From: a virus
Taxonomy: Duplodnaviria > Caudoviricetes
IMG/VR virus record: IMGVR_UViG_3300037483_001211
Span: 1-41,954 of that record
Length of the DNA stretch: 41,954 bases
Reading direction: 5' to 3' (one strand)
Part shown: piece by piece, positions 1-41,954 of the stretch
Layout of the letters: every line of letters starts with the position of its first letter
Numbering within the stretch: position 1 is the first letter of the stretch
Made by a program: the position numbers and the translations under genes
Notes under the pieces: generated by a model
The model's input: the letters and a program-made list of their open reading frames with translations, nothing else
Database searches by the model: none
Told to the model about the DNA's origin: nothing

Positions 1-98
1 GATGTATGCCTTCGCCCCTGAAAAACCACCAAGCCTTGTAGGACGAAATTTTTGCTTAGCCATGGCGTCGCAAAAAGTCCGCCCTACGGCGTTACGGC
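1..98. repeat. Possible junction of two short host REP/MITE-like repeats (imperfect palindrome TTTTTGCTTAGCCATGGCGTCGCAAAAA)
   Basis: Imperfect inverted symmetry centred at about 61-64. It resembles, from memory and unverified, intergenic repeats of Desulfuromonadales. Truncated by the window edge. Confidence 0.3.
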
Positions 99-122
99 TC
101 ATGAACTTTGGCGAAATCCCCG

Positions 123-148
123 ACCCTGCCCCCAAGGCAGGGTTTTTT
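123..148 (+). terminator. Rho-independent terminator-like hairpin
   Basis: ACCCTGCC-cccaa-GGCAGGGT followed by a T-run. Confidence 0.6.
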
Positions 149-280
149 CTTTGTCCCGGGCCGGAAGAGGCATGAAATCCACCGGTAACTGTTTCGACAG
201 GTATTTGATATGAGTCAAGGTGGCCGGACCGGGGCCGGAAGATAATGTGCCCATACCACCACCTTGAGAAGGAGACTGCC

Positions 281-646
281 ATGACCCGCCACAAGACCAC
301 CCTGAATCTGCCTCCCGCCGAACCGGCCGAACTGGTCACCCTGACCGGCTACCAGGAAGGCGCCATCGTCAGCCGCACCCTGCTGCAGGACGAGACGGGC
401 ACCCTGACCGTCTTCAGTTTCGACAAGGGCCAGGGCCTGTCCGAGCACACCGTCCCTTTCAACGCCTTCGTCCAGATTCTGGACGGCGAAGCGGAAATCA
501 CCATCGGCGGCAAGCCGGTCCGGGTCAAAACCGGGGAGATCGTGCTGATGCCCGGCGGTGTATCCCACCAGGTGCAGGCCGTGGAACGTTTCAGGATGTT
601 GCTGACCCTGTTCCGGACCGGCCAGAAGGATCAACCCGGTTCCTGA
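281..646 (+). CDS. Cupin-domain protein (host)
   Basis: Cupin motifs LSEHTVP..VQILDGEAEI and GEIVLMPGGVSHQV. GAAGGAG SD lies before the ATG at 281 (the ORF track starts at 245). Confidence 0.85.
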   Translation: MTRHKTTLNLPPAEPAELVTLTGYQEGAIVSRTLLQDETGTLTVFSFDKGQGLSEHTVPFNAFVQILDGEAEITIGGKPVRVKTGEIVLMPGGVSHQVQAVERFRMLLTLFRTGQKDQPGS

Positions 647-742
647 CCGGCGACGTCCGGCCCCTCCCGGTGATCCACCCATGCGATCGCTTCCTCGTCG
701 CCGCCGACGGACAGGAAATCCGCCACTGGCGGAAAAAAGCTG

Positions 743-772
743 TTGACAGTGCCGCTGGCCCTTTGCTATAAA
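743..772 (+). promoter_or_regulatory. Sigma70 promoter of tRNA-Ala
   Basis: TTGACA (743-748), 18-bp spacer, TGc-TATAAA (767-772), just upstream of the tRNA. Confidence 0.75.
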
Positions 773-789
773 GTGAGCCTCGCAAAGAC

Positions 790-865
790 GGGGCTATAGC
801 TCAGCTGGGAGAGCGCTTGAATGGCATTCAAGAGGCCGGCGGTTCGATCCCGCCTAGCTCCACCA
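790..865 (+). tRNA. tRNA-Ala (anticodon GGC)
   Basis: 76 nt, GGGGCTATAGCTCAGCTGGGAGAGCG...GGTTCGATCC...TAGCTCCACCA. Anticodon stem CTTGA/TCAAG with loop ATGGCAT; G3:U70; encoded CCA. Confidence 0.97.
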
Positions 866-873
866 TAAGAAAC

Positions 874-905
874 AAGGGGTTACGGACATTCCGTAACCCC
901 TTTTT
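874..905 (+). terminator. Terminator hairpin after the tRNA
   Basis: 13-bp perfect stem AAGGGGTTACGGA-cat-TCCGTAACCCCTT plus a T-run. Confidence 0.8.
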
Positions 906-912
906 CGTGGTC

Positions 913-934
913 ATTTATCAACGATTTATCAACG
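913..934. repeat. Tandem 11-bp direct repeat ATTTATCAACG x2 (candidate integrase arm-type sites)
   Basis: Exact tandem at 913-923 and 924-934, about 50 bp inside the presumed att junction. Confidence 0.55.
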
Positions 935-951
935 GTTTTTTTGCGGGCCGC

Positions 952-1170
952 TCACCGCGCCGACTCAGCCAGCTCCAGTAGGTCGGCCATGGCGCCGGGC
1001 GATAGCCAGTAGCCGTCGGCCGGGGCCGGGTCGCCCTGTTTAACCAATACCGGCCGGCTGTCGTCCATGACGTAGACGGGCAGCTTTTTGGCGCAGGCGG
1101 TCAATGCGCACAGCAAGAGCATCGACATCACCAACAGCCGCTTCCCGGCGGATTTCTTGCGCGTCGTCAT
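952..1170 (-). CDS. Putative o-spanin (Rz1-like lipoprotein)
   Basis: Basic N-terminus, hydrophobic stretch, lipobox LTAC, Pro-containing mature part; last gene of the lysis cassette; overlaps the upstream TM gene. Confidence 0.65.
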   Translation of the reverse strand: MTTRKKSAGKRLLVMSMLLLCALTACAKKLPVYVMDDSRPVLVKQGDPAPADGYWLSPGAMADLLELAESAR

Positions 1171-1255
1171 AGGGACTCTCCTTGCGCTGCTGCTCCAGCC
1201 AGTCGAGAAACAGGGGCAACAGCGCGGCGATGATGGTCAGGATGGACGCCGCCAT
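1040..1255 (-). CDS. Putative i-spanin (Rz-like)
   Basis: N-terminal TM helix followed by a charged helical segment; overlapping arrangement with the lipoprotein gene. Confidence 0.5.
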   Translation of the reverse strand: MAASILTIIAALLPLFLDWLEQQRKESPYDDAQEIRREAAVGDVDALAVRIDRLRQKAARLRHGRQPAGIG

Positions 1256-1259
1256 GTGA

Positions 1260-1787
1260 CTAAGCGGCTTCGGCCGCCGGCTCGATGTCAGGCTCCGGCT
1301 TTGGATCTCCGACCCAGTATCCCAAAGACTGGTTGCCGGTGGCGCCGACTCCCGGCGTGAGCCCCAGCCAGGCAGTTACCTTGGTGTTGATTTCCACTAC
1401 CGACAAGTGCGGCGCATGACTCAACACGAAGGCGATGGCCTCATCCGCCTTTTCATTGCCGGTATACTTTCTGACTCCGCGCTTGACCGCAGCCGCCGCC
1501 TTTTCCTCGGCGTAGGCCAGACCCTTGCGTACCAGCCCGTCAATAAACTCCTCCTGCCGCTGCGAGATGTCCAGCTTCCATTTCTTGCGGACCAGGTTCA
1601 GCAAAACACCCACCAGGCCCAGCATGAAAGCGGCGATGACGGGGAACACCACGGCGCTCAGGAACTCCGCCAGGGTGCCCCCGTAGTCGGTACCCGCAGC
1701 GCCGGTATCGGCCAGCACCAGCACCGGCACCATCAAAAACACCATCAGACACCCCAAAAACAATAGCCCTCCCTTGAAACTTTTCAT
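1260..1787 (-). CDS. Putative holin (LL-H-like) / membrane protein
   Basis: Two hydrophobic segments, then ..LAYAEEKA..GNEKADEAIAFV; adjacent to the endolysin. Confidence 0.55.
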   Translation of the reverse strand: MKSFKGGLLFLGCLMVFLMVPVLVLADTGAAGTDYGGTLAEFLSAVVFPVIAAFMLGLVGVLLNLVRKKWKLDISQRQEEFIDGLVRKGLAYAEEKAAAAVKRGVRKYTGNEKADEAIAFVLSHAPHLSVVEINTKVTAWLGLTPGVGATGNQSLGYWVGDPKPEPDIEPAAEAA

Positions 1788-1811
1788 TTTTCGCTCCCTT
1801 TTTGTGAGAAA

Positions 1812-2228
1812 CTACCCCTTGGAAAACCACGCCCGCACGTCAAAACACGGGCAACACTTGGACACCCCAGGAAGGTCGCGGTGCCCCAACACTTCAACCC
1901 CCGGATAGCGGGATTCATACTGTCCAACCAGGTGCTCCAGGGCTTTCATCTGGGCCCGGGTGAAATTGAAATCCGGCATACCTCCCACCAGGCAGACCCC
2001 GATGGACCCCAAGTTAAACCCGGCGGCATGGGCGCCGATCTCATCGGTCACCTCACCGTTTTTGTTCAGATCCCGGCCCTTTTCGATCATGCCATCCCTG
2101 CGGATCACGTGATGATAGCCGATAGCCCGCCAGCCCTTGGCCCGGTGCCAATGGTCGATTTCTTCGGCGCCGATATCCATTTCAGCCGGCGTGTACGCAG
2201 CATGAATAATGAGTCTTTCTATCTTCAT
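1812..2228 (-). CDS. Endolysin, N-acetylmuramoyl-L-alanine amidase (Amidase_2, T7 lysozyme-like)
   Basis: IIH, GW..IGYHHVIRRDG..E.GR, GAHA.G.N..SIGVCLVGG, GHRD, K.CPCFDV motifs. GAGGAG SD favours the ATG at 2228. Confidence 0.92.
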   Translation of the reverse strand: MKIERLIIHAAYTPAEMDIGAEEIDHWHRAKGWRAIGYHHVIRRDGMIEKGRDLNKNGEVTDEIGAHAAGFNLGSIGVCLVGGMPDFNFTRAQMKALEHLVGQYESRYPGVEVLGHRDLPGVSKCCPCFDVRAWFSKG

Positions 2229-2238
2229 CAGCATCTCC

Positions 2239-2610
2239 TCAGCGAAAAACCAACCGGCCGCCCCTCAGCGTCCCCGTCTTCAGTACCTCTTTGAACAACC
2301 AGGCATGGAAATAGGCCCTTGTTTCCGTGCAGGCCTCAAACCCCCGCCACTCAAACAGGCAGTCGGTCAAATGACTGGTTTCATGAACCACCGTCTCCAG
2401 GCTTGACTTCCCGTCAACAAAGCAGATCATGAAAAACGTTTTGCCGTCCTTGCCTTTGGCGAACTGATAAAACGCCAGCGTCCCGTCCGGCATGTCGTAG
2501 GGCGGGATCCCATGTTTCTCGGCACAATCCAGGTATGATTGAACGGTGTCGAATATGGCTATTTCCGTATCCAGCCACTCGGAGTAGATGATCCGCATCA
2601 GACTCGCCAC
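2239..2610 (-). CDS. Hypothetical protein with HExxH (zincin-like) motif
   Basis: VVHETSHL..E.RAY; fills the gap between lysis genes. Confidence 0.6.
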   Translation of the reverse strand: MASLMRIIYSEWLDTEIAIFDTVQSYLDCAEKHGIPPYDMPDGTLAFYQFAKGKDGKTFFMICFVDGKSSLETVVHETSHLTDCLFEWRGFEACTETRAYFHAWLFKEVLKTGTLRGGRLVFR

Positions 2611-2635
2611 ACCATCGCTTCCTCCACCATATAAT

Positions 2636-3046
2636 TCACGGCCCCACGCCCATCTGCGACAAGCCTTTCAGCCAACCCACCAGCAGATTGAGCGCCACGG
2701 TGACCAGCACCAGCCATGCCCCGGTGGAAAACCGCAGCTTCTCCACCCGTTGTTCCCTGATCGGATCGATCTCTATCTGATGAAACCGGGCCGTGACGGT
2801 GGTGCGGAAATCTGCGTGGCTTTTTTCATCCTCCCGGTTGCGATCGAACAACTTGTCGATCAACTGGCGGTTCTCCCGCTGATCCCGCTGCAGGGTCGCA
2901 ATCCGTTCCCCCTGCTTTGCGATGTCCCGCATGAGGGCCGTTTGCTCGCCCATGTGCTGCTCGATCTTGTCGAACATGCGGTCATATCGCTCGTTCCGCT
3001 CCCGTTGCGCGTCCCATGCGTCAACCTTCTCGCAATGATCCTGCAT
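2636..3046 (-). CDS. Coiled-coil protein with C-terminal TM helix (lysis-associated)
   Basis: GGAGG SD; charged helical N-terminus; TM segment AWLVLVTVALNLLVGW. Confidence 0.65.
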   Translation of the reverse strand: MQDHCEKVDAWDAQRERNERYDRMFDKIEQHMGEQTALMRDIAKQGERIATLQRDQRENRQLIDKLFDRNREDEKSHADFRTTVTARFHQIEIDPIREQRVEKLRFSTGAWLVLVTVALNLLVGWLKGLSQMGVGP

Positions 3047-3069
3047 GCCCCCTCCGTCCTTCAGGAAAA

Positions 3070-3087
3070 TTCATTATGATATTGAAC
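3070..3087. promoter_or_regulatory. 18-bp motif, copy 1 (TTCATTATGATATTGAAC), upstream of the lysis cassette
   Basis: Near-identical to copies at 19532 and 39259; intergenic. Confidence 0.6.
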
Positions 3088-3123
3088 ACAGGTAGCGCAA
3101 CATTTAACGGAAATGCAAGCACT

Positions 3124-6100
3124 TTAACGCCGATACATCAACTCTCGCCGGTCCGGGCGGGTCCGAAGCGCCTGCTGCAGGGTCTGCAGGGTGATCGGCG
3201 GCACCAGCACGCCGCCCGGGGCACCGCGCAGCTCGCGGTTGAACTCGCGTACCATCTGCCCCGCCTGCTTGCGGTCCTTGGCAATGCGGAACCTCGCCAG
3301 CACGTCCGCTTTGCGCTCGTTCCAGTAATCCCGGGCGCGCAGGGCGTCCCAGCGGTTCTGACTCTGTTTCGACGGTTCCAGGGGCATGAAACCGAAGGCG
3401 CGGATCACGCCCTCTTTCGCCGTGTAGCGCACCTGCTTGCCATCGTCGCCGAACACCGGCCGCCCGGAAAGGGTGGTCGCCCCGTCGGCGTAGTGCCGAT
3501 AGGCGCGCAGGATGTTGGCCAGCGCCTCCGGCGACAGGTATTCCGCCGCCCGCCAGAAATCCGCCTTGCCCGCCGCGTCGGCGGCATAGACCACCTTTTG
3601 CGCCAGCCCGCCCCATACACCGGTCACCCGCTCCGCCAGGCTTTCATCCTCCGGAGAGAACCAGGGGATGTTCACCCCGATGGCCCGGCTGAAGTTCACC
3701 CCGGCCAGCGCCGGCGCGCCGTGCAGTACGAAGTCGGCGATCTGGTCGCCGAAGTCGGTGTACTCCCCGGCCGTCTCCCGCAGCCACTTGTCCAGCATCC
3801 GCAGCGGCCGCTCACCGAACAGCCGCCGGTACCACTTGTCCAGGTCGTCGCCGAAGGGCAGCGCCGCCAGCCCGCCGAACAGCACCAGAGCGGTCAGCGA
3901 ACGCGCCACCACCTGGAATTCCCCGTTGCCCAGGCTGCTCAACATCCCCAGCAGATAGTTGTGGGTATAGCTCTGGAAGGTATACAGGGTGCGCCCCAGC
4001 GGCCCCAACTTGCGCAGCACCGCCGGGATGTTCTCCTTGCCCACCACGAAATGCACGTCGTCGACAAACTTCTCGGCCTGCTTCAGGGCCGCTTCCTTCT
4101 CCAGCCCCTGGCCCCGGAACACCCGGAATGCCGCCAGCAAAGCCGGCTCGCGGTTCCAGTAGGTCTCCACCGCCTGGAAAGGCTTCATGGCCTTTTCCGT
4201 CAGCCAGCGCACCCCGCCCTGAAAATTGCCCATCACCCCGCCGGTATCGTCCATGCCGGACATCGCCCGCACGAAATTGGCCTGAGACCGGCCCCGCCGC
4301 AACCCCTGCTCCAGCGCCCAGCGTTCCTCCTCGGTCAGCAGACCCGCCTTGCCGGCCTTGGTCAGCAGGTGGTCCCGGAGCACGTCCACTTGCGCCTTGA
4401 GCAGCTTGCGGGTCGCCCCTTTGGTGTAGCTGGAGAGCTTCGCCTGCCCCCAGATATAGTTCTGGGTCGCGTTCAGTACCGCCGAAGAGGTCTTGAACCC
4501 CAGGTACATCAAGGCCGCGAAACTGCGGGCGGTGCCGAACCACTGGTCGATGTAGGTCGAATTCTTCAACGCATCGTCCACGTACTCCTTCACCCAGGAC
4601 TTGTCGTGCGGGCGGCTATCCGGAATCTCGGACATCAGCTTGTTGGCCCGCATGGCGAACTCGCTTTTCGACAGCCAGCCCGCCATGCCGCCCACGAACT
4701 GCGCCAGGATCGCCGGGGTATTCTGCGTCTCGTAGCCCTCGATCAGGTGCTGGGCGCGGGCCAGTTTGTGCCGACCGAAACCCCGGGCCGAAATCTCGTC
4801 GGCCAGGATGCGCAGCACCTGGTTCTGCACCGCCATCTGGTTTTCGAGCACCCCGGCCGCCGCCGCTTTGTCGAACACCTTGGACAGCAGCGCCTCGATC
4901 GCCCGGTGCGAGCCGATGCCCAAAAAGATTTCCTCCGGCGTCGCCGTGTTCGGCTCCACCACCACCTCGTAGTGGGCATTCGGATCGAAGGACTGGGGGA
5001 TGTATTCTGCCAGGTTCTTTTCCACCTTGTCCCGCAACTGCTTGGCGCCGAACTTGGTCTTCGCCGGCTGCATCCACACCTCGACAAAGGTGCCGTCCTC
5101 CCCGACCTGCCAGACCTTGACGTGCTGCTCGCCGTCCTTGCGGATGCGCGGCAGGTAACCTTCGACCTGCCGCCATTCATCCTTGAGCTTCGCCAGCTGA
5201 CTGTCGTAGGATTGCACCCCCTTGTAGGCGTTCAGCAGCTCCATCTTCTGCAGCATCGGATGCTCGTCGCCCAGCCGCAGCAGATCCAGCAGCGTCTTGT
5301 ACCACTGCGCCCGCTTGAACTTCTCGCCGGTGACGATCTCCACCCCGGCCAACTGCTTCTTCACCTCGAAAAACGCCTGCATCAGATCGGGAGATTTGCC
5401 GAACTCGGATTGCATCTCGACGCCGGTCATGCCCCGCTCCAGGGAATCGCGCAGGTTGCTGTACCAGGGCAGTTTCCGGTACGGATCGGTCAGGGCGTCC
5501 AGTTTCCGGCGCCCGGCGCGGATCTGCTGGTAGGCCTCCACCGCCTTCTCGTTGATGCCGAACCGGCGCGTCACTTGGTCGGAACTGAGCCCCTCGTCCA
5601 GCAGGTCGACCAGCTCCTGGTAATACTCCGTGCCCTCGTGGGGCAACAGCCGCAGCCGCCCCAGCCGGTCGAACATCACCTCCGTGGCGTGGGAGATGGT
5701 CTGCCGGAAGGCGAAATACGCACTCTGCACCCGCAGGGGCACCTGCCGCCCCAGGGGATTGTTGGCGCCGTTCAGATCCTCGACGCCATACTCCACCCCG
5801 GCTATATCCCCCTCCACCAGCAGCTTGTCCACCATCGCCCGCTCGGCCGTGGATGCCTTGCGCCAATGCTCCCGCAACCCCTCCATCCCGTCGTAATTCT
5901 TCGTTTGCGCCATGATCTCGTGCTTGATCTCGTTGGCATTGGCGCCGCGCTCCAGGGCCAGGTCGTAGGCCGCGCCCCGATGCTTGGACTTCTTGCTGCC
6001 GTAATGGGGATTGGACAAAACACTACCCACCGCCGCCTTCATCCGCTCCGGCAGCATGTCGGAGAGGGTTTCGAAGACCAAGCCGGCCTTATTCGGGGTA

Positions 6101-9100
6101 AGGTTCTTCACCAACTCCCGCCCGGCTGTGGCCTTGTCCCTGGCGGTTTGGGCGATGGAATAGCGAATACCATCGTCCGAATTCACATTGAAATCCTCAA
6201 TAAGTTGTGCTAGATTTTGAATATCCCTCGCAGAGCGGGTTGAAGTCAGGTCGATGCCGTCGGCACCGGCGGCTGCGGCAACCCATGTAGCTGCGGGGGA
6301 TTTTTCGTTGAACTCGACCGATTCCACGGAATACACTCGGTTGGGCGTACCGACATCCGCCGTCTCTTTCACGGTAATTTTCGCCAGCAGTATCTTTCCC
6401 TCCACATCCATGGGCACGAAAAACCTGCGAATTGCCCTGATATTCGGATCCTTGCGAACATCCGGCTTGCTCCACCCGGAAACCGCATCTTGAAACAAAA
6501 CATCCAAATTGGCGACTGCCAGCGCATGATGCCGCGAGGTTTCGGACTTTCCGACAGCCTTGTCGTTCAGCATCTTATCCAGGGAGTTGCGCGAAACACG
6601 GGCCACCAACCCGGTGGCGGCGTTGATCAGGTCCCTTCCCCGGAACGCTTCCGCCGCCTGCCTTGCCTCGCTGAAACTTGCCGCCTCGCGCAGAGGGACC
6701 ACCGCGGCAATCTCCGGGTTTACTCCCCCCGCCGAAAACTTCGCCATTATCTCTATGTCGGCGTCATCGAAAATGACGTAGTTCGAACTGCCATCGCCCG
6801 TGCCCCGGCTGGTTCCGTCCAGGTAGCGGATGCCCCGGATGCCGAGGGAGTGGAGAAATTCGGATGCGGCTTTGTCGTCGGGCTGGATATTCCCGTTCAT
6901 GTCCTCGTAGGTGCCGAGTTTTTTTGCGAGATCGATGTAAACCCCGCTCCCCTCCATCTCCCGCCGCTCCTGGGCTCCCGTGCGGTAATCGTCCCACAGG
7001 TAGGTATCTCTTTCCACCTGGCCGCGCAACGCCGACTGCACCTTCTCGCTCTGCTCTGAAAGCGGCTTGTCCCAGTCCAGATACTCGTCGTCGGCTGGGG
7101 CCAGTTCGACATGGTAGAGTCTGCCACGATCTATCTTTATGGTCTTTCGCCCCATGTCTATAACGGACTTAACCCGGTCAGCGAATAAACGAACGGCGGC
7201 TCCGCGCTTAGTATCACCATCTTGCTCGAAGGTCTTGGTGAACCGCAGCAAAGTCGCGTGAGCCGCTATCAGGTCGCCACCGTTATTATTCAATTCCACG
7301 GCAAGGTCCTTGGAGAGCCCATGTCCACCAAGACCGATAAGTTCGAGTTTTTTCAGCGCGTTCAATTTCCGCTCAGAAAGTACATCCCGGTAGTGCTCCG
7401 CAACCTCCCGCTTCCCGGCAAAATACAGCCCATGTCCATACGCCGGCGCCCCTTCGCCGGCGCCGACCTTGCTCATGTCGAATTTATCGTGGTCATGTGG
7501 CGATCCATGCCAGGCCGCCGAAAACCGCGCCATGCCCGACAGCAGTTTGGTCAACATCTCCTCGGTAATCCCGTGCTCGCGCAGCCGCTGCAGGATCTCC
7601 TGGCCGTTCAAGGCCACCACCGGCCCGTCCTTCGCCCAGGCGCCGGCCTCGGCGTAGGCCCGGGCGCGCTTCAGCAGAAAGGCGATATCCGTCTCGCCCA
7701 TCTGCGCCAGCGTGGCAAAACCGTTTTTGCGCAGCCAATCCCGCACCAGGCCGATGATCTCCCGCACCTTCGCGGCGATGCCGCCCCGGCTGTACTCCCG
7801 GGTCAGGTGGGTCAGCAGTTCCTCCATCAGGATCGCATGCCGGGTCGTATCGTCATAGCCCGCCTCGCGCAGGGCTTTCGCGTATCGGGTCAGGTTGAAC
7901 CGGTACTTCTTGGCCAGCCGCAGCATTTCCCCCGCCGGCAGGGACGCGTAGAGGTCCAGCATCGCCCGCTGCAGCCGCTTGCCGTCGTTGCCGAACATGG
8001 CGTACAGCCCGGCGTGGCCGTGCCACTCGTGGAACAGGATCTCCTCCAGCATCTTCACGCTTGTAATATGCTGGCGGACGATATAGACTTTGCCCCTATG
8101 AAATACGCCGTCTATCTCCTCGGGCTGGTTGCCCTGCTTCTCTACCTCCGCCAGAATGCGCGCCGGAAGCGCGCGCGCCGTCGACACTACTACGAATCCG
8201 TCCGTGTTTTCCATCCGGGCGGTGATCCGGTTGAAGACCGTATTGAATTCTACGTCCGCAAGCGCGACGGGGCCGACTGATTCCTGCTGCGCCGAGAACT
8301 TCGGCACCAAATCCCCGCCGCCTTCGGTCTCCGCTACAAACGCCGCCCGGGCCTCCGCGCTTTCGAACTGGAACCCGGGAACAGCCCCCTGCGCCCGGTA
8401 GTTGGAATAATAGCCGCCGTGCCGCTTGACCGCCTGGCGCAATTCGTTGAAAGCGTCTTTCTCCAGAAAATCGGTCGGCGTGGCCACGAACAGCTCGATG
8501 CCTTTCTTGGCGTGAGTCGTCTCAGTCAAGCGGAAACCGCCCTCCTCGACTGGCGCCGCCGCTTCCGCAGCTTCCCGCTCCTTGGTCTTCGGCCGATCGA
8601 TGCCCGCCTCCTCGATCCGCTCGAAAAACTCCTTGATCGTCACGGCGTCCGAGTAATCCCGGGACATCTGCGCCGGGGCCTCGGCCGGATCGCTCAGTTT
8701 GTCGATGACCACGATCCTCGCCGCCACCCTGGTTCCTGCCCGTTCGAAGGTCGCCTGCGGCAGCCTGACCTCCGCCGCCAGATGCAGATCCGGCCGCACG
8801 CTCCTGCCCTTCGCGTCCTCCTCATAAAACCACTTCTCGAACCGCTTGTCCGCCGCCGGCCCGGCGGGAATCAGAGCCACCACCCGGCCCCCCTCCCGCA
8901 GATGCCCGGTGGCCTTGTCCAGGTGCTCGATCGCCGTCTTGCCTCCGGTCCCGAAGGGCGGGTTCATGACGATGGCATCGAACTTGTTGACGATGTGAAA
9001 ATCCTCGAACCTCTCCTGCAGCAGCTTGGCATCCGTCACCATCTTCAGGCGGGACGCCAATTCGCTTGAGGGCTCGATCGCCGTGCGCGCGATATGCTCC

Positions 9101-12100
9101 GGAAACCAGCGGGCGATGGCGCCATGCCCGGCCGACGGCTCCAGGGCGCTCTCCCCGTCGCGGATGCCCGCCCATTCCACCATCTTCAAGCCCAGCGGCT
9201 CCGGCGTGGCGAAATAGTCCGTACCCTCCAGGGACTTGGTACGGCTGGTCTTCTTGTGCTGCGCGAAATACAGGGTCGTAGCCCGGTCCCACTCGGACAG
9301 GGCCGCATTCGCCGCCCGGTCCCGCTCCTTGCCTCCGATCCCCTCGCCCTCGTGTCCGGCCGGATAGGCGTCCGACTCCTCGAACGCCTGGATAAAGGCA
9401 TCCATCAGAGCCCGCGCCTCCTCGCCCAGCGCCAGATTCTCCGCCGTGCTCGAACGGCTGGCGATGGTTGTGGCGAAGGCGAACCGCTCCCAGTTGGTGC
9501 CCGTGTTCAGGTAGCGGAACAGCGCGTTGCTCCGCTGCCCCACCCGGTAGATGCGCCCCTCCTGCTGGATGGCCATGATCGGCCGGGTCGGCATCCCCAA
9601 GTTGAACAGCACCCGCTGATGTTTGCCCGTGGTATCGTGCCCGCTCCAGCCGGCGTTCTTGGCCGACTGCACCAGCAGCACCTGCGGCCCGCTGCCATCG
9701 TCGTTGAAGGTCTTATAGGCCGCCAGGTTCTCCTTGGTCGACTGGTCGCCGTTGACGATCAGCACCCCAGGGAAGTGTTGGCCGAACACCTCGATGGGCG
9801 ACGCCAGCCCGCGCAGGTCGAGCTTGGCCAGATCCGGGCGTTCCGCCTCGAACCCCTGCACCAGGGCCCCCAGCGTGGCCTGCTCGCCGTCCCCGGTGGC
9901 CACCTCCTGCCCGCTGTTGCGGTAGGCGCTCAGGTCAAAGGGGTTGAAGCCGCCGCCCTTCTTGTAGTCGTGGAATACTACCACCTTGCGGCCCAGGGCC
10001 AAGTGTTCCTTGACCAACGGCACCGCCTCCCGGGCCTTGATCGCCTCCAGCAGATAGCGCCGGGAGAGATGGTCAAACTTCTCTTGCACCAGGCGCCACA
10101 ACTCCCTATATCGCTTGTCCTCCCACAAAACCTGCAGCCCCTCGTCGATCTTCGCCCCGATGGCGTTTTCGGTCAGCACGAACTTGCGGTCATAGTCCTG
10201 ATCGACATCCAGCATCCGCCCGGCCAGCACCTGCTCCTTCTTCAGCCAGGAATTGAACTGCCGCTGCAGCAGACCGCGGTTGACCTCCGGGCCCGGCTCG
10301 GTCAGCTTGTGGTAGCGAATACGGTGGCCAAAATGCTCCACCATGAACTTTTCGAAGCCGCCCTGCCGGCTGTTGCCGATGTGGCCATCCTCCGGATAGT
10401 CGAACAGGTAGCCCTCGGCGTAGTCGACGTTCTTTTCGTAGGCAAACGGCGTCGCCGACAGGAACGCCACCCGGGTCCGTTGTTCGCCCTGCGCCGCATC
10501 CACCTGCGCGGCCACCGCTTTGCGGGTCTCCTCGATCCGCCGCTGCAGCGCGTTGATTTTGCCGTCCAGCTTTTCGTTCTCGAGCCGCAGGGAGTCATGC
10601 ACCTGGTCCATGGTGTCGTCCAGGTTCATGATCTTGACGTTCGCCTTGCGCTGTTCGATCAACCGCTTCAGCTCGTCGAGTTCCGGGCGGTAAAGCATGG
10701 CATGCCGGTCGGCCTTGCCGCGTGGATGGTTGCTGATCGCCCGCAGCGCGGCAAGTGCCAGGGTCTCGCCGCCATCCTTGGCCTGCATCAGGTTGTGAGA
10801 TTCGTCGGCCAGCACCAGATCCCAATCCCGCCGCACCAGGGCGTCATTCTGCCCCAGGTTGGCATAGGTGGCCACCACGATGCCCCGGCCGTGATCCTTG
10901 GTATCGGCCAGTTCGACGATCTCCAGCTCGAGATTCTTTCCCGATTCCCGCCAGTCGACCACCGCCTTGGCATCGGGCACCACGATCAGGATGTTCTCCT
11001 TGCCCTGGCGCTCGAAACGCTTGGCGATGCCCAGACCGGAATACGTCTTGCCCGTGCCGGTGCCGTTGGTGAACAGCACACCGTAGCCTTGCGGCTTGGC
11101 AAAGCGCTCCTCGGCAAAGGCCACGTCGGCCCGCTGTCCGTCATGGAGAAAGGGGAGGGATGCGTCGATATTGTTTTTGTCGGTAGGGATGATCTTGACG
11201 GACTGCGCCTTTTTCTGCGCGGTCCGCTTGGGGATCAGTTTGACGCCGCCTGTAGCAGCTGCGCCAACTGTTTCTGCTGGGATATGGTCAGGGGCGAGTC
11301 CATCGAGGCCAGCATCACCGCCTCGCTCACCGTCGTCACTTCCGGCAGGGCCGTCCTCAGCGAGAGACTGTTCGTCTTCAGAATATGGCGAGAAATCGCC
11401 TCGTTCTCCAGCAGCAACGGCTTCAGGTCCAGAAACGCCGACGCCACCTCGTGGGGTATGCCCTTCGCCTTCATCTGCAGGTACTCCTCGCTCACCTGCT
11501 CCGCCATCTGTTCCGGGTTCAGGGGAAAGGTCGCCTTCGCCCACGCGGTCCGCAGCTTCTGCGTCCGCGCGATTTCGTTCCAGATCGGCGCCGCTACGCT
11601 GGTCAGTGACATCGGTATCCTCCGTTTGAATTGTATCAGAATCTTTGGCGGCTTGAGCCCCTTCTGTAACCTCATCCACATCCAGGGCTTCCACCGTGGC
11701 CGCCGTGTCCATCCCCTCCGTGTTCAGCCCGGGGAAATACCGCGCGCCCATATACCAGCTCTTCAGGTAAGGCTTGACCGCCTCCCCCATCTCCGCGACG
11801 ATCCGGCGCGAAAACTTGGTAAAGGAGCGCACCCCGCCCTCCAGGTAGAAGACGGCCAACTCCGTACCCAAAGCCAAAATCTCCGGATCGATGCCGCTGC
11901 GCAACTCGCTGCTCAGCTTGGCCCGCAGCTTCGCCCTCAGCTGTTCGGCGCGTTCGGTGGTGACGAGTTGATTGGTGGAACCAAAGGAAGGGGACCGCCC
12001 GGCTTGCGGAGCGGTCAGTCCAGAAGGGGAAGCGTCGCCAGGTTCCGCTTGTACTTCCGCAGGACCTCCTGCCGGCTTTCCGAGAGAAGATCCTTGAACA

Positions 12101-15100
12101 CTTCGCTGGCCTGCAACTGCAGCAGTCCCTTTTGACTGTACTCCGGCACCGCCAGAATCGGCTTGCCCTGCAACGTTGTCAGGTGCGGAGCTTTCCCGGG
12201 TTTGATCATCACGTCCATTAGAACCCTCCTGTGTTGCAACAGTATCCGCTCCCTCCGCCTCTGTCAAGGACTGGAAAGCCAGCTTGCTTTTTCCGATCCC
12301 CCCAGGAACCCCGACCCACAGCCGCTCCAGGTATCCGGCGTCATCGACGTTCTGCAGATACACCGACTCGGGCAGAGCCGCAACATCGAGAAGCGCAATC
12401 TCGACACCTTCGCCCCTGTGCCGGGCGATATCCAGGGCATCCTGCAACTGGGTCGTAAACCACAGAGCCCGCACCTCCGCCCCGTTCTGCGCCGTATGCG
12501 GATGATCCGGATTTGCCTCCAGCCGCTCGGGGTGGCGGTCCTTGTCCCCCGTGAAGAGGGCGCGATACAGCGTCCCGCCCTTGCCGATCGCCTTCAGCGC
12601 CTGCCCCTTGCCGGCCAAATAGAGGGTGCGCCTGGTGGTGCCGGGCGAAACCTGCTCGTCCTTCAAGGTCTGCACCGAAGGCAGCGAAGGGACCTCCGCT
12701 ACCGTCCCGTCGCCGGGCTCCGCTCCTGCCGCTTTTCCAGGGCGCTTTGCACCAGGTACAGCACCCGTTCCTGCTCCGGGGGGCTCAGCGCCTGAAAGCG
12801 CTGTTTCAGATCCTCCGGTATGCGCAGCCGGGGTTTGTCCCTCTTCGCTATCTTTTCCAGTTCTTCCCTTAGTTTCTCCGGCGGCACTTTGTCCAGCCCG
12901 AGACGTTTCAATCTGGCCTCCATCGACATTGCCATCCTCCTTTTGCAGGGCGGTACGGCCGTCGGCCGTTTCTACCACCCGATCGATATTGTCGTGCCCG
13001 TTGAATTCGGTGACGCCGAAATAGATGCCGACCCCGGGACGCCCGCCCTTGGGGTGCGGAATGGCGTCAAAACCGTTTTCCTTAACGTAAGTATCCACTC
13101 TTTCCTGGGCTCTTGCAAGGATATCGTGAAGTTGTTCCTCCGTCGTATCCGGGGCGAGGGTGCCGAACTCGTCCCCACCTTTGCGAAAAGTCTGTACTTC
13201 CGGGATTTCCTCCTCGACCGCTCCCCGGATGATGTCGGCAATAGCTCGCACATGGGGGTTCGCCTTGGCGTTTCCCCTCACATACTTGTTAAACCCGCCG
13301 AGGTTCCGGAGGTCGATGTCGGCATAAGCAAATCCGCGACCGCTTTCCTTGTGCGCTTCCCAGGCCCGCTCCAGGGTCGGGCGATGGTGGTCAACCTTCT
13401 GTAGGCCAGTCACCGGGTCCGGCTGGCGCACCAGCCTCCGGCGCTCCGCCATCAGGTCGGAGTGCAGCGGGTTGTCTTCATCGATGCCCCCGGCCTTGAG
13501 CCGGGCGGCCAAGGACGACTCGTGAATGTCGGCTTCGCTCTGGAACGGAACCGCTACCGGCTTTCCGCCGGGCGCCGCTCCTGCCGCTTCTCCATGACGA
13601 TTTGCAGCAGGGCCAGCACCATCCCCCGCTCCTCCGGTATGATCAGCCGTTTTTCGCTCATCGGTCATCTCCTCCAACAGGGTATTGATCGCGTCCTCGG
13701 GGGACATCATCAGCCATTCGCCCTGCTCCAGCGCGGCGAACAGCTCCGCCGCCAGCAGCGGCAATTCCTCACTCCGATCGTCCAGCGGCTCATGCGCCAC
13801 CAGGTCGGCGAACTCGGGATGGAACCGGCGCAGCGCCAGTTCGTTGCGCACCTCGGCCAGCCGCGTCGGGCGTCGCACCGTGCGGCCGTCGACCAGCACC
13901 GTGAATTTACCCTCGGCATCCTTGGCCTTCAGCCGCACGCCGATCTGCTTGCCATCCCGCACCAGCGCCGGGAAGGAAATCTTCGTTCCGCCGTCGTCCC
14001 GCCAGCCGGTTTCCGCCTTGACTCGCTCCAGGTTCTCCCGCCAGGCAGCCACAAGCTCATGCTGCTTTTCGGTGAGCGGGGCACCCTTCGCCGCCTTCCG
14101 CAGCGCCGCGACCGCCTCCCCCGCCTTGTAGTCGCCATCCAAGTACCAGCCGTGGGCCGCGCTGTTGGCGCTCACCGTCGCCCGCCGCTGCACCCCGTCG
14201 AACACCAGCTTCTCGGCGTTCCCGGCATTGGCGCGGATATCCTCGGCATCGGCCTGCGCCGCCTGCCGATCCATCGGCGACAGTTCCACCACCGTCTTAG
14301 CCGGTTTCTCCGGCCGGAAGGCCAGCGGCTTCGAAGTATCCCCGTTTTTCAGCCAGGCCTTAAACTGGTCGACGGCCATCTCCGTGATGGCCCCGCGACG
14401 CTGATCCCCCTTGAGATCGGAAAACCCGCCCCGATAGAGACTGGAGGCCTCGTACAGATCGGCCGCCCCGAAAATCGCCTTGTGCTCATCGAATTTGCCC
14501 GTGCGCAGATCCACCTGGTCCACTACGAAGACCTTGGTGCTCTCCGGGTCCGGCCCCACATAGACGTCCACATGGTCGCCGTCGGCCCCTTCGCTCTTGC
14601 GGATATAGCCGTAATGCGCCGGCAACCGCACCGACCAGGGCTTGCCGCCCGGATCGACGCCGGAGCGCTGCGAGCCGCGAGGATTCTCGATCGAGATATC
14701 CAGCCCGTGCAGCGAGATATGCCCCTTTTTGTAGTTGCCCGCCTCGATCTGCGCCGTCGTCGGCTCCGGCCGATCATTGGCCGGCGAAGTGGCCGCCTCG
14801 TGGGCCTGTGCGTCGATTTCGCTCGCTACAGCCGCTCCCCGCACTGCGGACACTTCCGCCTGCGGCCAGCCGACTTCTTGCTGCACTTCGGACAGATCGC
14901 CATCATAGGCTCCTTTCGGTATGGCATTCAACCGTGGCATCCCGGGAGCCATGCCGGGCCCTGCGGTCGACATCGGCACCACCTTCGCCACTGCCTTCGA
15001 CAATGCCCCGGCCGACTTCTGCGGCCCCATGCCTGTGTTGAAAAGACGCTGCCGGGAAGCGGCTACCTGATCATCCGTCATGCCAGGGACAATAAGGCCC

Positions 15101-16290
15101 CGGCTGATAATGGCGTTCTTCTGCTCCGGAGTGACGGCGGTTCCTTCCGGCGACACTTCGACCGCCGGGGCCGGGAGCAGCCGGGATTCGTCGGTGATCG
15201 GCTGCGGTCCCGTGGCATCTGCGGAGGGCTCGGCTACCGGTTCGGACACGGTTTCAGCCTTTCTGGCTGTGCCGGAATCTCCGGCCAGAACCGCCGCAGG
15301 GCCGCCCACCAGACCGCCAATGGCCGATTCGATGATGCCGTCAAAGTAGCCGGTCGCCTCGTCGTAACCGTGCTTGGCAATGGCGTTCTGCACCACTGAT
15401 TGAGCCGATTCCGTGCCGGATTCACCGACCATGCCGATCAACAGACGGCGACCGGCAGGCCCGGAGGCTTTCAGGATTGTATCCAGGCCGTATTTTTCCA
15501 GCAGGAAGGTTGCCGTACCGGCCTTCATTGCGAAGTTTAGAGCTTCCTTCGGGGTCTTACCCATTTTAATGGCGGCTTCGTAGATCCCCCCGGCTTCCGC
15601 ACCGGAAAGAATGACCGCCCCGGCTTCGGGGCCGGCGACAATCGAGACAGGGACCGCCACGGCCATGGAAACACCGCCCTGCACCAAGGCCGATACGCCG
15701 CGCTTAACGCTGGGATTCTCCAGGAAGGTGCCGCCATACTTCGGGGCATAATCCCTTGCTACCTCGTTCCAGTAGCCGCTGGTGTCGTCGAGAAGCATGG
15801 TGCCGAACTTATCGCTCGGGTCGCCTATATGCTTATCCAACCACCGGGTATACTTGGTGCTGCCGAGCTTGGCCATCTCTTCCTTGTGCTGCTCCGGAGT
15901 GATGATGCCTTCGGACAGCCGCCGGTCAAGCCAGGCCCGGCCCGGTGCCCCGAGCCGGTATTGCAAGTCCTCCGCACCTTCTCGGTCGGCTTCACGGACA
16001 CCCTTCGCCAGAGAGGCGATGCCGCCGACTATCCCGGTCAAACCAGATACGGCCGCCCCGCCCGTCGCCTGCAGCCAGTTGGCATCGCCTTCCTGCCCAT
16101 GGAAAACCTCGTCGCTGCCGGACACTCCGGATTCCGCGGCGTTGATATCCGTGGCCGCGATAGCCGCCTTGTCCCACCAGGAAGGCTCTGCCGGTTCGGC
16201 CGCCACGTCAAAAATATCCCCGCCGCCCTGGCGTTTCGCTTGGGCGGCGACAGGTTCTTCGGCATCGATCAAATCAAAAATGTCGGCCAT
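3124..16290 (-). CDS. Giant (4388 aa) polyvalent, probably virion-ejected protein, DarB-like
   Basis: N to C: inorganic-pyrophosphatase-like domain (GNYKKGH..IENP.GS.RSG..HYGYI..GADGDHVDV..FDEHK, ~14330-14810); GGDEF-like (~12945-13420); SF2 helicase (NGTGTGKT, DESH, SAT, QQEGRIYR, ~9400-11170); N6-adenine MTase-like (YFATP, LEPSAGHG, NPPF, ~8700-9230); metallopeptidase-like HEWHGH (8014-8031); ADP-ribosyltransferase-like (WHGS..GLYF..GIRY..NYVIFD, ~6750-7510); LPD3-like (~6310-6650); long helical C-terminus. Confidence 0.9.
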   Translation of the reverse strand: MADIFDLIDAEEPVAAQAKRQGGGDIFDVAAEPAEPSWWDKAAIAATDINAAESGVSGSDEVFHGQEGDANWLQATGGAAVSGLTGIVGGIASLAKGVREADREGAEDLQYRLGAPGRAWLDRRLSEGIITPEQHKEEMAKLGSTKYTRWLDKHIGDPSDKFGTMLLDDTSGYWNEVARDYAPKYGGTFLENPSVKRGVSALVQGGVSMAVAVPVSIVAGPEAGAVILSGAEAGGIYEAAIKMGKTPKEALNFAMKAGTATFLLEKYGLDTILKASGPAGRRLLIGMVGESGTESAQSVVQNAIAKHGYDEATGYFDGIIESAIGGLVGGPAAVLAGDSGTARKAETVSEPVAEPSADATGPQPITDESRLLPAPAVEVSPEGTAVTPEQKNAIISRGLIVPGMTDDQVAASRQRLFNTGMGPQKSAGALSKAVAKVVPMSTAGPGMAPGMPRLNAIPKGAYDGDLSEVQQEVGWPQAEVSAVRGAAVASEIDAQAHEAATSPANDRPEPTTAQIEAGNYKKGHISLHGLDISIENPRGSQRSGVDPGGKPWSVRLPAHYGYIRKSEGADGDHVDVYVGPDPESTKVFVVDQVDLRTGKFDEHKAIFGAADLYEASSLYRGGFSDLKGDQRRGAITEMAVDQFKAWLKNGDTSKPLAFRPEKPAKTVVELSPMDRQAAQADAEDIRANAGNAEKLVFDGVQRRATVSANSAAHGWYLDGDYKAGEAVAALRKAAKGAPLTEKQHELVAAWRENLERVKAETGWRDDGGTKISFPALVRDGKQIGVRLKAKDAEGKFTVLVDGRTVRRPTRLAEVRNELALRRFHPEFADLVAHEPLDDRSEELPLLAAELFAALEQGEWLMMSPEDAINTLLEEMTDERKTADHTGGAGDGAGPAANRHGEAAGAAPGGKPVAVPFQSEADIHESSLAARLKAGGIDEDNPLHSDLMAERRRLVRQPDPVTGLQKVDHHRPTLERAWEAHKESGRGFAYADIDLRNLGGFNKYVRGNAKANPHVRAIADIIRGAVEEEIPEVQTFRKGGDEFGTLAPDTTEEQLHDILARAQERVDTYVKENGFDAIPHPKGGRPGVGIYFGVTEFNGHDNIDRVVETADGRTALQKEDGNVDGGQIETSRAGQSAAGETKGRTGKDSEEGQTPAAHTGGSETALSGAEPPGAGTGAVPGAKRPGKAAGAEPGDGTVAEVPSLPSVQTLKDEQVSPGTTRRTLYLAGKGQALKAIGKGGTLYRALFTGDKDRHPERLEANPDHPHTAQNGAEVRALWFTTQLQDALDIARHRGEGVEIALLDVAALPESVYLQNVDDAGYLERLWVGVPGGIGKSKLAFQSLTEAEGADTVATQEGSNGRDDQTRESSAPDNVAGQADSGGAGVQSKGTAAVAGQRSVQGSSLGKPAGGPAEVQAEPGDASPSGLTAPQAGRSPSFGSTNQLVTTERAEQLRAKLRAKLSSELRSGIDPEILALGTELAVFYLEGGVRSFTKFSRRIVAEMGEAVKPYLKSWYMGARYFPGLNTEGMDTAATVEALDVDEVTEGAQAAKDSDTIQTEDTDVTDQRSGADLERNRADAEAADRVGEGDLSPEPGTDGGAGERGVPADEGEGHTPRGGVGVSGPEAVAAGERGDFSPYSEDEQSLAEDGPAGSDDGERGGDAGLDGLAPDHIPAETVGAAATGGVKLIPKRTAQKKAQSVKIIPTDKNNIDASLPFLHDGQRADVAFAEERFAKPQGYGVLFTNGTGTGKTYSGLGIAKRFERQGKENILIVVPDAKAVVDWRESGKNLELEIVELADTKDHGRGIVVATYANLGQNDALVRRDWDLVLADESHNLMQAKDGGETLALAALRAISNHPRGKADRHAMLYRPELDELKRLIEQRKANVKIMNLDDTMDQVHDSLRLENEKLDGKINALQRRIEETRKAVAAQVDAAQGEQRTRVAFLSATPFAYEKNVDYAEGYLFDYPEDGHIGNSRQGGFEKFMVEHFGHRIRYHKLTEPGPEVNRGLLQRQFNSWLKKEQVLAGRMLDVDQDYDRKFVLTENAIGAKIDEGLQVLWEDKRYRELWRLVQEKFDHLSRRYLLEAIKAREAVPLVKEHLALGRKVVVFHDYKKGGGFNPFDLSAYRNSGQEVATGDGEQATLGALVQGFEAERPDLAKLDLRGLASPIEVFGQHFPGVLIVNGDQSTKENLAAYKTFNDDGSGPQVLLVQSAKNAGWSGHDTTGKHQRVLFNLGMPTRPIMAIQQEGRIYRVGQRSNALFRYLNTGTNWERFAFATTIASRSSTAENLALGEEARALMDAFIQAFEESDAYPAGHEGEGIGGKERDRAANAALSEWDRATTLYFAQHKKTSRTKSLEGTDYFATPEPLGLKMVEWAGIRDGESALEPSAGHGAIARWFPEHIARTAIEPSSELASRLKMVTDAKLLQERFEDFHIVNKFDAIVMNPPFGTGGKTAIEHLDKATGHLREGGRVVALIPAGPAADKRFEKWFYEEDAKGRSVRPDLHLAAEVRLPQATFERAGTRVAARIVVIDKLSDPAEAPAQMSRDYSDAVTIKEFFERIEEAGIDRPKTKEREAAEAAAPVEEGGFRLTETTHAKKGIELFVATPTDFLEKDAFNELRQAVKRHGGYYSNYRAQGAVPGFQFESAEARAAFVAETEGGGDLVPKFSAQQESVGPVALADVEFNTVFNRITARMENTDGFVVVSTARALPARILAEVEKQGNQPEEIDGVFHRGKVYIVRQHITSVKMLEEILFHEWHGHAGLYAMFGNDGKRLQRAMLDLYASLPAGEMLRLAKKYRFNLTRYAKALREAGYDDTTRHAILMEELLTHLTREYSRGGIAAKVREIIGLVRDWLRKNGFATLAQMGETDIAFLLKRARAYAEAGAWAKDGPVVALNGQEILQRLREHGITEEMLTKLLSGMARFSAAWHGSPHDHDKFDMSKVGAGEGAPAYGHGLYFAGKREVAEHYRDVLSERKLNALKKLELIGLGGHGLSKDLAVELNNNGGDLIAAHATLLRFTKTFEQDGDTKRGAAVRLFADRVKSVIDMGRKTIKIDRGRLYHVELAPADDEYLDWDKPLSEQSEKVQSALRGQVERDTYLWDDYRTGAQERREMEGSGVYIDLAKKLGTYEDMNGNIQPDDKAASEFLHSLGIRGIRYLDGTSRGTGDGSSNYVIFDDADIEIMAKFSAGGVNPEIAAVVPLREAASFSEARQAAEAFRGRDLINAATGLVARVSRNSLDKMLNDKAVGKSETSRHHALAVANLDVLFQDAVSGWSKPDVRKDPNIRAIRRFFVPMDVEGKILLAKITVKETADVGTPNRVYSVESVEFNEKSPAATWVAAAAGADGIDLTSTRSARDIQNLAQLIEDFNVNSDDGIRYSIAQTARDKATAGRELVKNLTPNKAGLVFETLSDMLPERMKAAVGSVLSNPHYGSKKSKHRGAAYDLALERGANANEIKHEIMAQTKNYDGMEGLREHWRKASTAERAMVDKLLVEGDIAGVEYGVEDLNGANNPLGRQVPLRVQSAYFAFRQTISHATEVMFDRLGRLRLLPHEGTEYYQELVDLLDEGLSSDQVTRRFGINEKAVEAYQQIRAGRRKLDALTDPYRKLPWYSNLRDSLERGMTGVEMQSEFGKSPDLMQAFFEVKKQLAGVEIVTGEKFKRAQWYKTLLDLLRLGDEHPMLQKMELLNAYKGVQSYDSQLAKLKDEWRQVEGYLPRIRKDGEQHVKVWQVGEDGTFVEVWMQPAKTKFGAKQLRDKVEKNLAEYIPQSFDPNAHYEVVVEPNTATPEEIFLGIGSHRAIEALLSKVFDKAAAAGVLENQMAVQNQVLRILADEISARGFGRHKLARAQHLIEGYETQNTPAILAQFVGGMAGWLSKSEFAMRANKLMSEIPDSRPHDKSWVKEYVDDALKNSTYIDQWFGTARSFAALMYLGFKTSSAVLNATQNYIWGQAKLSSYTKGATRKLLKAQVDVLRDHLLTKAGKAGLLTEEERWALEQGLRRGRSQANFVRAMSGMDDTGGVMGNFQGGVRWLTEKAMKPFQAVETYWNREPALLAAFRVFRGQGLEKEAALKQAEKFVDDVHFVVGKENIPAVLRKLGPLGRTLYTFQSYTHNYLLGMLSSLGNGEFQVVARSLTALVLFGGLAALPFGDDLDKWYRRLFGERPLRMLDKWLRETAGEYTDFGDQIADFVLHGAPALAGVNFSRAIGVNIPWFSPEDESLAERVTGVWGGLAQKVVYAADAAGKADFWRAAEYLSPEALANILRAYRHYADGATTLSGRPVFGDDGKQVRYTAKEGVIRAFGFMPLEPSKQSQNRWDALRARDYWNERKADVLARFRIAKDRKQAGQMVREFNRELRGAPGGVLVPPITLQTLQQALRTRPDRRELMYRR
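11235..11612 (-). CDS. Nested +1-frame ORF D (125 aa, MSLTSVAAPIWNEIARTQKL...)
   Basis: GGAGG 6 nt before ATG; extended -10 TGaTACAAT at 11638-11630; globular Leu/Ala/Glu-rich composition while the main frame is a low-complexity linker. Confidence 0.65.
   Translation of the reverse strand: MSLTSVAAPIWNEIARTQKLRTAWAKATFPLNPEQMAEQVSEEYLQMKAKGIPHEVASAFLDLKPLLLENEAISRHILKTNSLSLRTALPEVTTVSEAVMLASMDSPLTISQQKQLAQLLQAASN
12015..12218 (-). CDS. Nested +1-frame ORF C (67 aa, MDVMIKPGKAPHL...)
   Basis: AGGAGG 6 nt before ATG; consensus-like promoter immediately upstream. Confidence 0.55.
   Translation of the reverse strand: MDVMIKPGKAPHLTTLQGKPILAVPEYSQKGLLQLQASEVFKDLLSESRQEVLRKYKRNLATLPLLD
12239..12267 (-). 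promoter_or_regulatory. Internal sigma70-like promoter inside the giant gene
   Basis: TTGACA (12267-12262), 17 nt, TACTGT (12244-12239), ending 8 nt before the SD of nested ORF C. Confidence 0.55.
12699..12929 (-). CDS. Nested +1-frame ORF B (76 aa, MSMEARLKRLGLDKVPPEKL...)
   Basis: AAAAGGAGG 6 nt before ATG; K/E/L/R-rich amphipathic helices; starts exactly where the GGDEF domain ends. Confidence 0.6.
   Translation of the reverse strand: MSMEARLKRLGLDKVPPEKLREELEKIAKRDKPRLRIPEDLKQRFQALSPPEQERVLYLVQSALEKRQERSPATGR
13554..13661 (-). CDS. Nested +1-frame ORF A (35 aa, MSEKRLIIPEERGMVLALLQIVMEKRQERRPAESR)
   Basis: Translated by hand (below the track cutoff); GGAGGAG 7 nt before ATG; similar to the C-terminal half of ORF B. 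Confidence 0.5.
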   Translation of the reverse strand: MSEKRLIIPEERGMVLALLQIVMEKRQERRPAESR

Positions 16291-16308
16291 GGTACAGGAG
16301 TCCTTATA

Positions 16309-17823
16309 TTAAAAAGAATATCCGGCTTTTTTCGCCAATTCGCGGGCCTTGGCCTTGTCGCCTCCAGCCTGCTGCAGGAACTTTCGGGCCAGGGCTACAT
16401 GATCGGGGTTCTCCTTGGTAAGCACTCGCTGATCCCGCCCCGGAGAAGCCATCCCGCCTTTTGGGGGAGAATCCTCCTCCTGCCCGGACAGCTTCCGCAC
16501 CCAGTAATTCGTCCGTTCGGCGATAAACCCTTCCCGGCTGCCGCCGGACGCCTCGAAGTCGGCACTGTCCGAAGAGACCCACCCCGCCTTGTTCCGCGCC
16601 TCCTTGCGGGCGATCTCCTCCGCCTGCGCCAAAATCTCCGGGTCCGGCACGGCGAAGGCATCCGCCGGCCCCAAGGCCTGCTGCGCCGCCCGGATCGGCG
16701 ACAGACCCTCGTCCACCATCAGCCGCTCCCCCTCACGCAACGCCTGCAGGTAACGCTGCTGCGCCGCCTTCGGCAGCTTGTTGACAAAGCGGTCCACATC
16801 CACCCGCTGATTGCCCATCGCATCCACCCCGAAATCCCCGTCATCGATCCCGTAATCGGCCACCAGCGAACGTAACAGCGTCTGGTTGAACTCGTCGTAC
16901 AGGTGCGACTTCACGCCCTTGCCGCCACCGCCGCTGCCGTCCTTGTCCGGCTTGACGTAACCGGTCTTTTCCGTCTCGCCGCTGAACTTGTTCATCCGCA
17001 ACTCGCCGTCGGCGCCGAACACCCATTCCTGCTTCGGCTCCTGCAGCTTGCCCCGCGACTTCAGGTAAGTCTCGGCCCCCTGCAGGGTCTGCAGCTGCCC
17101 CACCAGGTAGGGCGCCACCTCCTCCATGCGGTAGACCTTCACCTCATCGTCACCATCCTCCGCCGTGCCGCCGTTCACCGTCGCCGGGGCGCGGTATTTC
17201 GAGCCGTCCCCCTTGGTAATCTCCAGCTCCGCCATGAACCCGTCCCCTTGCGGCGAAGGCACCAGCCGGGCAAAGCGCACCTGCTTCGCGCCGTATTTCT
17301 GCCCCCGAGCGTCCAGTTCGTCGGCGAAGGCCAGGTTGGCATCCTTCAACAGCTCGCCATGCTCGAACCGGCCGGTATAGAGCTGCTTCAGAACGCCCTG
17401 CGTGGCCGACTTGCGCTCGGCCACCGACTTCGAATCGTACAAGGCGGCCAGCTTGCGCCGCAGCCCGTGCTTGACCGGCTCCAACCGGGACATCAACTCC
17501 CCGACCTCCTCCGGCCCCCACTCCTGCTTGCCCGCCGTCCGCATCTGTCCGGTGAACTCCAACAGGACCTGGTCGGACTGCTCGCGGGCACTTTTGATAT
17601 CCGCTTCGCTCCACTCCTCCACCTGCCGGGCGCGCTGGGTCCGGATCCAGGCGTCGTTCTCATCCGTCCGCGCCTCCTGCTTCTCCAGCATCCCTCGCTG
17701 AAAGGTCCGGTCCTCGGCCCGCTCCTCGTCCAACCGATTCAGCCGGTCGGCCTGCTGCTGCTGAAACTCCATCCCCTTCAGGGCACCGTAGGTGCTGATC
17801 GCCCGGGCAATCGGGTCCGCCAT
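16309..17823 (-). CDS. Putative internal virion / ejection protein
   Basis: 504 aa, charged helical N-terminus, AGGAGG SD, located just before the giant gene. Confidence 0.65.
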   Translation of the reverse strand: MADPIARAISTYGALKGMEFQQQQADRLNRLDEERAEDRTFQRGMLEKQEARTDENDAWIRTQRARQVEEWSEADIKSAREQSDQVLLEFTGQMRTAGKQEWGPEEVGELMSRLEPVKHGLRRKLAALYDSKSVAERKSATQGVLKQLYTGRFEHGELLKDANLAFADELDARGQKYGAKQVRFARLVPSPQGDGFMAELEITKGDGSKYRAPATVNGGTAEDGDDEVKVYRMEEVAPYLVGQLQTLQGAETYLKSRGKLQEPKQEWVFGADGELRMNKFSGETEKTGYVKPDKDGSGGGGKGVKSHLYDEFNQTLLRSLVADYGIDDGDFGVDAMGNQRVDVDRFVNKLPKAAQQRYLQALREGERLMVDEGLSPIRAAQQALGPADAFAVPDPEILAQAEEIARKEARNKAGWVSSDSADFEASGGSREGFIAERTNYWVRKLSGQEEDSPPKGGMASPGRDQRVLTKENPDHVALARKFLQQAGGDKAKARELAKKAGYSF

Positions 17824-17832
17824 GTTCCCCTC

Positions 17833-18090
17833 CTAGAAAAGATCTGCGCCGAAATACCCGGCCACACCGCCGATGACCGCCCCGGCGGCCGCGCCATAGA
17901 CGCCGCCGAACGCGCCGCCGATCTGCGCTCCGGCCGCCATGCCGCTGCCGGCCATGCTCATCTGGGTCTGCTTCTTCTGCGCCTTGAGCTGGTCATTGGC
18001 CATCTCCCGCTCCAGGCCCAGCCGGGCCGCTTTCTGCATTCCCTGCAGGGCCTGGCCCTTGACCGATTCGCCGGTTCCCAGAATGCTCAT
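17833..18090 (-). CDS. Small Gly/Ala-rich putative ejection protein
   Basis: Glycine-zipper C-terminus GAQIGGAFGGVYGAAAGAVIGG. Confidence 0.65.
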   Translation of the reverse strand: MSILGTGESVKGQALQGMQKAARLGLEREMANDQLKAQKKQTQMSMAGSGMAAGAQIGGAFGGVYGAAAGAVIGGVAGYFGADLF

Positions 18091-18470
18091 TAGTTACCCT
18101 CCTTGACCATGCCGCCGGTGGTCATTCCCCCGGCCAGCATCCCCTGGTCGCGGTCCACCAGCGCCTGGCGCGTGCGGTTCTTGGCGTCCACCACTGCCAG
18201 GGTGCTGCCGAGCTGGAAAGACCGGTCCGCCTCCGCCGCTACCTGCGCATCGGGGCTCATCCCAAAACGGGCCATGGTCCGGCCGTAAGAGCCCTGCGCG
18301 GCACCGAAACTGCTCGCGGCCTGATGCGTCGCCTCACCGATGATGCGGCCGTGCACCGCCGGATTGTTGTAGGTGTCCACCAACTCATTCTCCAGAGGGA
18401 AAAACCGCTTGACGTAATCGCTCCACTGGTCCCGGTAGATCTGCGCGAGTTTGGCGTCCGTGTTGCTCAT
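18090..18470 (-). CDS. Putative internal virion protein
   Basis: AGGAGG SD; stop/start coupled (TAATG) with the next gene; Ala/Gln-rich. Confidence 0.65.
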   Translation of the reverse strand: MSNTDAKLAQIYRDQWSDYVKRFFPLENELVDTYNNPAVHGRIIGEATHQAASSFGAAQGSYGRTMARFGMSPDAQVAAEADRSFQLGSTLAVVDAKNRTRQALVDRDQGMLAGGMTTGGMVKEGN

Positions 18471-18488
18471 GCCCGGCCTCCTTTGCCC

Positions 18489-19139
18489 CTAGTCCCTCAA
18501 ACTGTATTGCTGTTTCTGCGTGGCATTCGCCGTGCCGCGCATCAGACTGTAGTTGGCGCCGCCCGTGTCGGCCCCGTTCCACTCCATGCCGCCGGACGAC
18601 GGCATTTTGAACTTGTCCACCCCCCAAGCCGCCGCCCCGACCGCCGACCCCACCAGGCCCGCCGTCGCATCCCGCTCCGCCCGGTCGGTGAAGGCATCGT
18701 TGACGGCCTTCGAAGTCGCCATGCCCGCCATCTGCTCCATGCCGGCCTGCGCCTCGACCGCTTGGCCGCGCCCCAGCCGCACACCGCTCATCAGCGCCGT
18801 TGCGTCGGCGTTCTCCGCCTGCATGGTGCCCTCGCTCTGCGCCTTGGCCTTGGCCTTGCCCTTGCCCACCGCCAGATCCCGCATCCCGGCGGTAAAATTG
18901 CCGCCCGCCGGGTTCATGCCGGTCAACTGCTTATGCCCGCCGCCAACGGCCTGTTCCACGTCCCCGCCGATGTGCCCGGATAGCCGCTTTTTCTCCCCGG
19001 CGCTCACCCGCGACTCCCGCAGCCACTCGTCCTCGAAAGGCGCGAACACCTGCTGGTAGCGGGCGAACTGCTTCTGGGAAATATCCCCCAGGGCCTTCTC
19101 CTGCTCCGTGGCCTTCACCTCGTCCTTATTCTTGCCCAT
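18489..19139 (-). CDS. Putative internal virion / pilot protein
   Basis: Start MGKNKDEVK with AGGAGG SD; Ala/Gly/Met-rich. Confidence 0.65.
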   Translation of the reverse strand: MGKNKDEVKATEQEKALGDISQKQFARYQQVFAPFEDEWLRESRVSAGEKKRLSGHIGGDVEQAVGGGHKQLTGMNPAGGNFTAGMRDLAVGKGKAKAKAQSEGTMQAENADATALMSGVRLGRGQAVEAQAGMEQMAGMATSKAVNDAFTDRAERDATAGLVGSAVGAAAWGVDKFKMPSSGGMEWNGADTGGANYSLMRGTANATQKQQYSLRD

Positions 19140-19518
19140 CGTCCAGCCTCCTGCGATAACAGACATGCTCCAGGTCCCAGCCGGTGCGCTCGAACCCCCG
19201 CCGGGGCGACAGACACTCCACATAGCGGCAGCCGGCTTCCCGGGCGATCCGCTCCAGCTCCGGCCAGTAGCGTTCCTGCACCGGCCCCGCGCCATGGCAG
19301 GCCAGCACGTACAGGTAGGGCTCGGCGGTAAACTCGTTCTCCATCCGCACCAGGATCACAAACCCCTCCGGCGCGGTATACAGCGTCGCCTTGCCCCACA
19401 GGCACAGCGCGTAAATGTCCTCCAGCCGCCAGTCGGCGCGCATCTCCGTGCGGATTTGCTCCATCCCGCGGCGAACCGCCTCCCACGCCGTGCGAATATC
19501 GGCCCGTTCCAGCCCCAT
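19126..19518 (-). CDS. GNAT-fold-like virion assembly protein
   Basis: EGFVIL..LYVLACHG..LERIAREAGC..VECLSPRRGF pattern; heads the ejection-protein cluster as in many podoviruses. Confidence 0.6.
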   Translation of the reverse strand: MGLERADIRTAWEAVRRGMEQIRTEMRADWRLEDIYALCLWGKATLYTAPEGFVILVRMENEFTAEPYLYVLACHGAGPVQERYWPELERIAREAGCRYVECLSPRRGFERTGWDLEHVCYRRRLDDGQE

Positions 19519-19531
19519 GTTGCCCCCTCTG

Positions 19532-19549
19532 TTCACTAGGATATTGAAC
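19532..19549. promoter_or_regulatory. 18-bp motif, copy 2 (TTCACTAGGATATTGAAC)
   Basis: Intergenic, directly downstream (minus strand) of GTGACA-17nt-TAAATC. Confidence 0.6.
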
Positions 19550-19574
19550 GATTTAGCACAACATTACCAGCATG

Positions 19575-19829
19575 TCACGCGGAAACCTCCCGGTAGGCTT
19601 TGGGCAGCTGCCGCCGTTCGACCTCCGATTCCCAAGCGCTATGGCAATGGTCCCGCTGCCAGAAAAACAGGCCGTTGATGATACGGACAGACCACTTGCC
19701 AAGCGGCTTGTGCCGGTTGCGCCAAGCCCTGGCCGACAAGGCTTCATCGGCCCATCCGCGCAAGACGGCGTTTACCAATTGATCAACGGCAATGGCAATC
19801 TGCAGCCACCACTTGTTTACAGAAACCAT
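19575..19829 (-). CDS. Small conserved phage protein (DQL.NA..G..DE.LSAR type)
   Basis: AAGGAG SD; motif DQLVNAVLRGWADEALSARAWR..IINGLFFWQ.DHC. Confidence 0.7.
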   Translation of the reverse strand: MVSVNKWWLQIAIAVDQLVNAVLRGWADEALSARAWRNRHKPLGKWSVRIINGLFFWQRDHCHSAWESEVERRQLPKAYREVSA

Positions 19830-19886
19830 AATTCTCCTTTCCGCTCCATCGCCAGATCCAACGTCTGCCCCATCTCGCTCTTCCCT

Positions 19887-20402
19887 TTAGCCCCAGTCAA
19901 TAGCTGCTACGTCTTCAGCGGTTTCGGCCGCAACAATAGCCTTGGCCAGCCGCTGCCGCTTCCCGGTAATGGCCCCTGCCGCAACGCCGAACCAGGCCGC
20001 CGCGGCAATGATCTTCTGACACAGGCCGGCTTTATCCTCGCCGACAACCTGTCTTTCCGCCAATAAACTATCAACCATCGGGGTAGGAAAGGTGTTGTCC
20101 CTCTGCCAATTGACCGCCTCCATGTACTGTGCGGAGTAGGTTTCCCGCTCTTTGGGAGGATCGATAGGAAGAGCGTCGATGGTCGCGTCGTAGGCGGCGT
20201 TTATTTCCTGAAGCTTGACTGCTTTCAACTCATCAAGCGTAGGCCCTGCGGGCGCAACAACCCAAACGCCGCCTACGAGTTTACACGATTCACCCTGTGG
20301 ATCGTAGAGGGGTGGTACCTCGTCGGTGGCGAGTGCCCAACCGGTCGTGCGGGGTAGCGGGTTGCAAATATGTTCAAGAGTTACGGGGTGGTAGTAATGC
20401 AT
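19887..20402 (-). CDS. Putative tail fibre assembly/chaperone protein
   Basis: LDELKAVKLQEINAAYD..ERETY..PTPMVD..GKRQRL..AAETAEDVAAIDW pattern; downstream of the fibre/DGR block. Confidence 0.65.
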   Translation of the reverse strand: MHYYHPVTLEHICNPLPRTTGWALATDEVPPLYDPQGESCKLVGGVWVVAPAGPTLDELKAVKLQEINAAYDATIDALPIDPPKERETYSAQYMEAVNWQRDNTFPTPMVDSLLAERQVVGEDKAGLCQKIIAAAAWFGVAAGAITGKRQRLAKAIVAAETAEDVAAIDWG

Positions 20403-21379
20403 TTTGCTACTCCTAAATGTTTCAGCAGGTTATGACTGTCAGCCCAGGCCGCATGGCCGCGCCAGCTCGCCAAAAATCTTTCAAGGGCCGCGTGATCCCC
20501 GCAGGAGCGGTATCTTCTGATTTTCTTTTTGGCGCGGGCTACAGACGCAGGACGCAATAATTTATGACTTGGCCAGATCCTGTATCCCAGAAAATTCAGA
20601 CCCCTGGTCACTGGAGCGATGGACCACCGCGAAAAATCAAGCCGCATCTCGGTTTCGCAAAACCACTTGAGGTGGAAGCGGAACACCTCCAAATACTCGC
20701 GGCTATGCGCGAAAATAACCGTGTCATCCATATAGCGCAGAAAACACTTATGGTGAACCGTATGCACAAGAAGGCGGTCAAGTATGTGTCCGTAGATATT
20801 GGCGCAAAGTTGGCTGGTTAAATTACCGATCGGCAGACCGACGCCGCTTGGTGGATGAAAGAGCTCCAGTAATGCCAGGGTTCGATTGCAGGAGATTTTG
20901 CGGCGGATTTCGCGATGCAATATTGAGCGGTCGATCGAAGCGAAGTAGCTGGCCCAGTCAATTTTCAAATACCAGGCCGGGCCCGTACGGAGCATCCGGC
21001 GCATGGTCGCCTGGGCGGCAACTGCTCCTCGGTGGGTGCCCTTGCCTGGCCGGCAGGCGTAGCTTTGCGGCAAAAATACTCGTTCAAAAATCGGCTCGAT
21101 GGCTGCAACCAGGGCGTGCTGAACGATCCGGTCACGAAAAGGCAAGGCCGAGATGGCGCGTTTTTTAGGTTCGTAGACAGTAAATTGTTGTGGTGGGCCA
21201 GGAAGATAACTACCATCCCTGATCTCGTGGCTCAGCAGCACAAGGTTGGCCGCCTCCTGCTGCCTGAATAGCAAATAGCCGATAGTGCCGCGCTTACCGG
21301 CCGACGCCTTGCGGTACGCTCGCCAAAGCGCATCCAGGTCATAGACTTGATCAAACAGCCCGCGATGCTTCTTCCCCAT
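20381..21379 (-). CDS. DGR reverse transcriptase
   Basis: YEPKKRAI, FRDRIVQHA, SYACRPGKGTH, YLKID..YF.SI, GLPIGNLTSQ (DGR-type SQ), RYMDD, FLGYRI. Confidence 0.95.
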   Translation of the reverse strand: MGKKHRGLFDQVYDLDALWRAYRKASAGKRGTIGYLLFRQQEAANLVLLSHEIRDGSYLPGPPQQFTVYEPKKRAISALPFRDRIVQHALVAAIEPIFERVFLPQSYACRPGKGTHRGAVAAQATMRRMLRTGPAWYLKIDWASYFASIDRSILHREIRRKISCNRTLALLELFHPPSGVGLPIGNLTSQLCANIYGHILDRLLVHTVHHKCFLRYMDDTVIFAHSREYLEVFRFHLKWFCETEMRLDFSRWSIAPVTRGLNFLGYRIWPSHKLLRPASVARAKKKIRRYRSCGDHAALERFLASWRGHAAWADSHNLLKHLGVAKCITTTP

Positions 21380-21536
21380 GTTTCTTCCTTAAAATGCCGG
21401 CGCGGCTTTCGCAACTGCTACTCACCGTTCTCCGGACCTTGTAATGTGTTCGCCGAAGCCGGTAGGGCTAGGCTGACCACCGGGATGATGGTCCGCCGGC
21501 GGCGCCTTGGCAGCGCCGGTGGGTTTTCCTTTGGTT

Positions 21537-21640
21537 GTCACAGGCGGCGCGGAAGCCATTGTTCCAGTTCGAATTCCACGGGTAACTGTTCCAGTTCACG
21601 CACCGCGAACCCGAGTCGGTGGCGTTCGTGCGATTGCCGC
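21537..21640 (-). repeat. DGR template repeat (TR)
   Basis: 104-bp gapless match to 22062-22165; lies between avd and RT; AAC/AAT-rich in the target frame (GNRTNATDSGSRCVNWNSYPWNSNWNNGFRAACD). Confidence 0.95.
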
Positions 21641-21653
21641 TTTTGCCCCATCC

Positions 21654-22007
21654 CTACCGTTTTTGCGCTGCCTTGATCCAGGCCCCAAGCATCGCGCCGG
21701 TTTCGGCCAGGTGCACACTGGCCACCTCGTACTGGCGGCGGCTTAACAGCTTGCGGGTCGGGTCGGCCAGCAGCCGCAAAAATCCTCTTATCGTGGCGAG
21801 GCCGGCATCGGCCAGGTAGAGGCGGGAGGCCTGCCCGGACTTTGCCGCGTCATGAAACAAGCCTAGCTGCGCCAGCAAAGCCCGAAGGGTCTCGTCTCGT
21901 AAAACCCGGTGCTTGTGGCTCATATTGAGCAGCATGGGGTAGAGATAGTTGATCGCGCCTTCGTACCGTTCAACAATCGCCAGGGCTTTTTGACTGCTTC
22001 GTTCCAC
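21654..22007 (-). CDS. avd: DGR accessory variability determinant
   Basis: 117-aa basic helical protein (..LYLADAGLATIRGFLR..LLSRRQY..L.ETG.MLGAWIK) between target and TR. Confidence 0.9.
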   Translation of the reverse strand: MERSSQKALAIVERYEGAINYLYPMLLNMSHKHRVLRDETLRALLAQLGLFHDAAKSGQASRLYLADAGLATIRGFLRLLADPTRKLLSRRQYEVASVHLAETGAMLGAWIKAAQKR

Positions 22008-22028
22008 GATATTCCATTTCCTATTTCC

Positions 22029-22044
22029 GCCGGCTTTCGCCGGC
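22029..22044 (-). other. DGR target-recognition hairpin
   Basis: GCCGGC-GAAA-GCCGGC immediately after the VR/IMH, overlapping the target stop codon. Confidence 0.8.
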
Positions 22045-24053
22045 TACACAAGTTTCAGGTGGTCACAGGCGGCGCGGAAGCCACTGCCCCAGACCGAACC
22101 CCACGGGGAACTGCCCCAGTACACGCACCGCGAACCCGAGTCGGTGGCGTCCGCGCGAGTGCCGCCTAGTCGGGCGCAAACCAGCCCATAGGTCCCCTGT
22201 GTGTAAATATTGCCGCGCCCGCCCGTGGCATTTTTCCACGCCCAGGTTGCCCCGTCGTAGCGGTAGCTGGTGTCCAGCCCCCAGGCGAGATGATGGCCGG
22301 TCGCCTGTTCTGCGCCATATCGGCTGGTATAACCGGGGTTGCGCTGGGTGGTCGGGTAGGTGGCGGCGGCGCCGCCGATGGACTGACCCTCGGTTACGCC
22401 AAAAGCCATTGCCTGGAATTCGTATAGCCAGGGTAGCCGCGCACCGTAGGCGGCGGCCATCTCTGCGCTGGAATACCAATCCGGGCTGGCGTACACGGCG
22501 CTACCATTGCCGCCGTACGCGGCTGGGATTTTCGGCGCGACCGTACCACTGCAGATGTTGGTACCGGCGGCGGAGAGGCCGTCTGTGTCCGTGCCGGTGC
22601 CTGCAAAATACAGCGCCATCCAGCAGTTCGCCTCTTTAACGTAGACAAACCCTCGCTGCGCCCGCAGGTCGCTGCTCGTAGTCCGCCACTTGAGATCCCA
22701 TAACGAAAACTCGTTGATTCCCCGGATGCGGTCCACATCAGCCTGAGTCCAGATCATGCCGTTGCCGCTAGTGGCAAAGGAGCCCCCGACCACCGTTTCT
22801 GTGGGAGCGATCAGCCCGTAGTGGAAGCCGCCGATCAGCCGTGATCCGGCTGCGGGCGGGGACGCAAAGTCTGTGGTGGCCTCCGGTGTGCCGTCTGGTC
22901 GGCACCAAATGGCGTAATCGGTGCCGGCGGCCAGGGTGGGTAGTAGGATGGCGGTGGTCGTATCGAAGGCGATCACGGTCTCATCGGCCAGCAGCACCTT
23001 GACGCCGGCTTTGACCGAGAGGGTCGTTGCGCTGGTTTTTGTGAAGGCCGGGGAGTCGGGGTCTGGTTTGTGGAAGTTGGCACTCCCTCCACCAGTGGCA
23101 ACCTGACCCCAATAGCGAGTACCATCCAAGTTGCCAAGCAGTGCTTGACCGTCTTCGGCGGGAGTGCCAAGCGCAGGCTCAGCGCCGATCTGCTCAGGCG
23201 TCGATTCAGGATGACTGTGGGTGCCTACCTCCCCGATGAGCTTCGCTTCGATCTCTGCTTTAGTGATGTCGCTGTTTTTCTGTGCATCAGCGAGCGCATG
23301 TCCCGCCTGTGAATGGGCGTACGCAACATCCCAAGATACCGAATTGTCAGGCTGGATGCCGTAAACCCCCTGTGCAGTGCGCTTCAGGAGCCCGTCAGCG
23401 GTAAAGTCCCCGTCCACCACTACATCGGCGTGGCTGGTCTCGTTGGCTGCCGTGTTATCTGCGCTGGTTGGCGCATGTCCCGCCTGTGAATGGGCGTGCG
23501 CAACATCCCAAGATGCCGAATTGTCAGGCTGGATGCCGTAAACCCCCTGTGCAGTGCGCTTCAGGATCCCGTCAGCGGTAAAGTCCCCGTCCACCACCAC
23601 GTCGGTGTGGCTGGTCTCGTTGGCTGCCGTGTTATCTGCGCTGGTTGGCGCATGTGGTGATGAGACGTGCGCCTGAATGTTGGCGTTCGCCGGCTCATAA
23701 GTCCCGGTATGGTCGTGCCCTTCGGTCGCCGCGCCGATTGCTCCCGGAGTAATGACGTCGCCCTGCCCGGCAGCGTGACTGGCGGCATGGGCAGTCGGGG
23801 TCCTGGCGTCCGTCAGGCGCGTATCGTCATCGGCAACCAGTGGGTTGTCGGCCCCTATGTCGGGGGGGAAGCTCGCGGCCTGCGAGTTGGTTGGAATGTT
23901 GCCGTGCGGATAGGCTCCCTCATGGCTGGACGGCGTATAGCGGCTGTCCAGCACGGCCTGAGAGACATTGCCCGTCACGCCGCCCGGAGTCTCCACCAGG
24001 TACTCCGTATCGGCCGTCGGCGTGATATTGTTGTAACCCGAAACCGTCTTCAT
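22044..24053 (-). CDS. DGR target: tail fibre / major tropism determinant-like receptor-binding protein
   Basis: C-terminal Mtd/C-type-lectin-like region (GGFHYG, INEFSLWDLKWR, RLP..EF..AFG, GFRAACDHL) containing the VR; N-terminal fibre-like repeats. Confidence 0.9.
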   Translation of the reverse strand: MKTVSGYNNITPTADTEYLVETPGGVTGNVSQAVLDSRYTPSSHEGAYPHGNIPTNSQAASFPPDIGADNPLVADDDTRLTDARTPTAHAASHAAGQGDVITPGAIGAATEGHDHTGTYEPANANIQAHVSSPHAPTSADNTAANETSHTDVVVDGDFTADGILKRTAQGVYGIQPDNSASWDVAHAHSQAGHAPTSADNTAANETSHADVVVDGDFTADGLLKRTAQGVYGIQPDNSVSWDVAYAHSQAGHALADAQKNSDITKAEIEAKLIGEVGTHSHPESTPEQIGAEPALGTPAEDGQALLGNLDGTRYWGQVATGGGSANFHKPDPDSPAFTKTSATTLSVKAGVKVLLADETVIAFDTTTAILLPTLAAGTDYAIWCRPDGTPEATTDFASPPAAGSRLIGGFHYGLIAPTETVVGGSFATSGNGMIWTQADVDRIRGINEFSLWDLKWRTTSSDLRAQRGFVYVKEANCWMALYFAGTGTDTDGLSAAGTNICSGTVAPKIPAAYGGNGSAVYASPDWYSSAEMAAAYGARLPWLYEFQAMAFGVTEGQSIGGAAATYPTTQRNPGYTSRYGAEQATGHHLAWGLDTSYRYDGATWAWKNATGGRGNIYTQGTYGLVCARLGGTRADATDSGSRCVYWGSSPWGSVWGSGFRAACDHLKLV
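22062..22165 (-). repeat. DGR variable repeat (VR)
   Basis: 14 mismatches to TR, all at TR adenines (10 A>G, 2 A>T, 2 A>C). Confidence 0.95.
23294..23655 (-). repeat. 177-bp (59 aa) near-identical tandem duplication in the fibre gene
   Basis: Units start at 23294 and 23471, with a partial third at 23648; HAPTSADNTAANETSH...SWDVA.AHSQAG. Confidence 0.9.
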
Positions 24054-24066
24054 GATCTTTAAGCTC

Positions 24067-24303
24067 CTACCAGCGGGCCAGAATAATGTTGCCGTCGCTG
24101 CCGTGAATGAAGAACCCGCCGTCGTCGGCCAGCAGGGCTATGCACTGCAGTTCCGACAGGTCGGGCACCACCAGCAGGGGCGGCGCGAACACATCGGGCA
24201 CCACCAGCAGGGGCGGCGCGAACACATCGGGCACCAGGAACGGCGCCACTGCCACCTGGCAGGCCACCAGCAGCGGCTCCGGGATCGGCAGCATTAAGCC
24301 CAT
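24067..24303 (-). CDS. Small hypothetical protein with 33-bp tandem repeat
   Basis: LLVVPDVFAPP repeats (24161-24236); start overlaps the upstream gene; fills the gap. Confidence 0.5.
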   Translation of the reverse strand: MGLMLPIPEPLLVACQVAVAPFLVPDVFAPPLLVVPDVFAPPLLVVPDLSELQCIALLADDGGFFIHGSDGNIILARW

Positions 24304-24620
24304 ACCGCTCCCCCTTCCACCTTCACGTCGCCGTAGCGCACCGGGGAGATATAGTTATCCGGGTCCAGGGCCAACAGATACCACTTCACCCCGCTGGTCG
24401 GCAGATCGACCAGATTGACCTGCAGGACGTTGAACCACACCCTGGAACTCAGCGCCGGGTCGAGTGCCCCGGCGACGGACAGCAGTTCGGTGCCGGCGCG
24501 GTCCAAAAACTTGATCTTGAACTGCCAACTGGAAACGTCCAGCGCCGCGCCGTCGCGGGTGAAGTCCACGAACTCATGGAAATCGACGTTGGTCCGCACG
24601 GTGATTTTTTTCGGGGTCAT
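24294..24620 (-). CDS. Small beta-rich tail-associated protein
   Basis: GGAGG SD; beta-sandwich-like pattern; tail module context. Confidence 0.65.
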   Translation of the reverse strand: MTPKKITVRTNVDFHEFVDFTRDGAALDVSSWQFKIKFLDRAGTELLSVAGALDPALSSRVWFNVLQVNLVDLPTSGVKWYLLALDPDNYISPVRYGDVKVEGGAVWA

Positions 24621-24647
24621 GGTTCACGTCCTCCACGGTTGGTATGT

Positions 24648-26450
24648 CTATGCGGTAATGTCCAGTTTGCATTCCAGCACAAAAGCTATTCGGCATCTGG
24701 CACTCGCTGAAAACTTGATACCCTTCCAGCCTGCACCGGAAAAATCTCCTGTCAAATCAACATTTACTTGGTCTCCGGCATAACCAACCGGCGTTCCATA
24801 TCCGGCCCCGTCGCCATCGTCGGTACTCACGGTAATACTGGGACTGTTGCTCTCTTCATGGATGCCGAAGGCAATGGCGTGCGGGTGATTGGGCGTCGTT
24901 ACGCCATGGTAATGCTTCGAAGGACTGGGACCTGATACTTGAGCCACTACCGACCCGCTGCTTAACCCAACGCTGTAAAATCTGCCATTTGCCCAATATA
25001 GTGCGTGTTGGTTGCCGGCATAGGTCGGATTAAATGAGAAACCGTGTTGGTGCCCATTAGTAGTCCCGGTTGTGAATACCGCCCCGTCACTCGTACATCT
25101 GATCGTTTTCGATGTCTCGAAAAAATTGATGGGGATTTTATTTGTGGTGTTATTGGTGCGCGTCGCGACGATTTGGTGAGTGTGCCAATCACTATCAGCG
25201 GAATCCAAGGTAATGGATGTTTGCATATCGCTGTTGGATGGGTGGTAAAGATATAACTTCCCGTCTATAAACCCATAATACAGTCGGTCCCCGTATGACG
25301 ATACGTCTCCTGACTGAACAGTTGCACCATGAAAATGCGTTGGCACGTTGACTTGAGTTGTGCTAATAGTTGAGCCGCCGCCGCTGGAAGCTGCCGTGGA
25401 ATATCCACGATATGGCAGAACCTTCCATGACAACTTAATTGACTGGATTGCCGTCGTCTCGCTTAAAATCAAAAATGGGATTACAAGCGGGTGAGTAGCG
25501 TCAAGCGAATCCCACCCATTGTACATTAACGAGTTTCTGAGTTCCTCGTACTGACTTGCTGCTATGCTCCTTGCCGTGATCTTGTTCCCTGACATGCTGA
25601 TGATATGCGCGTCATCAACCGATAAAGATCCCATCATCGCCCGCTTGATGATGCCGTCCGCCAAATACAGATCTTTCAGCGTCAGACGCGGCACCCCGTC
25701 CACCATGGCGATCTTGAAAAACCGCTCGAAGGCAAAAGCCGCCCTGCAGGTCCAGACCAGATCCCCGTCCGTCACCGTCTCGTCAATCACTGTCGGCCAG
25801 GCCGGTTCGGTGGTGCCGGAACTGCCGCCGTCCACCGTGGCCTCGTAGCAATAACCGTTGGGCCGGGTCGGCATCACCAGATCGCCTGCGGCATAGTCGT
25901 AACTGGCCTGCCACTTCTCGGCGGCGATCTCCAGTAGATATTCCGGATCGTCCGCCGTGCTGCCAATCGTGCCGTGCACCGCATTGAACGCCCCTTCATC
26001 ACCGTTCTTGTTCACGTGGCGAATCCAGTAGTAATAGTCCACGCTTAGCGAACTGCTCGGCAGGTTCTCGTCGGCCCACATGGAGAATATCTCTCTATCG
26101 ACTTCCACCGCCTGGCCCAGGTCATCCACCTGCGCCCGCCAAATCTCCGTGTAGGCGTGCCCCTGGTAGGTCGCCGGCGTCCAAGCCAGTACGTTCTTGG
26201 CAAAGCCGCTCGTCACCTGCAACCCCGCCGCCGCTGTCGGCGCCTCCACCGTATCCGTCCCGGAACTCGAACCCCCCTCTGCGGTCGTGGTCGCAGACCC
26301 CGCCACCTGCTTTTCCACTGCCGCCAACTGCTGCGGAACCAACTGCAGCACGCTCAGGGCCGCCCGCACCGCCCGAGAAAACTCCGCCAGTTCCGCCGGC
26401 GTCGGATTGTTCGAAAGCGGTTTGATCTGCGGAAACAGCGCCTTGCTCAT
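24648..26450 (-). CDS. Tail fibre/spike protein with CBM5/12-like module and HxH repeats
   Basis: FN3-like segment (LAW..AYTEIWRA..YYYWIRHVN), WQASYDYAAGDLV module, five HxH motifs in a lower-GC C-terminal half. Confidence 0.75.
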   Translation of the reverse strand: MSKALFPQIKPLSNNPTPAELAEFSRAVRAALSVLQLVPQQLAAVEKQVAGSATTTAEGGSSSGTDTVEAPTAAAGLQVTSGFAKNVLAWTPATYQGHAYTEIWRAQVDDLGQAVEVDREIFSMWADENLPSSSLSVDYYYWIRHVNKNGDEGAFNAVHGTIGSTADDPEYLLEIAAEKWQASYDYAAGDLVMPTRPNGYCYEATVDGGSSGTTEPAWPTVIDETVTDGDLVWTCRAAFAFERFFKIAMVDGVPRLTLKDLYLADGIIKRAMMGSLSVDDAHIISMSGNKITARSIAASQYEELRNSLMYNGWDSLDATHPLVIPFLILSETTAIQSIKLSWKVLPYRGYSTAASSGGGSTISTTQVNVPTHFHGATVQSGDVSSYGDRLYYGFIDGKLYLYHPSNSDMQTSITLDSADSDWHTHQIVATRTNNTTNKIPINFFETSKTIRCTSDGAVFTTGTTNGHQHGFSFNPTYAGNQHALYWANGRFYSVGLSSGSVVAQVSGPSPSKHYHGVTTPNHPHAIAFGIHEESNSPSITVSTDDGDGAGYGTPVGYAGDQVNVDLTGDFSGAGWKGIKFSASARCRIAFVLECKLDITA

Positions 26451-28228
26451 ACTTGCCTCAGTTCGCTCAGGGTTTCCGCCACCAGCAGGGCCTCGATCTC
26501 GCCCACGCTGCCGGACAACTCGTTCTCCACCTTGTCACAGCGATAACCGCCCGGCAGGCGAAAGGGCCGCGAACTGATCACCGTCTGGGTATGCTTCAGC
26601 ACCCCGTCGGCGTACAGCTTGAAGGTGCAGGGGTAGGCCGTGGCCTTGACCTGCGCCGCGCCGAAATTGGCCGGGCGCGGCAGATCATGCCGCTTGCCCA
26701 GCCGGGTCAGGGTTAGGGCATTACCCGCGTCCCAGGCCACGATGTCGTCGCCGCGCTGCAAATACAGGGTGTCGGTCAACAGATCGACGTGCACCGCCGT
26801 GGCGTGAATATCGGCGAAATCCACCGAACCGTCGGCCAGATCCAGAATCAGGCAGCCCTGCGCCGCGCCGGTGTCGTAGAAGGCGTAATACTTGCCGTTG
26901 TGCGCCGCCGCCACAAAGGACGACGGTTTCAGGGCCTGCCAGTCCGCACGGCGAAACAGCTGCCGGGTGGCGATCTCCGCCACGCCCGAGCCGATCATCA
27001 TCAGCCCGTCCGGGGACGGATAGGCCACGGCGCTGCCCAGATCGGCCATGCCTCGCCGCGACACGCAGGCCTGGTTGATCTCGGTGCGGTCCATGGTCAT
27101 ATAGCCCGGCTGCGCGCCGGTCGCCACATAGGGCACCCCCTCGGTCGTCACCAGCACGCTCGAGCCGAACACCTCCACGCCGACGATCGGGTAATCCGCC
27201 GCCAGCCGGTAGCGGGTCGGCCAGGCATGGCACTGGTAGGGCTCGCAGAAACAGACGTTCTTGCCGGAAAAGCCCACCAGCACCCCGTTGGGCATCGCCC
27301 GAATGCCCGCCAGGTCGTCCGGCGGCAGCGAATAGTCCTCCGTCGCCAGCACCTCCCCCAGATCGGCGGACAGGATGGCGTCTGTGGTGTCGATATCGGC
27401 GATGGCCTGCTCCGCCACGAACTGAAAGGCGCTGTCGCTGGCGGTGTTGATCCGGTACAGCCGCCGGTGAGTGATGTTGTAGCCGCCGACCGGCGCGGCG
27501 TTCAAGGCCGAGACGTTCACCGCCTGGCCGTTGACGAACTGTACGTCGATCGGATTGGAAGCCGGCGACGGCGGGCCCTCCTCGTCGATGCTGCTCCAGC
27601 GGCGGACGAAGGTTTCGACATAAGCCGTGGTCTCGGTATCACCGGTGCTAACTGCCGCCTCGCAGGTCCAGGTCACCGTGCCGTCGGCCACCGTGGCGGC
27701 CACCGTGGTCGGCCAGGCCGGCGCCGACCCGCCCGAAGTCCCCGCGATGGTCACCCGGTACAGGTAATCCCCGACCACCACCGTCTTGCCCAGGGCATAG
27801 GCGGTCGTCCCCGCCCAGGTGATGGCGGTCGTCGCCACCGTCGGCGCGCTGGTCGGCGCCGGAATACCCAGCAGATAGCTGTTGTTCGGGTACAGCGCCC
27901 CGCCGCCCGCCGTGGCGATCGAGGCATCGGTGACCTTCGGCACCCCGTCGCCGGTAAACACCGTGCGCTCCATGGTGTCGTTCGGGATCGGTGCCCGCAC
28001 CGCGTCCACCGCCGCCAGCCAGTGAAACCAGAACTGCCCGGCGAACAGATGGATACTCTTCTTCACCCCCGCCTTGGCCGGGGTCACCACGAAGGCCGTA
28101 TCCTTCAGCGGCCGCAGGTTGCCGTTGTCATGCACCGCGTTCTTCGACACCTGCGCCGCGCCCTCCGGCAGATACTGCGGCGCCAGGGCGGGGATCTGCC
28201 CGCGAAAACCGTTTTCCCGGATCAGCAT
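26447..28228 (-). CDS. Putative tail nozzle / tubular protein (podovirus)
   Basis: Start MLIRENGFRG with GGAGGT SD; beta-rich; FRG..P.LAP..LP..AQ..N and CFCEPY..HAWP motifs; follows the adaptor genes. Confidence 0.7.
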   Translation of the reverse strand: MLIRENGFRGQIPALAPQYLPEGAAQVSKNAVHDNGNLRPLKDTAFVVTPAKAGVKKSIHLFAGQFWFHWLAAVDAVRAPIPNDTMERTVFTGDGVPKVTDASIATAGGGALYPNNSYLLGIPAPTSAPTVATTAITWAGTTAYALGKTVVVGDYLYRVTIAGTSGGSAPAWPTTVAATVADGTVTWTCEAAVSTGDTETTAYVETFVRRWSSIDEEGPPSPASNPIDVQFVNGQAVNVSALNAAPVGGYNITHRRLYRINTASDSAFQFVAEQAIADIDTTDAILSADLGEVLATEDYSLPPDDLAGIRAMPNGVLVGFSGKNVCFCEPYQCHAWPTRYRLAADYPIVGVEVFGSSVLVTTEGVPYVATGAQPGYMTMDRTEINQACVSRRGMADLGSAVAYPSPDGLMMIGSGVAEIATRQLFRRADWQALKPSSFVAAAHNGKYYAFYDTGAAQGCLILDLADGSVDFADIHATAVHVDLLTDTLYLQRGDDIVAWDAGNALTLTRLGKRHDLPRPANFGAAQVKATAYPCTFKLYADGVLKHTQTVISSRPFRLPGGYRCDKVENELSGSVGEIEALLVAETLSELRQV

Positions 28229-28241
28229 GAAACCTCCATTC

Positions 28242-28901
28242 CTATTGGGGCCGCCGGGCCGTGCGCGGCTGCGTCTTCTGTTCCGCCAGTTCCGCCACCC
28301 CCAGCCCCTGCATGAAGGCCTGCAGGTAGCCCGCCGCCCGGGCCGGACTGCCCTCCTCGGTCTCTTTGGCAAAGGCCCGGTGGAGAATAAAATGGTACAG
28401 ATCGTTGGCGTACTCGTCGCCCAGCGCCAGCGGATCAGCCAGCACGCAGTCGGCCGGGTTGTCCGCCCGCACCTGCTCCACGTAGCCCTGGCCGCTCGCC
28501 GGCTGTGGCGGAAAGACCCAGAACACCTTCGGGTCGCGCTCGTCGAAACAGTAATATTCCACCTTGGTGTTCACCGCCGCCGCATGCCAGTTCGGCAACA
28601 CCATGTCCAGGGTCTGCCGAGAAATCGGCCGGATCGCCGCGCCCGGGGTCGTGCCGTCCGTCCCCAGGTTGCGCGCCAGCTCGATCAGCGAAATCGCGGC
28701 CGACGGCAGGCTCTGCTTGGTGCCCGCCACCATCTGCACCGCGGCATGCACCGCGTTGGCATCCGGTTTCAGCTTGACGATTTCCCGCTGCCCGTCGTTC
28801 AGGTAGCCCAGCAGCTCCGTTTCCGTCCACCGGATCCCGGTACCCGACTCCAGCAGCGTCACCTTCGCCATATCCACCACCTGTTGCGCCGTCTTGGCCA
28901 T
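28242..28901 (-). CDS. Putative head-tail adaptor protein
   Basis: RWTETELLGYLNDGQREIVKLKPDA..L..FILHRAFAKE pattern; position. Confidence 0.7.
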   Translation of the reverse strand: MAKTAQQVVDMAKVTLLESGTGIRWTETELLGYLNDGQREIVKLKPDANAVHAAVQMVAGTKQSLPSAAISLIELARNLGTDGTTPGAAIRPISRQTLDMVLPNWHAAAVNTKVEYYCFDERDPKVFWVFPPQPASGQGYVEQVRADNPADCVLADPLALGDEYANDLYHFILHRAFAKETEEGSPARAAGYLQAFMQGLGVAELAEQKTQPRTARRPQ

Positions 28902-28911
28902 TGATCCCCTC

Positions 28912-29517
28912 CTACAGCCCGTTGATGGTGTCGGCCATCAACTGCTCCGCCACCATGTCCTTGGCCGCCAGCAGCGCATCGACCTGCGACTGGATCAGCC
29001 CCACGAACGCCCGGTCCGCCACCACCGTCAGCCCGCCGGTCAGCACCGCCACACAGCCCTCGACCAGCACGTCGTCGAACTCGCCGTAATACGGCAGCTC
29101 GTCCGCCAGGCTCTCCGGAATCGGCGGCGTGCCATAATAGGGCACCAGCACCGTATAGGCCGCATCGGTCACCGGGAAGATCCGCAGCACCCGACCGATC
29201 ACCTGATAGTATTTCGGCGGCCCGGCGGCCAGGGAGGCCTGCGCCGACGCGGGACCGGGCAGCGGCTTCAGCGCCGCGCCGGCGGACACATAGGGCCGCT
29301 CAAACAATGCCCGAAAATCCTCCGGCAGCTCCGCCCGCTGCTCACCGGCGGCAAAATACAGCTCGGCCTCCGGGTCCTGGACCAGCAGCTCCGAACGCTT
29401 CAGCAACAGCCGCCCGGCGATGATGCCCTGCACCTCGCGCAGCGCCTCGAAGATCGTGCATAGCGCCGGGCCCTGCAGCCGTGGCAGCACCTGGTTGAAC
29501 ACCTCCTGCACCGTCAT
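28912..29517 (-). CDS. Second adaptor-like structural protein
   Basis: MTVQEVFNQV..LPEDF..GPPKYY..LRIFP pattern; position. Confidence 0.55.
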   Translation of the reverse strand: MTVQEVFNQVLPRLQGPALCTIFEALREVQGIIAGRLLLKRSELLVQDPEAELYFAAGEQRAELPEDFRALFERPYVSAGAALKPLPGPASAQASLAAGPPKYYQVIGRVLRIFPVTDAAYTVLVPYYGTPPIPESLADELPYYGEFDDVLVEGCVAVLTGGLTVVADRAFVGLIQSQVDALLAAKDMVAEQLMADTINGL

Positions 29518-31074
29518 TTACAGCCTCCCTTTCCGCCAGTTGTGATAGACCTTCTCCACCGCGGCGTAAATCTCCACCGGGCCGATCTTCACCGCGCAAT
29601 CCGCCGCGCCCGTGTAATCGTCGATCACGCAGAATTCCGAACTGTAGTGCAGCCGGTGGCAGGGATGACATGGACAGTCCTCCGGCACGAGCGCCTGGGT
29701 ATTCTTCCAATGTTTGCTCAGGTTGTTCGCCGAACTATGCGACAGAAACAAAATCTTGTGCGGACTCCGGTCCATGCCCACCCCGTTCAGCACCCCCGTC
29801 TCCGGCCCGATCACCAGATCCACCTGCTGCGCCAGGGCCAGCGTTGCGCGGATTGAGAGCTTGTCCGACAGACAGACCACCCGGGGCTCTTCCTCCCAGC
29901 CCTGCTCCAGAAGCTGACAAGCCAGATCGCCCACCAGGTAAATCCGCACCTGCGGCATGTCCAGCAGCATCCGGGCAATCACCGCGTCCTGATGCGGGGT
30001 AAATTTGTGAATTGACGAACCCGCCAGCGCCCACAGCACGGAGAAACATCCCTCCTCAATACGGGCCCGCGCTTCCGCCATCTCGTCATCCGTCGGCCAG
30101 AACAGCGTTGTCGGCTTGAACTCCACCCCGGCAAGCTCCGCCGTCCACTCGTGATAATTCAGATTCAACCGCTTCTTGCGCACCACATGGGGCCAGGCGT
30201 GATTGGCCCGGCCGTGGATCGCCAACAGATGCCCCTCGATCGACTCCGAAAGATTCACGAACCGGTCAAACCGCGTCGCCTGCTCCGCCCAAAACGCGGT
30301 CAGCTCACTGTTCGGCACCTGGTCCTGGTCGACGATATACCAGTCGTCCACGTGCGGATCATGCCGGATCACGTCCCGCCCTTTCGGCGTCGTCATTACC
30401 GTCAGATGGAAACCTTCGGCCTTCAGTTGCGGGAACACCACGGAAGCCTGCAGCATGTCGCCAAACCCGCCGAAGCGGCAGACGCAGGCGGTTTTCTCCG
30501 GCCGGTTCCGCTTCGCCTTCACCGGCAGGGTCAGACAGTCCGCGTCGGAGTCGTCCTCCGTGGTCAATTTCAGGTAAACCTCGAACAAGCTGTACTCAAT
30601 CCCCTCGCCGCGCTCCTCGCACTCCACCTGCCGGAACCAGTAGGGTGAATCATCCAGCAGACGCTCAATATCCCCCGGATAAATGTCATGCTTGTGGTCC
30701 GGGTTGGCCCCCGGCTCGTCACACTTCGGATACAGATTCGCGCTCGGCACGTACAGGCACAGGTAACCGCCCGGCTTCAGCACCCGGCACCACTCGTTCA
30801 GCGCCGCCTGCATATCCGCCATGTGCTCCAGCACGTGAGACGAGAAGACGAAATCCATCGACCCGTCGGCAAACAGCGAAAGGTCATCCGCCTCGCACAA
30901 AAAATCCGCCGCCCCTTGGCCGAAATGGTGGCCGTTGTCGATGCCGATGACATGGGGAAAGGCCTTCTCCATGCCGCAGCCGATCTCCAATCCCCTGCCC
31001 CGGGTATACCGGGGCAGCAGATATTTGATTTTGCGCGATTCGAAGCCCTGCGGGCCGTCAGGTGACCAGGTCAC
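29518..31074 (-). CDS. SAM methyltransferase - glycosyltransferase family 9-like fusion
   Basis: N-terminal GLEIGCG, DFVFSSHVLEH, EWCRVLKPGG; C-terminal RFGGFGDML..PQLK, DLVIGPETGVLN, CPCHPC. Confidence 0.85.
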   Translation of the reverse strand: MTWSPDGPQGFESRKIKYLLPRYTRGRGLEIGCGMEKAFPHVIGIDNGHHFGQGAADFLCEADDLSLFADGSMDFVFSSHVLEHMADMQAALNEWCRVLKPGGYLCLYVPSANLYPKCDEPGANPDHKHDIYPGDIERLLDDSPYWFRQVECEERGEGIEYSLFEVYLKLTTEDDSDADCLTLPVKAKRNRPEKTACVCRFGGFGDMLQASVVFPQLKAEGFHLTVMTTPKGRDVIRHDPHVDDWYIVDQDQVPNSELTAFWAEQATRFDRFVNLSESIEGHLLAIHGRANHAWPHVVRKKRLNLNYHEWTAELAGVEFKPTTLFWPTDDEMAEARARIEEGCFSVLWALAGSSIHKFTPHQDAVIARMLLDMPQVRIYLVGDLACQLLEQGWEEEPRVVCLSDKLSIRATLALAQQVDLVIGPETGVLNGVGMDRSPHKILFLSHSSANNLSKHWKNTQALVPEDCPCHPCHRLHYSSEFCVIDDYTGAADCAVKIGPVEIYAAVEKVYHNWRKGRL

Positions 31075-31077
31075 GGC

Positions 31078-31527
31078 CTATCCTCCGGTCTGCATCGACA
31101 GTTGATCGTCGAGGTCGTCGGTTTTCTTGGTGCCCTTCTTGCCGATGGATTCCTTGCCGGCTTCGGCAGGCTTGGTCAGATCTTCAAGTTGGGCCGTCAG
31201 GCGCCCGATCTCCACCTCCGCCGTGTCGAGCTTGCCCTGCACCTCCTCGGTCCGGGCTTCGGCATCGGCCTGGACATCGCGCACCTTGCCGACTTCGCCC
31301 TGCAACCGCTCGTTCTCGGCCAGCAGCTCCTGGATCTGCGCCTTCAGACCGGCGTCATCGCCGCCCACCACAACCGTCGCCGCCTTCGGGATCTCCACCT
31401 CCTCGAATCCGGGCAACTCGTTGCCGGCACCGTCGAAGCAAATACCGAACTGCTCAAAGGCCGCGCTGCCGCTGCCGAAAACACTGCCGTAGGGTTGACT
31501 CCGGTCGAGCTTGCGTTTTGCCGCCAT
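31078..31527 (-). CDS. Hypothetical coiled-coil protein
   Basis: Start MAAKRKLD with AGGAG SD; heptad region; F.Q.G..FD..G.E N-terminal motif. Confidence 0.7.
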   Translation of the reverse strand: MAAKRKLDRSQPYGSVFGSGSAAFEQFGICFDGAGNELPGFEEVEIPKAATVVVGGDDAGLKAQIQELLAENERLQGEVGKVRDVQADAEARTEEVQGKLDTAEVEIGRLTAQLEDLTKPAEAGKESIGKKGTKKTDDLDDQLSMQTGG

Positions 31528-31555
31528 CGCTTTTCGCTCCTGAAAAAAGGTTGTG

Positions 31556-31723
31556 TTACTTGTCGCTGCCGGTGTCCTTGCGGATCGACGTGCCGCCGGT
31601 GTAGCCCTTGCCCAGCCCGTCCTTCCCCGCGCCATAGGTGTCGGTCACCCCCGAGTTGACGCCGCGATCCGGCAGATCGCGCCCTTCGCACTTGCCATTC
31701 GGCAATCGCTGGTCCTTCTTCAT
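31556..31723 (-). CDS. Small hypothetical protein (55 aa, MKKDQRLPNGKCEGRDLPDRG...)
   Basis: Hand-translated; AAGGAG SD; fills the gap after the capsid terminator. Confidence 0.65.
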   Translation of the reverse strand: MKKDQRLPNGKCEGRDLPDRGVNSGVTDTYGAGKDGLGKGYTGGTSIRKDTGSDK

Positions 31724-31737
31724 CGCTTTCGCTCCTT

Positions 31738-31766
31738 AAAAAACGGGGGCAGGGTTCCTGCCCCCG
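31738..31766 (-). terminator. Rho-independent terminator after the major capsid gene
   Basis: 10-bp stem CGGGGGCAGG/CCTGCCCCCG followed by T6 on the minus strand. Confidence 0.8.
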
Positions 31767-31784
31767 CAGGGTCAATGATCACGA

Positions 31785-32726
31785 TCAGGCCGCGCTATCC
31801 CACTTGACGATCCGCTCGTCGGCGGCCGTCAGACGGTTCTTGGCGAAGCCGCCCAGGTAGTACCAGGCCACCCCCTGGCTGCGGCCGAAGTCGGTGGGAA
31901 TCTTGCCTCGCACCTCTTCCGGTACCGCGCACCCCTCGGCAACGGCGTCCTCGCCGAAGAAGAAGATCCAGTTCGACTTGTTCTGGCCGAAGTTAGTCCC
32001 CTTGCCGACGTTGGTCTGCTCGATGTAGCGGGTGTTTTCGTATCGGCCGATCTCGCCGTTGAGGATCATCTGGAAACCGGCCTGGGTGTACTGGTGCACC
32101 GCTTCCAGATCGTTCTTCAGTTTGCGCAGGGTTGTCGGCCAGGCGATGGCCATGTAGTCATCGCCCATATACGGCGGGATGTTGCGCTCCTTCATCACGT
32201 CAACCACCGACTTGGCGTGATCCTTGCCGAACGCCACGTTGTTGGTGGCGGTCGCCGTGCCGTTGGTGGTCAGGGTCACCGCGTCGGTGGCCGTGCCGCC
32301 GGTCGGTGCCACGCGCAGCAGCGCGGTGTTGAACTGGGCGTGTACCCCGAGGTCGAAGGCCTTCTTGGCGTCGTTTTTCAGCGCCTTGTTGACGATCTCG
32401 CGCACCGGGACTTCCGACAGATTGTCCAGCAGCCCGGTATAAGGGACGCTGTTGCCGTATTCGACCATCGTCATCGTCCCCTGACTGATGGTGAAGTTGG
32501 TTTCGGGCATGGTGTTGGTTTCGACCAGCACCGTTCCCTGGGTCGCCACGTCGGAAAAAACGTCCCAGTGAAACAGCTGCCCCTTGTTTTTGCCGACCGC
32601 ATCCTTCAGGTCGGCGAACTGGCGAAATTTCACCATCGGCTGCACCACCTGGCGCAGCTCCTTGCTGAGATTCTTGGCGCTCATGTAGCCGCCCAGGGTG
32701 TTCGTCACCCAAACTTGTCCAGCCAT
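31785..32726 (-). CDS. Major capsid protein (N4-gp56-like)
   Basis: MAGQVW..LSKELR..QP..KFRQFAD, EYGNSVPYTG, GEIGRYEN.R, DFGRS.GVAWY; follows scaffold, precedes terminator. Confidence 0.85.
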   Translation of the reverse strand: MAGQVWVTNTLGGYMSAKNLSKELRQVVQPMVKFRQFADLKDAVGKNKGQLFHWDVFSDVATQGTVLVETNTMPETNFTISQGTMTMVEYGNSVPYTGLLDNLSEVPVREIVNKALKNDAKKAFDLGVHAQFNTALLRVAPTGGTATDAVTLTTNGTATATNNVAFGKDHAKSVVDVMKERNIPPYMGDDYMAIAWPTTLRKLKNDLEAVHQYTQAGFQMILNGEIGRYENTRYIEQTNVGKGTNFGQNKSNWIFFFGEDAVAEGCAVPEEVRGKIPTDFGRSQGVAWYYLGGFAKNRLTAADERIVKWDSAA

Positions 32727-32779
32727 TATGGCCTCCCGGCGGGTGTTCTCCCGCAAAATGAGGGTTGAATTTTATTGAC

Positions 32780-33754
32780 TTACGCGGGCAGCCCGCGCGC
32801 CTTGCGCATCTGCGCGATGATATCGGCGCGGGACTCCCCGGCTTCCCCCGGTGCCGTATCGGCCCGGGCCCCGGCGGCCACTGGCAGCTGATCGAGCTGC
32901 TTTTTGCGCTCCTGGCGTTTTTCGATCTCGCTCTTTTGCGGCACGGTGGATCGTTCCTTGGCGAAGACCGTGCGCACCTTCTCGGCCGTCTCGTTCAGCG
33001 CCTGCTGGTAGCTGATCTCCCCGGTCTTCACGCGCTTTTCGAAGTCCCGCACAAACACGTAGTCCCCGTACTGCCGCTCCTCGCTGAGAACGGGATTGCC
33101 CGTTTCGGAATTGACCTGATCGCTGAACTCCGGATGTTCCGCGACAAAGGACTCCCAAACCTCCGCCGCCTGGGTCTGCTCCTGCTCCCTGACCAGCTCG
33201 GCCTTGACCCTGCCGACCAGTTGCTTCTCATCGATGGGGGTAGCCGCCTGGCGCCCCTTCTTGAGCACTTCGCGCAGGGCTGCGGCGCCCTTCTCCTCGT
33301 CCCCTTCGACCAGCGCATTCATCACCTCGGAAACGCGGGCGTTGATTTCATCGTCCGTGGTTTCCGGCGCGGCGAGCTGCGCCACCAGTTGCTGCTCCAG
33401 CAGCCGCTCCTTCTCTGCCAGGGCCGCCTGCAAGTCCCTCTCCCGCTGCGAAAGCGAGCGCAGCCGCCCTTGCGACGACTGTAGCTCGTTCATCACCGTG
33501 TCGAGGGACCTCTCCTCCTCCCGATCGCCGATCTTGACGCGGAGCTTGAAACGCTTCGGGTCGTCGACCAGCACCGTCTCCTCCATGTCCGCCGACAACG
33601 GGGCCTGCTGATGGATCTGACCGGACAGCGCCTGTTCGTGCCGCCCGTCGATTTGCTCCATCATGGTTTCGCGCGCGGATTTCGGCCGCTGCGCCCCTTC
33701 TTCGTCCGTCCTCTGCTCCGCGCCGGGATTGGTAGCGGTATCAACGGTTGTCAT
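32780..33754 (-). CDS. Putative capsid scaffolding protein
   Basis: Acidic coiled coil, KVKIGDREEE.SL, C-terminal IIAQMRKARG; directly before the capsid gene. Confidence 0.7.
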   Translation of the reverse strand: MTTVDTATNPGAEQRTDEEGAQRPKSARETMMEQIDGRHEQALSGQIHQQAPLSADMEETVLVDDPKRFKLRVKIGDREEERSLDTVMNELQSSQGRLRSLSQRERDLQAALAEKERLLEQQLVAQLAAPETTDDEINARVSEVMNALVEGDEEKGAAALREVLKKGRQAATPIDEKQLVGRVKAELVREQEQTQAAEVWESFVAEHPEFSDQVNSETGNPVLSEERQYGDYVFVRDFEKRVKTGEISYQQALNETAEKVRTVFAKERSTVPQKSEIEKRQERKKQLDQLPVAAGARADTAPGEAGESRADIIAQMRKARGLPA

Positions 33755-34036
33755 CTAAAGTTCCTCCCCTTTAAGTTGGTTTTCGGCGTGCCATCCCTCC
33801 TGGATGATCCCCGCCAGCCAGCTATCGATATTCTCCGTACGGCGGATGATCAGCCGCGCCTCGATGAACTTTTCCGTATCCCGCAGGTCGCCGGTCTTCA
33901 GCGTCTCCAGCGCCTGCTCGGCCTCTTCCCGCAGCCGCGTCAGCAGGTGCTCCCCGATCGGCCCGCGCATAAACGCCTCGACCTCGATGCCGAACTCCAC
34001 CCGCTGCAGCAGATCCTTCTCGCCGCCGCCGTTCAT
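33755..34036 (-). CDS. Small conserved protein between portal and scaffold
   Basis: 93 aa, helical; ATGA overlap with the portal stop. Confidence 0.7.
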   Translation of the reverse strand: MNGGGEKDLLQRVEFGIEVEAFMRGPIGEHLLTRLREEAEQALETLKTGDLRDTEKFIEARLIIRRTENIDSWLAGIIQEGWHAENQLKGEEL

Positions 34037-36174
34037 GCCGGCACCTGTTCCATATCAGGTTGAACACTCGGGGCCGCCTCCATCCCCGCCATCATCCCCC
34101 GTGCCGCGTTGGCCGGGAAATTCGGCGAGGTGTTCACCGGCATCCGCCCCTCTACGGGGATCTCCTGCGGCGCCCCACCCTCCGGGTAGGCCGTCCCGCC
34201 ATCCTGGTCCTCAAATCCGGCGCTTTGGGCAATGGCATCCGCCACCGCCGTCACCCCCGGCGTGGTCACCGCCACCTGCGCCGTGTTCATCGCGCCGAAC
34301 AGCGACTGCACCCGCTTGTTGGTCGCCTCCACCTTCTTCAGCGCCGCCTCCGCCAACAGTTTCTGCACCTGCGCCGCCACCATCTCCGGCGGATTCTTCG
34401 CCTGCAGTGCCTGCTGCAGCTGCTCGATCAACTGCATCGCTTGCGCCAGGCGCGGGTCCTGTTCCTCGTCCTGCGGCGGCAGGAAGCGCGAGCCGTCCTT
34501 GTAACCGCTCTTGCCGAACACCTCCTTGACGATCTCCCGTTCCCCCTCCGATAATGCCCGGCTGAGAAAGTCCGCGCCCAGGATCTCGGCCAGCAGCTTC
34601 ATCGCCATCACGAACCGCTGCAGCTGCATCTGCGGGTTGATCGCCCCGATGCCGACATTCACCGTCAGCAGGGTCTGCTGCACCAGCATCGCCTCGGTGA
34701 TCTGCTGCGGGTCGATGCCCGCCGCCTGCGCCGCCGCCGTCAGGATCTGCTGGTCCGACTCGTGGGCCTGCTCCAGCATCAGCACCTGCCGCAGCACCGG
34801 TTCCACCCAAGTTTCGGTGAAGGTGCGCAGCTGGTACTCCGACACCTGGTTGGCGTTGGCGCTCAGCATCTGCATGCCGCCCACCGTCTCGTTCAGCGAT
34901 CGGTTGCTCGCCACGCTCGAACCCGAGAACACCCCGCTCACGTCGTCGAAATCCAGATTCAGCCGGTCCTGCTCCTGGTAACTGGAGGCCGTCGCGTCAT
35001 CTGTGGTAATGACCCGAACGTCCGTCGCCACGTTGTCCATCAGCGTCACCGAAGCCGGTGAGTTGCGGGTCAGGCTGCGCAGGTCGATATTCTTGCCCCG
35101 CGCCGCGAAATAGCGCTTGTTCAGCATCAGGTTGATGTTGTCAATCCGCTTGTTGGCCAGGTCGTTGATCTCTGCCTGCACGTCGCGGGTCAGGCTGCAG
35201 ACGCTCGCCGGATAGGCTTTGTGCGCCTCCACCACCGAAAAGCCGATCACCAGCGGCCGGCCCTGCGGGTACTCCTCCTCCACCAGCATCGGTTCCGACA
35301 GCATCCGCTCCGTCCCCAGTGTGTAGAAAAAAACATCCACACCGTCGACCTCGATGAAATTCTGATGCACCCAGACGATGGAAAAATCGTTGGCCGCCGT
35401 GTTCGCCTGCTTCGAGTCCGTGCCGTTACCCTCGCGCGCCTGGCGGATCGAATCGCTCATCTTGCTCGCCGCCAGGATATCCCCGTCCCCATACGCGCGC
35501 CATTTCGCCTTGCCCGTCTGAGGGTCCGGCCGCATCCGCGCCTTCACGTCCTTGACGTACATCGGCCAGTAGACAATCAGGTACGGCGACGAGCTCACCA
35601 CGTCCCGCCAATCCGCCGCCGGGTCGAAACGCACGTTCTCGATGGGCAGCATCATCACCTCCGGCCGGTCCACCCGCTTGCGCTCGTTGTAGACCCAGCG
35701 CTGAAACGACGCCACCAGCCCCACCGTTTGCGCCTCCTGATAAGCTCCCTGGCAGGTCAGAAACCACGGCAGGCCCTGCGGATGCGGCCGGGTCAGGCGC
35801 AACTGCAGCAACGCCTGCTGCAGCTTGGCGCCCGCCATCTGCTCCGGATCGTCCACGTCCACCGGCCGCAGGCTGACAACATCCTCCGTCGAGAAAAACG
35901 CCCCGGCGGCAATCGCCTCGTTCTTGCGGATCGTCGCCCGGGTCTTCGGCCGGAACAGCTTCGACTTCAGGCGGTAGGCGTCGGTGAAATACTTCGAGCC
36001 CTCCGGATGCTCCCCCTGAAACTGGCGGATATCCTGAATCACCCTGGTGCGCACGTTCACGTCGAAAAAGTTCGTCGAACTGGTATTGGCGTCCCGCGCC
36101 AGACCCAGCCAGAAACCGTCCCGGTCGACGCCCCGCTCTGCGGAATCCTGCATTTCAGCCGTCGCTTCACTCAT
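34033..36174 (-). CDS. Portal protein
   Basis: 713 aa after the terminase; SKLFRPKTR, ENVRFDP, Q.EINDL.NKRIDN, NETVGGM, Gln-rich helical barrel C-terminus. Confidence 0.85.
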   Translation of the reverse strand: MSEATAEMQDSAERGVDRDGFWLGLARDANTSSTNFFDVNVRTRVIQDIRQFQGEHPEGSKYFTDAYRLKSKLFRPKTRATIRKNEAIAAGAFFSTEDVVSLRPVDVDDPEQMAGAKLQQALLQLRLTRPHPQGLPWFLTCQGAYQEAQTVGLVASFQRWVYNERKRVDRPEVMMLPIENVRFDPAADWRDVVSSSPYLIVYWPMYVKDVKARMRPDPQTGKAKWRAYGDGDILAASKMSDSIRQAREGNGTDSKQANTAANDFSIVWVHQNFIEVDGVDVFFYTLGTERMLSEPMLVEEEYPQGRPLVIGFSVVEAHKAYPASVCSLTRDVQAEINDLANKRIDNINLMLNKRYFAARGKNIDLRSLTRNSPASVTLMDNVATDVRVITTDDATASSYQEQDRLNLDFDDVSGVFSGSSVASNRSLNETVGGMQMLSANANQVSEYQLRTFTETWVEPVLRQVLMLEQAHESDQQILTAAAQAAGIDPQQITEAMLVQQTLLTVNVGIGAINPQMQLQRFVMAMKLLAEILGADFLSRALSEGEREIVKEVFGKSGYKDGSRFLPPQDEEQDPRLAQAMQLIEQLQQALQAKNPPEMVAAQVQKLLAEAALKKVEATNKRVQSLFGAMNTAQVAVTTPGVTAVADAIAQSAGFEDQDGGTAYPEGGAPQEIPVEGRMPVNTSPNFPANAARGMMAGMEAAPSVQPDMEQVPA

Positions 36175-36548
36175 CGGTCAACCCTCAGTCGCCCGGCAAA
36201 ATCGGTCGGCAAAGCATTCACCTGCTCAGAATTCAACCGGCCCCGCTCCACGTGAAAACGCTCCAGGATCTCGCCGCCGTAGCGCATCGCCAGCTTCTCC
36301 AGCTCCGACGCCGTGGCATAGCCGCCCATCGGAATCCGGCACCCCAGGCTGCCATCCAGCGATACGTTGCGGATATCGATCAGCCCCTTGCGCCGGTCCG
36401 CCTCCACCAGCCAGTCGTGGCCCGGATAGTGACGCATCAGCACCTGCGCAACCAGCACGCAGATCTGCTGGTCAAGCGGATCGACGATCATAAACGGGTC
36501 GAACTCGCACGCCAGCCTCGGTTGATCCTCCCTGCAAACCACACTCAT
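36171..36548 (-). CDS. Hypothetical phage protein
   Basis: GAGGT SD before MSVVCRE; HYPGHDWLV..GGEILERF motif; ATGA overlaps at both ends. Confidence 0.7.
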   Translation of the reverse strand: MSVVCREDQPRLACEFDPFMIVDPLDQQICVLVAQVLMRHYPGHDWLVEADRRKGLIDIRNVSLDGSLGCRIPMGGYATASELEKLAMRYGGEILERFHVERGRLNSEQVNALPTDFAGRLRVDR

Positions 36549-36805
36549 ACCGTGCACCTCTCGATCAGTCGGAAATTCCCCTTGGGCATCGCCGGATACC
36601 GCCAGCACAGCGGATAACCCACAATGGTCCGGCCCGTCGGCAATTCCCCGATCCGGACCTTCTGCGCGGTCGTGTAAACGTCGAACCGGGTCCCCGCAGG
36701 CAGCACCTCGGCGGCGAATTCCTTCACATACGGCACCATTGCCGCCCGCGGTTCCCCGTCGCAGGCAAAAAAGTTGCCGTACACATGGCCAGGATTAAAC
36801 CCCAT
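36545..36805 (-). CDS. Hypothetical protein
   Basis: GGAGGT SD; TGATG coupling with the upstream ORF. Confidence 0.6.
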   Translation of the reverse strand: MGFNPGHVYGNFFACDGEPRAAMVPYVKEFAAEVLPAGTRFDVYTTAQKVRIGELPTGRTIVGYPLCWRYPAMPKGNFRLIERCTV

Positions 36806-36936
36806 CACTCCACCTCCGGTTCCGTTTCCCGCGTCACCAGCCGGTTCTTTTCGGGCCGCGACAGCCACAGCCACTGCTTGAACGAATAGATCGCCTTGAT
36901 GCTCTCCGGCAACCGCTCGTATTCCGGGCACGACAT
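36805..36936 (-). CDS. Small hypothetical protein (43 aa, MSCPEYERLPESIKAIYSFKQWLWLSRPEKNRLVTRETEPEVE)
   Basis: Hand-translated; fills the gap; coupled to the next gene. Confidence 0.6.
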   Translation of the reverse strand: MSCPEYERLPESIKAIYSFKQWLWLSRPEKNRLVTRETEPEVE

Positions 36937-36945
36937 CTCCATCCT

Positions 36946-37098
36946 TTAGGCCTCCGGCTCGTAAGCCCCGGCGCCCTGGTCGAACCGCCGACCATTGCTG
37001 AAACGATAGGCCGTCTTATCCTCCGGCCGGTCGTCCGCCTCCGCGACGATCTCCGAAAACTGCTTATGCGAAATAGAAACCTTTTCAGACGGCTGCAT
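36946..37098 (-). CDS. Small hypothetical protein (50 aa)
   Basis: SD GGAGGT within the end of terL; ATG 1 nt after the terL stop. Confidence 0.6.
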   Translation of the reverse strand: MQPSEKVSISHKQFSEIVAEADDRPEDKTAYRFSNGRRFDQGAGAYEPEA

Positions 37099-37099
37099 G

Positions 37100-38620
37100 T
37101 CACTCCACCTCCGGTTCCAGCATCTGGTCATCGATGATCATTGGGATCTGGTAGTCCATATCGTAAATCCGGCTCACCGCGTCGATAAAATCATCCGGGA
37201 AACTCGGCGAGGGGAAATTCAGGTACTCGTTCAAAAACTTCGCGTTCAGGGCATAGGCGTTTTTCTCGTGGTCCAGCTGCCTGACCGGCCTCAATACCCG
37301 AAACTCCTCGCCCCGCCGGCGCATCTCGATCTGCGCCGCCGATTCCGCCGGCACCTTCGTGCCGTCCTCCAGCGTGCGGGTCACCACCGCGATCAGATAT
37401 AAACGCCCCTGCATGAAATCCGGCACCAGCCGCTGCACCCGGTCCGGCTTGCTCTGCTCGCTGTCCTGCGCCCAGTTCAACTCCTTGATCTCGAAATGGT
37501 CGCCGTCCAGCTCCATCTGCTCTTCGAAATAATCCAGGTCCGAGCGCATGCCGTAACGCTCATACCCGCAGAACACCCCCTGCACTCCCTGCATCCGCAT
37601 CCACTTGCGGCGCATGTTGCGCAGCGCCAGCCACCGCTCCCGCAGATTCATCTTGTGGCAGTAGCCGTCCAACAAATACTTATTGCGGGCCGCATCCACC
37701 CCGATCACCGCCACCGCCGTGTTGTCGCTCTTCTTGCGCTTACTGCTCGCCGGATCCACCATGATGTAGATGTTCAGCGTCGCCGGCCGGATCTCCGCGA
37801 ACCGCAGCCAGCCCTTCTGAAACATCCCGTCGATCCGCTTACGGACCTTCCAGTTGCCGTCCAGCAGCCGCTCGCGCTGTACCTGGTCAAGCGCCATCAG
37901 GTTGGCAATGTAGCCGGGGTCGGCTTCCATCAAAAGCCGGTTGTCCTGAATCGAAGCCGGGATGAACGTCACCGACTTCGGCATCACCGTGGCGCCGTAC
38001 TGCTCGACCAAGGACTCCGGCTTATCCGCCCAGGTCAACTTGTCGTTGACCCGGATGAACCAGCGCAGCACCCCCGAGCGCGCCGGGATCGGAAAGCCCG
38101 TCTCCTGGTTGATCCACCAGGCGATGAACTTCGCCACCCAACTGTCCGCGTCCGGGTTCGTTGTCGCCCGGACATACGGCCGAACCCCGCACAGGCTGCG
38201 GTTACGCGATAACATGTAAAAGAACTGCGACTCGCTGAAATGAGTCAGCTCATCGAAACCAATCAGCGGGATCTGCGATCCCTGCCAGTTCAGCACCGTA
38301 GTCTCATGCTCCAGGTGCCCGAACTTGACCGTACCCCCTTCAGGAAAAGACCACGCCAGCTGGTGAATCGTCGGCAGCCCGCCCGCCGAAGGATAGAGCT
38401 TCATGCTCTCATCCCATAAACCGCCCTGGTTTTTCACCTGCGTCGCATTGCGTCGAAAAATCACCGCTCCAAACTCGGAGTTCCTCGTCGCATGCCTCAA
38501 TGGTTCAAAGAGCAACGCCCAGCTTTTACCCCCGCCCGCCGCCCCGCCGTAAATCGCGATATCCGCCGGAGTGGAAAGAAAGACCTCCTGCGGACCCTCC
38601 TGCGGTCTAATCTCGGCCAT
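37100..38620 (-). CDS. terL: Terminase large subunit
   Basis: PQEGPQ, Walker A GGAAGGGKS, Walker B LIGFDELTHF, ATTNP, nuclease MVDPAS..D, DDFIDA. Confidence 0.95.
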   Translation of the reverse strand: MAEIRPQEGPQEVFLSTPADIAIYGGAAGGGKSWALLFEPLRHATRNSEFGAVIFRRNATQVKNQGGLWDESMKLYPSAGGLPTIHQLAWSFPEGGTVKFGHLEHETTVLNWQGSQIPLIGFDELTHFSESQFFYMLSRNRSLCGVRPYVRATTNPDADSWVAKFIAWWINQETGFPIPARSGVLRWFIRVNDKLTWADKPESLVEQYGATVMPKSVTFIPASIQDNRLLMEADPGYIANLMALDQVQRERLLDGNWKVRKRIDGMFQKGWLRFAEIRPATLNIYIMVDPASSKRKKSDNTAVAVIGVDAARNKYLLDGYCHKMNLRERWLALRNMRRKWMRMQGVQGVFCGYERYGMRSDLDYFEEQMELDGDHFEIKELNWAQDSEQSKPDRVQRLVPDFMQGRLYLIAVVTRTLEDGTKVPAESAAQIEMRRRGEEFRVLRPVRQLDHEKNAYALNAKFLNEYLNFPSPSFPDDFIDAVSRIYDMDYQIPMIIDDQMLEPEVE

Positions 38621-39212
38621 TGTGGGGAATGTAGATCTTGACCACGTTCTCCGTCTCGATCGGGCCGCCGTCCGGGCCGGAAATCTCCGTCTTGTCCTTG
38701 TGCAGCCCCATCATCCGCGCCAACTCCACCGCGCTCTGGTGCCGCGGCGGCACCTTGAACAACACAAACTCGTTGCCCTTGGCGTCCCGGCCGTGGTCAA
38801 ACTCCAGGATCGATGCCGCCTCCGGATCGAGGTTCTGCAGGCTCTTCGCCTGCCCGGTCAACTCGTCCAGAAACTCCGTGCGATCGATCTTCAGCACCTT
38901 GCCGTGGTAGAAGATCAGATCCTCCGCCGTTACCCGGTATCGCCGTCTCAACTCCGCCCGAATCTGCGTAATGCGTTGATTAACGTCAGGTTTTGTTAGG
39001 AGTTTCGACGCTTCAACCCGCGCCGTGCTCTCCTTCACGGTAGGCTTTACCGTCCGATACGCCCGCGCACCGTTTTCACCACGCAACACAAACTCCCAGC
39101 AGAATCGTTCGACTGCCGGCTTCAAGACAATGGCCTCATAGCCAAGATCTTCCGCCATCCCCGGCAGCACCGACTGCCCCGGCACACTATTTTCACGCTG
39201 AATCTCGCCCAT
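38607..39212 (-). CDS. terS: Terminase small subunit
   Basis: ERFC.EF..NGARAY..A.VEASKLLTKPDV..RI HTH region; K.EISGPDGGPI tail; overlaps terL. Confidence 0.85.
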   Translation of the reverse strand: MGEIQRENSVPGQSVLPGMAEDLGYEAIVLKPAVERFCWEFVLRGENGARAYRTVKPTVKESTARVEASKLLTKPDVNQRITQIRAELRRRYRVTAEDLIFYHGKVLKIDRTEFLDELTGQAKSLQNLDPEAASILEFDHGRDAKGNEFVLFKVPPRHQSAVELARMMGLHKDKTEISGPDGGPIETENVVKIYIPHNGRD

Positions 39213-39258
39213 GCTCCCGACCCTGCCGCAACATTCTCGGGAAAATCAAGCAAAAAAT

Positions 39259-39276
39259 TTCACTAAGATATTGAAC
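39259..39276. promoter_or_regulatory. 18-bp motif, copy 3 (TTCACTAAGATATTGAAC), upstream of terS
   Basis: Intergenic; one mismatch to copy 2. Confidence 0.6.
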
Positions 39277-39319
39277 GGCCCAGGCAAAAAGAAAGGCCGC
39301 GTCGCCGCAGCCTGTCTTT

Positions 39320-39511
39320 TCATCCCTTTTCACGATACTTCCTCGCGATCTCCTCCCCGGCCTCCCCGGCCTCGTGGCGCCCGCGCAACACTCCGCTCAG
39401 CCTGGCCACCAGCGGCGTCGTTCCGCCAGACACCGCCCACCGGCGTCGGCGCCTCGATCGCAACCGCCGCGCTTGCCTCCGCCGCAGCACCCGTGCCCGC
39501 TTCTCATCCAT
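39320..39511 (-). CDS. Small Arg-rich hypothetical protein
   Basis: AGGAG SD before MDEKRAR; composition is shadow-like, so uncertain. Confidence 0.3.
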   Translation of the reverse strand: MDEKRARVLRRRQARRLRSRRRRRWAVSGGTTPLVARLSGVLRGRHEAGEAGEEIARKYREKG

Positions 39512-39556
39512 CGCCAGATCTCCTTTCGCCCAGAATGCCACACCATGCCAAAACCT

Positions 39557-39748
39557 TCAACCACCCGCAAACCCCGCCGCCTGAAAACTCCTCCGGTTGA
39601 ACCGCCTCTTCCGTTTTAAATTGCCATGTATCGCCGCACAACTCTTGTCGCAGTACCGCCGCTTCGCGAAATTCTGGGATGTCTCCCCCGCTTTCCGCAT
39701 CAGCGGCTTCTCACACCCCACCCAGGCACACCTCCGTCCCCGATCCAT
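39557..39748 (-). CDS. Small Cys-containing (zinc-finger-like) protein
   Basis: CAWVGC...YCDKSC; GGAGG SD. Confidence 0.6.
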   Translation of the reverse strand: MDRGRRCAWVGCEKPLMRKAGETSQNFAKRRYCDKSCAAIHGNLKRKRRFNRRSFQAAGFAGG

Positions 39749-39775
39749 CGGCAAACCCTCCCTGAAAAGACCTCC

Positions 39776-40183
39776 TCATCGCAATCCCCTCTTGCCACCC
39801 GCCAGAGCCGGTCGACCCTGGTTCTCGTCCACGAAAAACCCCGTACCGAACCGGCTGTTCAGCGTCCTCGCCAGTTCCTCCAGCCGCCGCCGCGCCACCT
39901 CCGGCGGTTCCAGGTCCTCCAGCAACACCCGCTCCACCGGCGGCTCCAGCCTCGGGCCCAGGGGACGCGGAGCCATCCGCGCCAGCTCCAGCAATTCCGC
40001 CGCCTTCGGAAACCACTTCAGCCGTCGCCGGGCTTCCTTCGCCGCCCACTCCAGCGCCCATATCGGCTGATCAGCCAGGTCCTCGAAATAAAGCCCCATC
40101 CGCTGCGGCGTCACCGTCACGTCAAACGCCACGCCCAACGCGCCCATCACCGCCGCAAACCGCTGCTTATCCGCCACCGTCAT
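39776..40183 (-). CDS. Putative replicative helicase loader/inhibitor-like protein
   Basis: YFEDLAD....LEWA........KWFPKAAELLE pattern; ATGA-coupled to the initiator gene. Confidence 0.55.
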   Translation of the reverse strand: MTVADKQRFAAVMGALGVAFDVTVTPQRMGLYFEDLADQPIWALEWAAKEARRRLKWFPKAAELLELARMAPRPLGPRLEPPVERVLLEDLEPPEVARRRLEELARTLNSRFGTGFFVDENQGRPALAGGKRGLR

Positions 40184-41103
40184 CCGTCACCTCCCGCAAA
40201 TTCCCGCGCCGCCGCAAACGTCGCCTCCTGCCTCCGTTCCGACGCGCTCAACCCATCCCTTGGTCGCCTGCCCCTCGGCGGCGGATCCCGTTCCTGACCA
40301 TCCCTCAAAGCCGTCAGCCGCTCCACGATATTCCGCTGCCGGTACTTCACGATATCCCCGCCGTGCGCCTGGTAGACATCATCGATCCGGGCAGGAGGAA
40401 TGCCCTGCTGCAGGATCTCCCGCACCATCGCCAACGGCGGCAGGGTCGACAACCCGCAGGTCTGCAGATGCAACCGCTCGATGCGCTTCACTTCCCGCTC
40501 CATCTCCTCAGCCTGATCGGCATCAGGGGGGGGATCGCCCGCACGCGAGTCTCTACCACTACCCCCCCCAACGAAGGTAGTAGGGTTTTGATCTTCTTCT
40601 TCTCTTCTAACCTTCAAACCTTCCGCGCGCGAAGGGCGCTCCCGGACTACTCCCGGACTACTCCCGGAGTTCTCCGGGAGTTCAGAAACAACCTCATAAA
40701 TCTCGGCAACATCCCCGATTTCCGGCGCTTCTTCCCCGGCCTCCTCCATCTCCGGCCACGAAGGCAACTCGTCGGCGCCCATCTTCTCCCTACGCAGGTC
40801 CTGGTGCTCCGAGAGAAAATGCAGCGCATGCAGATACCATTTGGTGCCACAGCGAAACCACTTCACGTTCGTCTTATCAGAAATTTCCTGCAGATACTGC
40901 GGCAGATTGTCGTAGGTGAGATAGGGGATCAGCGGGACAATCTCGTCCTTGACCACCCCGGGGCCGCCCGGCATCTTGCCGTGGGCGTTGAAATGCGGGA
41001 TCATCATCGCGAACAGCACCGCCGCCTCCGGCGACAGACTGGCAAACCCTTCCGATTCTGAAATGCTCCTGCGGATCATCCGTCCGCTCGCCTTCGGTGC
41101 CAT
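40180..41103 (-). CDS. Putative phage replication initiator
   Basis: N-terminal RMIRRSISES..F.SLS..A.VLF..MIPH...G wHTH-like region; internal iteron-like repeats. Confidence 0.65.
   Translation of the reverse strand: MAPKASGRMIRRSISESEGFASLSPEAAVLFAMMIPHFNAHGKMPGGPGVVKDEIVPLIPYLTYDNLPQYLQEISDKTNVKWFRCGTKWYLHALHFLSEHQDLRREKMGADELPSWPEMEEAGEEAPEIGDVAEIYEVVSELPENSGSSPGVVRERPSRAEGLKVRREEEDQNPTTFVGGGSGRDSRAGDPPPDADQAEEMEREVKRIERLHLQTCGLSTLPPLAMVREILQQGIPPARIDDVYQAHGGDIVKYRQRNIVERLTALRDGQERDPPPRGRRPRDGLSASERRQEATFAAAREFAGGDG
40639..40680. repeat. Iteron-like repeats (candidate phage origin)
   Basis: CTCCCGGACTA x2, then CTCCCGGA and an inverted TCCGGGAG, next to a pyrimidine-rich tract. Confidence 0.55.
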
Positions 41104-41121
41104 TTAAAACCATCCCGTCAG

Positions 41122-41436
41122 TTAATCAAAACGACCACAGCGAACAAACGCCTTGCGCACCATCTCCAGCGCCCGAGACCACCCCATGCGCCCCAGCGGA
41201 CGCCCATCCACACTCACCTCATAGCAATCGATCCGGCTGCAGCGGGCCATTACAAAAACATGCCTCACCACCTCGCCACAATCATAATCCTCCACCACCA
41301 CCTGCCGACGAATCAAAGGCAGCTCCGGAGAATACCGCAGAGGCTCCCCCGCCAGGCGCTTACGTTCCTTGGCCGCCCTGGCTCTGGCCATGCGCTCGTT
41401 GAATTTCCGGCTGCCTTTCTTTCTTTTCCGGTACAT
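41122..41436 (-). CDS. Hypothetical basic protein
   Basis: 104-aa ORF co-oriented with its neighbours and filling the gap. Confidence 0.6.
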   Translation of the reverse strand: MYRKRKKGSRKFNERMARARAAKERKRLAGEPLRYSPELPLIRRQVVVEDYDCGEVVRHVFVMARCSRIDCYEVSVDGRPLGRMGWSRALEMVRKAFVRCGRFD

Positions 41437-41467
41437 GGCTACCTTGCACGGTCTGGTTAATCAATGG

Positions 41468-41836
41468 TTAGGCATTCCACGAGCGTTCCGAATCCGCGTC
41501 CCATCGGCAGTAATCAAGAAAAGAACGAAACCCGTCTCCGTACTCCAAAAATCGTTGGTATCGTTGTTTACTGCGAGACACCTTCGGTGGTCGCGGACTC
41601 TCTATCGCCACAGCATCAACGCCACTTGGCGTCACAGTGAAAACGTGCATCTCGCCAGAGACTGCCCTTGGCCCGTGGTCAATCATCAACCCCATGCCAG
41701 CCAGCGCCTGACAAGCGTCAAAATCCTTTCCCCCTGGCCCTGTTGCAAAATGATTCCGGTATTGTTCGCCCTGGCCGTAATGATCAACACCAAGGGAGTG
41801 CTGCAAAATATGCAAAAATTTTGGATCCACGTTCAC
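41468..41836 (-). CDS. Conserved phage hypothetical protein
   Basis: GAGGAGG SD (GTG start at 41836 or 41830); LHILQHSLG.D.YG.G..YRNHF motif. Confidence 0.75.
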   Translation of the reverse strand: MNVDPKFLHILQHSLGVDHYGQGEQYRNHFATGPGGKDFDACQALAGMGLMIDHGPRAVSGEMHVFTVTPSGVDAVAIESPRPPKVSRSKQRYQRFLEYGDGFRSFLDYCRWDADSERSWNA

Positions 41837-41856
41837 CTCCTCAAAAATAATGCCTA

Positions 41857-41925
41857 ATCGGGATAGGGAGCCGCTCTAGCGGCCCCCTCCCACGGCACCG
41901 GACATACGGGTCCGTATCCGGCGCC
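41857..41925 (-). ncRNA. Group II (IIC-type) intron 3' end: domains V and VI
   Basis: DV GGCGCCGGATACGGACCCGTATGTCCGGTGCC (CGC triad, short stem, 2-nt bulge); DVI GGGAGGGGGCCGC-taga-GCGGCTCCCTATCCC with bulged A; ends in CGAT. The rest lies outside the window. Confidence 0.8.
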
Positions 41926-41954
41926 TAGCCTGCTATTCGCAGAGATACTTCATC

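Follow-up and report, generated by a model that had tools for sequence, protein, structure and literature searches.

A giant gene and its nested reading frames

The window (the whole 41,954-nt stretch of Caudoviricetes DNA analysed here) contains a giant gene of 4388 aa at 3124–16290 on the minus strand, the strand on which all features described below also lie. The gene is of the polyvalent virion type, and sits among virion genes (portal, terminase, adaptor, and amidase) in one minus-strand run. Its single polypeptide holds several disparate enzymatic domains of the polyvalent repertoire, as phage polyvalent proteins do: an InPase domain (aa 513–648, 14347–14754; PF18823, E 1e-49); a GGDEF domain with an intact GGDEF motif (aa 958–1120, 12931–13419; PF00990, E 9e-8); an SF2 (Strawberry-notch-like) helicase module (ResIII/Helicase_C_4, aa about 1695–2330, 9301–11208); and an adenine methyltransferase (MTase) with an NPPF motif (aa about 2345–2550, 8641–9258). 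LPD3 and PLxRFG also are present. By analogy with the proteins described in PMC5512222, the giant protein probably is packaged and injected.

Two further domains lack annotation. A small helical domain (11692–11955), frequent in such giant proteins, has no Pfam match; "LPD-like" is our own label for it. The region at aa 1204–1352 (12235–12681) is a candidate ART-like domain, a lead that comes from a weak Atlas match (0.90, 101 of 256 features). Its structural model (pLDDT 48.8) is too poor to interpret and gave no match in Foldseek, and among giant proteins the domain matched only the window's own; a match to L186 was spurious and was discarded. Searches for relatives of the GGDEF domain returned none, or one weak unannotated match.

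The first-pass annotation had placed four small ORFs, each behind a strong Shine-Dalgarno (SD) sequence, in the +1 frame of this gene. Positions, frame, and start signals all hold, with SD duplex energies of −9.5 to −11.8 kcal/mol. ORF1 (35 aa, 13554–13661) follows an acidic unannotated domain, and its SD (GGAGGAG, 13669–13675) is spaced 7 nt from the start. The other three SDs are spaced 6 nt: AAAAGGAGG (12936–12944) for ORF2 (76 aa, 12699–12929), which is basic (net +6); AGGAGG (12225–12230) for ORF3 (67 aa, 12015–12218); and GGAGG (11619–11623) for ORF4 (125 aa, 11235–11612), which ends at the helicase N-terminus. The starts correspond to main-frame residues 877, 1121, 1358, and 1560; because the GGDEF domain ends at residue 1120, ORF2 begins at the very next codon. 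Each ORF lies wholly within the host gene, in a shifted frame and with its own start signal, the arrangement of an embedded gene. A search for internal sigma-70 promoters found none in the sequence covered, and the one terminator-like site recovered with it is below the number expected by chance.

ORF1 and ORF2 are paralogues on either side of an 819-nt GGDEF cassette (12809–13627), which lies between 12-bp direct repeats (13630–13641 and 12811–12822). ORF1 corresponds to the C-terminal half of ORF2, and diverged copies of a duplicated segment of about 85 nt mark their 3' ends (13541–13625 and 12686–12770, respectively). One contig of a related strain lacks the cassette, and the absence is in frame for both reading frames.

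Genes or chance

Codon composition sets the four ORFs apart from the remainder of the host gene. Main-frame GC3 is 0.395 within them versus 0.808 elsewhere, and none of the 3906 35-codon windows outside them has a GC3 of 0.42 or less. When the +1 ORFs were scored with a codon model built from 15 further phage genes, only these four of 32 came out positive (0.56–0.66 per codon; the next best scores −0.07). No fifth nested ORF of at least 15 aa in the giant gene exceeds the codon threshold.

Conservation is most telling for ORF4, whose unannotated family comprises about 558 sequence clusters. Nearly all ORF4 pairs (2848 of 2850) are more similar in the nested frame than in the host frame, with identities of 38% and 24%, respectively. 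On two of the checks proposed at the outset, dN/dS (17 pairs) is 0.30 in the ORF4 frame versus 1.51 in the host frame, and an SD precedes 91% of 77 ORF4 starts versus 14% of 1624 other +1 ATGs. Meanwhile, the host frame is open around ORF4 in 88 of 90 loci, and across ORF4 it carries no stops where about 180 are expected. These results show dual coding: purifying selection acts on the ORF4 protein, and the host frame is selected only to stay open. Selection in both frames also is seen for ORF3, through one homolog. The idea that the linkers are by-products of hidden genes therefore needs amending: they are indeed out-of-frame shadows of the nested genes, but selection also keeps the host frame open, which makes the linker a maintained feature and no mere by-product.

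The predicted ORF4 structure is all-helical (pLDDT 90.6). It has no fold match (Foldseek against PDB and viral structures, best E 1.3 and 0.53; VIA, best Z 4.7), a search of the Atlas gave nothing usable, and the sequence matches no PHROG or Pfam family. One apparent family member, P0122, proved to be a repeat artefact and was dropped.

Copies of ORF4 also occur apart from an intact host frame. In L082 and L083, ORF4 is intact while the host frame carries stops (an Rfam search of L082 returned nothing); one copy is located between CRISPR repeats; and six stand-alone proteins join ORF4 to other nested-peptide families. P0205 and P0217 are examples of such fused forms. A helicase query of five orphan-bearing genomes, run without a positive control and on assemblies that may be incomplete, had no match. 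Among 400 genomes from the phylum of G001, the one additional match is a nested prophage copy.

Might G/A/E/D-rich linkers simply throw up SD-like words and open +1 frames? The count of ORFs with an SD and an ATG is a marginal argument on its own: in the shuffle control, 15 of 300 synonymous shuffles reach four. Moreover, the +1 frame frequently is open under resampling for ORF1, ORF2, and ORF3 (1000, 614, and 802 of 1000, respectively), and ORF2, the one of the two paralogues searched on its own, has no database homolog; outside homologs of the ORF1/ORF2 pair were not found. An open ORF4 frame is uncommon (42 of 1000), and for this gene chance is ruled out by its codon-position inversion, dual-frame dN/dS, large family, confident fold, and orphans with dead host frames. 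For ORF3, the nested frame shares 44 of 67 residues with the homolog and the host frame 33 of 67. A chance by-product thus is very improbable overall, and for ORF1 is a minor possibility. The four ORFs very likely are real, unannotated genes: the case is strong for ORF4 and good for ORF3, and ORF1 and ORF2 draw their support from composition, paralogy, and strain contigs.

Linkage to adjacent domains and possible function

The first-pass annotation tied each nested ORF to a neighbouring domain. Such module-wise linkage is borne out: ORF4 travels with the downstream helicase-MTase, and the short basic peptides travel with the domain upstream. Searched in both directions, ORF4 and the helicase match the same eight of 50,697 cultured phage records. 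Of 90 ORF4 loci, 82 have the helicase downstream, in 80 of these at −16 to +62 nt. Conversely, ORF4 is nested in 72 of 80 loci picked by the helicase; seven of the eight others are helicase-MTase genes that stand alone, outside any giant protein, so that among giant-gene loci ORF4 is present in 72 of 73. Distances for ORF4 correlate with those for the helicase (r 0.64–0.68) less closely than parts of the helicase correlate with one another (0.78–0.88), a comparison that proved uninformative. Co-occurrence can arise from physical linkage alone.

Fusion of ORF4 to LPD-like main-frame sequence, seen in seven of 33 long representatives, means that its partner could instead be the LPD-like domain. 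Across 117 distinct ORF4 loci, however, this domain is present in 85, at variable spacing, and the helicase in 109, making the LPD-like domain the less likely main partner.

Related giant genes contain many further nested ORFs, every one in the +1 frame. Among 91 homologous pairs of these other peptides, 33 share only the upstream domain and two only the downstream domain; 58 of 79 short nested peptides are basic. In another giant gene, the domain upstream of ORF3 recurs together with the one independent ORF3 homolog (L100/L101), which also bears an SD. Thus, the small gene moves together with the adjacent enzyme domain, as in toxin-immunity and toxin-antitoxin systems. In some relatives the +1 linkers hold HNH-like ORFs, a motif judged by eye.

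The nested products likely are trans-acting partners of the adjacent domains, putatively inhibitors or chaperones. We see roughly even chances that they bind and restrain these domains during synthesis and packaging of the giant protein. The giant gene would then be a chain of modules whose linkers house small +1 genes, each behind a ribosome-binding site of its own. Ribosomes starting internally on the late mRNA would make separate small proteins, each binding its cognate domain; if these were left out of the virion, the domains would stay inactive until injected into a new cell. Such loci may have originated when in-frame read-through engulfed operons of an enzyme plus a small gene. Engulfment would be easiest for the +1 frame, because a host-frame stop there needs T at the third position of the small gene's codons and so can always be removed synonymously.

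Some loci count against restraint. ORF4 is intact in two giant genes (L098 and L099) that lack an in-frame helicase-MTase; L167 is a giant gene that carries the helicase without ORF4; and in L045 no nested ORF above threshold follows the GGDEF domain. The survival of ORF4 after helicase loss and as an orphan, together with the basic character of most short peptides, would suit independent small proteins, whether effectors or regulators, that serve in anti-defence, DNA binding, or lysogeny and ride along without acting on the adjacent domain, and the HNH-like ORFs make unrelated passengers possible in those linkers. Yet this reading is doubtful, given that ORF4 is almost fixed beside one helicase family in distant phages and that peptide families sit behind specific upstream domains. 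Assembly or packaging factors, which would help the giant protein enter the head and perhaps be packaged too, without inhibiting catalysis, are rather unlikely as well. They have a precedent in P1 Ulx and DdrB, which serve DarB: Ulx (17 kDa, ORF 9 beside DarB ORF 10) appears in Table 1 of PMC9024508 as a virion protein that aids DarB localization. Moreover, ORF4 lies beside the virion-fused helicase and was not found near the six stand-alone helicase genes examined. Packaging explains poorly, however, the ORF4 orphans in cellular genomes where the helicase query had no match, and the many short peptides behind many different domains exceed what a packaging step needs.

The exact placement of the ORF4 stop at the helicase N-terminus invites a further reading, action in cis: frameshifting or reinitiation that yields ORF4-helicase fusions or a shortened giant protein, or control over how the long mRNA is translated. 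This is improbable. A slippery heptamer lies near the ORF4 stop in only eight of 61 loci, at differing positions, and an in-frame ATG in one of 61; frameshifting or reinitiation at this stop was rejected. Full ORF4-helicase fusions are absent from the 33 long representatives (of 149), in which only short N-terminal pieces of the helicase occur (P0098 and P0256), and it is the ORF4 peptide sequence itself that is under purifying selection.

Extending the restraint reading, and more tentatively, giant injected proteins may carry an overprinted array of domain-specific inhibitors, in effect a toxin-immunity locus within one ORF. The array might be rebuilt by swapping cassettes of a domain plus its hidden gene, and bacteria might capture the inhibitors, singly or concatenated, to disarm phage effectors.

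These loci reveal a widespread class of phage genes that escapes annotation by lying within the genome's largest gene. The first-pass prediction that standard annotation would miss the nested genes proved correct in all five cultured-phage records examined. Unannotated copies of ORF4 in six cultured phages make this gene testable now. Pseudomonas phage Skulduggery, which infects P. fluorescens SBW25, has a nested ORF of 129 aa (L105, 8977). Should the nested products prove to be inhibitors specific to single domains, they would explain how a cell making a polyvalent protein survives so many enzymes that modify nucleotides, DNA, and proteins; they would also supply off-switches that can be used as they stand, and a functional handle on many domains that are still uncharacterised. 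For work on the origin of overlapping genes, the loci form a large natural set.

Comparison with known systems

Phage polyvalent proteins (Iyer et al. 2017, PMC5512222) share with this gene the giant multidomain architecture, the InPase, GGDEF, SF2 helicase plus adenine MTase, and LPD3 domains, and a virion gene cluster beside lysis genes. The words "overlap" and "linker" are absent from the main text of that paper, the covered parts of which propose no partner genes; nor did the open-access literature searched yield a description of genes nested in those for polyvalent or DarB-like proteins. In the DarB dyad, which is accompanied by LPD36, the MTase is N-terminal to the SF2 helicase, the reverse of the order found here. 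P1 Ulx and DdrB likewise place a small protein beside a virion helicase-MTase, but as separate, non-overlapping genes (PMC9024508). The out-of-frame HNH insertion in the ShiLan phage methylase also is a hidden gene, which its host reads through as an unstructured loop; that element is patchy, selfish, and homing, and lacks a ribosome-binding site (PMC11855218), whereas the ORFs here have strong SDs and nearly every member of the host family carries ORF4. None of the four matches an HNH family, the ORF4 model is all-helical, and its near-constant presence in helicase-picked giant genes contradicts patchy homing.

In the Rz/Rz1 embedded spanins, a small gene lies fully inside another, in a shifted frame and with its own ribosome-binding site, and the two products cooperate. 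Embedded spanins are named for Parlo too (PMC6606913). Rz/Rz1, however, is a single lipoprotein pair confined to one short gene, in contrast to several unrelated soluble proteins in giant-gene linkers that are swapped as domain-plus-gene modules. A spanin of the Rz1 type was rejected: the four products contain no cysteine and have no spanin match, and the host is not a spanin.

In polymorphic toxin-immunity cassettes and type II toxin-antitoxin pairs, a small gene moves with the adjacent enzyme domain, cassettes are exchanged through short repeats, and orphan copies occur. The nested products have no significant match to known antitoxin or immunity families in Pfam, PHROG, NCBIfam, PADLOC, or fold searches. 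The domains here, moreover, are internal to one polypeptide, and the putative partner gene therefore is overprinted.

Four probable nested genes in a polyvalent-protein gene

The window is the entire 41,954-base virus record, and includes genes for a terminase, an SU10-type portal, adaptors, an amidase, and a diversity-generating retroelement (Mtd-like target, Avd, and reverse transcriptase; 19887-24053). One contig of a sediment metagenome run matches the tested stretch without differences, and the record may derive from that run. The minus-strand giant gene (16290-3124) specifies a 4388-aa protein with InPase, GGDEF, SF2 helicase, adenine methyltransferase (MTase), LPD3, and PLxRFG domains, which belongs to the phage polyvalent proteins as PMC5512222 uses the term. 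Elsewhere, a gene for a 518-aa SAM methyltransferase-domain protein (31074-29518) lies between head and adaptor genes. A +2-frame 51-aa ORF (19281-19126; coding score LLR 13.7, weak SD) lies inside 19295-18489; it comes directly behind the ORF region 19486-19115 and may reflect a miscalled gene start.

The first-pass annotation described four SD-equipped ORFs in the +1 frame of the giant gene's linkers: ORF1 (13661-13554, 35 aa), ORF2 (12929-12699, 76 aa), ORF3 (12218-12015, 67 aa), and ORF4 (11612-11235, 125 aa). Frames, lengths, and SD sites were all confirmed. Main-frame GC3 is 0.395 within the four nested ORFs versus 0.808 outside, and their own-frame GC3 is 0.75-0.86; gene-like periodicity therefore sits in the +1 frame there. 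When a codon model was trained on 15 of the phage's other genes, 4 of 32 +1 ORFs scored as coding, and these were exactly ORF1-4. On the opposing side, the excess of SD-plus-ATG starts over shuffled-codon controls is marginal (synonymous shuffles reach the same count in 15 of 300), and an open +1 frame is unremarkable for ORF1-3. We regard ORF4 as a real gene with near certainty, ORF3 with high confidence, ORF2 with slightly less, and ORF1 as likely, the least secure of the four.

ORF4 and the adjacent helicase-methyltransferase

ORF4 has 98 close homologs, mostly of 120-130 aa, and its family comprises 558 clusters at 50% identity (including one top-row artefact). The predicted model is all-helical (pLDDT 90.6); fold searches with it returned no match. 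Of 90 loci (the window and 89 that were fetched), 88 have a host frame that stays open through ORF4, in each case with ORF4 at +1. An SD beyond -5 kcal/mol precedes 91% of 77 ORF4 starts versus 14% of 1624 other +1 ATGs, the former figure being somewhat inflated because the start with the strongest SD around the expected position was the one chosen. Among 76 distinct sequences (two truncated loci dropped), mean identity is 38% in the nested frame versus 24% in the host frame, and the nested value is higher in 2848 of 2850 pairs. Dual-frame dN/dS, pooled over 17 close pairs, agrees with the coding claim: 0.30 nested versus 1.51 host. Host-frame stops number 0 at 2432 opportunities versus about 180 expected, in a count of 74 of the 76 sequences that leaves out two orphans with such stops.

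A helicase lies downstream of ORF4 in 82 of 90 loci, 80 of them at -16 to +62 nt; the 8 others are 2 contig ends and 6 real misses. Nested ORF4 was found in 72 of the best 80 of 365 helicase-picked loci (68 within the script's distance limit, 4 printed further upstream), with search patterns derived from ORF4-bearing loci and many contigs duplicating the earlier locus set. Those lacking it are 7 stand-alone helicase-MTase genes, which are also more distant (39-41%), and 1 giant gene. Within 50,697 phage records, ORF4 and helicase queries match the same 8 records, from 6 phages. ORF4 had been expected to escape standard annotation, and is annotated in 0 of 5 phage records examined; three records checked hold an intact 129-aa ORF with SD, and the main text of the Parlo announcement (PMC6606913) does not mention an ORF of this type. 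Two relatives' giant genes, L098 and L099, keep ORF4 intact after losing the helicase and nearly all or most of the MTase in frame; the losses are independent, with similar end points. Near the helicase start, L046 and L175 carry an in-frame P-loop-region insertion of ~340 aa, intein-like by eye.

Cassettes, relatives, and orphans

ORF1 and ORF2 are paralogues (15/29 identical) on a ~85-nt duplication either side of GGDEF. In metagenome run X3, one contig (depth 3) joins 13628 to 12808; this removes 819 nt without closing either frame and leaves one nested gene of 47 codons. In run X2, one contig places an ORF2-like end upstream of GGDEF. Each of these alleles comes from one low-depth contig, matched at relaxed likeness, and is therefore a hint of cassette gain or loss. 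Variant sites listed in ORF2 and ORF4 (n=6, anecdotal) are nested-silent in 5/6 and host-changing in 6/6. No database homologs of ORF2 were found.

ORF3 has one independent homolog, at L100 and L101 (identical across the printed part), with SD and ATG retained. The possibly ART-like 149-aa domain ahead of ORF3 also stands ahead of this homolog (domain identity 66%), in a giant gene that otherwise differs; over the nested ORF, identity is 44/67 nested and 33/67 host. L100 also carries a different nested +1 gene (7348-7530) ahead of an MTase-first module; this gene resembles DUF1896/TnpV, but Pfam and NCBIfam gave no matches.

The nested +1 pattern is general among related giant genes. In codon-model scans, 86 host genes yielded 121 candidates and 84 overlapping loci yielded 130; every candidate was in +1, none in +2. 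Short non-ORF4 peptides (n=79) have a median of 56 aa, and 58/79 are basic. Among 91 homologous peptide pairs, which are non-independent, 80 have the upstream domain in common and 49 the downstream; 33 share upstream only, 2 downstream only. In some loci a nested peptide gene meets ORF4 stop-to-start, so that two genes succeed one another in the hidden frame: a 51-53 aa peptide then ORF4 in L034 (9836-10381), L037, L048, and L063. The 4554-codon polyvalent frame of L068 (6094-19755) begins with a P22-like portal domain.

L082 and L083 hold an intact ORF4 with one and two host-frame stops, respectively, in the conserved part. At L082 107-889 (G001:C50 27476-28240), the stand-alone ORF4 homolog has an AT-rich upstream region and sits in a 681-nt interval bounded by repeat copies. 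This repeat has 50 matches in the genome, mostly at ~64-nt spacing, and is CRISPR-array-like. A gene captured in a mini-array is possible, or this could be misassembly at a MAG contig end. An adjoining gene pair resembles MazEF/PemIK by eye. In the ORF4 family, 33/149 representatives reach at least 160 aa; 7 of these contain main-frame LPD-region sequence, and 6 hold other nested-peptide families in frame. Stand-alone proteins that fuse ORF4 with an LPD-like domain and/or other nested-peptide families are P0118, P0191, P0205, P0217, P0256, P0165 (with additional hydrophobic segments), and P0172; P0036 and P0117 have an HTH-like tail by eye.

Function and embedded-gene precedents

The nested frames are dual-coding and linked to their domains. 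We give about even odds to the favoured model, in which internal initiation would yield small partners that would bind and restrain cognate domains in the producing cell, and that would stay out of the virion. Two other readings, each rather unlikely, are packaging factors resembling Ulx and independent passengers. Effects of the nested frames in cis are improbable, opposed by the frameshift/reinitiation check at the ORF4 stop. Chance origin is the most implausible reading.

Embedded genes are familiar from Rz/Rz1. HNH-like endonuclease ORFs occupy the giant-gene +1 frame in L064 (8222-8677), L069 (7253-7600), L079 (8762-9070), and L146 (3171-3650), called from a motif by eye; Pfam gave HTH hits only. 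These leave the host frame unbroken, as does the embedded HNH gene of ShiLan, a precedent in PMC11855218. A modular nested-gene array in polyvalent-gene linkers was not found in searches of open-access literature. This modular array is what would be new here; embedded genes themselves are already known.
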